A stretch of DNA of 64,000 bases, from positions 186,001-250,000 of the forward strand of contig NIVC01000077.1 in NCBI GenBank assembly GCA_002269645.1, written 5' to 3'. The notes under the pieces were generated by a model, which ran no database searches, was not told the DNA's origin, and saw only the letters and a list, made by a program, of their open reading frames with translations. The stretch is from Macrostomum lignano. Its lineage: Eukaryota. The position numbers were made by a program, and so were the translations under genes. Shown here one piece after another: positions 1 to 64,000 of this stretch (within the stretch, counting starts at the first letter, position 1; the number at the start of each line of letters is the position of its first letter).

Positions 1-4
1 AAAA

Positions 5-415
5 ATGACACACGTTACACATATGCAAAATCTGAACGAATTGCAGGTAGGAGACCCAGTTGAATACCGAGGTGAGGGTCTTTTTGATGTGGTTGGTACA
101 GCAGCGAATTTCGTTAAAGACAATATGGGTCTTATAGGCCAAGCAGGCTCTGCAGCAGGTTCTATAACAAACGCTGTAAAGGGCGGAATCGAAGCAGCGA
201 GGGCAGTAGAAGAACTAAAGAAATTGAGAGAATTTAACGACACCCTCTCACAAATAAAAGCAATAAAAGATTTGAAACTAGCGCAGGAAACAACTCAAGC
301 CGCACAACCAACAGAAACCCCCACGAAAAGCACACCAATAAGTAATAAAGATATTCAGGATTTTAATAAAATGTTAACCACAATTAAAGGCGGAAAAGGA
401 TTAAAGAAATTTTAA
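5..415 (+). CDS. Polinton hypothetical virion/core protein (136 aa)
   Basis: Full ORF with AAAAATG start context; G-x-G motifs (RGEG-LF, GGKG-LK) like putative protease sites in other virion ORFs. Confidence 0.7.
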   Translation: MTHVTHMQNLNELQVGDPVEYRGEGLFDVVGTAANFVKDNMGLIGQAGSAAGSITNAVKGGIEAARAVEELKKLREFNDTLSQIKAIKDLKLAQETTQAAQPTETPTKSTPISNKDIQDFNKMLTTIKGGKGLKKF

Positions 416-425
416 CAATATAAAA

Positions 426-1385
426 ATGGACTCAGTTAATGACGAAAAACGGCTATATTTTATAGGAGAAATTGTAGACAGTCTAGGTTTAGATGATAAT
501 AAACATAGCAACACAATGTTAAAAAGATTGGATCGTTTAGGTAAAAAACTTGACTACGATATCGATACATTTAAACTTGCTGCAAAATATGCACAAGAAG
601 GAAGACCAATATCCTTTAAGAATCGCGGTAGAAATTATAGGCTGACAGACTCCGATGTAAAATTTTTATTGGAGACTCACACTAAAAAGGACGGTGGGTT
701 GTTACCTATTTTACCAATTCTTTTAGGCCTCGGAGCAGCCGGAGCAGCCGGTTTAGCAGGAAAAAGAATTCATGATAACATAAAACAGTTAGGAGAATTA
801 AAAGCAAAAGAAGGGGGTATATTACCCCTCGCAACTTTGCTCCCAATAATTTTTGCAGGAATTGGAGCAGCTGGAGGAGTCGCTGGAGGAGCGGCTGGAA
901 TTGCAAAAGCAGTAAATGACAAAAAAGCCGCGGATGAAAAAGCCAAAAGAGAGGCCGAATTTCAAAGACAGCAAATAACACAGGACGCACAATTCAAACA
1001 AAAACTTATAGATACAATTAATAGTAGCTCAGCAACAGCAGAACAAAAAAGAAATGCAGAAGCTAAATTAGCAGCTGGAAAAGGTTTAATTTTAAAAGGA
1101 ACAACCCAAGGAAGTGGAGTTGTCGCAGATAAACTACAGGAATTTGGTCAAACTTTAGAAAAAACGGGTGAGAAAGCTAAAGGATTTTTTGACAATATTG
1201 GATCCAATTTTAGACCGGCTGTTCAGAAAATTTTTAATAAATTAGGAAAAGATTTTAACATCATTGAAAAACACGACGGAAGCGGATTATATCTCGAAAT
1301 GCGACCAAAAGCAGGTTCAGGAATTTTCTTAAATTCAAACGTTATGGGCAATGGATTACTGTTACCAAAAGCAGATCTCGAATAG
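426..1385 (+). CDS. Polinton virion protein with two adenovirus pX(mu)-like GG-(I/L)LP hydrophobic segments (319 aa)
   Basis: GGLLPILPILLGLGAAGAAG and GGILPLATLLPIIFAGIGAAGG resemble the adenovirus pX C-terminal GGILPLLIPLIAAAIGA motif; multiple GxG motifs in the C-terminal half. Confidence 0.75.
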   Translation: MDSVNDEKRLYFIGEIVDSLGLDDNKHSNTMLKRLDRLGKKLDYDIDTFKLAAKYAQEGRPISFKNRGRNYRLTDSDVKFLLETHTKKDGGLLPILPILLGLGAAGAAGLAGKRIHDNIKQLGELKAKEGGILPLATLLPIIFAGIGAAGGVAGGAAGIAKAVNDKKAADEKAKREAEFQRQQITQDAQFKQKLIDTINSSSATAEQKRNAEAKLAAGKGLILKGTTQGSGVVADKLQEFGQTLEKTGEKAKGFFDNIGSNFRPAVQKIFNKLGKDFNIIEKHDGSGLYLEMRPKAGSGIFLNSNVMGNGLLLPKADLE

Positions 1386-1469
1386 GCACCTGGGGGGTGG
1401 GTCAAGACACCAAAAACGCAAAATTAAAAAACCAATAATTCAAATATTATATAAATTTGATTCTATAAA

Positions 1470-4400
1470 ATGGAAGCAATTTTAGCTCAAATCGACAATC
1501 CTGAAATTAGAGCACAATTAATAGCTCAATTGGAATTAGAAAGAGCTAATATAGAAGCTAGAGTTAGGGCAGAAAATGAGATACGTTTAGAAAGACAATT
1601 AAATGATATTGATAACCCCCAACCACAAGGACAAAATGGAGCTAAAGTAATAGATATAGATATAGATATAAATACAAATTATAAAGAATATTTTAAACAA
1701 ATGAAAGATAAATTAAAGACCATATTAAACAATTATACTATAAGGCCAAATAACAAACGACAGCCAATTAAGTATAAAATAGAAGTTGAAACAGAATTTA
1801 AAAAACCAAATATTCTTAGTGCAAATTCAGAAATTGAAGTAATAAATAACTTTTCACAAGAATCATATAAAACACTACTATCAATGGGAAATTACAATAA
1901 TCAATTTAATCAAATAGAAGCTGAGTTTGATGAATGGATAGATAAGATGACAGATAACGGTTCTGGCTTTATATTTGTATCCTGTAATTCAGCAACAGTA
2001 AAGATTGTTCCTATTGAAATTCTTAAAGGACGATCACACATGAATCCCAGATTTAAATCACATATGATTATAAATCCAGACAATAGAGATAATAAATGTT
2101 TATTATGGTGTTTATTAATTCATAAATATCACAATCAAGTAGAATCACACACTAATAAAATATATAATTATAGACAATATGAGGATGAAATAATAATGAA
2201 AAACATATCATACCCAGTAGCAATAGATGATATATATAAGATTGAAAAAATGAATGGTTTAAATATTAATGTGTTTACAATTGAAGAACCAGAAGATCTA
2301 GAAGAAATTTCAACCGATCCAGATTGGTATAAGAAAAGGTGTTATCTTGTTAAGCCAGCAACTGATATAACAGCACCAGATCAAATCGACCTTTTGTACA
2401 TACAGCGTGAAAATGAAACACATTATATATACATAAAGGACATTAGTTCATTTTTACAAGAAAATAGAAATAGATATCCACTATGTAGAAATTGTTTCAC
2501 ATTTAAAAAGGATGAAACAGCTCTTAAAAATCATCAACGATTTTGTTTAGATCATAAATTTACAAATGTTGTAATGCCAGCTTATGAAGATGCAACCCTA
2601 AAGTTCCAACAACATTATATGGCAATTAAAAAACCAATAGTAATATATGCTGATTTTGAAGCAACAAATGTTCCCTTAAAAGAATCACAGACAGTATCTG
2701 ATGGTGAATGCACAAAAAAATTGGCACAACAGTTTCCGAATAGTTATTGTATATATGTACACTCCGTAGCTGATCATATATTTAAATCAAGGATGATTAC
2801 TTACCACGGTAAGGATGCAGCAAAACACATGGCAGAATCATTAGTAAATGTATTTGAATATATTCAAAATCAATATGATAAATTATCAAAAAATATTATT
2901 ATGACAGATAAGGATAGAGACAATTATAAAAATGCAACAAATTGTTATATGTGCAAAAGATATTTAAGTGGGAAAAATAAGATACGAGAACATTGTCATC
3001 TAACGGGAATTTATCGAGGGGCAGCATGTAGATCATGTAACGCAAAAGAAGGAAAAGGATGTAAGGAAATACCAGTATTTTTTCATAATGGTTCCGGCTA
3101 TGATTTTCATTTCTTAGTTCGAGAATTGCTTCATTTAGGTAGGGACGAATATGAAATAAATATATTACCTAAAACATCAGAAAATTACATATCAATAACA
3201 TATGGTAAGAAATACTCCCATCTAGTTTTTCTAGATTCCTTGAGATTCTTATCAACATCTTTAGCAAATGTTGTTTCATCATTAGTTCCAAAACCGTGGG
3301 ATTTAGAAATAGTAAAGAAAAACTTTCCAATACTATTGAATCGTTTCAAAAAGGAAAAACTATCCGAGGAAGAACTAATGCTATTAACTCGTAAGGGCTG
3401 CTACCCATATGAATATGTAACATCTGAAGACGTATTTTTTCATACCGAATTACCACCCATAGAAAAGTTTTATTCAACATTATCACAATCAAATATAAGT
3501 GAATCGGATTATGAACACGCTCAAAAAGTATGGAAATGTTTTAATTGTAAAACATTTAAAGATTATCATAATCTATATCTTAAAGCAGATGTTCTCCTAT
3601 TAGCTGATGCATTTGAAAACTTTAGGAATCATACATATGAGAACTTTAAAATTGATCCCGCTTATTGTTTCAGTGCACCCGGATTAACATGGGCATGTGG
3701 TTTGAAATACACAGATGTTGAGATTGATTTATTAACTGATCATGATATGTTGTTAATGATTGAGAGAGGAATTCGCGGTGGATTCTCGGGGGTATTAGGA
3801 GATAGATATACTAAAGTAAATAATAAATATCTACCAAATTATAATAAAAAAGAAAAATCATCATATGTATTATATCTAGATGCAAACAATTTATACGGTG
3901 GTTGTATGAAACAAAAATTACCAATAGCTGATTTCCAATGGGAAGACGACCCCGATTATTACAAAAATATTCCCGAAGGAAGGGGCTGTATCGTAGAAGT
4001 GGATTTGCAATATACTCGGGAAGCAAAAGCAAAAACATATAAATATCCTTTAGCTCCAGAGCATTGTTCAGTTAATGAAGATGATTTATCACAAACACAA
4101 AAAGATTATCTTAAAGCAGATAATGCAAAACACCTAGCAACAAAAAAATTAATATTAAATTTACATGATAAGAAAAACTATGTAGTGCATTATAAGCTTC
4201 TACAATTTTATGAAAAGCAGGGATTAAAAGTGTCTAAAGTACATCGAACAATATCGTTTATTGAGGAAGATTGGTTAGCTAAATATATTGACTTTAATTC
4301 AAATCAGAGACAGATGTCAAAAACAAATTTTGAGAAAGATTATTGGAAATTAATGAATAATGCTTTTTATGGAAAAACGGTTGAAAATATTAGAGATAGA

Positions 4401-5444
4401 ACCCAATTCCATTTAGAAAAGGATATTGATAAAGCAAAGAAATATTTCTCAAAACCTAACTTTAAAGATTTTATAAAATTTGATGATAACTTTATGGGAA
4501 TACATATGAGAAATAAAACAACAAAATTTCTTAAACCAATATTTATTGGAATGGTTGTTCTAGATTTTGCAAAGCTAGTAATGTATGAATACTATTATGA
4601 TGTTATAAATAAAACATGGCCAGATAACTATCCAATATATGCAGACACCGACAGTTTGGTATTTAAGGTTGAAACAGATGATCGGACGGAGTCCGCGACC
4701 CTGCGGGGCGATCGGGCAAAGCCCGCGAACCAAAGGTTCGATGTCTATAAAGATATGGAAAAAATTAAGGATACATTGGATACATCCGACTATCCGGATA
4801 ACCATCCCTTAAAATCGAATCAAAATAAGAAAGTTGTACTTAAAATGAAAGATGAATTAAATAGCAAAATCATATCCGAGTTTATAGCAATAAGATCAAA
4901 ATGCTATGCATTTAAAGTTTTAGGACAGGAGGGAGAGGTAAAAAAAATAAAAGGGGTATCAAGGGCGGCAGTTAAAAAGATAACATTTGATGATTATAAA
5001 AATGTACTTTTAGATTACCTTAATACAATTGAAAATTATCACACTCCACAATATCGATTAAATTCAGATAAGCATCGGATGTTTGTCATCGAGACAGATA
5101 AAAAAACATTAAGTCCATTTGATGATAAAAGATATTTAGATGATAAAATTAAAACATATCCATATGGTTTAAAAGATGAGATAAAAAATATGATAAAAGA
5201 TAAAAAACAAAAAGAAGATATAATAAGCAAATATAATGAATACAAAGAGGCAATAAATAATTATTATTACGATTGTGATTGTGAATCCGAATGTGAATGT
5301 GAATATAATACATTTCTAGAATATGAAAAAGATATAGATAATTATTATGCAACTTTTCCAAAAGAACTTAAAAAATTAAACAAGGAAAAAGTCTTGGATA
5401 ACTGGAAGAGATTAACAGAAAAACTAATAATGGTAAAAAACTAA
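1470..5444 (+). CDS. polB: Protein-primed family B DNA polymerase (pPolB) with internal EndoVII/HNH-like Zn domain
   Basis: Exo motifs YADFE and HNGSGYDFHF; polymerase motifs YLDANNLYG, KLMNNAFYGK, YADTDS; CYMC..EHCHLTG.YRGAACRSCN insert; C2H2 finger CRNC..HQRFC. Confidence 0.98.
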   Translation: MEAILAQIDNPEIRAQLIAQLELERANIEARVRAENEIRLERQLNDIDNPQPQGQNGAKVIDIDIDINTNYKEYFKQMKDKLKTILNNYTIRPNNKRQPIKYKIEVETEFKKPNILSANSEIEVINNFSQESYKTLLSMGNYNNQFNQIEAEFDEWIDKMTDNGSGFIFVSCNSATVKIVPIEILKGRSHMNPRFKSHMIINPDNRDNKCLLWCLLIHKYHNQVESHTNKIYNYRQYEDEIIMKNISYPVAIDDIYKIEKMNGLNINVFTIEEPEDLEEISTDPDWYKKRCYLVKPATDITAPDQIDLLYIQRENETHYIYIKDISSFLQENRNRYPLCRNCFTFKKDETALKNHQRFCLDHKFTNVVMPAYEDATLKFQQHYMAIKKPIVIYADFEATNVPLKESQTVSDGECTKKLAQQFPNSYCIYVHSVADHIFKSRMITYHGKDAAKHMAESLVNVFEYIQNQYDKLSKNIIMTDKDRDNYKNATNCYMCKRYLSGKNKIREHCHLTGIYRGAACRSCNAKEGKGCKEIPVFFHNGSGYDFHFLVRELLHLGRDEYEINILPKTSENYISITYGKKYSHLVFLDSLRFLSTSLANVVSSLVPKPWDLEIVKKNFPILLNRFKKEKLSEEELMLLTRKGCYPYEYVTSEDVFFHTELPPIEKFYSTLSQSNISESDYEHAQKVWKCFNCKTFKDYHNLYLKADVLLLADAFENFRNHTYENFKIDPAYCFSAPGLTWACGLKYTDVEIDLLTDHDMLLMIERGIRGGFSGVLGDRYTKVNNKYLPNYNKKEKSSYVLYLDANNLYGGCMKQKLPIADFQWEDDPDYYKNIPEGRGCIVEVDLQYTREAKAKTYKYPLAPEHCSVNEDDLSQTQKDYLKADNAKHLATKKLILNLHDKKNYVVHYKLLQFYEKQGLKVSKVHRTISFIEEDWLAKYIDFNSNQRQMSKTNFEKDYWKLMNNAFYGKTVENIRDRTQFHLEKDIDKAKKYFSKPNFKDFIKFDDNFMGIHMRNKTTKFLKPIFIGMVVLDFAKLVMYEYYYDVINKTWPDNYPIYADTDSLVFKVETDDRTESATLRGDRAKPANQRFDVYKDMEKIKDTLDTSDYPDNHPLKSNQNKKVVLKMKDELNSKIISEFIAIRSKCYAFKVLGQEGEVKKIKGVSRAAVKKITFDDYKNVLLDYLNTIENYHTPQYRLNSDKHRMFVIETDKKTLSPFDDKRYLDDKIKTYPYGLKDEIKNMIKDKKQKEDIISKYNEYKEAINNYYYDCDCESECECEYNTFLEYEKDIDNYYATFPKELKKLNKEKVLDNWKRLTEKLIMVKN
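4681..4740. repeat. Two tandem 30-nt double-hairpin modules inserted in frame in pPolB
   Basis: AT+CGGAC-GGA-GTCCG+CGACCC-TGC-GGGGCG+AT+CGGGC-AAA-GCCCG+CGAACC-AAA-GGTTCG, followed by AT; adds 20 aa just after YADTDS. Confidence 0.93.
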
Positions 5445-5798
5445 AGCATGTAATTCTTCGAGCATATCATTAACTGCAATTTCATATAATATTGAAGGCC
5501 AATTTTCCTCGCAGTCGTCAGGATCGGTCGAAGACCGCGACCCTTCGGGGCGGTAACTTAAACATTCTTTTATTTTTTTCCTAAGTACTTTTATTCGTCT
5601 AACCAATCTATCTATTTCAATTTCAATTACTGTTTCAGCATAAGCAAGCGCAGCTTTTATAAAACACATTCTTTTATCCATCTCATATCGGATGGGAAAC
5701 ATTTCGTCCCCCCACTCACTATAAGACATTGAATTTATTTTTTTATTAATATCTTTAATTTCACGCTTTTTAGTGATAAGGATTTTTATTGTCTCCAT
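5424..5798 (-). CDS. Polinton hypothetical protein (likely start METIKI at 5798; contains one 30-nt double-hairpin module at 5523-5552)
   Basis: ORF track 5424..5822; AAAATG context at 5798. Confidence 0.6.
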   Translation of the reverse strand: METIKILITKKREIKDINKKINSMSYSEWGDEMFPIRYEMDKRMCFIKAALAYAETVIEIEIDRLVRRIKVLRKKIKECLSYRPEGSRSSTDPDDCEENWPSILYEIAVNDMLEELHALVFYHY

Positions 5799-5814
5799 TT
5801 TCTTATAAAAAAAA

Positions 5815-6147
5815 TTAGTCATCTTCGCCAGCCTCCCAAACGGAAGCCAATTTTACAGTCCTGTCACTCTTTTTATTATTTGTTTGTTTTAGTTTAAATT
5901 GCAATCCACCCTCGGTGCTGTATTTTATAATGAACGCTTTAGGTTTATTAATAACTAAAACTGGAAAATTTTTAACATCATTCCCACTTAGACATAGTAT
6001 TGTTTGCCCATCTAATTGTAAAAATATCGATTGAAGTCCAATAAATTTAACCTGTCTCAAACATATAATATTATATTCTTTATTCTCCAACATATTGGGT
6101 GTGAGATAATTAATCACATTAGAATCGGTTTTGAACCAGCTCTCCAT
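5815..6147 (-). CDS. Polinton hypothetical protein (110 aa)
   Basis: ORF with TAAAAATG start, tightly packed between neighbouring genes. Confidence 0.65.
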   Translation of the reverse strand: MESWFKTDSNVINYLTPNMLENKEYNIICLRQVKFIGLQSIFLQLDGQTILCLSGNDVKNFPVLVINKPKAFIIKYSTEGGLQFKLKQTNNKKSDRTVKLASVWEAGEDD

Positions 6148-6173
6148 TTTTAATCTAAAAAAATAACAAAAAA

Positions 6174-6686
6174 ATGAAAGACATTTATGAATGTAATAAA
6201 TGTAACGTGACTATGCATAGAGCTCAAACAGTAAACGGAGATATATATCATATGTGTTATTCATGTTCTAAAATATATCAATTTGAAAAAACAAAAAAGA
6301 TTGAAAACTCATATTACTATTTTAAAAACACAATTTTAAGAAATCTTACAAGAGACATATCTGATCCAATTTTAATTCCCGGAAATAATGTTTATTTATA
6401 TAACAACTTTTTCCATTTAAATAAAGGAAAGGGATTAAGTTCGAAAGACGCTGAAAGGATTTTAATTTTAGTTGGATATTATTTTAATTTTCTTATTCGA
6501 GAGAATACAAAGTTCATAAGGATAGGTAACATACCTAACGAAATGTTACTGAAAAAGTCGTTGGAATTTTTATGTATTGATAAAAAATTTAAACCTAGGA
6601 TCACAAGAGAATTACCACTTTGGGAAGAATATATAACATATGCATTAGAAAAATTGTACTTTGTACACATGACTTGTCATGATTAA
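6174..6686 (+). CDS. Polinton hypothetical protein with N-terminal C4 zinc ribbon (170 aa)
   Basis: CNKC-x17-CYSC; AAAAAATG start. Confidence 0.65.
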   Translation: MKDIYECNKCNVTMHRAQTVNGDIYHMCYSCSKIYQFEKTKKIENSYYYFKNTILRNLTRDISDPILIPGNNVYLYNNFFHLNKGKGLSSKDAERILILVGYYFNFLIRENTKFIRIGNIPNEMLLKKSLEFLCIDKKFKPRITRELPLWEEYITYALEKLYFVHMTCHD

Positions 6687-7369
6687 ACAACATTAAGTTC
6701 TACCGCACTACCTGATCGGGGGCTTTGTACCCCAGTACCAATAGTTTCGGGTTCGTAAATACCTAATGTTTCTATCGGCGGAGCTTTGGGTTTGTCGAGT
6801 CTCAACTCTTTTAATTCTATATCGGTAAAAGTTTCAACATCTAAAATTCTATTTCGATCTTTTAAATATTTTTCATATAATTCAACCGCGGTTGATAACT
6901 CGTGAATTGTTATCTCTCCGTCATCCAATATTTTTTGCACATATAAATATAACTGATTTTTATATTGCTTGGCAACATCTCTTAATGATTTATATTTTTC
7001 CTTTCGTTTTTTAAGATATAATTTAATTGCTAAAAGTATTGATAAGTTTCTGATTAATTCAAAACCTGATATTGAGCCAATTGAAATACCTAAAAATAAT
7101 TGAGATAAATTAAGAGTTGGAATAGATTGTAAAATACCTAAAATGATTACACATAACATCGATAAGCTTCCAAAACCAATATTGAAAAAATCCATATTTC
7201 TGATATGGTTTGAAATCCTTCTTACTTTTTTACTATATAAATCATAATCATAGTTAATACGATCAACATTACTTAACATGTGGCCTTTACGTTGGTCGTG
7301 CATAGCACGCGAACCTTCGGTTCGGTCAAAATGGTCACGTTCCCTTTTATCTGCTTCAGACACCGACAT
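6683..7369 (-). CDS. Polinton two-TM membrane protein (228 aa) with one in-frame double-hairpin module (7295-7324)
   Basis: Two adjacent hydrophobic helices followed by a K-rich helix and ILDDGEITIHEL, a layout recalled from conserved Maverick membrane ORFs. Confidence 0.7.
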   Translation of the reverse strand: MSVSEADKRERDHFDRTEGSRAMHDQRKGHMLSNVDRINYDYDLYSKKVRRISNHIRNMDFFNIGFGSLSMLCVIILGILQSIPTLNLSQLFLGISIGSISGFELIRNLSILLAIKLYLKKRKEKYKSLRDVAKQYKNQLYLYVQKILDDGEITIHELSTAVELYEKYLKDRNRILDVETFTDIELKELRLDKPKAPPIETLGIYEPETIGTGVQSPRSGSAVELNVV

Positions 7370-7685
7370 TCTCGTCTATTTTTAATAGCACCAAAATGAA
7401 TTCCCCGCGCTCTTTGGGGATTTGTCCTGAGCTCAATAGGTATTGTATTGGACTTATTCTTTCTTTTTTCTCCCATTTAAATCCAATTTTCCAAAACTCT
7501 TGAAGTATAATATGATTTTTTAATAATTTAATTAATTCTTGAAGTTTCTTATTATCCTGAACATTCACATTGCTAAATAAATATTTGGTATGAGATTTAA
7601 AAGTTTTTATAATCGGTTCTTGTTTAGGAATAGGAATAATAACATTATTATTCTGCCGCATCGATGGAGTTCTACTAAAAGCCAT
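7356..7685 (-). CDS. Polinton hypothetical protein (109 aa)
   Basis: ORF with TATAAAATG start. Confidence 0.6.
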   Translation of the reverse strand: MAFSRTPSMRQNNNVIIPIPKQEPIIKTFKSHTKYLFSNVNVQDNKKLQELIKLLKNHIILQEFWKIGFKWEKKERISPIQYLLSSGQIPKERGEFILVLLKIDENVGV

Positions 7686-7756
7686 TTTATATAGAAATAT
7701 TTAAGTTATCGAACCAAAGGTTCGCGACTTAGGCTTTAGCCTTAGGCGATCGCCCC

Positions 7757-9627
7757 TTAGGGTCGCAGCATTAGCTGATCTGTGTAGGTGGTTTTTCTAA
7801 ATAAGCGGTAGAAGGAAAAACATAGCCGTAGAAAAACGGCAGCGCCACGAATAAAATGTGCAGCATCCGATCCTCCGGTTCGAGCACCAAAACCCATAAG
7901 AGTTCCAGATTTATCTAAAGTTCCCCAATTCCCACTATCATAAGCAAAAACATTTTGCCCAATTAGAGTATAAGAATCGGCTGAAACATTGTATGAATTT
8001 AATCGATACCAAACCCTTTGATTAAGAATATTTATTTCAAACAGATGCCAATCACCATTATCAATATTTGCATAGTCTACCGTTTGATCCGCGTCAGTAT
8101 TAACATCCGCGCGGCTTGATCCATCTGATTTTTTAGAACTCCAAAGTAGGCCAAATTTATCATGCCACTCACTCGCAAAAACTATCAATCCAGCGTCTGT
8201 TGCTAAACCTGCCCCGCTTTCGGTTGTTGGTCGTTCGTGACAATATGCATAAAACCAAACGGCATCTGCACCACCTCCTGTAGCATTAGCAACTCTGAAA
8301 AAGAAAGACGCTGATATATTTTGAAAATGTGTGAAATTAAATTGTAATGCCCCACTGACTCCAACAGTTTCACGAGTAATTCTAGCACCATTTTGATAAT
8401 CGATATAAGAAGCGTCGCCAATTAAAGAACCAACTGGATATATATCTCCGGCGGTTGTTGGATTTTGATATCCAGTCCAATTGCAAATTACTGTCTCGAA
8501 TAATGCAGCATCAATCGCGGGAATATTATCCAATTTATTTTTATCACCTGCAGACATTCTACCGTTTGATGTTGGGGTTGCTACCTGATCTACGTACGCT
8601 CGCGGGGTTGCAGAAAGTATTTGATTCGGCCAATTAAGATCTTGAATTTCAACTCGGTGTTCAAATAATTGAATTAGACGAACCTCGATAGGTTGTGTAG
8701 CGGTGCCACCAGTTGGGAATAAAACACTATAATATTTCCAAAAATTAACCGTTAAATTAGTTAACGCAAATGAAGTTGCTTGAATTGGCGATCCCGACGT
8801 TCGTAATACCGTCCATGCATCGGTAGCAACATTTTTTGCGCGAACCGACCATCCCGATGGGATATCAATAGTTGCGCTGCCTGTAATTCTTAATTCATTT
8901 ATTCTTCGATTATAACCTAAAAATTCAAATTGAATTTCAATATTGGTTGTGGTTCCGGTATTTGGTGACCATTGTGTCGCAAGGCTTCCATCTCCAACTC
9001 GAAAAGCATCGTTGGTATTTTCAGATGCTGTAAGAACAACATCAGGATTTGAAGTATTTGATGTAAGCGGTGTGGCAAAAATATCGGCGTCTGTTACATT
9101 AGCTCGAGCGTTGACTTGCCCTAAATTGACCGAGTCTGTGTCCTCTGTTCCAAATAATAAATTTGTTAATTTAAAATTATTCATATTAATATTGCCAGTA
9201 CGACTACCAACCTGATTATCGACATAGTTCTTATCAACTACCGAGTTATTCGTTGTAATTGCAACATTTATAATTCGATTGTTGTTTCGGTTCCGGTTGC
9301 GGTGGTTTGAACATAACGCGAATCAGAATCATTTCGAGAATAAGAATCAGTTATATCTCTTTTTAAATTTAACCCAGTGTCAACCTCTGTTTTTGTATAT
9401 GAATCACTAATATCTCTTTTAAGATTTAATGAAGTGTCGATTTCAGTTTTGGTATAGGAATCTGCAACGTTTCTTTTTAAATTTAGTTTAGTATCAATTT
9501 CAGTTTTTTTATAACCTTCATCCTCATTAATATATCGGTTATCTCCGAATGTAACACTTATTCCACCAGATGTACCACCACCAGTACTTGTTGTTCCGTT
9601 CCATGAGGGTGTTCCAGAAAATATCAT
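7757..9627 (-). CDS. Fibre/receptor-binding protein (repeat shaft + discoidin-like + legume-lectin head), split by a frameshift near 9270-9310
   Basis: ORF 9268..9627 has YTKTEID-type repeats. The reading NNRIINV..VDKNYVDNQ..NMNNFKLTNL continues in the frame of ORF 7757..9184. Lectin motifs GGGADAVWF and MGFGARTGG..AHFI. Confidence 0.75.
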
Positions 9628-9637
9628 TTTTTACTGC

Positions 9638-10165
9638 CTATTTTATAGAGTCTAAAATCGCCCCGTAGGGTCGCGGACTTCGTCCGATCGTTCCGATGGA
9701 ACGCGTGCTTTGCACGATCGAACCGAAGGTTCGCATACTTTGTATGATATCTTTAAAGTCTTCGGGTCTTTCCTTAGAGTTATTAATTTTATATAAAAAA
9801 TACAACGCCGCTTGCCCGCAATAACTTTTATCAAAGGTTTGAAATTGTTCGTGATGATCTCCACATAAACGATTTTTAGTATGATTAAATTTGTCTTTTA
9901 TTTCCTGTAACGGAGGAAGCGCGTATGAATCAAAAAAATAAACAAGTTTGGGTTTGGAATAAACTGCCGACCAATGAACACCGTTTTCTTTTGTTGTTTC
10001 TATATTGACAATGTAAGATCCATATTGTGGTAAGTCTTTGATCTCATCTCGCATAACACATCTAAATGGTTTTATTTTTAGTTGCCGCGCCCAATTTGTT
10101 AATTCAATATTGCTTGTTGTGTCAGTTCCATATCTTTGTTTGAACAACTGCCAATTCAAAGTCAT
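9638..10165 (-). CDS. Adenain-like cysteine maturation protease
   Basis: Catalytic motifs GVHW, YFFDSY, QTFDKSYCG; the C-terminal 30 aa before LDSIK derive from three double-hairpin modules. Confidence 0.95.
   Translation of the reverse strand: MTLNWQLFKQRYGTDTTSNIELTNWARQLKIKPFRCVMRDEIKDLPQYGSYIVNIETTKENGVHWSAVYSKPKLVYFFDSYALPPLQEIKDKFNHTKNRLCGDHHEQFQTFDKSYCGQAALYFLYKINNSKERPEDFKDIIQSMRTFGSIVQSTRSIGTIGRSPRPYGAILDSIK
9657..9748. repeat. Three tandem 30-nt double-hairpin modules in the protease 3' end
   Basis: AT CGCCCC-GTA-GGGTCG CGGAC-TTC-GTCCG AT CGTTCC-GAT-GGAACG CGTGC-TTT-GCACG AT CGAACC-GAA-GGTTCG CATAC-TTT-GTATG AT. Confidence 0.93.
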
Positions 10166-10166
10166 T

Positions 10167-10340
10167 TTATGTTCCTGAAAAACTCTTGGTTTTGATTAGT
10201 TTCGTAGGTTTGGATTTTAACAGTTCCTTTCGGATTTTTTCTGCTTGAAGTTGTTTCAATTTTGTTAGTTCGATTTCATAATTATCCTTTGCATTTTGAA
10301 CTTTATCTGATTGTTTTTTTAAACTATTATTGTTACCCAT
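10167..10340 (-). CDS. Small basic protein with N-myristoylation consensus (57 aa; below ORF-track cutoff)
   Basis: MGNNNSLKKQ...KSFSGT*; TAAAAATG start; fills the gap between penton and protease exactly. Confidence 0.7.
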   Translation of the reverse strand: MGNNNSLKKQSDKVQNAKDNYEIELTKLKQLQAEKIRKELLKSKPTKLIKTKSFSGT

Positions 10341-10350
10341 TTTTACAATG

Positions 10351-11136
10351 TTAAACCTGTTTTATCCGTAAAATTATTGTTATTGACTGTCCACCAAAAC
10401 TTATTAATCTATCGCTTTCATCTACAATCCTAATATAAATTGATTGAACACTATATTGATTTAAAGGATAATATATTGGGGTTTGGGGTGCAACAATCAT
10501 TTTCTCTCCAATTGGAACAGCAAGAAATGGGATGGAATAAATAATTCCACGTTGAACCAAAACTCCGTTATCATCTGTTATATAACCGCCGTTTGATATG
10601 TCGGTTGTTATATTAATTGTATTAACTCCACCCTCAATATTTCCAACGGTATCGCCAGTGCTTGATGTGGTAACGATTCGGGAATTAAATCCGAGTATGG
10701 TTCTGAGTGAATTTGCAATTGTGAAATCAACCTGATATCCAGATTCTAGTGATAGCGTGAATCTGCCAGATGGTAAATCAACCCCTATAACAATCGCGCC
10801 TGCTACCCAATCGCCATTAGCTGTTAATTCTCCTTCTATATAAGCATTCAAATCGGTATAGGAATATGCTCCTGGGTTAACGCTAAATGTTGTCCAATTG
10901 GCTCCGGAATCTTTAGAATATCTAAATTGATTATTTGTTGCATTAATTAATTGAGGCATGTTAAAAACTGAAAATAGTATCAAACCTATTTGATAACTTA
11001 GGCTTTGATCGAGTTGTAACGGATCGCGCAATCGAATCAGTTGCTCACTTCTTGTCATTATAAACTGTAAGGTTGTACTAAATTTTGAATTAGTTCGATC
11101 TACCAATTGTTTTATAGTATCCAAATTTGTAGCCAT
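10351..11136 (-). CDS. Minor capsid protein (penton, single jelly-roll)
   Basis: N(Q)F.Y, PG.YS..DLN, P..PIYYPL and IRIVDE..RLI.F.G...TI.LRI motifs typical of Polinton pentons; position next to the ATPase. Confidence 0.88.
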   Translation of the reverse strand: MATNLDTIKQLVDRTNSKFSTTLQFIMTRSEQLIRLRDPLQLDQSLSYQIGLILFSVFNMPQLINATNNQFRYSKDSGANWTTFSVNPGAYSYTDLNAYIEGELTANGDWVAGAIVIGVDLPSGRFTLSLESGYQVDFTIANSLRTILGFNSRIVTTSSTGDTVGNIEGGVNTINITTDISNGGYITDDNGVLVQRGIIYSIPFLAVPIGEKMIVAPQTPIYYPLNQYSVQSIYIRIVDESDRLISFGGQSITIILRIKQV

Positions 11137-11154
11137 TTTTTATAGTGGATAAAA

Positions 11155-11919
11155 CTAAGTCTCTTCTTCCTCATTATCTTCTTTTATCAGATTTGTTAAG
11201 ATTCGATGTTTCCTTTCTAACCTGGGGTTGATATATATGTGTTTGTATTGGCTATCATCCCAAATTTTTTTACACATACTTTTAAATGGTTTGGTATCCA
11301 ACCCAGGATTAAATCTAGCGTGTATATTTTGTAAATCATATTTATCTAAATCAAACATTACACAACAGCTAGCATTCTTTTTTATAATTGATTCTAATTC
11401 TCTAAAAGATTGAGTAAGATAAAATGCTCCAATTCCATCTCCTCTACCACTAACAAAAATTTCCTTTTGCAATTCTTGATCGCCGTCATTAATACAATCA
11501 TCAAAAATAATTAGTGTTTTATCATGTTTTGGAATTTGATCATAGGATAATCGGGTTGATACTCTAACAGTTGGGGATCTCTCGGTGGTGTTTTCTGATA
11601 TTTGTGCCGTTGTTTTACATAAATCCTCAATGTCATCGAGTGTAAATCTTGGTTCATCATCGTCCTCATATTGCTCATATGCTCTTAACATTCTAAACAT
11701 AATATCTTTTTTTAATTTGTTTTTTAATCCATGTTTAAGAAATTCATAATATTTTATTTTAGGTTTGTTAGTATATATTAATAAATTATTATAGTCTAAC
11801 ATTCCATCTGTTGTTAATAAATCGTAAACAAAGTGTGTTTTTCCTTTACCTGATCCTCCGATTACTAAACAAAGAAAAGGATCATTTGGAAATATCTTAT
11901 TGTGTTTTGCTTTTACCAT
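11155..11919 (-). CDS. FtsK/A32-like genome packaging ATPase
   Basis: Walker A GGSGKGKT, Walker B LIIFDD, YLTQS motif. Confidence 0.95.
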   Translation of the reverse strand: MVKAKHNKIFPNDPFLCLVIGGSGKGKTHFVYDLLTTDGMLDYNNLLIYTNKPKIKYYEFLKHGLKNKLKKDIMFRMLRAYEQYEDDDEPRFTLDDIEDLCKTTAQISENTTERSPTVRVSTRLSYDQIPKHDKTLIIFDDCINDGDQELQKEIFVSGRGDGIGAFYLTQSFRELESIIKKNASCCVMFDLDKYDLQNIHARFNPGLDTKPFKSMCKKIWDDSQYKHIYINPRLERKHRILTNLIKEDNEEEET

Positions 11920-11967
11920 TTTTAAGGAAATAATTTATATAGGCGCGACGTGCTTTGCACTGCGACA

Positions 11968-13440
11968 CTAAAGTGGCGCGTCCTGAACTATGGTTCCGTC
12001 AGCCCGTGCAATTGCCATGTATTCCTCGAGAAACAAAACGTGGGCGTCAACCGCCTGATTTCCGGTTTTATTAATCTCTAACATATAATTAAGTCCAACA
12101 TTGGATACATTTTCTTTCTGTGCCGTTAGGTCAAAAACAGACACTGGATGAATGTTTAGAAACTCGGTGGGTGTGTACTGAGGAACCGCATACACTTCAT
12201 TTTTGACATAATCCTGATAATATTTTATAAAATCATTAACATCATTATTACCTATATTAAGATTAAGGGGTTCTTTAACCGGATAATACTGATCATCAAC
12301 CTGTAGGCGAATATTCTGAAGATTAAATGCGTTTATTGCTGAAGCTGCGGTATCGGTTGCCGTGGCTGCTTGGTCTGCTACTGCATCAGATTGAATCCAA
12401 TACAAATCACCGTTTGCACGTTTGCTAGTTCTATTTGTTATTTTAAACCAAACAAATATATATCTCACCCGACGTTTTGATGTTAATATTTGCCATTGGA
12501 ATGAATCCTGATTGTTATTAATGGTGCGCATAAAATGTCGACGATTCAAATAAAATATTTCTTGATCAACCATTAACTGATTATCAATATGTTTTAATAG
12601 CGGAGCCGTTACCTCAATGGTTGGTACGACTAATTGAATTGAAACTATTCTAAGTGCTATATCGGTTGAGGTTGAAGTTCCAAAAAGTATCCTACCCTGA
12701 TATCCACCAGATATTTGCAACTGTACCCCAAATTTTAATCCTTTCCATACCCGATTTGGTGAGAAGAACCCAAACAGTGGAAAGATTGAAAAGTCTTGCT
12801 CGTAAGCTGTTGCGTTGGTTAAAACCGCGACTGGGAATTTATTCTGACGATCTAGGAATCCCGTGTTTATGTTTTTAGGGTTGGTTAGAGTTGTTACAAC
12901 TGGAACTATGTTTGTATTAAGGTAATTAATAAGAGCTGCGGTATCTGCACCGGCTGCTGGTGCTACGTTAGGAAAATTTATTGCTCCACCATCTCCCTTA
13001 TCGGGCATCCATCCAACATTATCACCAACCTGTTTTGATAAATAAGTATAATTTAAATGTTTAAGAACTCCATTAATCTCTGCGGGGTTTGTTGATGTTT
13101 CAACCTCAGCTCCGTTAATTCTTAGTTGAGCTTGGGAAAAACATTTATAAAACCAATCGTTCTCGATAACAATACCAGCGCGGTCTGCTATATCACCAGC
13201 TCCAAGAGCCGTTCCGTCATTTCGTGTATATAACCATCTAACACGGAAAAACGCATTTTTCATATCCAGTATTGTATTAGTTGCACCAACATCAAAAGTT
13301 ACCGTTCCAGTAGTAAAATTGTTTGAATTATCGCTTGTTGGTAGGGTATAATTTAAATCTCTTGCCCTGACCTCATTAATATACTGGCGGTGCTTTTTGA
13401 AATAATACTTATCACTCCATCTGGTTTTTGTTTCAGCCAT
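11968..13440 (-). CDS. Major capsid protein (double jelly-roll)
   Basis: 490-aa beta-rich protein with FSQAQLRING.EVE, NL.NIRLQVD..YYP and YP(V)SVFDLTAQKE-type motifs; adjacent to ATPase and penton. Confidence 0.88.
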   Translation of the reverse strand: MAETKTRWSDKYYFKKHRQYINEVRARDLNYTLPTSDNSNNFTTGTVTFDVGATNTILDMKNAFFRVRWLYTRNDGTALGAGDIADRAGIVIENDWFYKCFSQAQLRINGAEVETSTNPAEINGVLKHLNYTYLSKQVGDNVGWMPDKGDGGAINFPNVAPAAGADTAALINYLNTNIVPVVTTLTNPKNINTGFLDRQNKFPVAVLTNATAYEQDFSIFPLFGFFSPNRVWKGLKFGVQLQISGGYQGRILFGTSTSTDIALRIVSIQLVVPTIEVTAPLLKHIDNQLMVDQEIFYLNRRHFMRTINNNQDSFQWQILTSKRRVRYIFVWFKITNRTSKRANGDLYWIQSDAVADQAATATDTAASAINAFNLQNIRLQVDDQYYPVKEPLNLNIGNNDVNDFIKYYQDYVKNEVYAVPQYTPTEFLNIHPVSVFDLTAQKENVSNVGLNYMLEINKTGNQAVDAHVLFLEEYMAIARADGTIVQDAPL

Positions 13441-13474
13441 TTTTTATAGTTAAAAAAGTTTTTTATGTTAAAAA

Positions 13475-14146
13475 ATGAGTCAATTTATGGATGTTGATGG
13501 AGAGTTAGAGATTTATAAAGATAAGCAAAGATATTCTGATTTTGTTAGAAATTTACAAAAAAGAAAGTTAGGAATACAATTAGCTGGCGAAAGATTTGCT
13601 GCTCCTTTTGTTAATCCGATTACGGAGAAAGTTAGTGAACTAGAAAAAACAGATAAAGACCTTCTAGAAAAAATTGCTAAGAATACCGAGCCAAAAGAGG
13701 ATGAAATTTTGGATGAGCCGCCTGCTTATGATGTTGATCAAGCATTATTGAGAGTTGCAGAAATTAGGGCTGCAGAAAGGGGTGGAGTTGAACAATATCC
13801 GAGAGCTGCACCACAAAGTATTGCTGTGCGAGATTTAGATAATAATAATTATCGAATTGGTGGAGTTGTTAAAAATCAGAATGAGCTATATAGAGAATTG
13901 GGTGGAGCATATAATATTATTATGAACCCGAGGGTAAAATTTAATCCTGATTTATATACTAGGGATGAATTAGTAAGTGCTAAAATTTTTTATGATGAGT
14001 TAGGAGAAAGAGCTGCTAAAAATACCAGTTTGTATAAAAGGATTGTTGATTCTATAAATAACAAACCGGTTGTTGGAGAAGGATTTAAAACTCCACGAAA
14101 ACTTGTTTTAGCTGCTGCGAAAGCTGCTGGACATACAGGAGTTTAA
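13475..14146 (+). CDS. Polinton PZ-like core protein (223 aa)
   Basis: C-terminal GEG-F...LVLAAAKAAGHTG resembling the PZ AGN/AGH motif. Confidence 0.55.
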   Translation: MSQFMDVDGELEIYKDKQRYSDFVRNLQKRKLGIQLAGERFAAPFVNPITEKVSELEKTDKDLLEKIAKNTEPKEDEILDEPPAYDVDQALLRVAEIRAAERGGVEQYPRAAPQSIAVRDLDNNNYRIGGVVKNQNELYRELGGAYNIIMNPRVKFNPDLYTRDELVSAKIFYDELGERAAKNTSLYKRIVDSINNKPVVGEGFKTPRKLVLAAAKAAGHTGV

Positions 14147-14173
14147 TTAATTGTTAAATTTATTTTTTATAAA

Positions 14174-14689
14174 ATGGAAAATACGATAAAAAATTGTCTT
14201 TGTAAACCTATTTATGATAAGGCTGGTTCTGACAGAATACTAAATAAGATATTTCAAAATGAATTAATAATTGCAAACCGTATTAAAACAATTCAAATGA
14301 GACTTGGATATCTTTATGAATTATTAGCTATTGAACATTTTGGTTTTGAAAAAATAAACAAAATTGATTTAATTCATACCGAAAGAAAAATTGCGTTAGA
14401 ATTAAAATCTTCTGATAATACAGATAATTTATCAAGTAGATTTAGAAATATTCAAAAGTTATTAGAATTTAAATATGTTAATCCCGAATTTGATTTATAT
14501 TATATTTGCATTAATAATACTACTAAAAACCCCGTACAAAAGGTATTTGATAATGGAGTTACCTTTTTAACTGGGGAATTTGCTTTAAATTTTTTATATG
14601 GTGATCAATATTTGGAAATTATTAAAATGATAGAAACGTGTTTTTCAAAGATTAAAAATGAGCAACCGAACGAAGTTCGCGAACCGTAG
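14174..14689 (+). CDS. Free-standing PD-(D/E)xK restriction-like endonuclease (171 aa)
   Basis: GYLYE helix, IDL, ALELKSSDNTDN pattern as in type II REase/PD-(D/E)xK folds; no methyltransferase in the visible element. Confidence 0.7.
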   Translation: MENTIKNCLCKPIYDKAGSDRILNKIFQNELIIANRIKTIQMRLGYLYELLAIEHFGFEKINKIDLIHTERKIALELKSSDNTDNLSSRFRNIQKLLEFKYVNPEFDLYYICINNTTKNPVQKVFDNGVTFLTGEFALNFLYGDQYLEIIKMIETCFSKIKNEQPNEVREP

Positions 14690-16264
14690 GTTCGACCAAT
14701 TAGTATTTGAAGGAGGATTTTTAGACTTACAAAAAGGATTAACAAGCTTACCGAGTATTTTTACTACTGGAAGGTATACAAATGAATTACACCTGCCGTC
14801 GTATAATTTCACAGGTTACCCCGTGGCCTGAGTGAGGAAGTCAATGTCCTTGCTAGTCACTATTTGTGGCGACATCTTCAAATTGCGTGAAACCCGTCAT
14901 ACAGCTTCAAGTACCACTTCAATTGAGAAATCTTTTGAAGGAACAGAGGTAACTCCTCTTCCCAACGGTAACAAGCTTGAAGACATGGTGGCAATGCGCA
15001 GCCAAGCTCCTAAGTCGGTCGATATGGAGAAGGTTCAGAGAGCAGACGGAGATGGGCGGTAATTTAACCGCTTAAGGTGTGCTCCAGCCTCTTTCGAAAG
15101 ATTGAGGGTAAACTACCCGGCACTAAGTTAGATTTGAGATTAAATCCTGATGACACTCCAAAAGCTGATTCAATTCCCATTAACGGTATTGATTGGTTAG
15201 CATATTATCATGACTTAGCATACAGAGATGCTGATAAGAACTCACCCGAGGAAGCATTAAGATTAAAACATGAAGCCGATAGAAAAATGATTCAAGGATT
15301 AGATAACTTACAAGGATTATCGGTAAGCCAAAGATTAACTCGGTGGATGGTTAAAAAGATTCTGCAATCTAAAGTTAAATTTGGTTTGGGAATTAATTAC
15401 AATCAACATGGAAATAATTGTGTTGAGTGTTTATTATTAAGTGGCAGTGGGTTAAGTTCTGATGAGGCAAAGATTCTTCATAAAGAATATCGAAAACCTA
15501 AATTTTATAGAAAAATCATGAACTTCAAAAAGAATGAAATTTGGTATGCTGATTTAATGTCGATGCCGAGCGACAGAGGATATAAATATATTTTAACCAT
15601 ATTAGATGGTTTTACTAGATACGCGTGGGCTGTTCCTTTAAAATCCAAAAAAGGAGAGGAGGTTGCTGCTGCTTTTAGAAGTCTTGGAGAAAAAAGCGAA
15701 CGGTTGTGTGTTGATGAGGGAAAAGAATTTTACAATCCTCATATGTATAAATTATATCATTTTGAAAAAGGAAAAGAAAGGATGAAGGACGCGAATGGGG
15801 AGTATATTAATAAAATTTATTCTATTTATGGAGAAAGTAAAAACGCATTAATAGAAAGATTTAATCGAACTTTGGGGAAGAAATTGTGGTTTCAGTTTAG
15901 TCTTAATGGAAACCAAAAGTGGGTAAAAATATTACCAGACGTCGTGAAAGATTATAATAATTCATATCATTCAGCAATAAAGATGACTCCTCAACAAGCT
16001 TATAACAATCCTGAAAACGTTAAAGTTACTTTTGGAAAATTTGAAAAAAATAAAAAGAAATCTTTTAAGGTTGGTGATTCTGTTTATATCTATAAATGGA
16101 AAAATAAGTTTGAAAAGGGAAGAAAAGGATATTGGAAAATTAGTGAGAAATTTACTATCAGTAAAGTTTTAAATACAAATCCTACAACCTATATAATTGC
16201 TGATAAGGATGGTGAAGAAATATTAGGTTCGTTTTATGAGAATCAACTAATATCAGCGAACTAA
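14658..16264 (+). CDS. PLA2-integrase fusion (exon 1 14658-14816, exon 2 15116-16264; 435 aa spliced)
   Basis: Joining gives ELHLPSYNFTG|PGTKL (PLA2 Ca loop), then HDLAY and HEAD (PLA2 catalytic), then rve DDE motifs WYADL, LCVDEGKEF, IERFNRTL. TAAAAATG start at 14658. Confidence 0.9.
14817..15115 (+). ncRNA. Group I self-splicing intron (IC1-like fold), 299 nt, no internal ORF
   Basis: P1 with U.G (exon CAGGU/GCCUG 14826-30); P3 CAUCUUC/GGAGAUG; P AAAUUGCGUGAAA; Q AAUGCGCAGCC; P5abc with A-rich bulge and GAAA L5b; 11-nt receptor CCUAAG/UAUGG; P7 GAGCA/UGCUC; P8; P9 with GAAA loop; P9.0 AG/CU. Confidence 0.95.
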
Positions 16265-16274
16265 GTTCGAACAA

Positions 16275-16442
16275 TTACTTGAGACAACATGGTAGTAAAT
16301 TTTTTATAACAAACAAAAACAATATTATTACTATTATTGTTACTAATATAATTATTGAAATTTGTTCAACAGATATCAAACTTAAATTTTCATTAAGTTC
16401 ATTAATCGGCACATTTCCGATGTAGGAGTAATTTACCTTCAT
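16275..16442 (-). CDS. Small single-pass membrane protein (55 aa; below ORF-track cutoff)
   Basis: MKVNYSY...ISIIILVTIIVIILFLFVIKNLLPCCLK*; TAAAAAATG start. Confidence 0.55.
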   Translation of the reverse strand: MKVNYSYIGNVPINELNENLSLISVEQISIIILVTIIVIILFLFVIKNLLPCCLK

Positions 16443-16501
16443 TTTTTATATATATTTTTCATAATAAATGTTGTTTCTGTTATAGAATAATAGTTCATTT
16501 T

Positions 16502-16816
16502 TTACATAAAAATTTCAATTTCATTCTCAGAATCACTAGTTTCATATGAGCTATTTGTTGAGTTGGAATCGTCTGAACGAACCTCCCAATCATCCGAATT
16601 TAAATAATCTCCAAGTTGAAATATTAACTCACCCTCTTGTTCTAAATCATACATCTCATCCAACTCTAATGGATAAAGTTTTGGGTCGTGCTTGTCGTCA
16701 TACTTTAAATAAACTTCATCAATTATTCCATTCAAAATATGTTGTTTTATTATCTCTGCATTTTTAGCAACAGTCTCAAAAGTATCACTAACAGAAAAGG
16801 TGTAAACTCGGGTCAT
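16502..16816 (-). CDS. Acidic hypothetical protein (104 aa)
   Basis: ORF with TAAAAATG start adjacent to the terminal repeat. Confidence 0.6.
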   Translation of the reverse strand: MTRVYTFSVSDTFETVAKNAEIIKQHILNGIIDEVYLKYDDKHDPKLYPLELDEMYDLEQEGELIFQLGDYLNSDDWEVRSDDSNSTNSSYETSDSENEIEIFM

Positions 16817-16859
16817 TTTTAGTAACAGAAAAAGACCCTTCGCGCCTGCGGCGCGTGCG

Positions 16860-17211
16860 AGGGGTTATAGAGATTTGGATGTGTTAGAAGTGTTGGGGAG
16901 TGTTGGAAGAATTGGGATGTGTAGTAGTAGGTAAAAAGACGAGTACAGATCAGCCCTTTTTAAATGGCCGTTTATAAGGTTCCAGAGGGGGGACACGAGG
17001 GGGCTAATTCAAAGAGTTGGGGATGGGTTATATTGATTTGTGGTATTAAGGGGTGTTGTGGGTGATTAGGTGTGTTATGGGGTGTTATGGGTGTGTTATG
17101 GGTGTTTAGATGTGTTTTTTTATTTCCCCCCCCCCGTGTCCCCCCTCTAGACCCTTAAAACGGCTGTTAAAAAAGCGTGCTGGGTCTGTACTCGTCTTTT
17201 TACCTACTACT
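16860..17211. repeat. Polinton right terminal region (TIR; inner boundary uncertain) with internal inverted copy of the terminus
   Basis: Non-coding GT-rich short repeats; AGTAGTAGGTAAAAAGACGAGTACAGA at 16923 is the exact reverse complement of 17185-17211. Confidence 0.85.
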
Positions 17212-19022
17212 AAGAACAAATATTGCTTAATTATAATCCAGCCTTTGTGAAAAAGAAAATTTAAGGTCCAATCAGGCCAGACCTAGTCTTCAAACAATTT
17301 TTTTATCTAAATACGATTAGAAAATAATCCTCCTAAAACTGAAATGCGAAATTACACCCAACATTTTCTCTCATGAAGCATGTAGACTGTGTGGAGCGAG
17401 AAATGGTTCCGATATCCTACACTACTTGACCGAATGTCCACAAACTGAAAAGATCAGAAAAAAATACTTCTGTCAGTACCTCTTAAATGACAAGCAAGTA
17501 CACAAGTTAGGATATGCTACAAATGAAAAAAGAGTCAGAAAAGAGCTCACTGGTGTAGCTAAAATATATGAAGTCATGAATAGCTTAAACAGTTATGCAA
17601 ACTGAAACAGACATATCAGCAGTGTAATAAATCCGCTTTTCATTTGTTTATTCATTTACTGTCTTTTTAATTTCCTATTTAATTAGCATTTAATTAGTAT
17701 TTAATTAGTTTCCTATCTAATACCTATTTAAATCGTCGTTATTCGTTAAACGTAAAGTTCTTTCGAAGTATGTTCATGTTCGTTTTTCACGCTTTGAAAT
17801 ATTGCGCGCTTGCAAAATACTACATCTTTTTACAAAAAACGCTCTTTCAAATACCTTAATAATTTTACAAATATCGTAACTCGCATCGTAACTCGTGAAA
17901 AAAATTTAACCTTTTGAACTTAATCGTAATTAAACAACTAATGCTAAAATATCTTAAATACACAGAAATATACTGGCCAAACAGGCTTCTTGCCTGAGCC
18001 AACTTACTACTACTGAAAAAAATGATGCTTATAGTCAGAAGAACAACAGAACAACAGGCTCGCTCCTTAGGCTTACATTGATTTGCGATGGTCTGATAAT
18101 GCACTTTACAAATTTACACATAAAAGTAAGAGCTGGCTCGCTATTACATATACTTGTAGTAGATTATATTCGTTCCGGTGACAAGCAAAGGTTAGGCCTA
18201 TGTCGGACGTCGGTGCAGATCGCTTCATCACCGACTGTTACCGACCCCAAGCCCAAGCCCCAAGGCCTTGCACTTGCACATGGCAGGCAGGCAAGTATTA
18301 AGGACCACGCCAAACTGTTAGGGGCCTATACTACTTAAGTGGTCCTTGGTCTGGTTACTGCTTCCAGACAAATGGAAAAGCAATGACAAAATTGTTTTCT
18401 GTGGTCTCCCCATGCATTTTAGGCCTGAGCCTGAGGTTCCTAGTCATTTCGTCATCTGGGTGTCTGGGGTGCTCACCTCAACTTGCTGCAGCTTAATAGT
18501 TAATAAAAACAAAAAAAATGGTTTACACTAACTCGAATCTCACACAGATTAATTGGTTGATGAAGAAGCATCCAGCATAACTAAATATTTGGTCACTTCG
18601 TCATATTATTTTTCAAGCTACTTTGCTTCTGGTCACTTTGTCATCCGATATGACGAAATGGAATATGACGATCTGACCAGTGACCAGTGACCGAGCCTGA
18701 GGGCTAGGCCTAAGCTAAAGCCTCACTTTAAAAAAATTGTTTGAAAGGTCTTGCCATGCCTATTTTATTTTTGTATATTACTATTACTAAGTTAAGTATG
18801 CTTATTTATTAATATTGGCATACTTAATGAATAAATACTAAGAGGCTAATTAGTATTTATAATTAGGTCTAGGCCCCCTAGTATTAGATTTATTTTTATA
18901 AGTAGATTTAAAGGAAGGCCAAGGCCACAGAAATAAAAAGGTTAAAATCAATTTTATTCTTAGGTAGGCCTCTACTATAGAAACTGGTTAGGCCTAAGAC
19001 ATGTAAAAGTCATATCAAAAAT

Positions 19023-19135
19023 GGGCTATCCTGCATTTTCGTTCGTTAAATTATTTCCGGAATTATTTCGCCCTCTATTCAAGGGTGGTGGGGGGTGGGT
19101 GTTGGAATTAAACGAACGAAAATGCAGGATAGCCC
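19023..19135. mobile_element. 113-bp MITE
   Basis: Perfect 25-bp TIR GGGCTATCCTGCATTTTCGTTCGTT; AAAAAT on both flanks (possible 6-bp TSD). Confidence 0.8.
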
Positions 19136-19259
19136 AAAAATGTATTAAAATTATTTGAATCATCTCAACTTGAATTGCAACTCTAATAGGCTTTACTATA
19201 TTACTATAATTTAGATTTTATATTATTGTATATTAGGTCTAGTATGTTAAGGTTAATTG

Positions 19260-20261
19260 TGAGGTGGGGGTGGAGAAGAATTTTCTTGGAAACTCTCGGT
19301 TTCAAAAATTTGCTGACACCAGTGAGGTGGGGCGGATTCCTCGTTTGAATTGCCGCCTGCGTTGTAGAAGCACGAATAAAGCCGGAAAAATGCACAAATT
19401 GATGCGTTGATTCTTCTCCTAGGTTACTCCGTCTGCCGGGTCCTCAATTCCGGGGGGAGGGTAGTCGTAATCGCAGTCGAGCGGTCTAGTAGCGGCCCGG
19501 GTCGTTCAAATTAGGTCCTCAGACACCGTAAACTCGTAGTTCGTCGAATATGCTCGTTTGGTTACTAACAGTAGTAAAGTAGCGCTGCCACCACCGTAAA
19601 TGTCGTTTTACGGAACGTTTAGGGTCTCAGAGCTTTCTTTGAGATGAGACTGATTGGTTATTTTACGCCCCGCGGGCAAATGACTCAATAGAAACTAAAG
19701 GCTTCGATTCTGAACAACTGAATGAATATTAAATGTTGGCGAACTGTATTAATTATGGTTGCGTTATTATTATTGTTATCATTACTTATTGTTACTACGC
19801 GAGATGATCAGAGACAGGAACAGAAGAAAAGGCGAAATTAAGAACTAAAACTAACTAAACTAAAACAAACAGTACAACACACACACACTAAAACTAACAA
19901 ACAAAAGAAAAAACTAAAAAACAAAACTAAAGGAAAAATGACTCCAGAGAAGACTCAAATAAATAACATTTTGGCGGGAAGGATCCCAGGGGTGGGACGA
20001 AGGATGGGACAAGGGAAGGGACAACGAAAGGAAAAAGGAAAACCCGGCCGCTGGAAACATTAAAACAACAGGGGCCAAGGGAGGGAACAGAAAAGGGAAC
20101 AGACGAGGGAGCAAGGGCGGGAACAACCGGGGGAACAAACCAGGGGACAAAAATTGAAAAAAAATGACGTCAATCCGTCCGTGGAACTGGGTGGAATGTC
20201 CCGCCGGTGTTCGCGCTAGAGGCCTGCCGTCGTTCTCCCAGTGGTAGACCGGCCTACCACA
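19260..20261 (-). repeat. 3' LTR (1002 bp)
   Basis: Direct repeat of 28403-29405; only one substitution and one homopolymer indel noticed by eye. Confidence 0.95.
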
Positions 20262-20313
20262 GGCGCGGGGGCGCCGGGGCGAACGGCAGCAGACAGACGA
20301 ACTCCCGGACGTC

Positions 20314-20880
20314 TCAGTGGCGGCGGTCCTGCTTCGCCGGCCGGCCTCGGCGAGCAGGGGCGTTCGGATCTGACGGCGGCGAGCTTGCGACGCGTGCCTG
20401 CTGGCTCAGCTGGAGATTGAGCAGCTGCAGGCGCTGCCCGTCAAAAAAGAGCCGCTCCGGGCGCCTCTCGATGGCGACCTCCCAGAAGTGGCGAACTTCG
20501 GGCAGCCATCCGCTCTGGAGGTGGCCCGCCTCCCAGTACGCCAGAACAATGAATAAGGCGAGGGCAGGCCGAGGCCGTCCGCCTTCGCGGAAGCAGGTAT
20601 CAGCGCGCCGCAGCGTTTCATCGAGAAGCTCCCGCGTGGTCGTGGGCGGCATCTCGCGGCAGAGTGTCCGCCATGGGGCGTCCACTTGAACGCGGCCCTT
20701 GTCGGCCGCCTGGTGGTAGGCCTCGTTGAGCGCGCGGCGAAGCTGTTCACGGGCCGGGGCCGCACCGCTCGGGGCATAAGCCAAGGCTCGCAAGGTGTCT
20801 GACTCGCTCGACGATAGCCAGGGCGCTTGCAAAAGGAGGTCCGGCGAGGCACCAGCGCTGTCGGTCCCGTTGTTTGCCAT
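20314..20880 (-). CDS. Extra sense ORF3 of the Gypsy element (188 aa, not env-like)
   Basis: GC-rich ORF between IN and the 3' LTR, helical composition, no signal peptide or TM. Confidence 0.55.
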   Translation of the reverse strand: MANNGTDSAGASPDLLLQAPWLSSSESDTLRALAYAPSGAAPAREQLRRALNEAYHQAADKGRVQVDAPWRTLCREMPPTTTRELLDETLRRADTCFREGGRPRPALALFIVLAYWEAGHLQSGWLPEVRHFWEVAIERRPERLFFDGQRLQLLNLQLSQQARVASSPPSDPNAPARRGRPAKQDRRH

Positions 20881-21804
20881 ATTCGAAGCGGCGGAGCGTG
20901 ATGCGACAGTCCGAAATATTCAGTCGGCAGGTCGGATCAACAGAATTGGAGAAAATAAAATTGAAGATGGCTCCTTAAATAGGGCGCAAAATATTCCAAC
21001 TGGTGGAATTCCAAACCAACCAGAGGAAATAAAATTCAACCACTGGAATTGAGCCATCACCCCCGTGCACTCTAAGGTGGCACACAGAGTTGGGGTGGGC
21101 GCATGAATCAAGGAGTCATAAAATAGATAACCGCGCGGCAGGGGTCCAAAATCAGAATGAATGAATGGGGGCGCCTCACACGGCTCACAAACAGGTTGGC
21201 GGTTAGAGAGAGGGGGGGCTGAACAATCGCATAAACAGTAGTTTAGAAAATAGTAAGAACATAGGTAGTTCCTAAAAATTAGAATAGCAGATAGATACAG
21301 GCATAGTGACCGAGTTAGAATTTGGGATCTCCATAAGGAGTTACACAAAACGGCAAAAGGCACTGGGAAGGGGCTGGACAGGCGCCCTTACAAATTTTCC
21401 CAGGCTCGGCTCGGTCAGAACAAAGAAAATGGGGGCCGTTCACCTCAGATGCCCTCCGCTGAGGACAAGGCCTAGAGCCAGGGTGGCTAGACCTGAGCGG
21501 GGCAAACGACTGGGACACCAGAGCAACATTGGCTTGCAAAATTAAAAGATACCTTCAGCCACAAGCAAGGACTGCAAGGTTACAACTGAAATAAACTTCG
21601 CAAAGTTAATGACACGCAATTGAGCAAATTAATGAATCGCATGCGGATAAATAATTGTCGCGTAGGTGCTGGCTTTTCCCATCAAGCCTAAGGCTAAATA
21701 TCAGAGCGCAGAAGTGCGGGTCGCGTTGAATAAATATGAGCACCAATTGAGCAAGAGCACAATGTACAAAGGCTTTTGACCGGAAAGCGTAAGGAGCAGA
21801 AATT

Positions 21805-22260
21805 GGAAAAATTAGTTGCTTTTGCCCTCAAGCATAAGGAAAGTACAGAAAATTAGTTGCCTTTGCCCTCAAGCATAAGGAAAGTACATTGAGAAACACT
21901 GCTCCTGCCATCAAGCAAAAGGAAACGGACAGAAAAATTAGTTGCTTTTATCCCTCAAGCATAAGGAAAGTACAGAAAATTAGTTGCTTTTGCCCTCAAG
22001 CATAAGGAAAGTACAGAAAATAGTTGCTTTTGCCCTCAAGCATAAGGAAAGTACAGAAATTAATTGCTTTTGCCCTCAAGCATAAGGAAAGTACAGAAAT
22101 GAGTTGCTTTTATCCCTCAAGCATAAGGAAAGTACAGAAAATTAGTTGCAAAACTAACGCTTGCTTTTATCCCGAAAGCATAAGGAGAGCAAAATTACAG
22201 CAAATTTGACGCCTGCTTTTATCCCGAAAGCATAAGGAGAACAAAATTTGAAGGAATATT
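21805..22260. repeat. ~40-bp tandem repeat in the Gypsy pol-ORF3 spacer
   Basis: Repeated AAATTAGTTGCTTTTGCCCTCAAGCATAAGGAAAGTACAG units. Confidence 0.85.
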
Positions 22261-22406
22261 GAAAGTTGCTTTCAGCACAGAAAAGGTGCAGAGAAAGCTT
22301 ACAGCGAAATTTAATTCAGAACGCGTTCACAAACTTAACTACTCGTAGTAATGCGCAACGGTAATTTAACTATTAGGCGCAATAATATATCGCTGGTAAT
22401 TACCTT

Positions 22407-25400
22407 TTAGAGCTCCATCTCCATGCCGATGTCAGGCAAGTCCGGGTCGCCTTCGGCAAGCACCTCCGGGTGGCGCAAGCTGGGCTCGAACAGCTGACTG
22501 CCTCGCAGGTCAGGCTGAACTGTGGCCGGCTGCTCTGGCGCGGGCTGATCGGCTGGGTCGACTTCGCTGTCTTCGCTCGACTCATAGGGCAGCATTGGCC
22601 GCTCTGTCTGGCGCGGCGGCTCCTGTGGTCGATCTGCCATCATCTGCGGCACCTTGATGATGTTGTTACGATGAACTAGCATTTCAGCTGGGCGTCCACG
22701 GCGGGCTGTCGCTGGCTTGATCCAATACGCCACTTCTCCGACTTTCCTGGCGACCTTGTACATACTCTTGTACGGCCGGTGGAACTTGGGCAGCTCTCCC
22801 AGTTCGAGCTTCGGGTTGGCCAGGCAGACCAAGTCTCCGGGCTGCAGCTCCACGGGCTTTGGCCGGTTCTCGTAGTACTCCTCTCGGCGCTGGATCTCGG
22901 TTCTCAGTCGCTGTCGCACAATTCGTTCTGTCTCGGCCAGTCTGCGCTGATGTTTGGCAATGTACTCCGGGAGGTCAGCTGATACATCCAGTCGGTCTAG
23001 GGTGTTATCGATCGGATACCGGTAGGGCACTCCGTAGATGACATAATGCGGCGAGAACCCGGTTGTACGATTGACTGCTGATCTTAGAGCTGTTAAAGCA
23101 GCTGGCAACATCTTGTCCCATTGCTGATGGTCTTCTAGGAGACAGGTGAGCACCTTCTTGATGTTCTTATTGCACGACTCAGCTTGTCCATTGGCCCATG
23201 GCGAATACGGCGGCGTCGTGGTCTGCCGGATGCCGTAAACTTCGCAGAAGTGCCGGAACTCGTGTCCTGTGAACTGTTTCCCTTGATCGGAGTGAATCCA
23301 TGCCGGGATTCCGGTGATCGGAAACACTTGTTCCTGCAGGAGCGTTATAATGGTCTTGGCCCGCTGATTCTTCATGGCGAAAGCGAAGGGGTATTTCGAC
23401 GTAGTGTCGACGTAGGTCAAGATGCACTTGTTTCCTCGGTCCGTCGGGTCTCCAGTGGGGCCCAGGATGTCGATCGCACATCGCCCATAGATTTCACAGA
23501 CCGGAAACGATTGTACATGCGCCGGAATTCGTCGCCGTCCTTTGCTCTGAGTGCAGGTCTGGCAGGAAGCGACATAGTCGGACACTGCCTTGGCCAGGGC
23601 AGGTCGCCAGAACCTTTCGCGCACCTTCGCGATGGTGAGGTCTCGGCCCATGTGTCCGCAGTAGGGTGAACCGTGGAGGTCGGCGAACACCGTGGCGTCG
23701 AGGCTCTTCGGCAGGACGATCCGCGCCGTTTCCTCCTCGCCAAGATCGTCGAAATGAATTACCAGTAGTCCATCATCTCGGACTTCGAGCTGCTCGTAGA
23801 ACGCTAGTAAGTTTCGTTCGTCTCGTGTCATATTCAAACGCTGATTCAGCGGCGGCTTCGGCTGTCGGCTTTCCAAAAGGTTGATCATCATGGCGATGGC
23901 AGAGTCAGCACGCTGGTGAGTCTGGAGCTCCTCACGTGTGACTGGCCTCGGGATGTGATCAGTTAGATTCAATGATGAACGTCGATTAGTCAAATTAGTC
24001 GGCGCGGCTTCGGCTGTGGCGGCATGGTTCGGGGTCTGGAGCTCCCTCCGCACGATCGCTACTCTGGCCGGTTGCCGGGTCGTTGATGTGCCCGAAGGTC
24101 GATCCTCGTCGGTAGCTTCGGCGTCACTATTGTCGGATTCAGATCGGTCAGCAGTTGATGATGAGTCAGCAGAGCTGTCCGCGTCGCTGCTGAATCTCAC
24201 CTTCTTCTCAAACTTCGGGCAGCGAGCGAGTTGGCAGCTGTCCTCTCTGGCTGCGCTGTGGTCGCTGTCCGTGCCGTCTCCAGCTAGTAGTCGGCGGCTC
24301 CTTGACGGGCAACATGTCGTGCTACTAAAACCGGTAGGCGACCTCTGCGAGTCATCGTAACGGCTGGCTGATGGCCTCGGTTTCGTCGCCGGCGGGTGCA
24401 GCTCTGTCAGCGGCTTGCTGTCGGCTGTAGGTGTTGCTGGCGGCGTAGCCTCGCCGTTGGACTCCTTCGGCTTAGTCGGCGGTTTCCGTCGCTTACGGCG
24501 GGTCGACGGCTTCTTGCTCGGTGGAGGACTAGGGTGGCTGCTGTCGTGGACCTTCGGCGCCGCTGCGCCAGTTATCGCGGCTGGCTGCTTACTTTGGTCC
24601 TCATCAGCTGCCTCGCGCTGAGCCTCCTCCAAGCATTCGGCGTCGTCCTCCGGCCGTCTCGAGAGACCGTCGGCGTTTTGATGCTGACTCGATTTGCGAT
24701 GCTGGATCTCGAACTCAAATTCACTTAGCCGCTGTAGCCATCGTCCAAAGATGCCTACTTGTTGAGTTCGCCGGAGAATCCAGGTCAACGCTGCATGGTC
24801 GGTTCGACAAATGAACTTCTTGGCCAGCAGGTAGAAGCGGAAGTGTCGCATGCCATCTACGACTGCCAAGAGTTCTTGCTTAGTAATTGGATATCGGGCT
24901 TCAGCCGGTTTAAGTCGTCGGGAGAAATAGCCGATTGGGCGCTCGATCCCGTCAGCTTGGCGTTGGCTCAGGCAGGCTCCGATTCTGGTCGCAGAAGCAT
25001 CCGTGTCCAGGATAAACATTACTTCCGGATCCTCGCTGAACTGCGGATACGCGAGCACTGATGTCGAAGTCATGGCCGCTTTGAGCTGATCGAACGCGTC
25101 TTGCTGGGCTTTTCCCCATAGACAATTGAAATTTCTAATCTTCTTTTCCTTGATCAAGTCGTGGAGCGGAGCTGCAAGTTCTGCATAGCCAGGTACAAAT
25201 TTTGCATAGTAAGCGCACGTGCAGACAAAACTTTTAAGTTGTCGAGCTGTTCTTGGTCTTGGCCAGGTCTGAATAGCCTCGATCTTCGCCGGATCGGTCT
25301 TGATGCCGTCCTTAGTAACTACATGTCCCAGATAGTTTAGACTTGCCCGAAATAAATGGCACTTCCTGCCTTTGAACTTTAAGTTGGCCTCTTGAATTCG

Positions 25401-26994
25401 CTTAAATACTTCCTCCATATGCAGTAGATGGTCATTAAATTTCTTAGAATAGACGATTACGTCATCCAGATAGGCTATTGCACTTTTGTAGGCGATCCCG
25501 TTGAGCACAGCGTTCATGAGGCGCATGAAGCTGGCTGGCGCCGAACTTAATCCCATAGGCATCACATTGTAGGCGAATTGTCCGCGGTGCAGCGTGGCAA
25601 AGGCCGTCAGATCTTGATCCTCTGGACGCAGTGGAATCTGATAGTAGCCGCTGTTCAAGTCGAACGTGCTGAATAGCTGGCTTCCTTCGAGGCTAGCGAA
25701 CGCTTCCTGGATGTTCGGTATCGGGTACGGAAAGTACTCGCACTTTTGGTTCAGACTCCTGAAGTCTTGTACAATTCTCAGGCTGCCGTCCTTCTTCGGG
25801 ATGATCACCAGCGGGGTGTTGTAGCTGGAGAAACTCGGTCTAATCACGCCTTTGGCAAGCAGATCGTCAAGCAGCTGGTCCACCTTGGGCAGCAAATGCG
25901 GCGGAATCCTTCGGGTCGGCAGATGTACAGGATCCTTGTCCTTCAACACGATGTTGTGGGTGACCAGGTGGGTTCGGCCGAGATCGTGTGGTCCCTGCGA
26001 GAAGATGGTCTTGTACTTCTTCAATAGCTCGATGACTTGAGTGCGCTGGTCATTGGACAAGTCCTCGCCGATGTCGATCTCTTTGATCCAAGCGTCAGGA
26101 TCTTCGTCTTGAACTTGATTAACTGAAGCTTCTGGCTTCGGCAGCGGAAAGAATTGTAACTCGGGCAGTCTGATTGGTCTCGCTATCCCGACTAGGGCAT
26201 TCGCTCGCACTTTGATGGATGTAGTGCCTCGATTGATCATTTCAATGGCGCCTTCTCCATTGGCCATAGATATTAGGGCAGGCGCGGCGTCCAGTTGCTG
26301 CACATCTTCTTCACGCCGAGCCGGTTTTAGCGGCTCGATCACAGCGGGTGTGCCCTGGTTTTCTTCTCGTCCTTTTGCTAGTTTAATCTTGATTCGGGCT
26401 GATGATAACGGCGGCACGGTTGTGCTCTCAGCCGTGTAGATTCTGCACGTAGTAGCTTCGGTTCGCGTATAGCGCAGTGGTGCGGCAGTGCCATCCTTGA
26501 AAAACAGCATCCCGGCGGCGAGTCCAGTGATGTACTGTACTTCTCCAGGAACTCGAAGCCCAGGATGTTGTCATGAGATCCCTTCGCTAGCAGGAACTTG
26601 ACTGTAGGCTCGAAACTCCAATTTTAACTTTGATTGATAGTTGGCCTGCCATTTGAATAGGCTCTCCATTGTAGGTCACAATGCGTTGCAGGCAGGGCTC
26701 GATTTGGCCACGCAGGGTCGGGTCATCGGTACATAGTCGGTGCCAGGTGCTGAATCCTAGGACTTCGCACTTGGAGCCGGTGTCAAGCAGAAAAGCAAAA
26801 TAACGACCCTGAATCTCACCAGTTAGAAACGGATCCCTTCGGGGTCGCTTGGGTGCAGAGTTATGTACAGGTGCAGCGGAGGCGGTCTCAGCAGTGGCCT
26901 GCTGAGCGACTAAAGTCCTCGGCGGGGACCTTAGTGCTGGCTCGGCTGCTGGATGGCGCTGCCCCCGTTGGCGCGTCCAGCCGTCCCGTTTCCC
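22407..26994 (-). CDS. pol: Gypsy pol (PR-RT-RNaseH-IN); two apparent 1-bp deletions in the protease region (~26530, ~26610)
   Basis: LLDTGS protease; YLDD RT; LDTDASA..ELLAVV..TDH RNase H; H..H..C..C and D/D/E integrase motifs. Confidence 0.95.
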
Positions 26995-28334
26995 GAGCTG
27001 CCATTGCGCTGGGGCGCGGTGCTGGCCGACCGCCGGTGCGGGCACTCATCGGCGCGGTGCTCGCAATTGCACCTGTAACACATAGCGCTCTGTCGCCGCA
27101 GCTGATAGGGCGGCGGGCGTGAACCCGACTGTTGCTGCCGCTGCGGCTGCTGCTGCTGCTGCTGTCTACGTTGACCTCCTGCTGGCGGCGTCCTTGGCGG
27201 CGGGTTGCTGCCGTCTCGTGGTTGCTGAAGTCGATGGAACTGCTCGTGCTGCACAATCCGTGTGCCGGGTGTCTTGAATTGGGCGCTCTCATCGGCGCTG
27301 CGGCGAGGAGTCGAGGGCACCATACATCTGTTGCGTTGGCCCCAAGAGTCCTGCGGCTGGTGGCGAGCAGATTCCCAATGCTCCTGGGTGTCGTTATTGC
27401 GCGATCCCAGCGAGTGGAACTCTCGCAGCTCATTGCTCAAAGCTTCTAGTAGACGTCGCTGCTCTTGCAGTGTCTCAGTTTGCTGTTCCATCACTTCACG
27501 CAACCAATTCTCCTCGGGCCGAGATGACTTGTCGTGTTGCACTCCAGTTGGTGACTGACCATTGTCATCCTCGAGGACCCGGACATGTCTCGCTGCTGGC
27601 GGCGGTGCTACCCTCTGAGCCAGGCTAGCTGCTGTCTCCAGGCGTAGCACAGCCCTTCTCGCTGCGGTCAGATTCTGCGGTCGCACCAGGATTAGCTGTT
27701 CTCTGGCTGACTGGGCAATTCGCACTCCCACGGTGAACTGGTCCACTAGTTCGGCCTGCTTCTGAACCGGGGTGAAGTGCGGGAACGCTCTATCGGCCAG
27801 AGCAATTAATCGATCGCCGTAGTCATCCACACTCTCATTCTTGCCTTGCTGGCAGCACCGGAATTGCTCACGGTACTCCAGCGTGTCGGCCACGTGCGTG
27901 AAGCGCTCGGACAATCTCTGCTTGAATTCGCCAAACGTCAGATTGTCCGGCAGTTCCATCCTGACGACTGCGGGATAGGTTGTGGCGATGTCCAAATTCA
28001 CTAGGACTTCCGCCTTCTTACGTCTGTCGTCCACGATCCCGTTGAGTTCGCAACGCTCCTCGAGAGCTTGGATCCAGACGTCAAAGTCCTGGTTCGGGGT
28101 GTACCGCTGAATCTTGACCGGTTTCGGCGCCGGAGCTCGGTCAGGCTGTTGGGGCGGCTGATACACGTGGTGATGGTGCTGCGGCTGTCCCAAGTTGGCC
28201 TGCTCCAGTCGCCGTCTCACCTCTTCGGTCACTGCTCGAATCATCTCGTCGTAGGTCGGCCTAGTAGTTGAGTTGTCGGGGCCCGCGGTGTCGGCTGTCG
28301 CATCCGCGGCCGTTGAGTTAGTTGTCGAAGCCAT
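26931..28334 (-). CDS. gag: Gypsy gag with CCHC knuckle (probable start MASTT)
   Basis: Retrotransposon gag-like core; CYRCNCEHRADEC zinc knuckle. Confidence 0.9.
   Translation of the reverse strand: MASTTNSTAADATADTAGPDNSTTRPTYDEMIRAVTEEVRRRLEQANLGQPQHHHHVYQPPQQPDRAPAPKPVKIQRYTPNQDFDVWIQALEERCELNGIVDDRRKKAEVLVNLDIATTYPAVVRMELPDNLTFGEFKQRLSERFTHVADTLEYREQFRCCQQGKNESVDDYGDRLIALADRAFPHFTPVQKQAELVDQFTVGVRIAQSAREQLILVRPQNLTAARRAVLRLETAASLAQRVAPPPAARHVRVLEDDNGQSPTGVQHDKSSRPEENWLREVMEQQTETLQEQRRLLEALSNELREFHSLGSRNNDTQEHWESARHQPQDSWGQRNRCMVPSTPRRSADESAQFKTPGTRIVQHEQFHRLQQPRDGSNPPPRTPPAGGQRRQQQQQQPQRQQQSGSRPPPYQLRRQSAMCYRCNCEHRADECPHRRSASTAPQRNGSSGNGTAGRANGGSAIQQPSQH
26948..26994 (-). promoter_or_regulatory. 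-1 ribosomal frameshift signal between gag and pol
   Basis: G GGA AAC in the gag frame, followed 6 nt later by a GCUGGA...UCCAGC stem; the -1 frame is open into the protease. Confidence 0.75.
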
Positions 28335-28380
28335 GACGTAAATTTTGAACGACTCGTTGAAAGGATTTCGGCGTTTCGTT

Positions 28381-28401
28381 ATCCCACTTAGCTGACCACC
28401 A
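28381..28401 (-). promoter_or_regulatory. Primer-binding site
   Basis: TGGTGGTCAGCTAAGTGGGAT next to the 5' LTR, complementary to a tRNA-like 3' end (..AUCCCAC..CCA); tRNA identity not determined. Confidence 0.7.
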
Positions 28402-28402
28402 A

Positions 28403-29405
28403 TGAGGTGGGGGTGGAGAAGAATTTTCTTGGAAACTCTCGGTTTCAAAAATTTGCTGACACCAGTGAGGTGGGGCGGATTCCTCGTTTGAATTGCCGCC
28501 TGCGTTGTAGAAGCACGAATAAAGCCGGAAAAATGCACAAATTGATGCGTTGATTCTTCTCCTAGGTTACTCCGTCTGCCGGGTCCTCAATTCCGGGGGG
28601 AGGGTAGTCGTAATCGCAGTCGAGCGGTCTAGTAGCGGCCCGGGTCGTTCAAATTAGGTCCTCAGACACCGTAAACTCGTAGTTCGTCGAATATGCTCGT
28701 TTGGTTACTAACAGTAGTAAAGTAGCGCTGCCACCACCGTAAATGTCGTTTTACGGAACGTTTAGGGTCTCAGAGCTTTCTTTGAGATGAGACTGATTGG
28801 TTATTTTACGCCCCGCGGGCAAATGACTCAATAGAAACTAAAGGCTTCGATTCTGAACAACTGAATGAATATTAAATGTTGGCGAACTGTATTAATTATG
28901 GTTGCGTTATTATTATTGTTATCATTACTTATTGTTACTACGCGAGATGATCAGAGACAGGAACAGAAGAAAAGGCGAAATTAAGAACTAAAACTAACTA
29001 AACTAAAACAAACAGTACAACACACACACACTAAAACTAACAAACAAAAGAAAAAACTAAAAAAACAAAACTAAAGGAAAAATGACTCCAGAGAAGACTC
29101 AAATAAATAACATTTTGGCGGGAAGGATCCCAGGGGTGGGACGAAGGATGGGACAAGGGAAGGGACAACGAAAGGAAAAAGGAAAACCCGGCCGCTGGAA
29201 ACATTAAAACAACAGGGGCCAAGGGAGGGAACAGAAAAGGGAACAGACGAGGGAGCAAGGGCGGGAACAACCGGGGGAACAAACCAGGGAACAAAAATTG
29301 AAAAAAAATGACGTCAATCCGTCCGTGGAACTGGGTGGAATGTCCCGCCGGTGTTCGCGCTAGAGGCCTGCCGTCGTTCTCCCAGTGGTAGACCGGCCTA
29401 CCACA
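28403..29405 (-). repeat. 5' LTR (1003 bp)
   Basis: Matches 19260-20261. Confidence 0.95.
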
Positions 29406-30229
29406 ATTGTATCTGCCTAGCACTCTCTAGTTTGTATGTATGCTTAGCCTTGGCTTCTTAAGAAAAGAAATATACATGGCTAAATGTTTGAAACCTATGG
29501 AATAGTGAGTAGGCCTACTTGGATAAGATATGGAAGGAAATATCCCGCAGTAATGCAGTTACCCTAGATATTGCAAGCCTTTCAATAAGCACTTAATTGT
29601 CAATTATTAGCTTTAGCTCAATCAAAATATCCTCTGACTTATTTAATTTCTACAATATGGCACCCAAACTAAATTCTAAAACCACATTAAAGTGAAATCA
29701 GGTAAAGTGGCTCACTTAATAAAAAGTAGATAAAATGATAAATAAAGTTCAATATTGACATTAAGTATTAGTTACTTATTTGAGTTGCCAATGCATTTCG
29801 TCTAATATTAGATATCCTTAGGGTCGAAATTTATTTGAACCAAATTGCAAAAATTAGGCCTATATATAGTGAGTGGAGAAAAGTATAAATTTATAAAAAT
29901 ATATAATTTTGATAGTTTAAAAGCTTGTACATATTAATTGAAAATAGAAGCCTTATTAGTATGGGGAGAGTACATGTCGGTTTCATTCCAGTCTGGTTGT
30001 TAGCAAGGTTAACTAAAATATTTAGAATTGACAGCTAGCCCCACCTATTGCAAGTTGATTATTTAACATGGGCTATCTCATTTTAATGTACAGGGCTTTT
30101 AAAAGTAGAGTATATGATCTCTATTGCAAAAATCAATAGCCTTAATCATCTCGTGTAGGTCAGCATCACAACAACTATTGCAAGTTAACAGGTATTTGTT
30201 AATGGCTAAGTTTTTTAGCCAGTGCTTTC

Positions 30230-30720
30230 TAGTCTCCAACCCTCGTGTACATGTGTCGTTTAGTTTCCAATATAGAAGATGCTCTGGTTGTCAGAGCAAA
30301 TAAATTTGTATATGACACTTGCCACAAGAGGATGAGGAACACTTGATTTAAGCCTGCAGACAAACTTAGCAACCTTTTCAGTGCAAAACACAACATGGAT
30401 TTGAGTTGTTTAAGTTTTGATAGAATAGTTTTTCAATCTTCTTTTTGAACTCAATAGATCAAACCCCAAAGAAAGTTAAAATGATCAAAGGACAATCAAA
30501 GGTAGATTCACAAACTTTCATCTAAGTAGGTTCAGTCAGTTTGTCACTAAGAAAAGTGTTAACAATTTTTAATACAAAGTTCCTAGGGTAGCCATTGTAG
30601 CTAAGCAAGTTGGTTAGTTGGTAACCAAGCTAAGCTAAAAACCAGTTAAGAACCTGATTTTGCTAAAAGCCATGACTGAATAGACTGTTATTGACTGAGT
30701 GAATGAGTTAAATATATTAC
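30230..30720 (-). pseudogene. Decayed Penelope-like retroelement fragment (RT C-terminal linker + GIY-YIG)
   Basis: Degenerate readings NGYPRNFVLKIVNTFL and KSSVP...VIYKFIC...FYIG, with stops. Confidence 0.6.
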
Positions 30721-32301
30721 AAGTATAAGGTATTGCAGGCTTTTCAGTGAGTGCTTAATTGTTGATTTTTTCTTGTTAGCTAAATCAATGGCCTTGTTCA
30801 ATTTCTACAACACAGTGGATGCAAGAAATATAGGACCGCATTTTTATGCCAGGAGAAAAAATGTGTCACTTTTATATGACAATGTCCATTGTGTCATATA
30901 TGCTGATATGTGCTGAAAACTGGCAAATACCATTGTTATATCATGGGAAATCCTAGCATACATGTTACTTTCCAAACTATATAGTTAATGTAAAAATCTA
31001 AAATATATAACATATATTATATATTAAATATATAATATTAAATTTATATTAAATTTATCTAAATATATAATGATTCCTGAATTTGAATATAAAAATATAA
31101 GTTCTAGGCTAGACAGAGGCCTAACTGTAGTTTAATTTATAATTGAAAATCATATCTTATATAAAGTAGCCTTTATAAGTTCAAATCATACAAATTTCTA
31201 TTCAAATTCAAATTCTTAATTGGGTAAAATAGTTCTTGTGGTTCATAAAGATAAGACTATAGAATTTCTAGAAGCCACATGTGCAGAGGTATAAAAAGGC
31301 CATTGACTAATATAAAACAACCTGAATATTCAAGTTTTAACTATAGTGCTAGGGCCCATAGTTCTATTGCATATACTTCTAGTACTTCATTTCAGTAAAG
31401 GCTTCAAAAACTATAGATCAGTCTGTTTTACCTAATAATATGAATAAAAAAATCATAAATTAAAGAGAAAAAGATAGTAAATAAAAGTTTATATGTGCAT
31501 ATTCTATTCATTATACTTATTATAGCTTAATATTTTGTTTTACATTTTTTATTTAGTTATAGGCCTACTAAAAAGCTAGGCTGCTATATTTTGCTTCTAT
31601 TATCTTTATTACTATTATCTTCTATATTTTTATTATCCATTTTTTAATTCATGAGCTGTTTTAATAATAAAGTTATCCAAATGACAAGACATCAATATAA
31701 AGCATCCAATAAGTTGGTTAAAAAGAAGAAGACAAGCAAGTATATTTTGCCTTCCCTGAAGAAAAGTGTTCACCTAAAAAGGACAAGCAATGGGACTTTG
31801 ATATCAAAGAATAGTATTCCTGGCAATATTGGTCAAAATAAAGTTTCTTTGCTAATGTCTAAGAGCTTCCTTCTTGCCCATGATCATATTCTAATGTAAG
31901 TATATTAATTCATTTACATGTGAACTAAGTTTTTAGTGTTTGAATGAAATCCTGGGTTCAAAGTCATTTTGTGTCATGGAAAATTGTTGCAAAAACGAGC
32001 ATAGCTCGTATGAAAATGATAAATAATAAGTTAATCATGCAGTCCATCCTATAGATCTGTTGATGATTCAATTTAGCTTCCACACTCATCTTTACTGATA
32101 CCTTCAATCTATGGAACTGTTGATGACTCGTTTTGGTTTTTCTCTCTTATGCAGTACTGTCCAATCTATAGATTTGTTTGATCTTGCCTTCCACTCTTAT
32201 CTCTTCTTTATACCTAAACTATATGTCTGTCCTTTTTATTCATAAGACGAAAATGTGAGCATGTCACTAAATTCCTGCTATTACCCACTTATATTTCACA
32301 G

Positions 32302-35300
32302 CATCCAGGGTGAGCACACGTTGCAGCAGCTGTCAGTTTCGCTAAAGAAACGAGGTTGTCCAGTATCCGACAGGGCCAGCTTGATTGAGGCCCTAGCTAG
32401 TCACCTGGGCAAGGCTTTGGAGTCGCGAGCTACTCAAATTCAGCCAGCTCAGACTAGCGCTTTTAGTGTGAGTGCTTGCTCATTAATATTTGAAATAGTA
32501 TTTAGAGTATGTGTTAAGACTCTTCTAGAATCCTTATATGCTCTTTTATTATTGCAGCACTGTATTGTACTTGGAATCAACCTTAACCCACTGACCTACT
32601 TCGCCGCAGTTGACAAGGGACCCAAGTTTGGCGCACCAGAGGTACACAGTTTACTTCCAAATTTTTATGCATTTTAAAATTTGGATTTATAAAAAGTGAT
32701 AAATCAATCAGTTTCGTATTGAACAGACTCGTACTTACTATCTAATGCTCTTTCTTTTCAAATCCTCACCAACCGATATGAGTCTCAATAACTCAGCATC
32801 TGATCTAGTTCTTAATAAGTAATACCTCATCTACAGAGCTCATCAACCGGTCTCAGTCTCAACTGCATCCTTATCAACCAGTCTCAGTCTCAACCTTATC
32901 CTCATCAACCAGTCTCAGTCTCAACCTCATCCTCATCAACCAGTCTCAGTCTCAACCTCATCCTCATCAACCAGTCTCAGTCTCAACCTCATCCTCATCA
33001 ACCAGTCTCAGTCTCAACCTCATCCTCATGAACCGGTTTCAACCGCATCCTCGTCAATCGGTCTCAACCGTGTCCTCATTCCTCATCAACCAGTCCCAGT
33101 CTCAACCACATCCTCATTCCTCATCAACCAGTCTCAGTCTCAACCTCATCCTCATGAACCGGTCTCAACCGCATCCTCATCAACCGGTAACGCGCTAAAA
33201 CGGGCACTCTCATCCAGGCCGCTGAGTTCCGCCAATTCTGGTCGGGAAAATCCGAGCTTCGGCACGCCGGGGGCGAAGTCCGGGAGACGTTGGTATGGCG
33301 TGGCAGCCACGTTACCCAGAGAGTCATCGACTGGGTGTTGCGCAAGCAGCTGAGCTGTCGGCCCGGCCAGTACCGCCAGCTTCACTGCCAGCTGCGGCCA
33401 CTGCTGCAGCCGGCGAAACGCCATCATTCTGTGTGGTCGTCGGCTATATCTGACCTGAACGCATCACTGGCTGAGCTGTCTAGTCGCCTTACTGCCATCG
33501 GCTCGTCTGCTATGCCGCTCAGCGTCAATGGCCTTCTAGCTGTGGCTCCGGCTTTCCGAGGCGCCTGTTTACTGCCGCCAGGATGGGGCGGGCGCGCCAA
33601 GCAAAACCAGCTAGTGCACGAGTGCCACCTGCAGTTGGAGGCCAGCGGCAAGTGGCCCACGCTGCTTGGACCATTCCGGGCGATGAAAACGCTGTTTTGT
33701 TTGCGCTTAGCTCAGGTGAGAAATCTGTTCGATTCTGATTAATTATTCGATAAATCTAGAGCAAGACAATAGACAAGAAAGATAGGTGCATTCGTGCAAA
33801 ATTTGAATTTGCATTTGTGCTACATGTAGCGCTTGTACTGGGTGCAAATTCAGTAGATGAAAGAATAATCCATGCAAATACGAGATACATAATTAAACCG
33901 TAGATGGGCGACTTATTTTAACCTTTGCATCTGCTGTCTACTTAAAGGCATTCAGTAGCGATCCTTTCTATTCCTTCATCCATGGAACAGACTAAAAGGA
34001 TATTTTCTTTGCCCCGCGTAGCGACTGACTGACCTATCTTAGCCATGGAAGAGGGGAAATAAAAGTACAGTTTAAAATACACTTAAAACACCTTGGTATT
34101 ACCACAGACTAAAGTGGCGAGAAGTAATTTTTTTTGAACGCGGGCAGGAATCTGTTCCGTGCCATGGATGAAGGAAAAGAAAGGATCGCTCATCTGAAAG
34201 CGAGTCTATGGCCAAAACCTACTAAAAATTGGGATATTCCCCCCCCCATGAATTTCATTGGCTGCTGGAATTTAATAATAGTCCCCCCCTAATTTCTTAC
34301 TGGCCTAAGCTTGTACGAGGGGGAATTCTAAAGTCACGATTAGCAGGCATACTAGGCTGTAGTATAATAAACATAGATAACTTTTTTTCTTGTTTTAAAC
34401 GCTAATTTCTTTCCCCTAAGCCGTCATGGCCTAGAGGAAGAAGGCAATTATAGATGTCTAGCCAACGTACATGCAACAAGAGCTTTTTTTGTTCTGTGAT
34501 TAAGTTATTTTCGTCTAAAGCTAAATGGCCAAGCGCTACTGCGCTGCTCAGGACTGCTCGTCTAAGACTGGTGACAGAAATGAGGACGGCAGCAAGGTTA
34601 GTATTTTTTTACTTTCCTATTAAGTCAAGCCAGCAGCTCTCCATTTGGCCATCGAGCATAAAGACTAGTCCAAAGTTTACGCCAACGCGAAATACTGTGC
34701 TGTGCGACAAACATTTTTCTCCAGACTCATACTCGTTGTTATCTCAAGGGTCTTTCGCCAATGGAAAGAGAAAAAACCTAACCCTGGCGCAATACCAATA
34801 CAATACCCAGCTACGCTGCAGCTTCTTTGTTATATGCAAGTTAGTCAGAAAAATAACGAAAAAAATTGACTATTTTTTAAACAAACATTTCTTCATAACT
34901 ATTTCCAACTTTGCCACTTAAAAAGTATCGGCTTTTTTCTTTTAATTTTAGCATAGAGGATCAGCAAGTAAAGGTTTTCCATTCGAATATGGTTCTAAAA
35001 AGCTACGAAAAGTAACTTGACATTTTTACTTTTCACTTGTCTAACTTCCCCCTCATTTCTTCAAAGTTCAATCGCCTTATGCTTAGTTGTCTTGTTTCTC
35101 AACTTTTGCAACAATTTGTTATTTGTTTCAATCACTGCCTCCTTCAATTCTCTCTACATAATCAGTCAAGTACAAAAAATACAAACTAACAGCCGGTCTA
35201 TCAAGAGGCAAAATTTGTTTACCAGGCAAAAGAGCGCAAATGTCATTTCAGGCCATGTTACTTGTATGTCTTTAAAATAGTAAATAGTGCATTCTTTTCC

Positions 35301-38300
35301 TATGCGCGTTAATCCGTGACTTTTGAATTCCCCTCGTACAAGCTTCAGCCAGTAAGAACTTAGGGGGGACTATTATTAAATTCCATCAGCCAATAAAATT
35401 CATGAGGGGAATATCCCAATTTTAAGGAAGTCTTGGCCATAGACTCGCTTTCAGATGAGCGATCCTTTCTATTCCTTCATCCATGTTCCGTGCCCACTAG
35501 TTTCGTCTATGGTTAGTGCCTTGTGGCGACCTCAAAATGATGAGACCATGGATTTTCAGACAGTAATGAGACTCAACGATACTGAGATTTCCCTGATTCC
35601 TGCCCATAGACAGAATTATTAGTTCACGTGTACAAATTGCATGAGTCTTAAAGCTTCCATCCTTATTGGCAGTTAATTACCATACACAGACGGTTTGCCA
35701 ATCAGACAGGGTTCTGAAATCCCCAGTTTGTGAAACCCTAACTGAATCACCCAAGGTAGTAAGCGAAACCATATGAGAATCACAATGGACAGGAATCCCA
35801 GGGTAGTAAGGGAAAACCATATGAGAATCACAATGGACAGGAATCCCAGGGTAGTAAGGGAAAACCATATGAGAATCACAATGGACAGGAATCCCAGGGT
35901 AGTAAGGGAAAACCATATGAGAATCACAATGGACAGGTATCCCAGGGTAGTAAGCGAAACCATATGAGAATCACAATGGACAGGAATCCCAGGGTAGTAA
36001 GGGAAAACCATATGAGAATCACAATGTACAGGTATCCCAGGGTAGTAAGCGAAACCATATGAGAATCACAATGGACAGGAATCCCAGGGTAGTAAGGGAA
36101 AACCATATGAGAATCACAATGTACAGGTATCCCAGGGTAGTAAGCGAAACCATATGAGAATCACAATGGACAGGAATCCCAGGGTAGTAAGGGAAAACCA
36201 TATGAGAATCACAATGTACAGGTATCCCAGGGTAGTAAGCGAAACCATATGAGAATCACAATGGACAGGAATCCCAGGGTAGTAAGGGAAAACCATATGA
36301 GAATCACAATGGACAGGAATCCCAGGGTAGTAAGGGAAAACCATATGAGAATTACAATGGACAGGGATCCCAGGGTAGTAAGGGATATCCATATGAGAAT
36401 TACAATGGACAGGGATCCCAGGGTAGTAAGGGAAAACCATATGAGAATTACAATGGACAGGAATCCCAGGGTAGTAAGGGAAAACCATATGAGAATCACA
36501 ATGGACAGGAATCCCAGGGTAGTAAGGGAAAACCATATGAGAATCACAATGGACAGGAATCCCAGGGTAGTAAGGGAAAACCATATGAGAATCACAATGG
36601 ACAGGAATCCCAGGGTAGTAAGGGAAAACCATATGAGAATCACAATGGACAGGAATCCCAGGGTAGTAAGGGAAAACCATATGAGAATTACAATGGACAG
36701 GGATCCCAGGGTAGTAAGGGAAAACCATATGAGAATTACAATGGACAGGGATCCCAGGGTAGTAAGGGAAAACCATATGAGAATCACAATGGACAGGAAT
36801 CCCAGGGTAGTAAGGGAAAACCATATGAGAATTACAATGGACAGGGATCCCAGGGTAGTAAGGGAAAACCATATGAGAATTACAATGGACAGGGATCCCA
36901 GGGTAGTAAGGGAAAACCATATGAGAATCACAATGGACAGGTATCCCAGGGTAGTAAGGGAAAACCATATGAGAATCACAATGGACAGGTATCCCAGGGT
37001 AGTAAGCGAAACCATATGAGAATCACAATGGACAGGAATCCCAGGGTAGTAAGGGAAAACCATATGAGAATCACAATGGACAGGTATCCCAGGGTAGTAA
37101 GGGAAAACCATATGAGAATTACAATGGACAGGGATCCCAGGGTAGTAAGGGAAAACCATATGAGAATCACAATGGACAGGGATCCCAGGGTAGTAAGGGA
37201 AAAAACCATATGAGAATCACAATGGACAGGGATCCGATCGTGCTTCCCAGTGTCCCCCTGGGATTTCCTTTGCAAGAAGAACTTCAACTTATTTTCGTAG
37301 CAGGGTACCAGACAAATAATAAGGAAAAAAAATTTAAAATATTAAGGAAAAAATAAATGCCACAAATCCTACCAGCACTAAAATCCACCAATGATGCTCT
37401 ACCTATCACACTAATTACTCAACAACATCGCAGACCATGCGTTCTCGTCTGCCTCGAACCGAGGCCAGCGAAATTATCGCCTGCCGCTCCGGCGTCCTGG
37501 TCACCTGGCGTAGGCGGCACAGATTCTACCTGAGATTGGCCCTGCCAAAAGAGGCCGCATTAGCTAGGCAGGCAGGCCTGAGCTCTGGCCAGTCAACTGC
37601 TCAACAACAGCAGCAGCTGCTCATTCAAGCTGACTGCGCAGAGTCTCGTCAATTAGAACGCGAACTCGTGCTGCTTCCAGCTTTGGCTGGCGCACTTCGC
37701 GGCCTGACTAGCCAGCGGCCAACTCACGGAGAAACTGTCCGACTGTGCCTTCGCTGGCTGGCCGGACACATGCTGCTGAACACGGCTGTGGATGCTCTGG
37801 CTGTTGAACTGCTGTGCGCCTGGGTGGCCATCGATGCGTCACCCTGCTCGGCTTTGCGAGGCTTTTTATTATTCCTGCAGCTGCTGGCCAGGCACGACTT
37901 TGCGGTGAGAATTGAAATGTTCCTTTGTAGTGTATCTGCGCACCGCATGATCCTTTTATCAAGCTTCATTTCATTAAGAACGTTAATGGTGTCTTTACGA
38001 GTGTATCCTCCTTAATCTGAATATATAACGAGACGCTGATAGGTGCTGATAGATCCCGATGAATCCCGGGCTAACGAGTCCCGATCCTAAAGTTAATTAA
38101 TTCCGATCCTGAATCTAATTGGTTCCGATCCTGAAGCTAATGAATTCCGATCCTAGATCTAATTGGTTCCGATCCTGAAGCTACTGAGTTCCGATCCTGA
38201 AGCTACTGAGTCCTGATCCTGAAGCTAATGAATTCCAATCCTGAATCTTATGAGTCCCGATTCTGAAGCTCATGAGTCCCGATTCTGAATCTAATGAATC

Positions 38301-40578
38301 CGGATTCTTAATCTAATTCGTCCCGATCCTGAAGCTAATTAAAATTGTCTACTCATCTAAGGTTTTTTTCTATTTAAGGATACTCTTAGTAGTGACAGTG
38401 GTGCCACCAGAAATCTATTGAGGGGCGGATTCTGGAGGGTAAAGACCCCAAGGGGCGGAGGGGGCGACTTTGTATTGTGGCAAAAATGCACTTGGTCCCC
38501 CTTTGATTTTCTTCAGGTCGCCTAACGGAGGGCAACAACCCCCCTCCCGCCTCCCCCTGGGTGCACCCCTGCTTAGTGACATTTTTAATCTAAACTAAAT
38601 TAAACATCAATCATAATAAATGAAATCGCTTTTTGCAACCTAAATGTAATAGCGAATGTCTGTGAAATTAACTGTCAAAGCCAACTAGCAGGGAGAAATG
38701 GTCTAACAACTCAATAGGCTTTCAAAAAGACTGAAACTCCTAGATTCTTTTTATTTAAAATCATTAGAAAGACTTTTGGGTCCCTGTGAAAGGGTGCTTG
38801 CGTACGGCTGTTCAGTCCAAGGACGGGGGGTCGCCAAACCCTTAATTATCCCAGCTAATGCTGATACCTGTTTTACACTTTTACAGATGGGTGAACTGAA
38901 GCAATGCAGAGTTAAGTGTCTTGCTTAAGGATACAATTGTTCAGAATGGGCCGAGAATCGAATCCCGAGCTTTCGATCGTGAGTCCGACGCTCAAACCAC
39001 TAAGCTTCTCCTCACCTAATGGGGATTTTTAAGTGCTTAGAAACCAGTGTAGTATTCATAGTTTGGACAATGATTTCGAATTATTATCTCAAGATCGAGA
39101 AAGCAATCAAGTACAGATGTAAATGTACATCTGTGTACTGCGTACGTATCCGTGGATGTGCGTACATTTATATATGCCCTTTCTATTGTACTCCAGCAGA
39201 GAGGACATAGCAGCTCAGCGGTAAACGCGTCTGAGTCTCGCGTCACTACCGCTTGTTCGACCCCCGTGCGCGCGCACAATAATTTGGGCCTTAGTGCAAA
39301 AAATTGGCCTAGGACCTCATGGGACGCTTAGAAAGTTAGGGCCGTTGTACACCCTTTGTGAGCGTGTGTGTAAGTGCGTGTCTGCGGGCAGTATCCCAGC
39401 GATTGTATGTGCTCAGGACAATGTCGCCAAAGGCCTTGCACAAGGGCCACAACCCTTCTACAAATGTTTATTTTTAATATATTGTTACCCAGCACTCTCA
39501 ATTTTCTCTTAATTGTCCAGCAACAACCGCTGATTGTCAATCTGAACGAGTCCCTGAGCGGCGCCGATCGAGCGAGCATCGAGGCCGACTTTCGCAAGCG
39601 CCGGCGCCACCTACCAGCCATGTTCATCGCCTGCCCGCAGGACCGGACAGAGTCCATGCTCACCACCGCCCGGCCGGACACCCAACTGCTCGGCCGGCTT
39701 CAGCGGTGCGCTCGGGCCGCTCTGGCCGCCTTCGAGACCCGTCTGGCCAGTCCTAGGTCTGAGCTGCTTTCTGCGGCCTCTATGGCCGGCGTTTTTCGAT
39801 CGGCGCCAGACTCTTTTGACGCTCTGCTTCATCTGGCGCCGCAGCCGCCGCTTTCCGAGTGTGCGCTTGACCGACTGGCCGACGCCGAGTTGCAGCAAGA
39901 CTGTGACGAGTCGGACATCGCGGAGGTCGGCTCCGTATTTAATAGTCCAGGTTTTCACTGGGTTGAGCGGCTGGTGCTCAGGCTGACAGCTGCTCACGGG
40001 CAGGCGGCTTACTTTCTGGCCGATTGCTACGGCGGGCGCTGTATCGGCGTCCTGCTGCGTCAGCACTGCGGCGGCGGTGTTGACCTGAGCCAGCAGGCTG
40101 TGGCTTGGCTTGACACAGCCGGGCCGGGACTTGTGGCTAGAGTTGAGCTGTTCCCAAAGAATGCTGGATCCGATAAGGATGGTAAGTTTTATTAAATTTA
40201 ATGTTTAAACTTGTAGAGCTATGATATACTGGCCTATTGCTCCGCATAAAGCATTTTGAAGGTTTGCGGTTAACGCCAAGATAGAAAGAATTCGTTTTTC
40301 TTTGTGTACACGGAGGGCGTGTTATACAGTGCGACCAGAGAGCATGACTAAAAATTGACTGCCGACGATTTAGATTAGGGTAGGGTTTAGGCTTAGGGTT
40401 AGGATCGGCAGTCAATCTGTGGAAGTCAAAAGGCTGGCAGTTGAATTTATACGGCAGAAGTCCAAGTTGATGCACAAAAAGCAGGCCATATAGGGTTCAA
40501 TCTAATTGATCTCTACGATTTTTCCTTACGATATTTTCCACTAACCCCATTACAGCTGCTGGTTCAACTGAAGCCTGA
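32302..40578 (+). CDS. NOL6: Nucleolar protein 6 (Nrap/Utp22), 3' exons: 32302-32467, 32558-32641, 33218-33715, 37434-37904, 39521-40181, 40556-40578
   Basis: DKGP..PE/AAEFRQFW..KSELR, LEASGKWP, RLCLRWL..ELLCA..GFL.FL.LL, PLIVNLN..LPAMFI; GT-AG boundaries keep the frame. Confidence 0.88.
32836..33185. repeat. 31-bp intronic minisatellite
   Basis: Unit CTCATCAACCAGTCTCAGTCTCAACCTCATC. Confidence 0.9.
34163..35485 (+). mobile_element. Non-autonomous P-element-family transposon with THAP remnant
   Basis: TIR CATGGATGAAGGAA.. (>50 bp near-perfect, ~190 bp imperfect); 8-bp TSD TTCCGTGC; FFYFP..W..LCDKHFSPDSY THAP-like reading at ~34600-34735. Confidence 0.88.
35750..37234. repeat. 48-bp intronic minisatellite (47-bp variants)
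   Basis: Unit AAACCATATGAGAATCACAATGGACAGGAATCCCAGGGTAGTAAGGGA. Confidence 0.95.
38052..38340. repeat. Degenerate ~21-bp tandem repeat
   Basis: Recurrent CCGATCCTGAAGCTAATGA.T. Confidence 0.75.
38396..38571. mobile_element. hAT-type MITE
   Basis: Imperfect TIR CAGTGGTGCCACCAG/CTGGGTGCACCCCTG; degenerate 8-bp TSD (..TAGTGA). Confidence 0.6.
38780..39016 (-). mobile_element. tRNA-derived SINE with CORE-like domain
   Basis: A box TAGTGGTTTGAG and B box GGATTCGATTCTC, then CCTTAAGCAAGACACTTAAC..CTTCAGTTCACCCATCTGTAAAA resembling the MIR CORE. Confidence 0.72.
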
Positions 40579-41661
40579 TTTGTGTCCCGTGACCTGACGC
40601 TAGCGTAACAATATGACATTGTGGAATTGTACGCTGTCTGGCATTTGTTTGATCCTATTGAGTGTTTAAATAAATTGTCGTACTTGTGCGTTAATAAAAT
40701 TTTGCTTTTGAACTTCTTTCTTGCTTGCTATTTATTTTAATCGACTGTATATTATTTAGTAATGTAGTCTTATGTATATTCTTAAATTTGATTTGACATC
40801 AATTACATAGAGGCATTAACGACTATATACGATTTAGTCATATTGCAAGGTAGGGGTTGACTAAATCTTAATGAGTTAGCCTATTACTCTGAAAAATCAT
40901 GGCTGCATTGTTATGGCTCTCTCTATCAATTAACATGATGTGGCACTATCCTATATATTCTACCTAAATATTGTTGCATGAAAATTGAATGGGAGGTGCC
41001 CTTGTAATGTTTAAAACAGTAAGATCTGTCAGCTAAAGATTCAACACTTTACTGGATCTTATCAGTTATAACCTTTTGTCATTAGAATCGTTTAACAAAT
41101 CTATGCAAATATTATCTAGACATTAATTAGTGGTTTCAATGATAATTGGGTCGTAACTACAATCCTACGTTTGGCTTCGATTTTAAAAGGCTAAAAATAA
41201 ATTTTCAATATTAATTCAATTACTGATTGACATCAGCCAATTTAATTATAACAGAGAACATAAGCAATGCAGGCAAAATTAAAAAGTTACAAAGAAGTTG
41301 AATAATACGACTTTAAGTAAATACTATTTAAATTCTTATTTGAATAGGCTCTACAAGGAATATGTGAACTATAAACCAATACATTAATTCCTTATATTTA
41401 CTATCACTATGAACCTACAGGTCAGTCTGTTCTTGCTAATGCGAGCTTACTAACTTGGTATAAACAATGTAAACAATGAGTCCACATTTGACTGCCGACC
41501 CTAACTAAACCATCTATCGTGCTAATCAAGCTGATTGCCTAATTTTTTCGCTTTGTAACTAATATTTTTTATTAATAATTCAAGTATCCGCGTGAGTTAT
41601 TATTTGAAGATCGTTCATATTTATATTTTTGCAAAAAAACTTCAATGCATGCTTCTGATAA

Positions 41662-44600
41662 ATGAGTAGGGATCCATACTCTGTCCTGGCACGTAGCCAT
41701 TCTGGGCTGCTGACCAGTCCAAAGCTGCTAGCTGCATCACTGTTACTAACTGTGTCAGTCGTCTCTGTCAGCGGTGCCAATGACGCTGACTTGGTTTGCT
41801 CCGCCTGTCGTATAGTTGCTCGCCAGCTGCACCAGAATGTTGAAAGCGAAGCTAACGAAGGTCGCACAGTGGATTCTGGTAGCTTCCGGGTTGACTCCAA
41901 GGGCAATCAACGTGTCAATAAAGTCCCCTATGCTCGGTACGTTAGATTCTGGTTGGCTTGATTTAGGCTATGGATTCTCAAATATTTACGAATAGAAACT
42001 ATCCTGACACTATCCACCATATCAGTGCACTATCTCGACACTATCCATCATATCAGTGCACTATCCTGACACTATCCATCATATCAGTGTACTATCCTGA
42101 CACTATCCATCATATCAGTGCACTATCCTGACACTATCCACCATATCAGTGCACTATCCCGACACTACCCATCATATCAGTGCACTATCCCGACACTACG
42201 CTCGTATCCATCATATCAGTGCACTATCCTGACACTATCCACCATATCAGTGTACTATCCTGACACTATCCATCATATCAGTGCACTATCCTGACACTAT
42301 CCATCAAATCAGTGTACTATGCCGACACTATCCATCATATCAGTGTACTATCCTGACACTATCCATCATATCAGTGCACTATCCTGACACTATCCATCAT
42401 ATCAGTGCACTATCCTGACACTATCCACCATATCAGTGTACTATCCTGACACTATCCATCAAATCAGTGTACTATGCCGACACTATCCATCATATCAGTG
42501 TACTATCCTGACACTATCCATCATATCAGTGTACTATGCCGACACTATCCATCATATCAGTGCACTATCCTGACACTATCCATCATATCAGTGTACTATC
42601 CTGACACTATCCATCATATCAGTGCACTATCCTGACACTATCCATCATATCAGTGCACTATCTTGACACTATCCATCATATCAGTGCACTATGCCGACAC
42701 TATCCATCATATCAGTGTACTATCCTGACACTATCCATCATATCAGTGTACTATGCCGACACTATCCATCATATCAGTGCACTATCCTGACACTATCCAT
42801 CATATCAGTGTACTATCCTGACACTATCCATCATATCAGTGCACTATCCTGACACTATCCATCATATCAGTGCACTATCTTGACACTATCCATCATATCA
42901 GTGCACTATGCCGACACTATCCATCATATCAGTGCACTATCCTGACACTATCCATCATATCAGTGTACTATGCCGACACTATCCATCATATCAGTGCACT
43001 ATCCTGACACTATCCATCATATCAGTGCACTATCCTGACACTATCCATCATATCAGTGTACTATGCCGACACTATCCATCATATCAGTGCACTATCCTGA
43101 CACTATCCATCATATCAGTGCACTATCCTGACACTATCCATCATATCAGTGCACTATCCTGACACTATCCATCATATCAGTGCACTATCCTGACACTATC
43201 CATCATATCAGTGCACTATTCTGACACTATCCATCATATCAGTGTACTATCCTGACACTATCCATCATATCAGTGTACTATTCTGACACTATCCATCATA
43301 TCAGTGTACTATCCTGACACTATCCATCATATCAGTGCACTATCCTGACACTATCCATCATATCAGTGCACTATCCTGACACTATCCATCATATCAGTGT
43401 ACTATGCCGACACTATCCATCATATCAGTGCACTATCCTGACACTATCCATCATATCAGTGCACTATCCTGACACTATCCATCATATCAGTGCACTATCC
43501 CGACACTACGCTCGTATCCATCATATCAGTGCACTATCCTGACACTATCCATCATATCAGTGTACTATCCTGACACTATCCATCATATCAGTGCACTATC
43601 CCGACACTACGCTCGTATCCATCATATCAGTGCACTATCCTGACACTATCCATCATATCAGTGCCCTATCCTGACACTATCCATCATATCAGTGCACTAT
43701 CCTGACACTATCCATCATATCAGTGCACTATTCTGACACTATCCATCATATCAGTGTACTATCCTGACACTATCCATCAAATCAGTGTACTATCCCGACA
43801 CTATCCATCATATCAGTGTACTATCCTGACTATCCATCATATCAGTGCACTATCCTGACACTATCCATCATATCAGTGTACCATCCTGACTATCCATCAT
43901 ATCAGTGCACTATCCTGACACTATCCATCATATCAGTGTACTATCCTGACACTATCCATCATATCAGTGCACTATCCTGACACTATCCATCATATCAGTG
44001 CACTATCTTGACACTATCCATCATATCAGTGCACTATGCCGACACTATCCATCATATCAGTGCACTATCCTGACACTATCCATCATATCAGTGCACTATC
44101 CTGACACTATCCATCATATCAGTGCACTATCCTGACACTATCCATCATATCAGTGTACTATCCTGACACTATCCATCATATCAGTGTACTATGCCGACAC
44201 TATCCATCATATCAGTGCACTATCCTGACACTATCCATCATATCAGTGCACTATCCTGACACTATCCATCATATCAGTGCACTATCCTGACACTATCCAT
44301 CATATCAGTGCACTATTCTGACACTATCCATCATATCAGTGTACTATCCTGACACTATCCATCATATCAGTGCACTATCCCGACACTACGCTCGTATCCA
44401 TCATATCAGTGCACTATCCTGACACTATCCACCATATCAGTGTACTATCCTGACACTATCCATCATATCAGTGCACTATCCCGACACTACGCTCGTATCC
44501 ATCATATCAGTGCACTATCCTGACACTATCCATCATATCAGTGCACTATCCTGACACTATCCATCATATCAGTGCACTATCCTGACACTATCCATCATAT

Positions 44601-47600
44601 CAGTGCACTATTCTGACACTATCCATCATATCAGTGTACTATCCTGACACTATCCATCAAATCAGTGTACTATCCCGACACTATCCATCATATCAGTGTA
44701 CTATCCTGACTATCCATCATATCAGTGCACTATCCTGACACTATCCATCATATCAGTGTACCATCCTGACTATCCATCATATCAGTGCACTATCCTGACA
44801 CTATCCATCATATCAGTGCACTATCCGACACTACGCTCGTATCCATCATATCAGTGCACTATCCTGACACTATCCATCATATCAGTGTACTATCCTGACA
44901 CTATCCACCATATCAGTGTACTATCCTGACACTATCCATCATATCAGTGCACTATCCTGACACTATCCATCATATCAGTGCACTATCCTGACACTATCCA
45001 TCATATCAGTGTACTATCCTGACACTATCCACCATATCAGTGTACTATCCTGACACTATCCATCATATCAGTGCACTATCCTGACACTATCCATCATATC
45101 AGTGCACTATCCTGACACTATCCATCATATCAGTGCACTATCCTGACACTATCCATCATATCAGTGCACTATCCTGACACTATCCATCATATCAGTGTAC
45201 TATCCTGACACTATCCACCATATCAGTGCACTATCCTGACACTATCCATCATATCAGTGCACTATCCTGACACTATCCATCATATCAGTGTACTATCCTG
45301 ACACTATCCATCATATCAGTGCACTATCCTGACACTATCCACCATATCAGTGCACTATCCCGACACTACCCATCATATCAGTGCACTATCCCGACACTAC
45401 GCTCGTATCCATCATATCAGTGCACTATCCTGACACTATCCACCATATCAGTGTACTATCCTGACACTATCCATCATATCAGTGCACTATCCTGACACTA
45501 TCCATCAAATCAGTGTACTATGCCGACACTATCCATCATATCAGTGTACTATCCTGACACTATCCATCATATCAGTGCACTATCCTGACACTATCCATCA
45601 TATCAGTGCACTATCCTGACACTATCCACCATATCAGTGTACTATCCTGACACTATCCATCAATCAGTGTACTATGCCGACACTATCCATCATATCAGTG
45701 TACTATCCTGACACTATCCATCATATCAGTGTACTATGCCGACACTATCCATCATATCAGTGCACTATCCTGACACTATCCATCATATCAGTGTACTATC
45801 CTGACACTATCCATCATATCAGTGCACTATCCTGACACTATCCATCATATCAGTGCACTATCTGACACTATCCATCATATCAGTGCACTATGCCGACACT
45901 ATCCATCATATCAGTGTACTATCCTGACACTATCCATCATATCAGTGTACTATGCCGACACTATCCATCATATCAGTGCACTATCCTGACACTATCCATC
46001 ATATCAGTGTACTATCCTGACACTATCCATCATATCAGTGCACTATCCTGACACTATCCATCATATCAGTGCACTATCTTGACACTATCCATCATATCAG
46101 TGCACTATGCCGACACTATCCATCATATCAGTGCACTATCCTGACACTATCCATCATATCAGTGTACTATGCCGACACTATCCATCATATCAGTGCACTA
46201 TCCTGACACTATCCATCATATCAGTGCACTATCCTGACACTATCCATCATATCAGTGTACTATGCCGACACTATCCATCATATCAGTGCACTATCCTGAC
46301 ACTATCCATCATATCAGTGCACTATCCTGACACTATCCATCATATCAGTGCACTATCCTGACACTATCCATCATATCAGTGCACTATCCTGACACTATCC
46401 ATCATATCAGTGCACTATTCTGACACTATCCATCATATCAGTGTACTATCCTGACACTATCCATCATATCAGTGTACTATTCTGACACTATCCATCATAT
46501 CAGTGTACTATCCTGACACTATCCATCATATCAGTGCACTATCCTGACACTATCCATCATATCAGTGCACTATCCTGACACTATCCATCATATCAGTGTA
46601 CTATGCCGACACTATCCATCATATCAGTGCACTATCCTGACACTATCCATCATATCAGTGCACTATCCTGACACTATCCATCATATCAGTGCACTATCCG
46701 ACACTACGCTCGTATCCATCATATCAGTGCACTATCCTGACACTATCCATCATATCAGTGTACTATCCTGACACTATCCATCATATCAGTGCACTATCCC
46801 GACACTACGCTCGTATCCATCATATCAGTGCACTATCCTGACACTATCCATCATATCAGTGCCCTATCCTGACACTATCCATCATATCAGTGCACTATCC
46901 TGACACTATCCATCATATCAGTGCACTATTCTGACACTATCCATCATATCAGTGTACTATCCTGACACTATCCATCAAATCAGTGTACTATCCCGACACT
47001 ATCCATCATATCAGTGTACTATCCTGACTATCCATCATATCAGTGCACTATCCTGACACTATCCATCATATCAGTGTACCATCCTGACTATCCATCATAT
47101 CAGTGCACTATCCTGACACTATCCATCATATCAGTGTACTATCCTGACACTATCCATCATATCAGTGCACTATCCTGACACTTCCATCATATCAGTGCAC
47201 TATCTTGACACTATCCATCATATCAGTGCACTATGCCGACACTATCCATCATATCAGTGCACTATCCTGACACTATCCATCATATCAGTGCACTATCCTG
47301 ACACTATCCATCATATCAGTGCACTATCCTGACACTATCCATCATATCAGTGTACTATCCTGACACTATCCATCATATCAGTGTACTATGCCGACACTAT
47401 CCATCATATCAGTGCACTATCCTGACACTATCCATCATATCAGTGCACTATCCTGACACTATCCATCATATCAGTGCACTATCCTGACACTATCCATCAT
47501 ATCAGTGCACTATCTGACACTATCCATCATATCAGTGTACTATCCTGACACTATCCATCATATCAGTGCACTATCCGACACTACGCTCGTATCCATCATA

Positions 47601-50457
47601 TCAGTGCACTATCCTGACACTATCCACCATATCAGTGTACTATCCTGACACTATCCATCATATCAGTGCACTATCCCGACACTACGCTCGTATCCATCAT
47701 ATCAGTGCACTATCCTGACACTATCCATCATATCAGTGCACTATCCTGACACTATCCATCATATCAGTGCACTATCCTGACACTATCCATCATATCAGTG
47801 CACTATTCTGACACTATCCATCATATCAGTGTACTATCCTGACACTATCCATCAAATCAGTGTACTATCCCGACACTATCCATCATATCAGTGTACTATC
47901 CTGACTATCCATCATATCAGTGCACTATCCTGACACTATCCATCATATCAGTGTACCATCCTGACTATCCATCATATCAGTGCACTATCCTGACACTATC
48001 CATCATATCAGTGCACTATCCCGACACTACGCTCGTATCCATCATATCAGTGCACTATCCTGACACTATCCATCATATCAGTGTACTATCCTGACACTAT
48101 CCACCATATCAGTGTACTATCCTGACACTATCCATCATATCAGTGCACTATCCTGACACTATCCATCATATCAGTGCACTATCCTGACACTATCCATCAT
48201 ATCAGTGTACTATCCTGACACTATCCACCATATCAGTGTACTATCCTGACACTATCCATCATATCAGTGCACTATCCTGACACTATCCATCATATCAGTG
48301 CACTATCCTGACACTATCCATCATATCAGTGCACTATCCTGACACTATCCATCATATCAGTGCACTATCCTGACACTATCCATCATATCAGTGTACTATC
48401 CTGACACTATCCACCATATCAGTGCACTATCCTGACACTATCCATCATATCAGTGCACTATCCTGACACTATCCATCATATCAGTGTACTATTCTGACAC
48501 TATCCATCATATCAGTGCACTATCCTGACACTATCCATCATATCAGTGTACTATCCTGACACTATCCATCATATCAGTGCACTATTCTGACACTATCCAC
48601 CATATCAGTGCACTATCCTGACACTATCCATCATATCAGTGCACTATCCTGACACTATCCATCATATCAGTGCACTATCCTGACACTATTCATCATATCA
48701 GTGCACTATCCTGACACTATCCATCATATCAGTGTACTATCCTGACACTATCCACCATATCAGTGCACTATCCTGACACTATCCATCATATCAGTGCACT
48801 ATCCTGACACTATCCATCATATCAGTGTACTATTCTGACACTATCCACCATATCAGTGTACTATCCTGACACTATCCATCATATCAGTGCACTATCCTGA
48901 CACTATCCATCATATCAGTGCACTATCCTGACACTATCCATCATATCAGTGCACTATCCTGACACTATCCATCATATCAGTGTACTATCCTGACACTATC
49001 CACCATATCAGTGCACTATCCTGACACTATCCATCATATCAGTGCACTATCCTGACACTATCCATCATATCAGTGTACTATCCTGACACTATCCATCATA
49101 TCAGTGTACTATTCTGACACTATCCACCATATCAGTGTACTATCCTGACACTATCCATCATATCAGTGCACTATCCTGATACTATCCATCATATCAGTGT
49201 ACTATCCTGACACTATCCATCATATCAGTGTACTATCCTGACACTATCCATCATATCAGTGTACTATCCTGACACTACCCATCATATCAGTGTACTATCC
49301 TGACACTATCCATCATATCAGTGCACTATCCTGACACTATCCATCATATCAGTGTACTATCCTGACACTATCCACCATATCAGTGCACTATCCTGATACT
49401 ATCCATCATATCAGTGTACTATCCTGACACTATCCATCATATCAGTGTACTATGCCGACACTATCCATCATATCAGTGTACTATCCTGACACTATCCATC
49501 ATATCAGTGTACTATCCTGACACTATCCATCATATCAGTGTACTATTCTGACACTATCCACCATATCAGTGCACTATCCTGACACTATCCATCATATCAG
49601 TGCACTATCCTGACACTATCCATCATATCAGTGCACTATGCCGACACTATCCATCATATCAGTGTACTATCTTGACACTATTCATCATATCAGTGCACTA
49701 TCCTGACACTATCCATCATATCAGTGTACTATCCTGACACTATCCATCATATCAGTGCACTATCCTGACACTATCCATCATATCAGTGCACTATCCTGAC
49801 ACTATCCATCATATCAGTGCACTATCCTGACACTATCCATCATATCAGTGCACTATCCTGACACTATCCATCATATCAGTGTACTATCCTGACACTATCC
49901 ACCATATCAGTGCACTATCCTGACACTATTCATCATATCAGTGCACTATCCTGACACTAAAATGTGACGCATCTATCCACCGCCCTTACAGCTCGGACAC
50001 GCACCTGACCAACGCGCTGGAGACTATATGCGAACAGGTGCAGTCATCCTGGGGTCACTCGCCGCACTCCAGCCAGCCAAGTATTCGATCGTTTGTGCCA
50101 TTGACTCGAACTGACGGCCAAGCGGCTGATACGAGCCGCCTGACCAGCGGCTCCTCGGTTGACAACTGGCTGCGCATGCGATGCGAATCGCTGCTGGACG
50201 ATCACGAGGAGGCTACAAAATCCCTGCTGCAGCTCAGCCAGCCCAAGCCGCTGACTATGGATCAGTTTGAACGCCAACTGTGCTTGGAAACCGCTCGGGT
50301 TTGCACTGAGCCACTCATTGCTTTGCCCATTGAAGAGCCGCCAACTTTGCCATCAGCGGCGACAGATGATAAGGAGGCCAAGACCGAAGAGGCAACGGCT
50401 GAATCCGCGTCTGAAGAGGCTGCAGCTCATGATGATTCTGCCAAGACTGAGCTTTAG
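41662..50457 (+). CDS. CNPY2: Canopy-family saposin-like ER protein (CNPY2-like); exons 41662-41936 and 49992-50457
   Basis: Signal peptide, C.AC, GSFRVD..G.Q...VPYAR|SDTHL..LETIC, C-terminal KTEL retention motif. Confidence 0.88.
41998..49959. repeat. 8-kb 31-bp satellite filling the CNPY2 intron, with a ~3.2-kb higher-order period
   Basis: Unit ACTATCCTGACACTATCCATCATATCAGTGC, with 29- and 40-bp variants. Confidence 0.97.
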
Positions 50458-52327
50458 TATACTTTTTTAGTCTAGTTGGCACCGAAAGCGTCCAGTTTAA
50501 TCATACTCGTGGCAAAATGAAAACTTAAAAATTTGACGCTGTAGTACAGAACATCGTCAAAGTAGTCATATTTTGAGCACCTCTGAATCAAGTACAGAGT
50601 ACGAACCTGTATTTGTAAATGATGTAAATGTAAGTGCATATAAATGACGACTGATTCAATACAATAAGTACACCTTAGGTTAACGCCCTCAGTCTGTACC
50701 ACAAGACAGACTGTGGTCTGTATCAGTTTAGTACTAGCGTACATGAACTAGACTGCCTACAATATTCTAATAATTAGTGATGTCATGAATCTTATGCTAA
50801 TATCGCTCTGCAGTCACCGTACGCGTGTTAAAACGAGTAGCGGGGGCTGGTAAATCCTCACTTATGATATGCTGACTACAGCACTGCAGCAGTCTATATT
50901 TTTTTATATTGACCCAAATTTAGAATCTAACAAAATGGTAAGAAATAAATTGATTAAGTTTTAATTATTCAATTTTAATTGCTTTGAACATGGGCATAAT
51001 CAGTATCAAGTAAATTAACAAGCTGCAACTCAAGATGCACCGATTTGAATGGGCTCCAAAATATCATTAGTATAGTAATGAATCGCCTAATCAAGCATCT
51101 CTATCGTATACGTTTCTAATCAAGTTTTCTGCCTTCTCTTTTATTTTGTCTTGCAGTGTTGGTTTTTGCGATTTCCTTTTCTTTTTGTTGCAACAAGAGC
51201 AACAGGATTGGATAGAAATTAATATAATCATTCTGGCTTGACTAACAACGCCTGGTACCGGTAATATAACCAGCGTTGCAATGTTTTTGTCGTTAGTAGT
51301 CGAAATGCGTTCACATGTTTGTTAATTTTTTATTGTTAAGTCAGCTCTTCGTTTTTGCTTTTTATTAATTGCTTCTTTCTTTGTGCCAATTTTCTATAAC
51401 AATACAAAGCATTGCGACCATATTTATTATACTACTGAAAGTAAATATGAAAAACTCATCCTGAATCTACTTGCGCATCTGTTGGAAAACTGGAGTACAC
51501 TGCTTCTAATATTTTATCTCTGTAGTGCTGTACCTTAAAATCTAAAATATATCTATCTTGAAATTTAATTTTATTTATTAGTTGGAAGTGCATAATTTTG
51601 GGTTATTTACTTTTCCCCACATTCCTTACTTTTCCTAACAATACATAGGAATACATACATATATAAGAATACAATACACAATTATATATATATATAATTC
51701 CGCACTCTGCGGGCCTATGTATTCGCTTATTTTTGTTTTGTTTTTAGAAGAAAATCTGTTTGGATAGAGTACTAAGTTCTAGGATGCATTGCACAAACAT
51801 AGATAGGTAGATTCGATACAATCTTCTACAATTCATGTCCCTTCTACAGTGTCCCAAGCTAGTATAAGATAGAAAATCTGTCTCTTTACGTTGAGTTCCA
51901 AGCTCGTATTAAATTACAATGTAAGCAGTGCTTAAGTGCGTTAGTTACTGCCTATCCCTCAACCAATATCAAATTGAGCCATACGTCGATCACAAAGACA
52001 AAAGAGAAGTGCCCCGACACACTTGATAATTGCATGCTGTATACTCGTATACTGGTACTGTGTGCCTCAAAATGTATTGTTTACCTCAAGCATGGTGCTG
52101 AGTTTCATCTTGACACTAATCGCTGTAAAGATCGCTGCAAGTTGTCAACTGCTGCGTACTAGTAATAAGGTCGATCGGGCTCCTGTTACTGCAATGTGGT
52201 TCTCCTCACTTTGTATTAAAAGCAGTAAATTTACACTATGTTGTTTAACCAACTAATTTAGCTTGCAGTTCCTGACCGTTGATTATCGGTGAATTATCAA
52301 TCGGACCATCTCTGGCTGGACAACGCC

Positions 52328-55300
52328 ATGAACTTCGCGGCACTTCTACTGGTGCTAAGGTCAGTCGAGGCCGTCGCGGACTGCCTGCACCGTTTGCCGC
52401 GTCATTCGCCAGCCAGCGGCAGTCTGGGCGTTGATGACGGTTTCAAAACCGGCGGATTCTCTGCTCCGTCCTTAGCCACGTCAATCGAGGGACCAGAGCT
52501 CGCTCGTCGAGAACGCGACGTTGTTGCAATTCAATCAGCTACAACTAATACTCAAATTACTGAGCCTCTTCGAATTCTGGTGCATTATGAACCTTCATTA
52601 GCTGCCGCCACAGATTCGGAGTCTGTCACTCTGCGGAGGCTTGTTGAAGATTCAGTTCTCTATTGGCAATCCGTGTTGTCGGTGCGTTTACGCTTTGGAC
52701 TTCGTGTAAATGTTTCTTAAGGCGATTTCAGCATCTACAGAGGGGCTTAAATTCTCGGCTTAGCGACCGATATTTCGCATCAAGTTAAGGTTTTTTTAGC
52801 TAGAATGAAAACCGTATTTGAAGTTTTCAAAGACAAAGCAACTATCAGAAGATGTGTGGGTTTCCCAACAAAGATTTTTTCCTCTGAACAGATAATTCGA
52901 ACAAAAAAATGAATTCATGTTTTGGATGCATTCCTTACTCTGACGCCACATTCAGCTTTAAAATTTAATAAGCAGAAAAAGGATGTGAACTTAAGCGCGA
53001 TTTGGAAGCCGTGAGTCCAGCAACCAAACCGCTGCGAAATTCTCCCTATTCAGACCCAGAATAGACAAGAAAAGCGTAATTGATCTTTCTTCCACCCCGG
53101 CCGCTTCTGAATGGGATAAATGGGGAAAAATGGGGATTTCATGTGAACTTAAGGCTCTGAAATGGAAGCGGTGGCCGATTGAGCCGGTTTCTCTATCGGA
53201 TCTCTCTACTGGACCGACAATGAGACAAGAATCGTTAAAAACCGCATCTCTCTATCATTTGGTCTCCCTGAATGGGATAAATGGGGAAAATGGGGATTTG
53301 GAGATAGAGACGCAGCGATGATAAATCAAAGTTTCGGTTGATCAACGATCTTCAACCAAGATCAAACAAAACATTGATTTATCGCTGCGTTTCTAGTTAT
53401 ATAATATGGCAGAAGCTCATCTTAGAAATCCCAACGCACAATGCTTGCACAGGTGCGCCACCAGTCGTCGGCACCGCCTGTGGCATTCTGGCTGCCTAGG
53501 CCGTGCAAGTCCAACAAAGTCCGAGTTGTCCGCAGTCCAGTCAACGGTGCCTTCTTGCACTATTGCGCCGACGGGTGCTCCAGTTCCGCTTTCTGCGGCC
53601 ACACCAGCGTGCCGGCCGCTCACCTGGACCTGTGCCGCGAGCTTACCCCGGCCCAAGATGGCGGCCGCCTCCAGCACAGCGGAAGTCGCGGCGCCGGGGT
53701 TCGCTGGCCTTATAACTACGCCCTGTACGTGTCCGCCTACGACACTGTGCGCTGCGGTGGGCCGGACAGTCAGACGCTAGGCTACTCGGCCCACTGCCAG
53801 CTGGATGGCCTGACTGACCGCCCCCTTGCTGGGTACATCAATTTGTGCCGTCGTAGATCAGATAGAGGTCGGTCAACGTCTAGTAGTCGGTTTCTTGTCG
53901 ATCCGGTGAGTGATTTGTTAATGGCTTTAGCAGAGATACTTAAGTGTCTGCTGCTAGAGACCTACGTGCAATAATTATCTGCGGACACAGAGTCAATGCA
54001 GTTTGCTATACTTTCGCATGTCTCCACAACTCAGGCGGAGGCTCAGTACACAGCTAGGCACGAGCTGCTTCACGCTCTGGGTGTCACGGCTACCCTATTC
54101 GCATTTATGCGCCAAGACAACGGCGTCCCGAGAACTCCGCGCAATCCCGCTACTAATATGCCTGCGTTGGGATTAATTGAGGACGACGGAGTAACACTGT
54201 ATCAGTGGGGCAACGATACCGTTATTCAGGTATACCTGTGACTTACTTATTGAAGTCCGTTACTAAGTTTTCCATTAATTGTCCGCTCCGATCAAAAAAG
54301 CTTTGCCTTAACAAACGGCGTAAGGATTAACTCAATGTCAATGATTCTGCGTCGTTCTAGAAGCGTAGCAGACTAACTATCGGGCTACAAAAGGATAATT
54401 CCTATGAAATATCTGTATTTTAATGTACGAATATTTAATTATCATCTTAAATATTTCTCTGGGAGTTGCTGTTTTGATTTTTGATTGGGCTGAAAACACA
54501 ACTTGAAATCAGAGCAATGGATTTTCACAAGCTACCTGATTAGTAGTGCACAGTCAAATTGTATCGATCGTGCTACTGTTTAATCTCATTTAATACCTAA
54601 AGCAAAAAAGAAAAAAATATCAAAACATGCGTCCTTAAGATCTTAAATAAAACTCACTGGTTTAAATGTAGCTTGGTGCTTGGTATTTCTACTGTTACTC
54701 GTACGCTCGTAGATACCATAAAACTGCAGTGCTTTTTTCAAAAAAATACCAAGCCTAAGTCTGATAAAAACATTCTGCTGAGCGAATTTACGAATTCATT
54801 GCAGACCAAAGAGCCTTGGCGTTCCGCACGAGGTGTTTACAACCTAACCAGACACTACGTAGTCACGCCTCGCCTCGTTTCGTTAGTGCGGGCGCACTTT
54901 AACTGTCCCAAAATGCCCGGCTTACCTCTGGAGAATCAGGGCAAACTGGGCTCGGCGCTGACTCACTGGGAGAAGCGTCTTTTGGAAAGCGAACTCATGA
55001 CCGCCGCATATACGGGCTCGTCTGTTGTTTCGGAGTTCACACTTGCCTTCTTAGAAGATACCGGCTGGTGAGAAATACAAAACGAATATTTTTAGTAAAA
55101 AAACTAACTCTTCTACTGATCTACTATAGCATTTTTCAAGCCAATTGAGCCTAGGAGCAAACAATTTAATCCTTAGTGGGAAATTCAAGCTATTGAAGAC
55201 TTGCTTTTCATCGTCTATGGCCGAAAGGGGGTCTGTGGAGCAACCAATTTGAGAATTCGGGCGCGCAATTAATCCTTTCCATAGTTGTGCAAAAGAACAG

Positions 55301-56815
55301 ATTTCATTAGACAGACGAAGAATTTAGCGAGCAGAGCAGTGACGAAAGTTTTGCTACAGCCCAAGATGCAGTGGATGAGCAGATTCCTGCAGGGCAAGAA
55401 CCCTATCGCAAGATAAGCAACGAAAGTACAACCTGATTGTCGCTGCCATCGAGAGGTGATAGTGCTGAGCACATTTCGCGATGGCTGGACGTAAAGAGAA
55501 AAGCTGTGTATTCTATCAGGCGTCGCTATGAAATCACGAAAAATGTCTATGGCAGATTTCCTCGGAGTAGCGTGTAGGATTAGTTATGTCTATGTGCCAA
55601 CTTCATATGACCCTGACCCTCACAATTTTTCTATTTTTAATTTATTCGTCTCCACTGGGATCATGAACCCATGTCAATGACGCGCTCTTTAGACACTGCA
55701 CAGTACATACCTTGAAGATCCGGCTAGAAAAAGGCATGTATAAGAAAGATCTATATAATTTTGACTTGTTTCTAAAACTGTGCAATCTCGAGTAGTTTTT
55801 GACGCAATCAACGCGATTTCATTAGTCATTTTTCCTTCTCCGATCAAAAAAACTTTGCCTTAATAGATTTCATTATTGCATCACTCATTGCAGGTACTCT
55901 GCAAACTATTCAACGGCTCAGCCAATTGCCTGGGGTCGCAATCTAGGCTGCAAGTTTGTCTACAATAGCTGCTACGACTGGATGGTGTCGCATCATCAAT
56001 CGGCCTGGCCTTACTGCAATTTGGCACCGAAGCATACTGGGCCTCGGGGAGACGCCATGCTTCGCACTGGCTGCTCCGATGATCGCCGCTCCAAGCGGTA
56101 CTGCAATCTGGCTGAGCTGTCTAATGAACTACCGCTGGAGTATCAGTACTTTGGCGGCGATGTCAGCATTCAGCAGGCTGGTCTATCTCCGGGAGGTGTG
56201 AAACTTCTAAGCTCAGAATCATTTACTCGCTACGGTGGTACGAGTCGCTTTGCCGACTATTGTCCTTATCCTCAGGCCTACACTACCTTGAGCAAATCCA
56301 CTGATCGCAATTCCGACTGTTTTCGAATTGGCAATCAGCCAGTGGAATCGGCTAATCCCGGCATGGAGCTGTTCGGATCGAAATCCGTATGCCTCATCCA
56401 GCCTGAGCCATTCCAATTGCAGTTCTGTGGTCGCAGGCACGCGGCCGCCACATACGGCAGCGGTTGCTATCCTGTTCGGTGCCCCCCAGCAACCGGCGGC
56501 GCGCCGATTGTCACCTTGGCTGGTGGTAGAGAATTCGCCTGTCCAGTTGGTGGCGGCAAAGTGGATTTTTCTTTATCTGGGAACTACAGCCTGTACTATG
56601 GCAGTTTAGTGTGCCCTCCGTGCGCTCAGCTGTGCTCAAAATATTATAACTGTTCCCCATCAGTGTCGAAACTTCTGCAGCCGCCACGGCTACCGTTGAA
56701 TGGCATCCATCTGGAACCACCATGTCTCTCGTCAAGTGCCGCTCGTCAGACTGTTGGGTTGTTGATTCACCTTGCCAAACTGTTTAGCATATTTTGTATT
56801 TCACTTTTGCAGTGA
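52328..56815 (+). CDS. LMLN: Leishmanolysin-like peptidase/invadolysin (M8); exons 52328-52681, 53453-53905, 54035-54229, 54805-55067, 55894-56815
   Basis: HELLHALG (HExxH), HWEKR, ELMT Met-turn, FLEDTGW|Y, ADYCPY; GT-AG junctions in frame. Confidence 0.92.
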
Positions 56816-57081
56816 GTTTTTTTAACTTTATTGCCTAATGTGCTTGCAAATCGTTTCAAAATACCTTAATAGATCGTGTACTTAATAAAGCATTCTTTTT
56901 TCGAGTTTAAATCAGGAAAGCATAAATCCTATTCTGAGTCTTATTGATACACGTATTCTTATTCCTGTATAAAAATTCTACCGTTTGTTTTTTATATATG
57001 GTTTTTTATTTTATATTTTAGAGAATAGAGGGTCACCATTTTAGCCTGTGACCATGTTTTGTGAACGCTTTCTCTCTAGGA

Positions 57082-57411
57082 CAGGGGTCAGCAAAGTTTT
57101 TTACCTTGAGCACCAGATCGAGAACCTAGCGCATAAATGCGGGTCAGAGGAGAGGAGAGAATAGTGAAGAGAGATGAAATATCAGAGAAAGGAGGGGCGA
57201 GAGGCTAAGCGAGGCGAAAAGAGAGGAGACGAGAGGATGGAAGAGATGAACTAGGAGAGGATGGAGAAAAGAAAATAGGAGAGAAGGGAGGAGATAGGAG
57301 AAGAAAGAGAAAAGTAAAGTGAAAAAGAGGAGATTAGAGAAAAGACAGCTGAGAAATCAACCTAGAGAGGCTTTGTGAGCCGCATGTGACTTGCGGGCCT
57401 GTCGACCCCTG
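57082..57411. mobile_element. hAT (Buster/Charlie-type) MITE
   Basis: CAGGGGTC...GACCCCTG termini; perfect 8-bp TSD CTCTAGGA. Confidence 0.88.
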
Positions 57412-58046
57412 CTCTAGGATCATCGATCGTGGAACTTTAGTCACAAAAGTGGTAGACATAAGTCACATTGGACGTCACATGGCAGCTCGTAAAAAGGTTC
57501 TAAATCTTAAATATTTTCACTGTTAGTGACAGTGAAACATTACAAATGTATGCAATAACTACCACAATGCTACTTGTGTTACATATTTTCTTCAATCTTT
57601 AAGTCAAAGTACTCCTAAAGACTAGATATCGGCTCTATCACTATTCTAAGCATATATATTTAAAACACTTTATTGTAAATTTAATCAATTTCGGCATTTT
57701 CATAGCTCGTACGAGCTATTACTGTTTTTTGTCACCAATTTGTGCAGATTTATAGAGGTTTGATTATGAATAACTCGGCCTTTCTATTTTCCTTCTTTGA
57801 CTAAACTAAACTTCATTTTGTAACGCTTCAACTTGGTGATAATTTATATTAAAAAGGTTTTATACTCATATCATTACAGTTGATACCAGGTATAAATAAA
57901 TTTGCGCAATGGCTTCCTTCTTCAAATATTTTACAACAGCTTCTGGTGTTGACCGTGCCCCCGATTGCCTGAGGGAGGGGGTTACGGAGGTCTGTGATGC
58001 AGCGGCCACCACGCTGAGTACCACTTTCTGTTCTATCTTTTCCGTC

Positions 58047-59455
58047 GGGTCTACGACGTTTGCCTGCGGGACGTTTGCCAGCCGACGTTTGCCTGCTGGA
58101 CGTTTGCCAGCCGACATTTGCCAGCCGACGTTTGCCAGCCGACGTTTGCCAGTGGGACGTTTGCCAGCCGAAGTTTGCCTGCGGGACGTTTGCCAGCCGA
58201 CGTTTGCCAGCCGACATGGGCCAGCCGACATTTGCCAGATGACGTTTGCCAGCGGGACGTTTGCCAGTCGGACGTTTGCCTGCCGGACGTTTGCCAGCCG
58301 ACGTTTGCCAGCCGACGTTTGCCTGCCGGAAGTTTGCCAGCCAAAATTTGCTAGCCAGTCAGTGAAAAATTTGATACTGAAACATTCGCAGTTTAGCGGT
58401 TTGACAAAAACCATTTTTACTCCAACTTTTTGACGGTTATTCGCATGTATACAAGTTTGAATGTGAAAATATTAGATAGATAGATAGGATTTCACTTTAA
58501 ATGTGAAAATATTGTTTACTTTTGACAAGTGTATCGTTTTTCCCAGTTTGAGATGTTTGATTTTTGATGTGCGAAAGAAGACGCGCAGATTACAACGGGA
58601 ATCTCCAGCGATTAAGTTATGAGGCAAACAAAAAAAGCTGCTGAGCGGTAATTCTGGCTCATATATTTCTCAGTTCATTGGGAGATCCAAAAGTAAGCAA
58701 ATTGATTCCAAATCTGTTGTATTACTACTCAAGTAAGCCAGGAAACCTCGATCTCAACGTACATGTGTAGACGAGTCGAATGCGGTACGTTTTTATAGTA
58801 AGCTATATAGCTGAATAGCCAGACAAGCCGCCAGTAGCAAGCTAGTAGGATAGCAAGCGCTAGACACTACGTATGCAAAGCTTAGTCACGCCAAGGACTA
58901 CTACGAGCTAAAGTAGAAGTACGCAGCACTCGAAATCTATGAAAAATGTTTTGAAGGCCATAGGGAGAAAGGAAGTTTACATCTTTTCAGCACAACAATT
59001 GTTATTGCTTTCATACGAGGCAAACCCAATGTTCATCTTTTGATATGTTGTGCCAAAATCGTTGTTAAACTAGATATTAGACGTTAGACTGATGAACTGC
59101 ATAATTTATATATTTTGCTTGCAAACTTGTATACATGCGAATAACCGTCAAAAAGTTGGAGTAAAAACGGTTTTTGTCAAACCGCTAAACTGCGAATATT
59201 TCAGTATCAAATTTTTCACTGACTCGCTTTATATTGGCTAGCAAATTTTATCTGGCAAACTTCCGGCAGGCAAACGTCGGCTGGAAAACGTCCCGCTGGC
59301 AAACGTCGGCTGGCAAACGTCGGCTGGCAAATGTCAGCTGGCGTCCCGCAGGCAAACGTCGGCTGGCAAACGTCCGGCAGGCAAACTTCGGCTGGCAAAC
59401 GTCCCACTGGCAAACGTCGGCTGGCAAACGTCCCGCACGCAAACATCGCTATCCC
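58047..59455. mobile_element. Mutator/foldback-type non-autonomous element with long modular TIRs
   Basis: GGG..CCC ends; 9-bp TSD TTTTCCGTC; inverted arrays of 14-bp ACGTTTGCCAGCCG plus ~130-bp inverted unique arms. Confidence 0.88.
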
Positions 59456-59530
59456 TTTTCCGTCTTACTGGCCTGAACCTGCTGCCTCGGTACCCTTGAC
59501 CATCGACCATCACAAATACAATCCGTAATC

Positions 59531-62500
59531 CGCACCTGTATTTTGCACGCAGTCAGTTTCTTTAGACAAATAGACACTGTTGAAGCTAGAGGCGCAGTTG
59601 CCTTCTAATAACTACACCAAGCAGTCTCGCGCATGCACAGGCGTTCGAAAATACGCTCACGGCGTGTTATTCTGCTTCCGTGCACTTGTATTTTGCACGC
59701 AGTCAGTTTCTTTAGACAAATAGACACTGTTGAAGCTAGAGGCGCAGTTGCCTTCTAATAACTACACCAAGCAGTCTCGCGCATGCACAGGCGTTCGAAA
59801 ATACGCTCACGGCGTGTTATTCTGCTTCCGCGCACTTGTATTTTGCACGCAGTCAGTTTCTTTAGACAAATAGACACGGTTTAAGCTAGAGGCGCAGTTG
59901 CCTTCTAATAACTACACCAAGCAGTCTCGCGCATGCACAGGCGTTCGAAAATACGCTCAATACGCTCACGGCGTGTTATTCTGCTTCCGCGCACTTGTAT
60001 TTTGCACGCAGTCAGTTTCTTTAGACAAATAGACACGGTTTAAGCTAGAGGCGCAGTTGCCTTCTAATAACTACACCAAGCAGTCTCGCGCATGCACAGG
60101 CGTTCGATAAAACGCTCACGGCGTGTTATTCTGCTTCCGCGCACTTGTATTTTGCACGCAGTCAGTTTCTTTAGACAAATAGACACGGTTTAAGCTAGAG
60201 GCGCAGTTGCCTTCTAATAACTACACCAAGCAGTCTCGCGCATGCACAGGCGTTCGAAAATACGCTCACGGCGTGTTATTCTGCTTCCGTGCACTTGTAT
60301 TTTGCACGCAGTCAGTTTCTTTAGACAAATAGACACGGTTTAAGCTAGAGGCGCAGTTGCCTTCTAATAACTACACCAAGCAGTCTCGCGCATGCACAGG
60401 CGTTCGAAAATACGCTCACGGCGTATTATTCTGCTTCCGCGCACTTGTATTTTGCACGCAGTCAGTTTCTTTAGACAAATAGACACGGTTTAAGCTAGAG
60501 GCGCAGTTGCCTTCTAATAACTACACCAAGCAGTCTCGCGCATGCACAGGCGTTCGAAAAAACGCTCACGGCGTGTTATTCTGCTTCCGCGCACTTGTAT
60601 TTTGCACGCAGTCAGTTTCTTTAGACAAATAGACACGGTTTAAGCTAGAGGCGCAGTTGCCTTCTAATAACTACACCAAGCAGTCTCGCGCATGCACAGG
60701 CGTTCGAAAATACGCTCAATACGCTCACGGCGTGTTATTCTGCTTCCGCGCACTTGTATTTTGCACGCAGTCAGTTTCTTTAGACAAATAGACACGGTTT
60801 AAGCTAGAGGCGCAGTTGCCTTCTAATAACTACACCAAGCAGTCTCGCGCATGCACAGGCGTTCGAAAATACGCTCACGGCGTGTTATTCTGCTTCCGTG
60901 CACTTGTATTTTGCACGCAGTCAGTTTCTTTAGACAAATAGACACGGTTTAAGCTAGAGGCGCAGTTGCCTTCTAATAACTACACCAAGCAGTCTCGCGC
61001 ATGCACAGGCGTTCGAAAATACGCTCACGGCGTGTTATTCTGCTTCCGCACTTGTATTTTGCACGCAGTCAGTTTCTTTAGACAAATAGACACGGTTTAA
61101 GCTAGAGGCGCAGTTGCCTTCTAATAACTACACCAAGCAGTCTCGCGCATGCACAGGCGTTCGAAAATACGCTCAATACGCTCACGGCGTGTTATTCTGC
61201 TTCCGCGCACTTGTATTTTGCACGCAGTCAGTTTCTTTAGACAAATAGACACGGTTTAAGCTAGAGGCGCAGTTGCCTTCTAATAACTACACCAAGCAGT
61301 CTCGCGCATGCACAGGCGTTCGAAAATACGCTCACGGCGTGTTATTCTGCTTCCGTGCACTTGTATTTTGCACGCAGTCAGTTTCTTTAGACAAATAGAC
61401 ACGGTTTAAGCTAGAGGCGCAGTTGCCTTCTAATAACTACACCAAGCAGTCTCGCGCATGCACAGGCGTTCGAAAATACGCTCACGGCGTATTATTCTGC
61501 TTCCGCGCACTTGTATTTTGCACGCAGTCAGTTTCTTTAGACAAATAGACACGGTTTAAGCTAGAGGCGCAGTTGCCTTCTAATAACTACACCAAGCAGT
61601 CTCGCGCATGCACAGGCGTTCGAAAATACGCTCAATACGCTCACGGCGTGTTATTCTGCTTCCGCGCACTTGTATTTTGCACGCAGTCAGTTTCTTTAGA
61701 CAAATAGACACGGTTTAAGCTAGAGGCGCAGTTGCCTTCTAATAACTACACCAAGCAGTCTCGCGCATGCACAGGCGTTCGAAAATACGCTCACGGCGTG
61801 TTATTCTGCTTCCGCGCACTTGTATTTTGCACGCAGTCAGTTTCTTTAGACAAATAGACACGGTTTAAGCTAGAGGCGCAGTTGCCTTCTAATAACTACA
61901 CCAAGCAGTCTCGCGCATGCACAGGCGTTCGAAATACGCTCAATACGCTCACGGCGTGTTATTCTGCTTCCGCGCACTTGTATTTTGCACGCAGTCAGTT
62001 TCTTTAGACAAATAGACACGGTTTAAGCTAGAGGCGCAGTTGCCTTCTAATAACTACACCAAGCAGTCTCGCGCATGCACAGGCGTTCGAAAATACGCTC
62101 AATACGCTCACGGCGTGTTATTCTGCTTCCGCGCACTTGTATTTTGCACGCAGTCAGTTTCTTTAGACAAATAGACACGGTTTAAGCTAGAGGCGCAGTT
62201 GCCTTCTAATAACTACACCAAGCAGTCTCGCGCATGCACAGGCGTTCGAAAATACGCTCACGGCGTGTTATTCTGCTTCCGTGCACTTGTATTTTGCACG
62301 CAGTCAGTTTCTTTAGACAAATAGACACGGTTTAAGCTAGAGGCGCAGTTGCCTTCTAATAACTACACCAAGCAGTCTCGCGCATGCACAGGCGTTCGAA
62401 AATACGCTCAATACGCTCACGGCGTGTTATTCTGCTTCCGCGCACTTGTATTTTGCACGCAGTCAGTTTCTTTAGACAAATAGACACGGTTTAAGCTAGA

Positions 62501-64000
62501 GGCGCAGTTGCCTTCTAATAACTACACCAAGCAGTCTCGCGCATGCACAGGCGTTCGAAAATACGCTCACGGCGTGTTATTCTGCTTCCGTGCACTTGTA
62601 TTTTGCACGCAGTCAGTTTCTTTAGACAAATAGACACGGTTTAAGCTAGAGGCGCAGTTGCCTTCTAATAACTACACCAAGCAGTCTCGCGCATGCACAG
62701 GCGTTCGAAAATACGCTCAATACGCTCACGGCGTGTTATTCTGCTTCCGCGCACTTGTATTTTGCACGCAGTCAGTTTCTTTAGACAAATAGACACGGTT
62801 TAAGCTAGAGGCGCAGTTGCCTTCTAATAACTACACCAAGCAGTCTCGCGCATGCACAGGCGTTCGAAAATACGCTCACGCACGCGTGTTATTCTGCTTC
62901 CGCGCACTTGTATTTTGCACGCAGTCAGTTTCTTTAGACAAATAGACACGGTTTAAGCTAGAGGCGCAGTTGCCTTCTAATAACTACACCAAGCAGTCTC
63001 GCGCATGCACAGGCGTTCGAAAATACGCTCACGGCGTTTATTCTGCTTCCGCGCACTTGTATTTTGCACGCAGTCAGTTTCTTTAGACAAATAGACACGG
63101 TTTAAGCTAGAGGCGCAGTTGCCTTCTAATAACTACACCAAGCAGTCTCGCGCATGCACAGGCGTTCGAAAATACGCTCAATACGCTCACGGCGTGTTAT
63201 TCTGCTTCCGCACTTGTATTTTGCACGCAGTCAGTTTCTTTAGACAAATAGACACGGTTTAAGCTAGAGGCGCAGTTGCCTTCTAATAACTACACCAAGC
63301 AGTCTCGCGCATGCACAGGCGTTCGAAAATACGCTCACGGCGTGTTATTCTGCTTCCGCGCACTTGTATTTGCACGCAGTCAGTTTCTTTAGACAAATAG
63401 ACACGGTTTAAGCTAGAGGCGCAGTTGCCTTCTAATAACTACACCAAGCAGTCTGCGCATGCACAGGCGTTCGAAAATACGCTCACGGCGTGTTATTCTG
63501 CTTCCGTGCACTTGTATTTTGCACGCAGTCAGTTTCTTTAGACAAATAGACACGGTTTAAGCTAGAGGCGCAGTTGCCTTCTAATAACTACACCAAGCAG
63601 TCTCGCGCATGCACAGGCGTTCGAAAATACGCTCACGGCGTGTTATTCTGCTTCCGCACTTGTATTTTGCACGCAGTCAGTTTCTTTAGACAAATAGACA
63701 CGGTTTAAGCTAGAGGCGCAGTTGCCTTCTAATAACTACACCAAGCAGTCTCGCGCATGCACAGGCGTTCGAAAATACGCTCACGGCGTGTTATTCTGCT
63801 TCCGTGCACTTGTATTTTGCACGCAGTCAGTTTCTTTAGACAAATAGACACGGTTTAAGCTAGAGGCGCAGTTGCCTTCTAATAACTACACCAAGCAGTC
63901 TCGCGCATGCACAGGCGTTCGAAAATACGCTCACGGCGTGTTATTCTGCTTCCGCGCACTTGTATTTTGCACGCAGTCAGTTTCTTTAGACAAATAGACA
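59531..64000. repeat. 150-bp satellite (159-bp variants), running off the window end
   Basis: Period 150 (e.g. AGTCAGTTTC at 59551, 59701, 59851); variant with a 9-bp AATACGCTC duplication. Confidence 0.97.

What the first reader, a model, noticed from the sequence alone, without database searches (positions are those of the whole stretch)
14658..16264. Phospholipase A2-integrase polyprotein hidden from the ORF track
Seen: the spliced 435-aa product joins a parvovirus-VP1u-type PLA2 (YxGPG loop, HDxxY, D) to a complete DDE integrase. The linker contains KFGLG and LSGSG, and FEGG-FL lies near the N-terminus. Established: such PLA2s serve endosomal escape, and Polinton integrase is normally a separate gene. 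Inference: the entry enzyme and integrase are co-packaged and released by adenain. Unspliced RNA stops at 14831, so splicing would gate both entry and integration functions.
Basis: partly seen in the sequence, partly recalled or inferred. Interest (0 to 1): 0.8.

Follow-up and report, generated by a model that had tools for sequence, protein, structure and literature searches.

The report
Polinton phospholipase-integrase fusion, intron-interrupted
A virus-like element embedded in this genome joins its membrane-breaking entry enzyme and its DNA-inserting enzyme into one protein, a design shared with many relatives and probably cut apart by the element's own protease, while a self-splicing intron has parasitised the gene in this copy.

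Summary
The fusion is real and does not hinge on the splice: one open frame (15068-16264) holds the PLA2 catalytic half and a full DDE integrase. Exon 1 (14658-14816) supplies the calcium loop; 53+382=435 aa. It is a family trait: 54 of the best 120 relatives carry both Pfam domains. The 299-nt insert is a group I intron (Rfam 62.9 bits, cut-off 50), not spliceosomal, present in some relatives and absent from near-identical ones, so a mobile parasite rather than a regulatory gate. Its terminal base is non-canonical, so this copy may not splice. Cleavage is inferred: a GxG/GG-hydrophobic motif marks the disordered linker (33 of 57 relatives) and this element's core proteins, and avoids folded domains, but KFGLG and FEGG fail the adenovirus consensus and unfused PLA2s keep the same motif. 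Polinton PLA2s, their packaging hypothesis and group I introns in protist Polinton-like viruses are published; I found no paper on the fusion, though the ESM Atlas auto-names it. Verdict: new variant of a known kind, interest 0.5.

The parts
14658..14816 (+). Exon 1: 53 aa, N-terminal part of the PLA2 up to the first Gly of the calcium loop; FEGGFL at 14706-14723
   Evidence: GG followed within 3 residues by D in 33 of 56 fused relatives with a long N-terminus
14817..15115 (+). Group I intron, 299 nt, no homing-endonuclease frame; holds the stop at 14829-14831; terminal base non-canonical
   Evidence: Rfam RF00028 62.9 bits, gathering 50, E 9.6e-16; P1 with U-G wobble at 14816/14826, P7, P9, P9.0 and 4 of 5 P10 pairs read from the sequence
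15116..15382 (+). Catalytic half of the parvovirus-type PLA2 domain (PGT, HDLAY, second Asp, closing helix)
   Evidence: PF08398 weak on this half alone (14.6 bits, below 23.9), above cut-off in intron-less relatives (P0001 33 bits); helical, high pLDDT
15377..15454 (+). Linker with two GxG-hydrophobic motifs (KFGLGI, LSGSGL): predicted protease sites
   Evidence: pLDDT under 50 at residues 91-108; sites at aa 90 and 110; cleavage itself is inference
15452..16264 (+). rve (DDE) integrase with C-terminal beta-barrel, no chromodomain
   Evidence: PF00665 E 3e-7; D146, D200, E247 invariant; Foldseek: foamy virus intasome E 2.5e-14, MELD virus and mavirus integrases
9638..10165 (-). Adenain/Ulp1-like cysteine protease, the candidate processing enzyme
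   Evidence: H64 and C116 motifs; Atlas neighbours at 0.95-0.96 carry PF00770 in 12-62% of members; no Pfam or PDB sequence hit
426..1385 (+). pX-like core protein with 8 GG/GxG-hydrophobic motifs: internal comparison for the protease motif
   Evidence: Adeno_PX E 0.022, below cut-off; 8 sites against 2.29 expected
1..17211 (.). Host element: right part of a Polinton/Maverick (pPolB 1470-5444, penton-like 10351-11136, A32 ATPase 11155-11919, capsid-like 11968-13440); left end outside the window
   Evidence: penton and capsid labels rest on size, position and a weak tblastn hit only

Best explanation
A clade of Polintons encodes PLA2 and integrase as one precursor. Shown: the single frame, intact catalytic motifs of both domains, a disordered linker, the same architecture in about a hundred relatives. 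Inferred: the precursor is drawn into the particle with the core proteins; the element's cysteine protease cuts at GxG/GG-hydrophobic sites flanking the PLA2; the freed PLA2 breaches the endosome and the freed integrase, whose new N-terminus would match that of stand-alone Polinton integrases, arrives with the genome ready to integrate it. The protease would tolerate K/R where adenovirus adenain wants M/I/L. The group I intron is a later, mobile insertion into the conserved calcium-loop codons; it must be removed to make the full protein, but it is a parasite, and in this copy it may be splice-defective.
For: Both domains in one protein: 54 of 120 by precomputed Pfam, 71 of 120 by my profiles, 101 of 268 proteins held; Atlas clusters of 184, 111 and 72 members, mostly Preplasmiviricota where taxa are known. 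Motif: 35 sites in 33 of 57 linkers against 6.4 shuffled; 2 sites in 15,103 integrase residues against 9.2; 0 in PLA2 cores. In this element it is enriched in three probable core proteins (8 vs 2.29, 3 vs 0.62, 3 vs 0.43) and absent from capsid, protease and integrase core. P0269, found after the motif was fixed, is an ATPase-PLA2-integrase chain with 3 sites, two of them at the two domain boundaries. Last glycine motif to the conserved His: median 14 residues in 56 fused proteins, 10 here; Met to His: median 9.5 in 20 hand-picked unfused integrases. Packaging of Polinton lipases for entry is proposed in PMC4642659 (passages).
Against: The motif was defined after looking at these sequences, and the conserved linker site is inherited, so the counts are not independent tests. 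P4 is K or R in 60 of 76, against the adenain motif given in 10.1101/341131. The same KxLGxG ends 59 of 83 unfused PLA2s, so it may simply close the domain. The second site (LSGSG type) is in only 7 of 90. No Polinton virion has been observed (10.64898/2026.06.19.733378). No genomic context for any fused relative: 0 of 57 GTDB loci carry the PLA2. PLA2 fold match is middling (Z 7.5, tied with an unrelated chain; Foldseek E 0.37).
Confidence: 0.55

Rival explanations
1. The fusion works uncut. KxLGxG is the structural end of the PLA2 domain, the two neighbouring genes fused by loss of a stop, and the PLA2 simply tethers the integrase to the particle or to membranes.
For: Motif kept in 59 of 83 unfused PLA2s; strict adenain site in only 12 of 90 linkers; linker as short as 5 residues in some relatives; fused and unfused integrases interleave in the tree outside the main clade.
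Against: The motif recurs in unrelated core proteins of the element and at both boundaries of the triple fusion P0269; it is depleted from folded domains.
Confidence: 0.25
2. The family trait is real, but this copy makes no full protein: the intron cannot complete its second step, or the copy has decayed. (Compatible with the best explanation at family level.)
For: P9.0, P10 and protein homology all put the 3' splice site after 15115, and that base is not the one PMC9223047 calls universally conserved. The fibre-like gene of this copy lies in two frames.
Against: All core pairings are intact; both exons keep their frame and catalytic residues; relatives P0003 and P0036 carry a homologous intron end encoding the same last residue; a natural exception in Coxiella is recalled, not found; an assembly error cannot be excluded.
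Confidence: 0.4
3. The intron is a kept regulatory gate that restricts entry and integration functions to conditions where it splices.
For: The stop lies inside the intron's guide sequence, so unspliced RNA gives a 57-aa peptide; the insertion site is shared by two sub-lineages.
Against: P0007 and intron-less P0009 are 100% identical over 386 aa from the insertion point on; P0011 and P0013 97%; the closest relatives P0001 and P0004 have no intron. Patchy presence at a conserved motif is the pattern of a mobile intron.
Confidence: 0.1
4. Integrase is mostly made on its own from an internal start (ATG 15287 or 15347), the fusion being a minor product.
For: In-frame ATGs exist; 2 of 16 unfused-labelled proteins in the window's clade start just before the conserved His.
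Against: The frame is kept open across the boundary in about 100 divergent relatives, down to about 33% identity; seven ATGs lie between 14658 and 15068.
Confidence: 0.1

Closest known systems
Adintovirus PLA2X and Maverick CAP (PMC8502044, section 3.2 and passages; PMC5803895, passages)
   Same: Parvovirus-VP1-type PLA2 in an animal Polinton, proposed virion protein acting in entry.
   Different: There the PLA2 carries a C-terminal pX-like domain or is its own gene and the integrase is a separate gene; here pX-like sequence is in ORF 426-1385 and the PLA2 is followed by the integrase.
Polinton/Maverick and mavirus rve integrase
   Same: DDE core and C-terminal barrel; best viral structural hits are a MELD virus integrase and mavirus integrase.
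   Different: Stand-alone forms begin about 8-16 residues before the conserved His; here about 165 residues of PLA2 and linker precede that point. That mavirus packages its integrase and lipase is recalled, not read.
Adenovirus/adomavirus precursors processed by adenain (pVI, pX, LO6; 10.1101/341131 and PMC8537868, passages)
   Same: Glycine motifs flanking a membrane-active virion protein; 11 of 28 unfused PLA2s with a short tail have three or more basic residues in it, like pVIc.
   Different: P4 is mostly K/R, not M/I/L; the released C-terminal part would be a whole enzyme.
Retroviral Gag-Pol (textbook, recalled)
   Same: Integrase made inside a precursor, packaged through another domain and freed by the viral protease.
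   Different: Analogy only: no Gag, RT or aspartic protease; the carrier is a phospholipase.
Group I introns of protist Polinton-like viruses (PMC12220804, passages)
   Same: RF00028 introns of about 300-380 nt inside small genes of integrated dsDNA viruses.
   Different: Reported there only from Paulinella, Desmodesmus and Rhodomonas, in a short gene upstream of the capsid gene; here in a Polinton PLA2-integrase gene in what is probably an animal genome (host inferred, not shown).

Membership tests
Polinton/Maverick (Polintoviricetes) | Protein-primed PolB | tested here: inconclusive
   1324-aa ORF with PolB motifs by eye and tblastn hits (E 5e-12) to a contig that also holds an rve integrase; Pfam found only its Endonuclease VII domain
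Polinton/Maverick (Polintoviricetes) | rve integrase with DDE triad | tested here: met
Polinton/Maverick (Polintoviricetes) | A32-type packaging ATPase | tested here: met
   PF04665 30.1 bits, cut-off 22.8
Polinton/Maverick (Polintoviricetes) | Adenain/Ulp1-like protease | tested here: met
   Atlas neighbours 0.95-0.96 with PF00770, His and Cys motifs; lead-grade, no Pfam or PDB hit
Polinton/Maverick (Polintoviricetes) | Double jelly-roll capsid and penton | tested here: inconclusive
   ORFs of fitting size and place; one weak tblastn hit, E 4e-4; not folded
Polinton/Maverick (Polintoviricetes) | Terminal inverted repeats and target duplication | not testable with these tools
   only the right end (ACTACT at 17211; AGT-type end recalled) is in the window
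Parvovirus-type PLA2 (PF08398) | Calcium loop, HDxxY and second Asp | tested here: met
   loop split by the intron (FTG|PG); HDLAY and Asp present; intact relatives pass the Pfam cut-off
Parvovirus-type PLA2 (PF08398) | sPLA2-like helical fold | tested here: inconclusive
   model of intron-less relative P0134 (50% identical; pLDDT 89): rice PLA2 ranks first in both searches, Z 7.5, rmsd 3.8, 90 aligned; Foldseek E 0.37; profile hits sPLA2s and AAV VP1 at E 0.007-0.05
Parvovirus-type PLA2 (PF08398) | Phospholipase activity | not testable with these tools
   needs an assay
Adintovirus PLA2X | C-terminal pX-like domain | tested here: not met
   integrase follows the PLA2; the only Adeno_PX hit is in ORF 426-1385
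Adenain substrate (adenovirus consensus) | (M/I/L)xGxG or (M/I/L)xGG at the cut | tested here: inconclusive
   LSGSG fits, KFGLG and FEGG do not; strict site in 12 of 90 relatives' linkers
Group I intron (RF00028) | Catalytic core P3-P7, P4-P6 above gathering score | tested here: met
   62.9 bits against 50; P7 fully paired
Group I intron (RF00028) | U-G wobble at the 5' splice site | tested here: met
   U14816-G14826 in P1
Group I intron (RF00028) | Conserved terminal nucleotide at the 3' splice site | tested here: not met
   base 15115 differs from the class rule in PMC9223047; lowers 'active intron', not 'derived from one'
Spliceosomal intron | GT/GC-AG ends that restore the protein | tested here: not met
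   0 of 59 in-frame options restore GPG

The most novel reading that the evidence does not exclude
A widespread clade of animal Polintons has converged on retroviral logic: integrase is made as a protease-processed precursor and rides into the particle on its membrane-lytic PLA2, so infection delivers a ready integration complex; and this mRNA is parasitised by a mobile group I intron that self-splices in a host-transcribed animal message despite a non-canonical 3' end.
Probability: 0.25. Interest if true: 0.8.

Novelty: new variant of a known kind. Interest (0 to 1): 0.5.

Why it matters
Whether Polintons form infectious particles and how they integrate after entry is open. An integrase held in one frame with an entry enzyme is genetic evidence that the integrase is a virion protein, and it gives a small, purely biochemical test (protease plus linker) that would also define the unknown specificity of Polinton proteases. 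The intron matters separately: nuclear group I introns are described as restricted to rDNA of fungi and protists (PMC9223047), so a splicing one in a Polinton mRNA of an animal would widen that range. For annotation, fused genes are easily called as plain integrases.

Tried and rejected
Spliceosomal reading: rejected. Rfam over 1-20000 missed the intron; the narrow search found it; scans of 1-7000 and 7000-14750 found no other RNA family, with the same filter caveat. The intron has no copy elsewhere in the window or in the 57 loci and only short, probably chance, matches in phages. Search for short exon-1 peptides found no candidate, uninformative. Fold search of the two-domain model was filled by integrases. 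Number of fusion origins: not concluded; the tree needs 19 changes but labels are confounded by fragments, and test_one_clade was not run. One search cut the LSGSGL site at a slice edge; one search corrects it. No protease-linker complex was predicted (enzyme-substrate jobs are discouraged as uninformative). Literature: 10 searches, 15 papers read as term passages (one section of PMC8502044 in full, its supplement searched, file cut when stored); none describes a PLA2-integrase fusion. Subscription papers, Repbase entries, figure contents and bioRxiv supplements were not seen and could show it.

Full report
Setting. Bases 1 to about 17211 are the right part of a Polinton/Maverick: a 1324-aa polymerase-like ORF, a protease, penton- and capsid-sized ORFs, an A32 ATPase and a pX-like core protein, ending in ACTACT at 17211 (that Mavericks end so is recalled). 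Beyond it lie a retrotransposon-like pol ORF and satellites, so the host is a eukaryote. That it is an animal is inferred: PMC8502044 (abstract passage) finds such virion genes restricted to animals, and the one relative with a eukaryote name among the 120 listed is from a coral (P0071).

Observation. The frame from ATG 14658 stops at 14829-14831; a second frame is open from 15068 to 16264. Pieces 14658-14816 and 15116-16261 give 53 + 382 = 435 aa. Relatives without an insert read straight across this point, and exon 1 matches P0001 at 69% over 32 aa. The loop is FTG|PG rather than YxGPG. HDLAY, the second Asp and the DDE triad are present, the triad invariant in 66 sequences. The boundary between PLA2 and integrase lies within exon 2, so the fusion stands whatever the splice does. 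The ATG-started ORF begins only at 15287, which is why an ORF track shows a plain integrase.

The fusion is a family trait. Of the best 120 of 446 relatives, 54 carry PF08398 and PF00665 together, 71 by my own profiles. A search with the PLA2 half alone gave 262 hits; of the best 150, 32 continue into integrase, 8 show only its first motif and 110 do not, many being short or fragmentary. The ESM Atlas holds clusters of 184, 111 and 72 members with both domains, one auto-named 'Phospholipase A2-like/Integrase core domain-containing protein', mostly Preplasmiviricota among the few with taxa. In an integrase tree of 150 rows the window lies in a clade of 71 (support 99) with 55 fused rows; of the 16 others three keep the end of the PLA2, most start inside the integrase and two could be stand-alone. 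Twenty fused rows lie outside that clade among unfused ones, so more than one fusion or fission is likely but was not tested. One 719-aa protein chains ATPase, PLA2 and integrase. None of 57 GTDB loci has the PLA2, so the genomic context of fused relatives is unchecked.

Structure. The exon-2 model (pLDDT 84) shows a helical domain to residue 89, a low-confidence stretch at 91-108 and an integrase matching the foamy virus intasome (E 2.5e-14) and MELD-virus and mavirus integrases. The PLA2 fold was tested on intron-less relative P0134 (50% identical; pLDDT 89): rice PLA2 ranks first in both searches but at middling strength (Z 7.5 against 7.1 for an unrelated chain; Foldseek E 0.37). With Pfam scores above cut-off in intact relatives and weak profile hits to sPLA2s and AAV VP1, the PLA2 assignment is sound though the fold search alone would not prove it.

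The insert. It is a group I intron: RF00028 at 62.9 bits against a cut-off of 50. P1 with the U-G wobble at 14816, P7, P9, P9.0 and 4 of 5 P10 pairs can be read off. None of 59 in-frame GT/GC-AG options restores the loop. P9.0, P10 and homology put the 3' site after 15115, and that base departs from the rule PMC9223047 calls universal: the copy may be splice-defective, a rare variant, or mis-assembled. The fibre-like gene also lies in two frames, so the copy is not pristine. Relatives show the same site occupied or empty: P0003 and P0036 begin with a translation of a homologous intron end; P0007, P0011, P0019, P0125, P0131 and P0232 have other sequence right before PGT, and P0007 is 100% identical over 386 aa to intron-less P0009. 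Such patchiness fits a mobile intron, not a kept switch. In-frame ATGs at 15287 and 15347 also leave a splice-independent route to integrase formally open.

Cleavage. The adenain motif given in 10.1101/341131 is (MIL)xGxG or L(LR)GG. LSGSG fits, KFGLG and FEGG do not. Among 90 fused relatives with HDxxY, 62 have GxG after the last helix, 12 a strict site, 7 a second site; P4 is K or R in 60 of 76. A looser GG/GxG-hydrophobic motif, chosen after seeing the sequences, is enriched in three probable core proteins of this element and absent from capsid, protease and integrase core; it occurs in 33 of 57 linkers (35 sites, 6.4 expected) but only twice in 15,103 integrase residues (9.2 expected). P0269, found later, has it at both domain boundaries. 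A cut at the last site would leave about as many residues before the integrase's conserved His as stand-alone integrases have (10 here; medians 14 and 9.5), though a simple gene fusion predicts that too. Against: 59 of 83 unfused PLA2s end in the same motif. Cleavage is therefore likely, not shown, and by a protease whose preference differs from adenovirus adenain.

Mechanism. Shown: one gene, two intact enzyme domains, a disordered glycine-marked linker, an adenain-like protease in the element. Inferred: packaging of the precursor, release by the protease, endosomal escape by the PLA2 (proposed for Polinton lipases in PMC4642659) and delivery of integrase with the genome. I put this at 0.55, the uncut fusion at 0.25, and, independently, the chance that this copy makes no full protein at 0.4.

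What is known. [quoted passage not shown] Ten searches and term passages of 15 papers showed no description of the fusion or of a group I intron in an animal Polinton; subscription papers, Repbase, figures and preprint supplements were not seen. The architecture is already in automated databases. Verdict: a new variant of a known kind; interest 0.5.

Noticed in passing
window 4726, 7310, 7710, 9719, 14680 (variant near 5542): A 15-bp palindrome CGAACCnnAGGTTCG-type recurs in the element, in or beside ORF ends and starts, one copy in the 5' end of exon 1; possible regulatory signal or tiny mobile repeat.
   Followed up: no
window 7757-9627 (-): The fibre-like gene lies in two frames with a break near 9270-9300: decay or assembly error in this copy.
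   Followed up: partly
window 16923-17211: The right terminus holds an internal inverted repeat: its last 27 bases are mirrored at 16923-16949, which could fold the end into a hairpin.
   Followed up: no
window 14174-14689 (+): Eco47II-like nuclease ORF (E 2.4e-4, below cut-off) overlapping the start of the PLA2-integrase gene; a candidate free-standing nuclease for intron homing, untested.
   Followed up: no
window 1470-5444 (+): The polymerase carries an Endonuclease VII (HNH) domain at residues 487-538, also reported in Sf Maverick PolB (PMC5803895).
   Followed up: no
proteins P0213, P0234, P0267 and others: Many unfused PLA2 relatives end in GxG plus a short basic tail, like adenovirus pVIc (28 of 59 with tails up to 16 aa, 11 basic).
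   Followed up: partly
protein P0269: ATPase-PLA2-integrase triple fusion, 13 member sequences.
   Followed up: partly
L003, L010, L027: Contigs in bacterial MAGs carry Polinton-type integrase with protease, PolB or ATPase matches: probably eukaryotic virus contigs binned with bacteria.
   Followed up: no
window 22407-28334 (-); 41854-49000; 58054-59448: Retrotransposon-like gag and pol ORFs, a 31-bp satellite of over 200 copies and an inverted array of short repeats in the host flank.
   Followed up: no

Follow-up and report, generated by a model that had tools for sequence, protein, structure and literature searches.

In Macrostomum lignano Polintons, a group I intron of the PLA2-integrase gene ends in A in most copies

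The group I intron that splits the PLA2-integrase gene of a Polinton in Macrostomum lignano ends in A and not in the omega-G typical of these ribozymes. This omega-A is a trait of the intron family, neither an error nor private to the copy in our window (64,000 nucleotides of contig NIVC01000077.1), since of the 113 copies that could be typed 84 have A at this position and 29 have G. The reading that fits the data best, to which we give a probability of roughly 55%, is that the omega-A intron would be a slow ribozyme that still works and thereby keeps integrase production low. Textbooks treat omega-G as invariant in group I catalysis, and the natural exception that we could verify is fixed within a mitochondrial intron of 18–19 kb. 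The natural A and G forms found here are otherwise identical, so that the cost and the tolerance of omega-A are directly testable in a compact intron.

Host element

The window contains nearly all of a complete Polinton/Maverick element of about 19.1 kb, with these features:

1..17211, no strand: Polinton, starting 1874 bases before the window, recognised by terminal inverted repeats, target-site duplication and gene set
1470..5444, plus strand: protein-primed DNA polymerase B with EndoVII-like insert (atlas neighbours with PF03175, score 0.95–0.96; Endonuclease_7)
11155..11919, minus strand: packaging ATPase (Pox_A32, E 4e-7)
11968..13440, minus strand: likely major capsid protein (atlas neighbours 0.97–0.98, mostly viral, some with capsid families)
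14174..14689, plus strand: free-standing nuclease-like ORF that overlaps the integrase start (RE_Eco47II, E 2e-4, under the cut-off)
16833..17211, no strand: right terminal inverted repeat, from repeat comparison

The terminal inverted repeats of 380 bp are 98.4% alike and are accompanied by a perfect 6-bp target-site duplication at 17212–17217; between them lie protein-primed PolB, the rve integrase and the packaging ATPase. The rve match of the integrase (31 bits) is slightly below the cut-off of 32.6, with E 3e-7 for Pfam rve. For the polymerase a PDB sequence search gave no match, and the capsid assignment, with a recognition score under the threshold, is a lead only. Neither a minor capsid protein nor a cysteine protease was matched in this element with Pfam or PHROG. 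The adintovirus Polintons are similar in having pPolB, rve integrase, ATPase, a likely capsid, a PLA2-like domain, terminal inverted repeats and a 6-bp duplication; their PLA2 is fused to pX, whereas here it is fused to the integrase, and the adintovirus paper does not mention a self-splicing intron (PMC8502044).

The slot upstream of the integrase was compared in 58 loci and holds a restriction-like nuclease in 13 and an HNH/EndoVII-like nuclease in 42 of them (for instance L156:921-1487; PHROG endonuclease VII, E 3e-6). The slot gene is a possible free-standing homing nuclease; in the 58 loci its type tracked neither intron presence nor omega state, and the slot is filled in intronless and intron-bearing copies alike. 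Wnt genes gave strong matches in the host genome, and contigs C506, C952 and C393 carry Wnt genes together with intron A; thus, the elements are integrated in the animal nuclear genome.

Three further observations concern the window itself. The terminal repeat contains an internal inverted repeat at 16921–17211 (about 85 nt per side, 83–86% alike), so that each end of the element could fold back. An LTR-retrotransposon-type pol ORF of 1367 codons with RT, RNase H and integrase lies at 22407–26510 on the minus strand, and about 8 kb at 42000–50000 show an extreme GC skew (about -0.5) and are probably a tandem repeat array.

Intron boundaries and host gene

The intron and its exons are arranged as follows:

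14658..14816, plus strand: 5' exon, 53 codons from ATG 14658, aligning with the N-terminus of intronless homologues
14817..15115, plus strand: group I intron A, 299 nt, without a nested endonuclease gene (RF00028; intronless sister genes)
15115, plus strand: omega base, A
15116..16264, plus strand: 3' exon, 382 codons, with the remaining parvovirus-type PLA2 domain and the rve integrase (Pfam)

Rfam model RF00028 matched 14807–15106 with 62.9 bits (E 1.5e-15, cut-off 50), a match that was missed by the faster whole-window Rfam scan. Direct reading of the bases gave A15086-G15087, C15113-U15114 and A15115, followed by CCC GGC ACT. In three close intronless sister genes of the same genome (L155–L157) the Gly codon runs directly into Pro-Gly-Thr; a search with an intronless homologue revealed a more distant intronless group as well. 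Comparison with these intronless genes determines both splice sites: the intron spans 14817–15115, with A15115 as its last base. The bases flanking the junction are different on either side and leave no room for it to slide. The terminal A reported in the initial annotation is therefore correct.

Intron A separates the Gly codon from the Pro codon within FxG-PGT, presumably the calcium-loop motif of parvovirus-type PLA2; the homologous proteins in which the motif is visible mostly have FxG or YxG immediately before PGT. Removal of the intron restores the host gene at a site for which intronless alleles exist, both L155–L157 and the homologous proteins. The PLA2 domain is recognised with E 0.04 on the 3' exon of the window alone versus 7e-8 on the intronless homologue P0002. 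Near the intron end, the frame would otherwise be kept only by a G at 15100 or 15106 (both within P9) or by the one at 15127, which loses four codons; an alternative 3' splice site at a nearby G is ruled out by the intronless alleles and the frame. Spliceosomal removal could also be discarded, since the ends of the true junction are not GT-AG.

Two variations were seen among the copies. Four codons upstream of the intron, 38 of 40 intact A-ending copies and 8 of 13 G-ending copies encode Met (for instance L016:1540-1557); Tyr occupies this position in the window and the majority of homologues. An intron form of 333 nt, 30 nt above the common form of 303 nt, is present in 23 copies (L034, L174, L185 and others).

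The same insertion site can be occupied by a second group I intron:

L175:2480-2810, minus strand: group I intron B (RF00028, E 6e-6), found also in L176–L178 and L248–L262

Its core, which we take to be IE-like, differs from that of intron A, but the two introns seem to have P2/P2.1 and P5abc sequence in common, suggesting that intron B is of chimeric origin. In all 19 copies examined, exon 2 contains two additional bases behind its Pro-Gly codons. With these, the most natural 3' site of intron B would shift the frame, although later or earlier G bases keep it.

Ribozyme fold

Intron A has a group I fold with a P1–P9 core and a P3/P7 pseudoknot. The helix check over 78 distinct copies found the pairings kept, in agreement with the P1 (U14816.G14826), P3 to P9 and P9.0 helices proposed before, and revealed compensatory changes in P2, P3 and P9, the one in P9 being C-G to A-U. 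The extensions P2, P2.1 and P5abc are present, and we assume the intron to be IC1-like. No maturase-like and no endonuclease ORF was detected within it. The elements next to the splice sites and the guanosine pocket are:

14812..14830, plus strand: P1 helix with internal guide sequence (helix check), of which 14821–14825 can form P10 with the 3' exon as well
15038–15044 with 15080–15085, plus strand: P7, including the G-binding pair G15040-C15084
15086..15114, plus strand: P9.0 (15086-87 with 15113-14) around the P9 GAAA hairpin at 15088–15107 (helix check)

The 5' exon ends in the U of the U.G pair that marks the 5' splice site, U14816.G14826. All six P7 pairs are Watson-Crick in the window copy, and G15040 stands opposite C15084, the canonical pair that had been claimed; 56 distinct A-ending copies contain not a single variant in P7, this pair included. 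P10, P9.0 and the frame together place the 3' site after A15115, as had been argued, with a P10 that is modest (C15116-G14825, a C/U mismatch and three G-C pairs; -3.3 kcal/mol with duplexfold).

Two ways of compensating for omega-A were considered. A stronger P10 was rejected, since the P10 of the common A haplotype (-3.3 kcal/mol) is less stable than that of its common G counterpart (-7.5 kcal/mol), and an altered G pocket was not found either. The terminal omega-G expected of a group I intron is lacking in the window copy and in 84 of 113 copies overall; since 29 sister copies of the same intron have it, the family is group I and the A allele is a deviation.

Omega polymorphism across the family

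A genome search with the exact pattern found 75 A-ending and 14 G-ending copies and none with C or T. After fetching further loci the census comprised 116 loci, of which 113 were typed; L227 and L232 are chance 15-mer matches, and L246, which could not be parsed, ends in A. The intron tree was calculated without L035 and L173, in which the 5' part of the intron is missing, and L263 has no intron match. The polymorphism of omega over more than 100 copies is an addition to the initial annotation, which had offered a mistake in sequencing or an inactivating mutation of this one copy as one explanation and the inspection of sister copies and reads for G at 15115 as a check. The closest sister, L002, is 98% identical to the window and indeed has G, and many 1-nt deletions are found in these genes in the assembly; but with A as the majority state, with contigs from two other studies reading A across the boundary between intron and exon 2, and with C or T never seen, an error or private mutation has practically no chance of being the explanation.

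A-ending and G-ending copies are mixed throughout the trees, and A occurs on the full spectrum of haplotypes: omega changed state 11 times on the intron tree (bootstrap range 10–14; shuffled mean 18.7) and 10 times on the exon 2 tree. One G copy has the same intron as seven A copies except for omega, and there is another pair of this kind. Linkage fades over about 30 nt. Omega is linked to adjacent positions only, no more strongly than the background at that distance; the family is thus a fast-recombining mosaic in which the number of A origins cannot be counted. The association of omega with positions +3 and +6 of the exon is not taken as epistasis, as the r2 values of 0.53 and 0.34 equal the background linkage at those distances (0.57 and 0.42). 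The most divergent introns (L231, L235 and L243) end in G, and distant homologous proteins that start with Met-Pro-Gly-Thr suggest G-ending introns at the same site elsewhere. On both counts, G is likely to be the older, ancestral state of omega.

Conservation of A-ending copies

Among 83 A-ending copies, intron diversity is 0.019 in the 86-nt core versus 0.055 in the periphery, and it drops to 0.003 in a strict 62-nt core (a set picked after inspecting the helix data), where the variants are confined to single copies, apart from a wobble change present in two copies. All 84 A copies have an intact P9.0, compared with 17 of 29 G copies; the 12 losses in G copies go back to three different changes, so that the contrast is one of three events versus none in copies that are not independent. 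An open 3' exon is present about equally often in both classes, in 51 of the 84 A copies and in 16 of the 29 G copies (P=0.66). In 21 of the 33 broken A copies the first break is a 1-nt deletion, possibly an assembly error.

Among 40 intact A copies pN/pS amounts to 0.18 in exon 1, 0.09 in the PLA2 part and 0.10 in the integrase; judged by these ratios, the exons of A-ending copies are under purifying selection. The first three codons after omega show synonymous variation only in 81 of 84 A copies. The right flanks of the 18 A-ending elements checked are all different, showing that all 18 are separate insertions, and their best matches are mostly 95–99.9% alike, which suggests that the insertions are recent. 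Since linkage decays over such short distances, the conservation of core and exons may have been imposed while the sequences resided in G-ending or intronless backgrounds.

Public runs

Contigs of six public runs, whose status as RNA is a guess, list no spliced exon junction. X1, X5, X6 and X13 were compared with the window and X1, X2, X6 and X7 with the commonest A haplotype; such contigs drop rare forms and may represent DNA or antisense. The G-linked haplotype is nearly absent from them, which could reflect a strain difference, silence or fast splicing.

How an intron ending in A might be spliced

In the group I mechanism, free guanosine bound in P7 cuts the 5' site and then gives way to omega, and P9.0 and P10 contribute to the choice of the 3' site, as summarised in parts of two published accounts (PMC3679873, PMC6155759). 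For the omega-A intron, the first step would proceed normally with free guanosine. In the second step, the terminal A would be a poor fit in the unchanged pocket and ligation would be slow or partial; the always-intact P9.0 would hold the 3' site together with P10 and would bear the greater share. Much precursor would be left unspliced, as measured for the coral intron ND5-717, and the outcome would be less full-length PLA2-integrase mRNA and a lower supply of integrase, while recombination among copies would reshuffle A and G onto different backgrounds. The lower output might be either selected, as a throttle, or merely tolerated.

The coral mitochondrial precedent for omega-A that the initial annotation mentioned is real. 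ND5-717 of hexacoral mitochondria ends in A as intron A does, and according to the sections of PMC6545197 that we could draw on, its exons are ligated exactly in vivo with more than 70% of the precursor unspliced. It is an obligatory, back-spliced and gigantic mitochondrial intron (18–19 kb) in which A is fixed, whereas intron A is nuclear and optional, measures 299 nt, resides in a mobile element and is A/G-polymorphic among more than 100 copies.

A slow but working ribozyme is favoured by the A majority, the conserved core and P7, the intact P9.0, the open and selected exons and the separate insertions of A-ending elements, and by ND5-717 itself. Several observations stand against it, among them the lack of a spliced junction in the six-run contigs, the weaker P10 of the common A haplotype, the short-range linkage and the few events behind the P9.0 contrast. 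The G pocket is without a compensating change. A cryptic G lies five bases downstream at 15120; inspection shows three perfect pairs with the guide for it, and splicing there would put the frame out. The odd 3' junction of intron B in 19 of 19 copies hints that correct joining in cis may be dispensable.

It is also possible, though clearly less probable than slow splicing, that omega-A blocks exon ligation altogether. A-ending elements would then lack PLA2-integrase and depend for their mobility on G-ending or intronless copies acting in trans, and A would have spread by drift, recombination or DNA-level homing. Laboratory substitutions of omega-G reduce the second step strongly, and the spliced form is absent from the six-run contigs. 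Helpers are available in the 29 G-ending copies and the three close intronless genes, the integrase plausibly acts in trans, and the rapid recombination is able to explain the intact exons. However, a null allele at 74% across the tree should accumulate shared core-breaking changes, and the strict core contains none beyond the scattered variants described above; A copies are decayed no more than G copies, and ND5-717 is a natural omega-A intron that splices. The throttle on integrase/PLA2 output that the initial annotation listed among its options stands as the best-fitting reading of the sequence data, and the inactive allele that it listed beside it possibly survives in a family-wide form, complemented in trans.

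An unlikely alternative is that integrase is made without correct splicing, either from the in-frame AUG at 15287 (325 codons, the whole integrase) or after cryptic splicing, in which case omega would have little weight. The downstream ORF exists, G15120 offers a cryptic site, and 15 of the 19 intron B copies have an open exon 2 despite the frame problem at the most natural 3' site. Against this speak the purifying selection on exon 1 and on the PLA2 codons upstream of AUG 15287, the several AUGs that precede it and the conserved ribozyme core.

We consider it similarly improbable that a helper restores efficient splicing, by A-to-I editing of omega or through a protein of the host or the element. 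Inosine is read like G, ADAR is plausible in an animal host, and the G pocket is unchanged. Yet three of the four runs compared contain no A>G difference at omega, with all differences placed elsewhere, and in the fourth one site is unlisted, in contigs that lose rare variants. Group I introns that depend on host factors are known (excerpts of PMC3679873), but for the protein-assisted intron suggested earlier we found no support: intron A has no nested gene and no maturase-like ORF, and the adjacent nuclease genes do not follow the omega state.

Related introns

The P6–P7 core pattern of intron A occurs in at least 120 IMG/VR stretches, many of them from giant-virus bins. The best of 80 fetched viral introns is about 72% identical to intron A over 180 nt, and one of the 80 shares its AGC/GCU variant of P7; by its P9.0 pairing this viral intron appears to end in G. 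The polr2a and polr2b introns of Bodo saltans virus are similar to intron A in that a viral protein gene is split at a conserved motif without an endonuclease inside, as far as the accessible text of PMC5871332 describes them; unlike these, intron A is integrated in an animal genome. A further-reaching interpretation, which we regard as possible but less likely than not, would be that a Polinton has imported more than 130 working group I ribozymes from a giant-virus intron pool into an animal nuclear genome, and that the A/G switch at omega is an evolved integrase dial with the slow A favoured for limiting harm to the host. If splicing does take place, group I ribozymes act on animal nuclear mRNA, and the intron might be an RNA-level brake on a large transposon.

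Nuclear group I introns are described as restricted to the rDNA of fungi and protists in reviews, at least in the portions at hand (including PMC3679873); intron A, by contrast, lies in a protein gene on animal contigs. The nuclear rDNA introns of groups IC1 and IE resemble it in being nuclear, in their core and in their P5abc extension (parts of PMC3679873 and PMC9223047). Searches of the open-access literature retrieved no paper describing an omega that varies between A and G, and none on group I introns in nuclear Polintons of animals. The introns of protist Polinton-like viruses are likewise of RF00028 type and reside in endogenous polinton-type elements; they are about 300–380 nt long, have been reported only for a few protists and interrupt a short gene that precedes the one for the capsid, and the available passages of PMC12220804 contain no mention of omega-A, splicing or animals for them.

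Related integrase loci were also searched for introns. None of nine loci scanned with Rfam (of 109 metagenome and viral loci) had one, in a batch scan that is insensitive, since it missed the known introns of L158 and L175; a phage collection gave a single short match. In the ENA/Logan proteins P0004, P0037, P0008 and P0129 the match ends at the insertion site, at the predicted N-terminus. P0004 and P0037 start with a near-copy of the translated 3' end of intron A, while their cluster mate P0123 is intronless, which indicates related introns in Polintons of other samples. On the viral side, a contig of 49 kb (L045) carries two group I introns, at 13–304 and 2750–3090, one of them with the rare P7 variant of intron A.

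Follow-up and report, generated by a model that had tools for sequence, protein, structure and literature searches.

A group I intron in the PLA2-integrase gene of a flatworm Polinton lies where the joined codons would form a GGNCC site, the inferred target of an adjacent predicted nuclease

The window analysed here is a 64,000-nt stretch of the Macrostomum lignano genome (GenBank assembly GCA_002269645.1, contig NIVC01000077.1, positions 186,001 to 250,000 of the forward strand), and all coordinates refer to its first base. Its first 17.3 kb (1-17264) is the visible part of a Polinton/Maverick-class element, which has about 33% GC and densely packed open reading frames, and whose left end runs off the window. 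The ORF at 1470-5444 (+) is the protein-primed PolB (pPolB), which matched PF03175 (DNA_pol_B_2) at 53.1 bits (cutoff 25.8) and PF02945 at 30.6 bits when its middle third was scanned alone. Only PF02945 was seen with the whole ORF, and a PDB sequence search with the whole ORF gave no hit. An A32-type genome-packaging ATPase is encoded at 11155-11919 (-) (PF04665, Pox_A32, 30.1 bits, cutoff 22.8). Together with the rve integrase described below, these genes provide the hallmarks of a Polinton. No Pfam, PHROG or NCBIfam hit to a double jelly-roll major capsid protein, penton protein or adenain-like protease was found, and a 475-aa capsid candidate had one relative only and a structure model of pLDDT 27, too poor to use. 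PHROGs, NCBIfam and PADLOC searches added nothing for the unknown ORFs. A nested inverted repeat at 16922-17212, with 28-nt perfect outer arms enclosing G-rich short repeats, is a candidate right terminus of the element. A search for terminal inverted repeats between the left part and the right end found none inside the window. Further to the right, at 19260-29344 (-), lies a Ty3/gypsy LTR retroelement with gag and pol domains and a 942-bp LTR pair that is 99.8% identical. Its proteins are 95-99% identical to those of M. lignano, so the host is an animal.

The gene of interest encodes a parvovirus-type PLA2 domain fused to an rve integrase and is split into two exons. Exon 1 (14658-14816, +) has 53 codons and ends ...YNFTG, and it aligns with the N-terminal region of uninterrupted relatives. 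Exon 2 (15116-16264, +) begins PGT... and holds the rest of the PLA2 domain (about 15116-15330, with the H-D...Y...D motif), the integrase core (about 15527-16000) and a C-terminal region shared with relatives. The exons were searched separately. The PLA2 domain matched PF08398 at 17.3 bits and is annotated as such in relatives, whereas the integrase core matched PF00665 at 31.0 bits, just under the cutoff of 32.6. The integrase assignment is supported by matches to retroviral integrases in the PDB (E = 7e-7), by PF00665 in nearly all relatives, and by end-to-end alignment of exon 2 with relatives.

The 299-nt insert between the exons (14817-15115, +) has 47.5% GC, against 27.7% and 31.3% in the exon flanks. 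A covariance-model scan and a comparison with intron-less homologues had been named beforehand as tests of the intron, and both came out in its favour. The Rfam model RF00028 (Intron_gpI) matched 14807-15106 on the + strand over model positions 1-253 of 253, at 62.9 bits against a gathering score of 50 (E = 1.2e-15, or still about 1e-13 when scaled to the whole window). The hit appeared only when about 550 nt were searched. Scans of 64 kb, 20.5 kb and 4 kb containing the same sequence reported nothing because of the speed filters. These scans therefore do not establish that the element lacks other introns, and similar introns may be widely overlooked by standard Rfam scans of long sequences. 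Comparison with the Rfam consensus showed that all core helices pair. P1 (14812-14830) pairs five exon bases and three intron bases with the internal guide sequence (8/8), with U14816.G14826 at the 5' splice site, followed by P2 (8/8), P2.1 (5/5) and P3 (7/7). The P4-P6 domain (14884-15034) comprises P4 (6/6), P5 (7/7), P5a (8/8), P5b (8/8) with a GAAA loop, P5c (5/5) and P6 (6/6) carrying the CCUAAG/UAUGG receptor, and was also recovered by the minimum-free-energy fold. The remainder (15038-15114) contains P7 (6/6) with bulged A15039 and the G15040-C15084 pair, the 3' strand of P3, P8 (5/5), J8/7, P9.0 (2/2) and P9 (6/8) with a GAAA loop. P10 forms 4 of 6 pairs. However, the minimum-free-energy z-score alone is weak (-1.89), and only one copy underlies this assignment, without support from covariation. 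The only ORF inside the intron (76 aa) had no family hit.

The junction is also defined by the proteins. Fifty-two uninterrupted relatives read straight through it with no extra residues, sharing G(-1) in 100% and P(+1) in 92% of cases, so that removing exactly 14817-15115 restores the conserved ...G|PGT... motif. Five relatives (designated P0003, P0036, P0007, P0011 and P0019) have gene calls that begin 1-13 residues before this exact point. In P0003 and P0036, 12 of 13 of those residues equal the in-frame reading of the intron tail in the window, whereas exon 2 is only 59% identical, suggesting that these relatives share the intron site. P9.0 and the protein junction both place 15115 as the last intron base (the omega position), which is A rather than the guanosine found in nearly all group I introns, although the guanosine-binding pair in P7 looks canonical. 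Exon ligation in this copy may therefore be poor or absent. We considered alternative 3' splice sites ending in G, but the only in-frame one downstream of P9 would add three residues that no relative has.

The observation reported in the earlier note, a group I intron at 14817-15115 that exactly splits the PLA2 motif of a Polinton gene, is thus confirmed. Its interpretation is partly supported. The note was right that the insert is a group I intron, that it interrupts a protein-coding gene, that the element is a Polinton in an animal chromosome, and that making the integrase depends on removing the intron. By contrast, its term "self-splicing" goes beyond the sequence evidence, given the non-canonical terminal base, and its assignment to class IC1 fits the P5abc, receptor and P2.1 architecture but rests on architecture alone. 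Its statement that no such intron had been reported in Polintons needs qualification, because RF00028 introns were reported in 2025 in polinton-like viruses of Paulinella, Rhodomonas and Desmodesmus (PMC12220804), though not in animals and not in this gene. The note also missed the non-canonical terminal base, the neighboring nuclease gene and the site avoidance described next.

The ORF at 14174-14689 (+), whose 3' end overlaps the start of exon 1 by 32 nt, encodes a 171-aa protein predicted to be an Eco47II-like nuclease of the PD-(D/E)XK restriction fold. The protein itself matched PF09553 at only 21.2 bits, below the cutoff of 25.9, but 55 of 60 aligned relatives matched (best E = 7e-15), 174 representative relatives were collected, and D65, E76 and K78 are nearly invariant. 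The AlphaFold model has a pLDDT of 93.6, and a Foldseek search with it revealed EcoO109I (TM 0.67) and AvaII as the top matches. A profile search of the PDB with the nuclease alignment gave no sequence match, and a viral fold library gave only generic PD-(D/E)XK matches. An Eco47II homologue cuts unmethylated GGNCC (PMC10305163), and the specificity of the present nuclease is inferred from its family. No methyltransferase domain was found in any ORF of the visible part of the element, although one in the part beyond the window cannot be excluded.

We then counted GGNCC sites and found none in the element until position 17265, against 18.8 ± 4.5 expected (0 of 300 dinucleotide shuffles reached zero). 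GGNCC was the only one of 136 comparable words with a zero count. Under synonymous-codon shuffles that keep the proteins fixed, 5.96 ± 2.26 sites were expected (0 of 500 reached zero). The host flanks are near normal (34 vs 39, 20 vs 31, 11 vs 17 and 4 vs 2). Some other palindromes are also under-represented (CANTG, CATG and CCNGG), with CCNGG depleted more mildly than GGNCC (7 vs 19). At the protein level, no Gly-Pro dipeptide occurs in 5235 residues of the element (9.5 expected), while Pro-Gly occurs 5 times. The pattern extends to relatives: 36 uninterrupted relatives, with the junction motif masked, have 6 Gly-Pro but 71 Pro-Gly (29 expected for each), and 150 nuclease relatives have 5 Gly-Pro but 30 Pro-Gly (29 expected for each). 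In contrast, 120 gypsy controls show no depletion (594 and 481 against 605 expected). Three relatives have Ala in place of the junction Pro and no Gly-Pro anywhere. However, most relatives keep an uninterrupted Gly-Pro, so the site is tolerated in many elements, although it was not visible whether these carry the nuclease.

Based on these results, we propose the following explanation, which we hold with moderate confidence. In the transcript, the ribozyme would pair the end of exon 1 (CAGGU) with its guide sequence and be opened after U14816 by a guanosine cofactor, and joining to 15116 would recreate the Gly-Pro-Gly calcium-loop motif of the PLA2 domain, followed by the integrase. The element seems to protect itself from its own nuclease by containing no GGNCC at all. 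Because a Gly-Pro pair is always encoded GGN-CCN, the conserved Gly-Pro of the PLA2 loop is the one site that synonymous changes cannot remove. The intron lies between GGT and CC, so that it abolishes the site in DNA, and splicing would restore the codons in RNA. In this view, the same nuclease would cut intron-less alleles at that point and act as a free-standing homing endonuclease for an intron that encodes none, i.e., collaborative homing. The analysis itself establishes the identity of the intron, its exact junction, the fold and family of the nuclease as predicted from profiles and models, the site avoidance and the animal host. The specificity and cleavage activity of the nuclease, the causal link to the position of the intron, homing, and splicing of this particular copy are inferences.

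Several other explanations were weighed. The intron might be a genuine relic in a dead copy that can no longer complete splicing, so that the PLA2-integrase is not made, the locus is a silent fossil, and the position reflects only the usual preference of mobile introns for conserved sites (PMC2814812). The terminal A is consistent with this, and in three of the five intron-type relatives the residue at the boundary is Met, an internal ATG or a called start codon, all of which end in G and so appear to keep the canonical base. Furthermore, an exact-sequence look-up found none of ten element proteins in a collection of 15 billion, giving no sign of many active copies. However, all helices are intact, no internal stops occur in the pPolB, ATPase, nuclease or either exon, ligation without the terminal G has a natural precedent in the ND5-717 intron (PMC6545197), the one such case we found, and a relic explains neither the absence of GGNCC nor the avoidance of Gly-Pro. 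We regard this as unlikely, although it is the strongest of the rivals. It is less likely that GGNCC is avoided owing to restriction pressure from another source, such as a co-infecting giant virus or another host, with a nuclease of different specificity or role and an intron placed in GGN|CC by coincidence. Giant viruses carry restriction-modification systems (PMC12220804), and other palindromes are under-represented too. Yet only GGNCC is absent outright, a member of the family that cuts GGNCC is encoded in the element itself and abuts the intron-bearing gene, and the nuclease relatives avoid Gly-Pro sixfold but not Pro-Gly.

We also consider it improbable that the element belongs to a protist or food organism in the culture and was joined to flatworm DNA by misassembly. 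In favor of this, GC content jumps from 33% to 45-60%, the left end and a target-site duplication are not visible in the window, the published intron-bearing polinton-like viruses are all from protists, and the nearest protein relatives are metagenome sequences. Against it, the element lies on the same sequence as, and within 2.1 kb of, the M. lignano retroelement, a PLA2-integrase relative (P0071) lies in a coral chromosome, and Polintons with an HNH-bearing pPolB are known in animals (PMC10748475). Removal of the insert by the spliceosome is very unlikely. Although a GT lies at 14815-14816 and 18 in-frame GT...AG pairs exist around the insert, none recreates the conserved G|PGT junction, the nearest would delete six conserved residues including the Gly-Pro-Gly loop, and the insert scores as a complete group I ribozyme.

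More tentatively, the ribozyme may be kept as a DNA-level site breaker. A virus-like element armed with a restriction-type nuclease and no methyltransferase would contain none of the nuclease's sites, and where an essential Gly-Pro makes the site unavoidable, a self-removing intron would split it and the RNA would put it back. The intron would then be a functional part of a restriction-avoidance strategy as well as a passenger spread by collaborative homing, and would be the first group I intron found in a protein-coding gene in an animal nuclear genome. [quoted passage not shown] If this idea holds, it connects ribozyme introns, restriction-site avoidance, and Polinton and virophage biology, areas usually treated apart, and extends collaborative homing from phages to eukaryotic virus-like elements.

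The closest parallel is collaborative homing by the free-standing endonuclease F-CphI and the psbA group I intron of cyanophage S-PM2 (PMC6083498, citing Zeng, Bonocora and Shub 2009). There too an endonuclease gene lies next to an intron-containing gene and the intron encodes no endonuclease. The phage intron interrupts what would be the nuclease's target, as is inferred here, which protects its own genome while intron-less alleles remain targets. In our case the proposed partner has a predicted type II restriction fold with an inferred 5-bp target rather than a long homing site, so that the whole element would have had to purge that site, and the carrier is a eukaryotic Polinton in an animal genome rather than a phage. 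The RF00028 introns of polinton-like viruses integrated in protist nuclear genomes (Paulinella micropora 53, Rhodomonas lacustris 44, Desmodesmus armatus 2; PMC12220804) were detected with the same Rfam model and are of similar size (309-376 nt). A "short protein" of roughly 50 residues is reported at the intron, about the size of exon 1 here. The interrupted gene was left unannotated and lies upstream of the capsid gene, and no link to a nuclease or to site avoidance was drawn. Ribozyme introns also occur in protein-coding genes of eukaryotic dsDNA viruses of a different class, in different genes. Some of these carry their own endonuclease ORFs, and none is in an animal genome.

Nuclear IC1 introns of the Tetrahymena type (PMC3679873) share the P4-P6 domain with P5abc, the GAAA loop and 11-nt receptor, P2.1 and the G-C guanosine-binding pair in P7, but are found only in rRNA genes of eukaryotic microbes. 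The present intron is shorter, lacks P9.1/P9.2, for which there is no room between P9 and the 3' end, sits in a protein-coding gene and ends in a non-canonical base. The ND5-717 mitochondrial intron of hexacorals (PMC6545197) is a group I intron in an animal that lacks the terminal guanosine, yet its exons are ligated in vivo. It is, however, giant and vertically inherited, and its processing is unconventional (back-splicing). Finally, a parvovirus-type PLA2 domain is also encoded by animal Polinton-like viruses, in the PLA2X genes of adintoviruses and Polintons (PMC8502044; PMC11296320). In those genes it is fused to a pX-like virion core domain, whereas here, and in several hundred relatives, it is fused to the integrase.

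The stretch at 14817-15115, which the earlier note had described as a group I intron with a complete catalytic core, was examined first by composition and by a covariance model. It is 299 nt long with a GC content of 47.5%, compared with 27.7% and 31.3% in the exon flanks. When searched as a 551-nt piece (14700-15250), it was matched by the Rfam Intron_gpI model (RF00028) at 14807-15106 on the + strand over the whole model, with a score of 62.9 bits against a gathering score of 50 and an E-value of 1.2e-15. However, the same intron was not reported when the input was 64 kb, 20.5 kb or even 4 kb, although all of these contain it. The pre-filters lose it, probably because of the long P2/P2.1 and P5abc insertions, and a negative long-range scan therefore means little here. 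Similar introns may be missed routinely in genome-scale scans.

We rebuilt the helices by coordinate. P1 has 8 of 8 pairs, with U14816.G14826 at the 5' splice site, followed by P2 (8/8), P2.1 (5/5), P3 (7/7), P4 (6/6), P5 (7/7), P5a (8/8), P5b (8/8, closed by GAAA), P5c (5/5) and P6 (6/6), which carries the CCUAAG/UAUGG receptor. P7 has 6 of 6 pairs with the bulged A15039 and a G-C pair, P8 has 5/5, P9.0 has 2/2, P9 has 6/8 and is closed by GAAA, and P10 has 4/6. The observation in the earlier note is thus real and its anatomy is correct. The plain minimum-free-energy z-score was only -1.89, so the case rests on the covariance model and on the junction, not on thermodynamics.

Exon 1 runs from the ATG at 14658 to 14816 and ends in YNFTG, whereas exon 2 runs from 15116 to 16264 and begins with PGT. 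The two exons were searched separately. Exon 2 has 446 relatives, many of which carry both PF00665 (rve) and PF08398 (parvovirus-type PLA2), and one of which lies in a coral chromosome. In the alignment, the uninterrupted relatives read straight through G-PGT with no extra residues. Over 52 such relatives, G(-1) is shared by 100%, P(+1) by 92% and L(+5) by 98%, and only removal of exactly these 299 nt restores the motif. Five relatives (P0003, P0036, P0007, P0011 and P0019) have gene calls that begin 1-13 residues before this same point. In P0003 and P0036, 12 of those 13 residues equal the in-frame reading of the intron tail in the window, whereas the exon is only 59% identical. Relatives therefore carry a homologous intron at the same site, and it is better conserved than the gene around it.

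The earlier note missed one flaw. Both P9.0 and the protein junction make 15115 the last intron base, and this base is A rather than the guanosine with which nearly all group I introns end, although the guanosine-binding pair in P7 looks canonical. With the donor fixed at U14816, the only in-frame G downstream of P9 would add three residues that no relative has. In three of the five intron-type relatives the boundary residue is Met, an internal ATG or a called start codon, and all of these end in G. A natural group I intron that lacks the terminal G and is still ligated in vivo does exist, namely ND5-717 of hexacoral mitochondria (PMC6545197). Splicing of this copy is therefore only inferred. 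The interpretation of the earlier note is partly supported, but its term self-splicing is not supported or is overstated. We saw no stops or frameshifts in the recognisable genes of the visible part, the count being zero breaks in the polymerase, the ATPase, the nuclease and both exons.

The 1324-aa ORF at 1470-5444 contains PF03175 (protein-primed PolB, 53.1 bits) and an HNH/endonuclease VII domain N-terminal of the polymerase domain. This arrangement recalls the HNH-bearing pPolB2 said to link nematode and oomycete Polintons (PMC10748475). The polymerase domain is invisible to Pfam when the whole ORF is scanned. ORF 11155-11919 is an A32-type ATPase, and exon 2 holds the integrase. This is the Polinton/Maverick gene set, although capsid and protease genes were not identified in the visible part, and the left end of the element is off the window. 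The direct repeats at 19260-20200 and 28403-29344 are the 942-bp LTRs, 99.8% identical, of a complete, young Ty3/gypsy retroelement with open gag and pol ORFs (19260-29344). Its polyprotein is 95-99% identical to Macrostomum lignano proteins, and the host is therefore a flatworm.

ORF 14174-14689, which overlaps the start of exon 1, has 174 representative relatives. Of 60 aligned members, 55 hit PF09553 (RE_Eco47II), with a best E-value of 7e-15, and residues D65, E76 and K78 are nearly invariant. The structural model is confident (pLDDT 93.6), and its best structural matches are the type II enzymes EcoO109I (TM 0.67) and AvaII. An Eco47II homologue cuts unmethylated GGNCC (PMC10305163). The element has no GGNCC at all. 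Dinucleotide shuffles expect 18.8 +/- 4.5, and 0 of 300 shuffles reached zero; GGNCC is the only one of 136 comparable words with a zero count. Shuffling synonymous codons with the proteins held fixed still expects 5.96 +/- 2.26, and 0 of 500 shuffles reached zero. The 5235 residues contain no Gly-Pro, against 9.5 expected, but five Pro-Gly. The host flanks have near-normal GGNCC densities. The first site, at 17265, lies just beyond a nested inverted repeat at 16922-17212 (28-nt perfect outer arms and 32-nt inner arms around G-rich GTGTTATGGG-like repeats), which directly follows the last AT-rich ORF and may be the terminus of the element or a small inserted element.

Gly-Pro is always encoded GGN-CCN, so the conserved Gly-Pro of the PLA2 loop is the one site that cannot be removed by synonymous change, and the intron lies between GGT and CC. 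Across the family, 36 uninterrupted relatives with the junction motif masked have 6 Gly-Pro and 71 Pro-Gly, with 29 expected for each, and 150 nuclease relatives have 5 Gly-Pro and 30 Pro-Gly, again with 29 expected for each. In contrast, 120 gypsy controls have 594 Gly-Pro and 481 Pro-Gly, with 605 expected for each. Three PLA2-integrase relatives (P0010, P0016 and P0017) have Ala-Gln in place of Pro-Gly after the junction Gly and have no Gly-Pro anywhere. This replacement removes the forced GGNCC without an intron and looks like a second solution to the same constraint. No methyltransferase domain was found in the visible part of the element.

Based on these results, we propose that the nuclease would cut GGNCC and that the element would protect itself by having no such site. 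In this view, the intron would remove the one forced site from the DNA, and splicing would restore the codons in the RNA. Intron-less alleles would remain cuttable, so that the nuclease could drive the intron into them. This would be collaborative homing, as described for F-CphI and the psbA intron of cyanophage S-PM2 (PMC6083498). The parts and the statistics were established by the analysis, whereas the specificity of the nuclease, its causal link to the position of the intron and the activity of this copy are inferred.

Other explanations were considered. The intron might be a relic in a dead copy, which is possible but in our view unlikely, and it is less likely still that the site avoidance has another cause. 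Misassembly appears improbable. Removal by the spliceosome is very unlikely, since none of 18 in-frame GT...AG pairs restores the motif.

Group I introns in polinton-like viruses were reported in 2025, in protists only and without a gene assignment or a nuclease link (PMC12220804). Nuclear group I introns are otherwise confined to rRNA genes of microbes (PMC3679873), and large algal viruses have them in protein-coding genes (PMC7019647). What is new here is the animal host, the PLA2-integrase target, and the pairing with a restriction-fold nuclease and total site avoidance.

A family of GC-rich double-hairpin repeats of about 30 nt was found inside the AT-rich element, at 4680-4710, 4710-4740, 5522-5552, 7294-7324 and 14664-14694 on the + strand and at 9657-9696 and 9716-9747 in reverse. 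All lie within open reading frames, and one spans the end of the nuclease ORF and the first codons of exon 1. They look like in-frame palindromic mini-insertions. Three tandem 57-nt repeats at 9329-9513, inside ORF 9268-9627 of the element, give a repeated 19-residue unit in a small protein of unknown function. In the spacer just left of the LTR, a 31-nt inverted repeat at 19021-19137 forms a hairpin with a far sub-threshold Rfam microRNA-precursor match (38 bits against a cutoff of 230), which is probably meaningless. The window also holds host gene fragments, namely two Nrap exons separated by an intron (37437-38012 and 39374-40192) and a leishmanolysin-like (peptidase M8) ORF (55982-56812). 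Satellites are present as well: a 31-nt satellite of about 254 copies with a constant GC skew of -0.5 (41998-49959), a 150-nt satellite that runs off the window (59531-64000), and a 48-nt array of 31 copies that generates spurious long ORFs on both strands (35750-37235).
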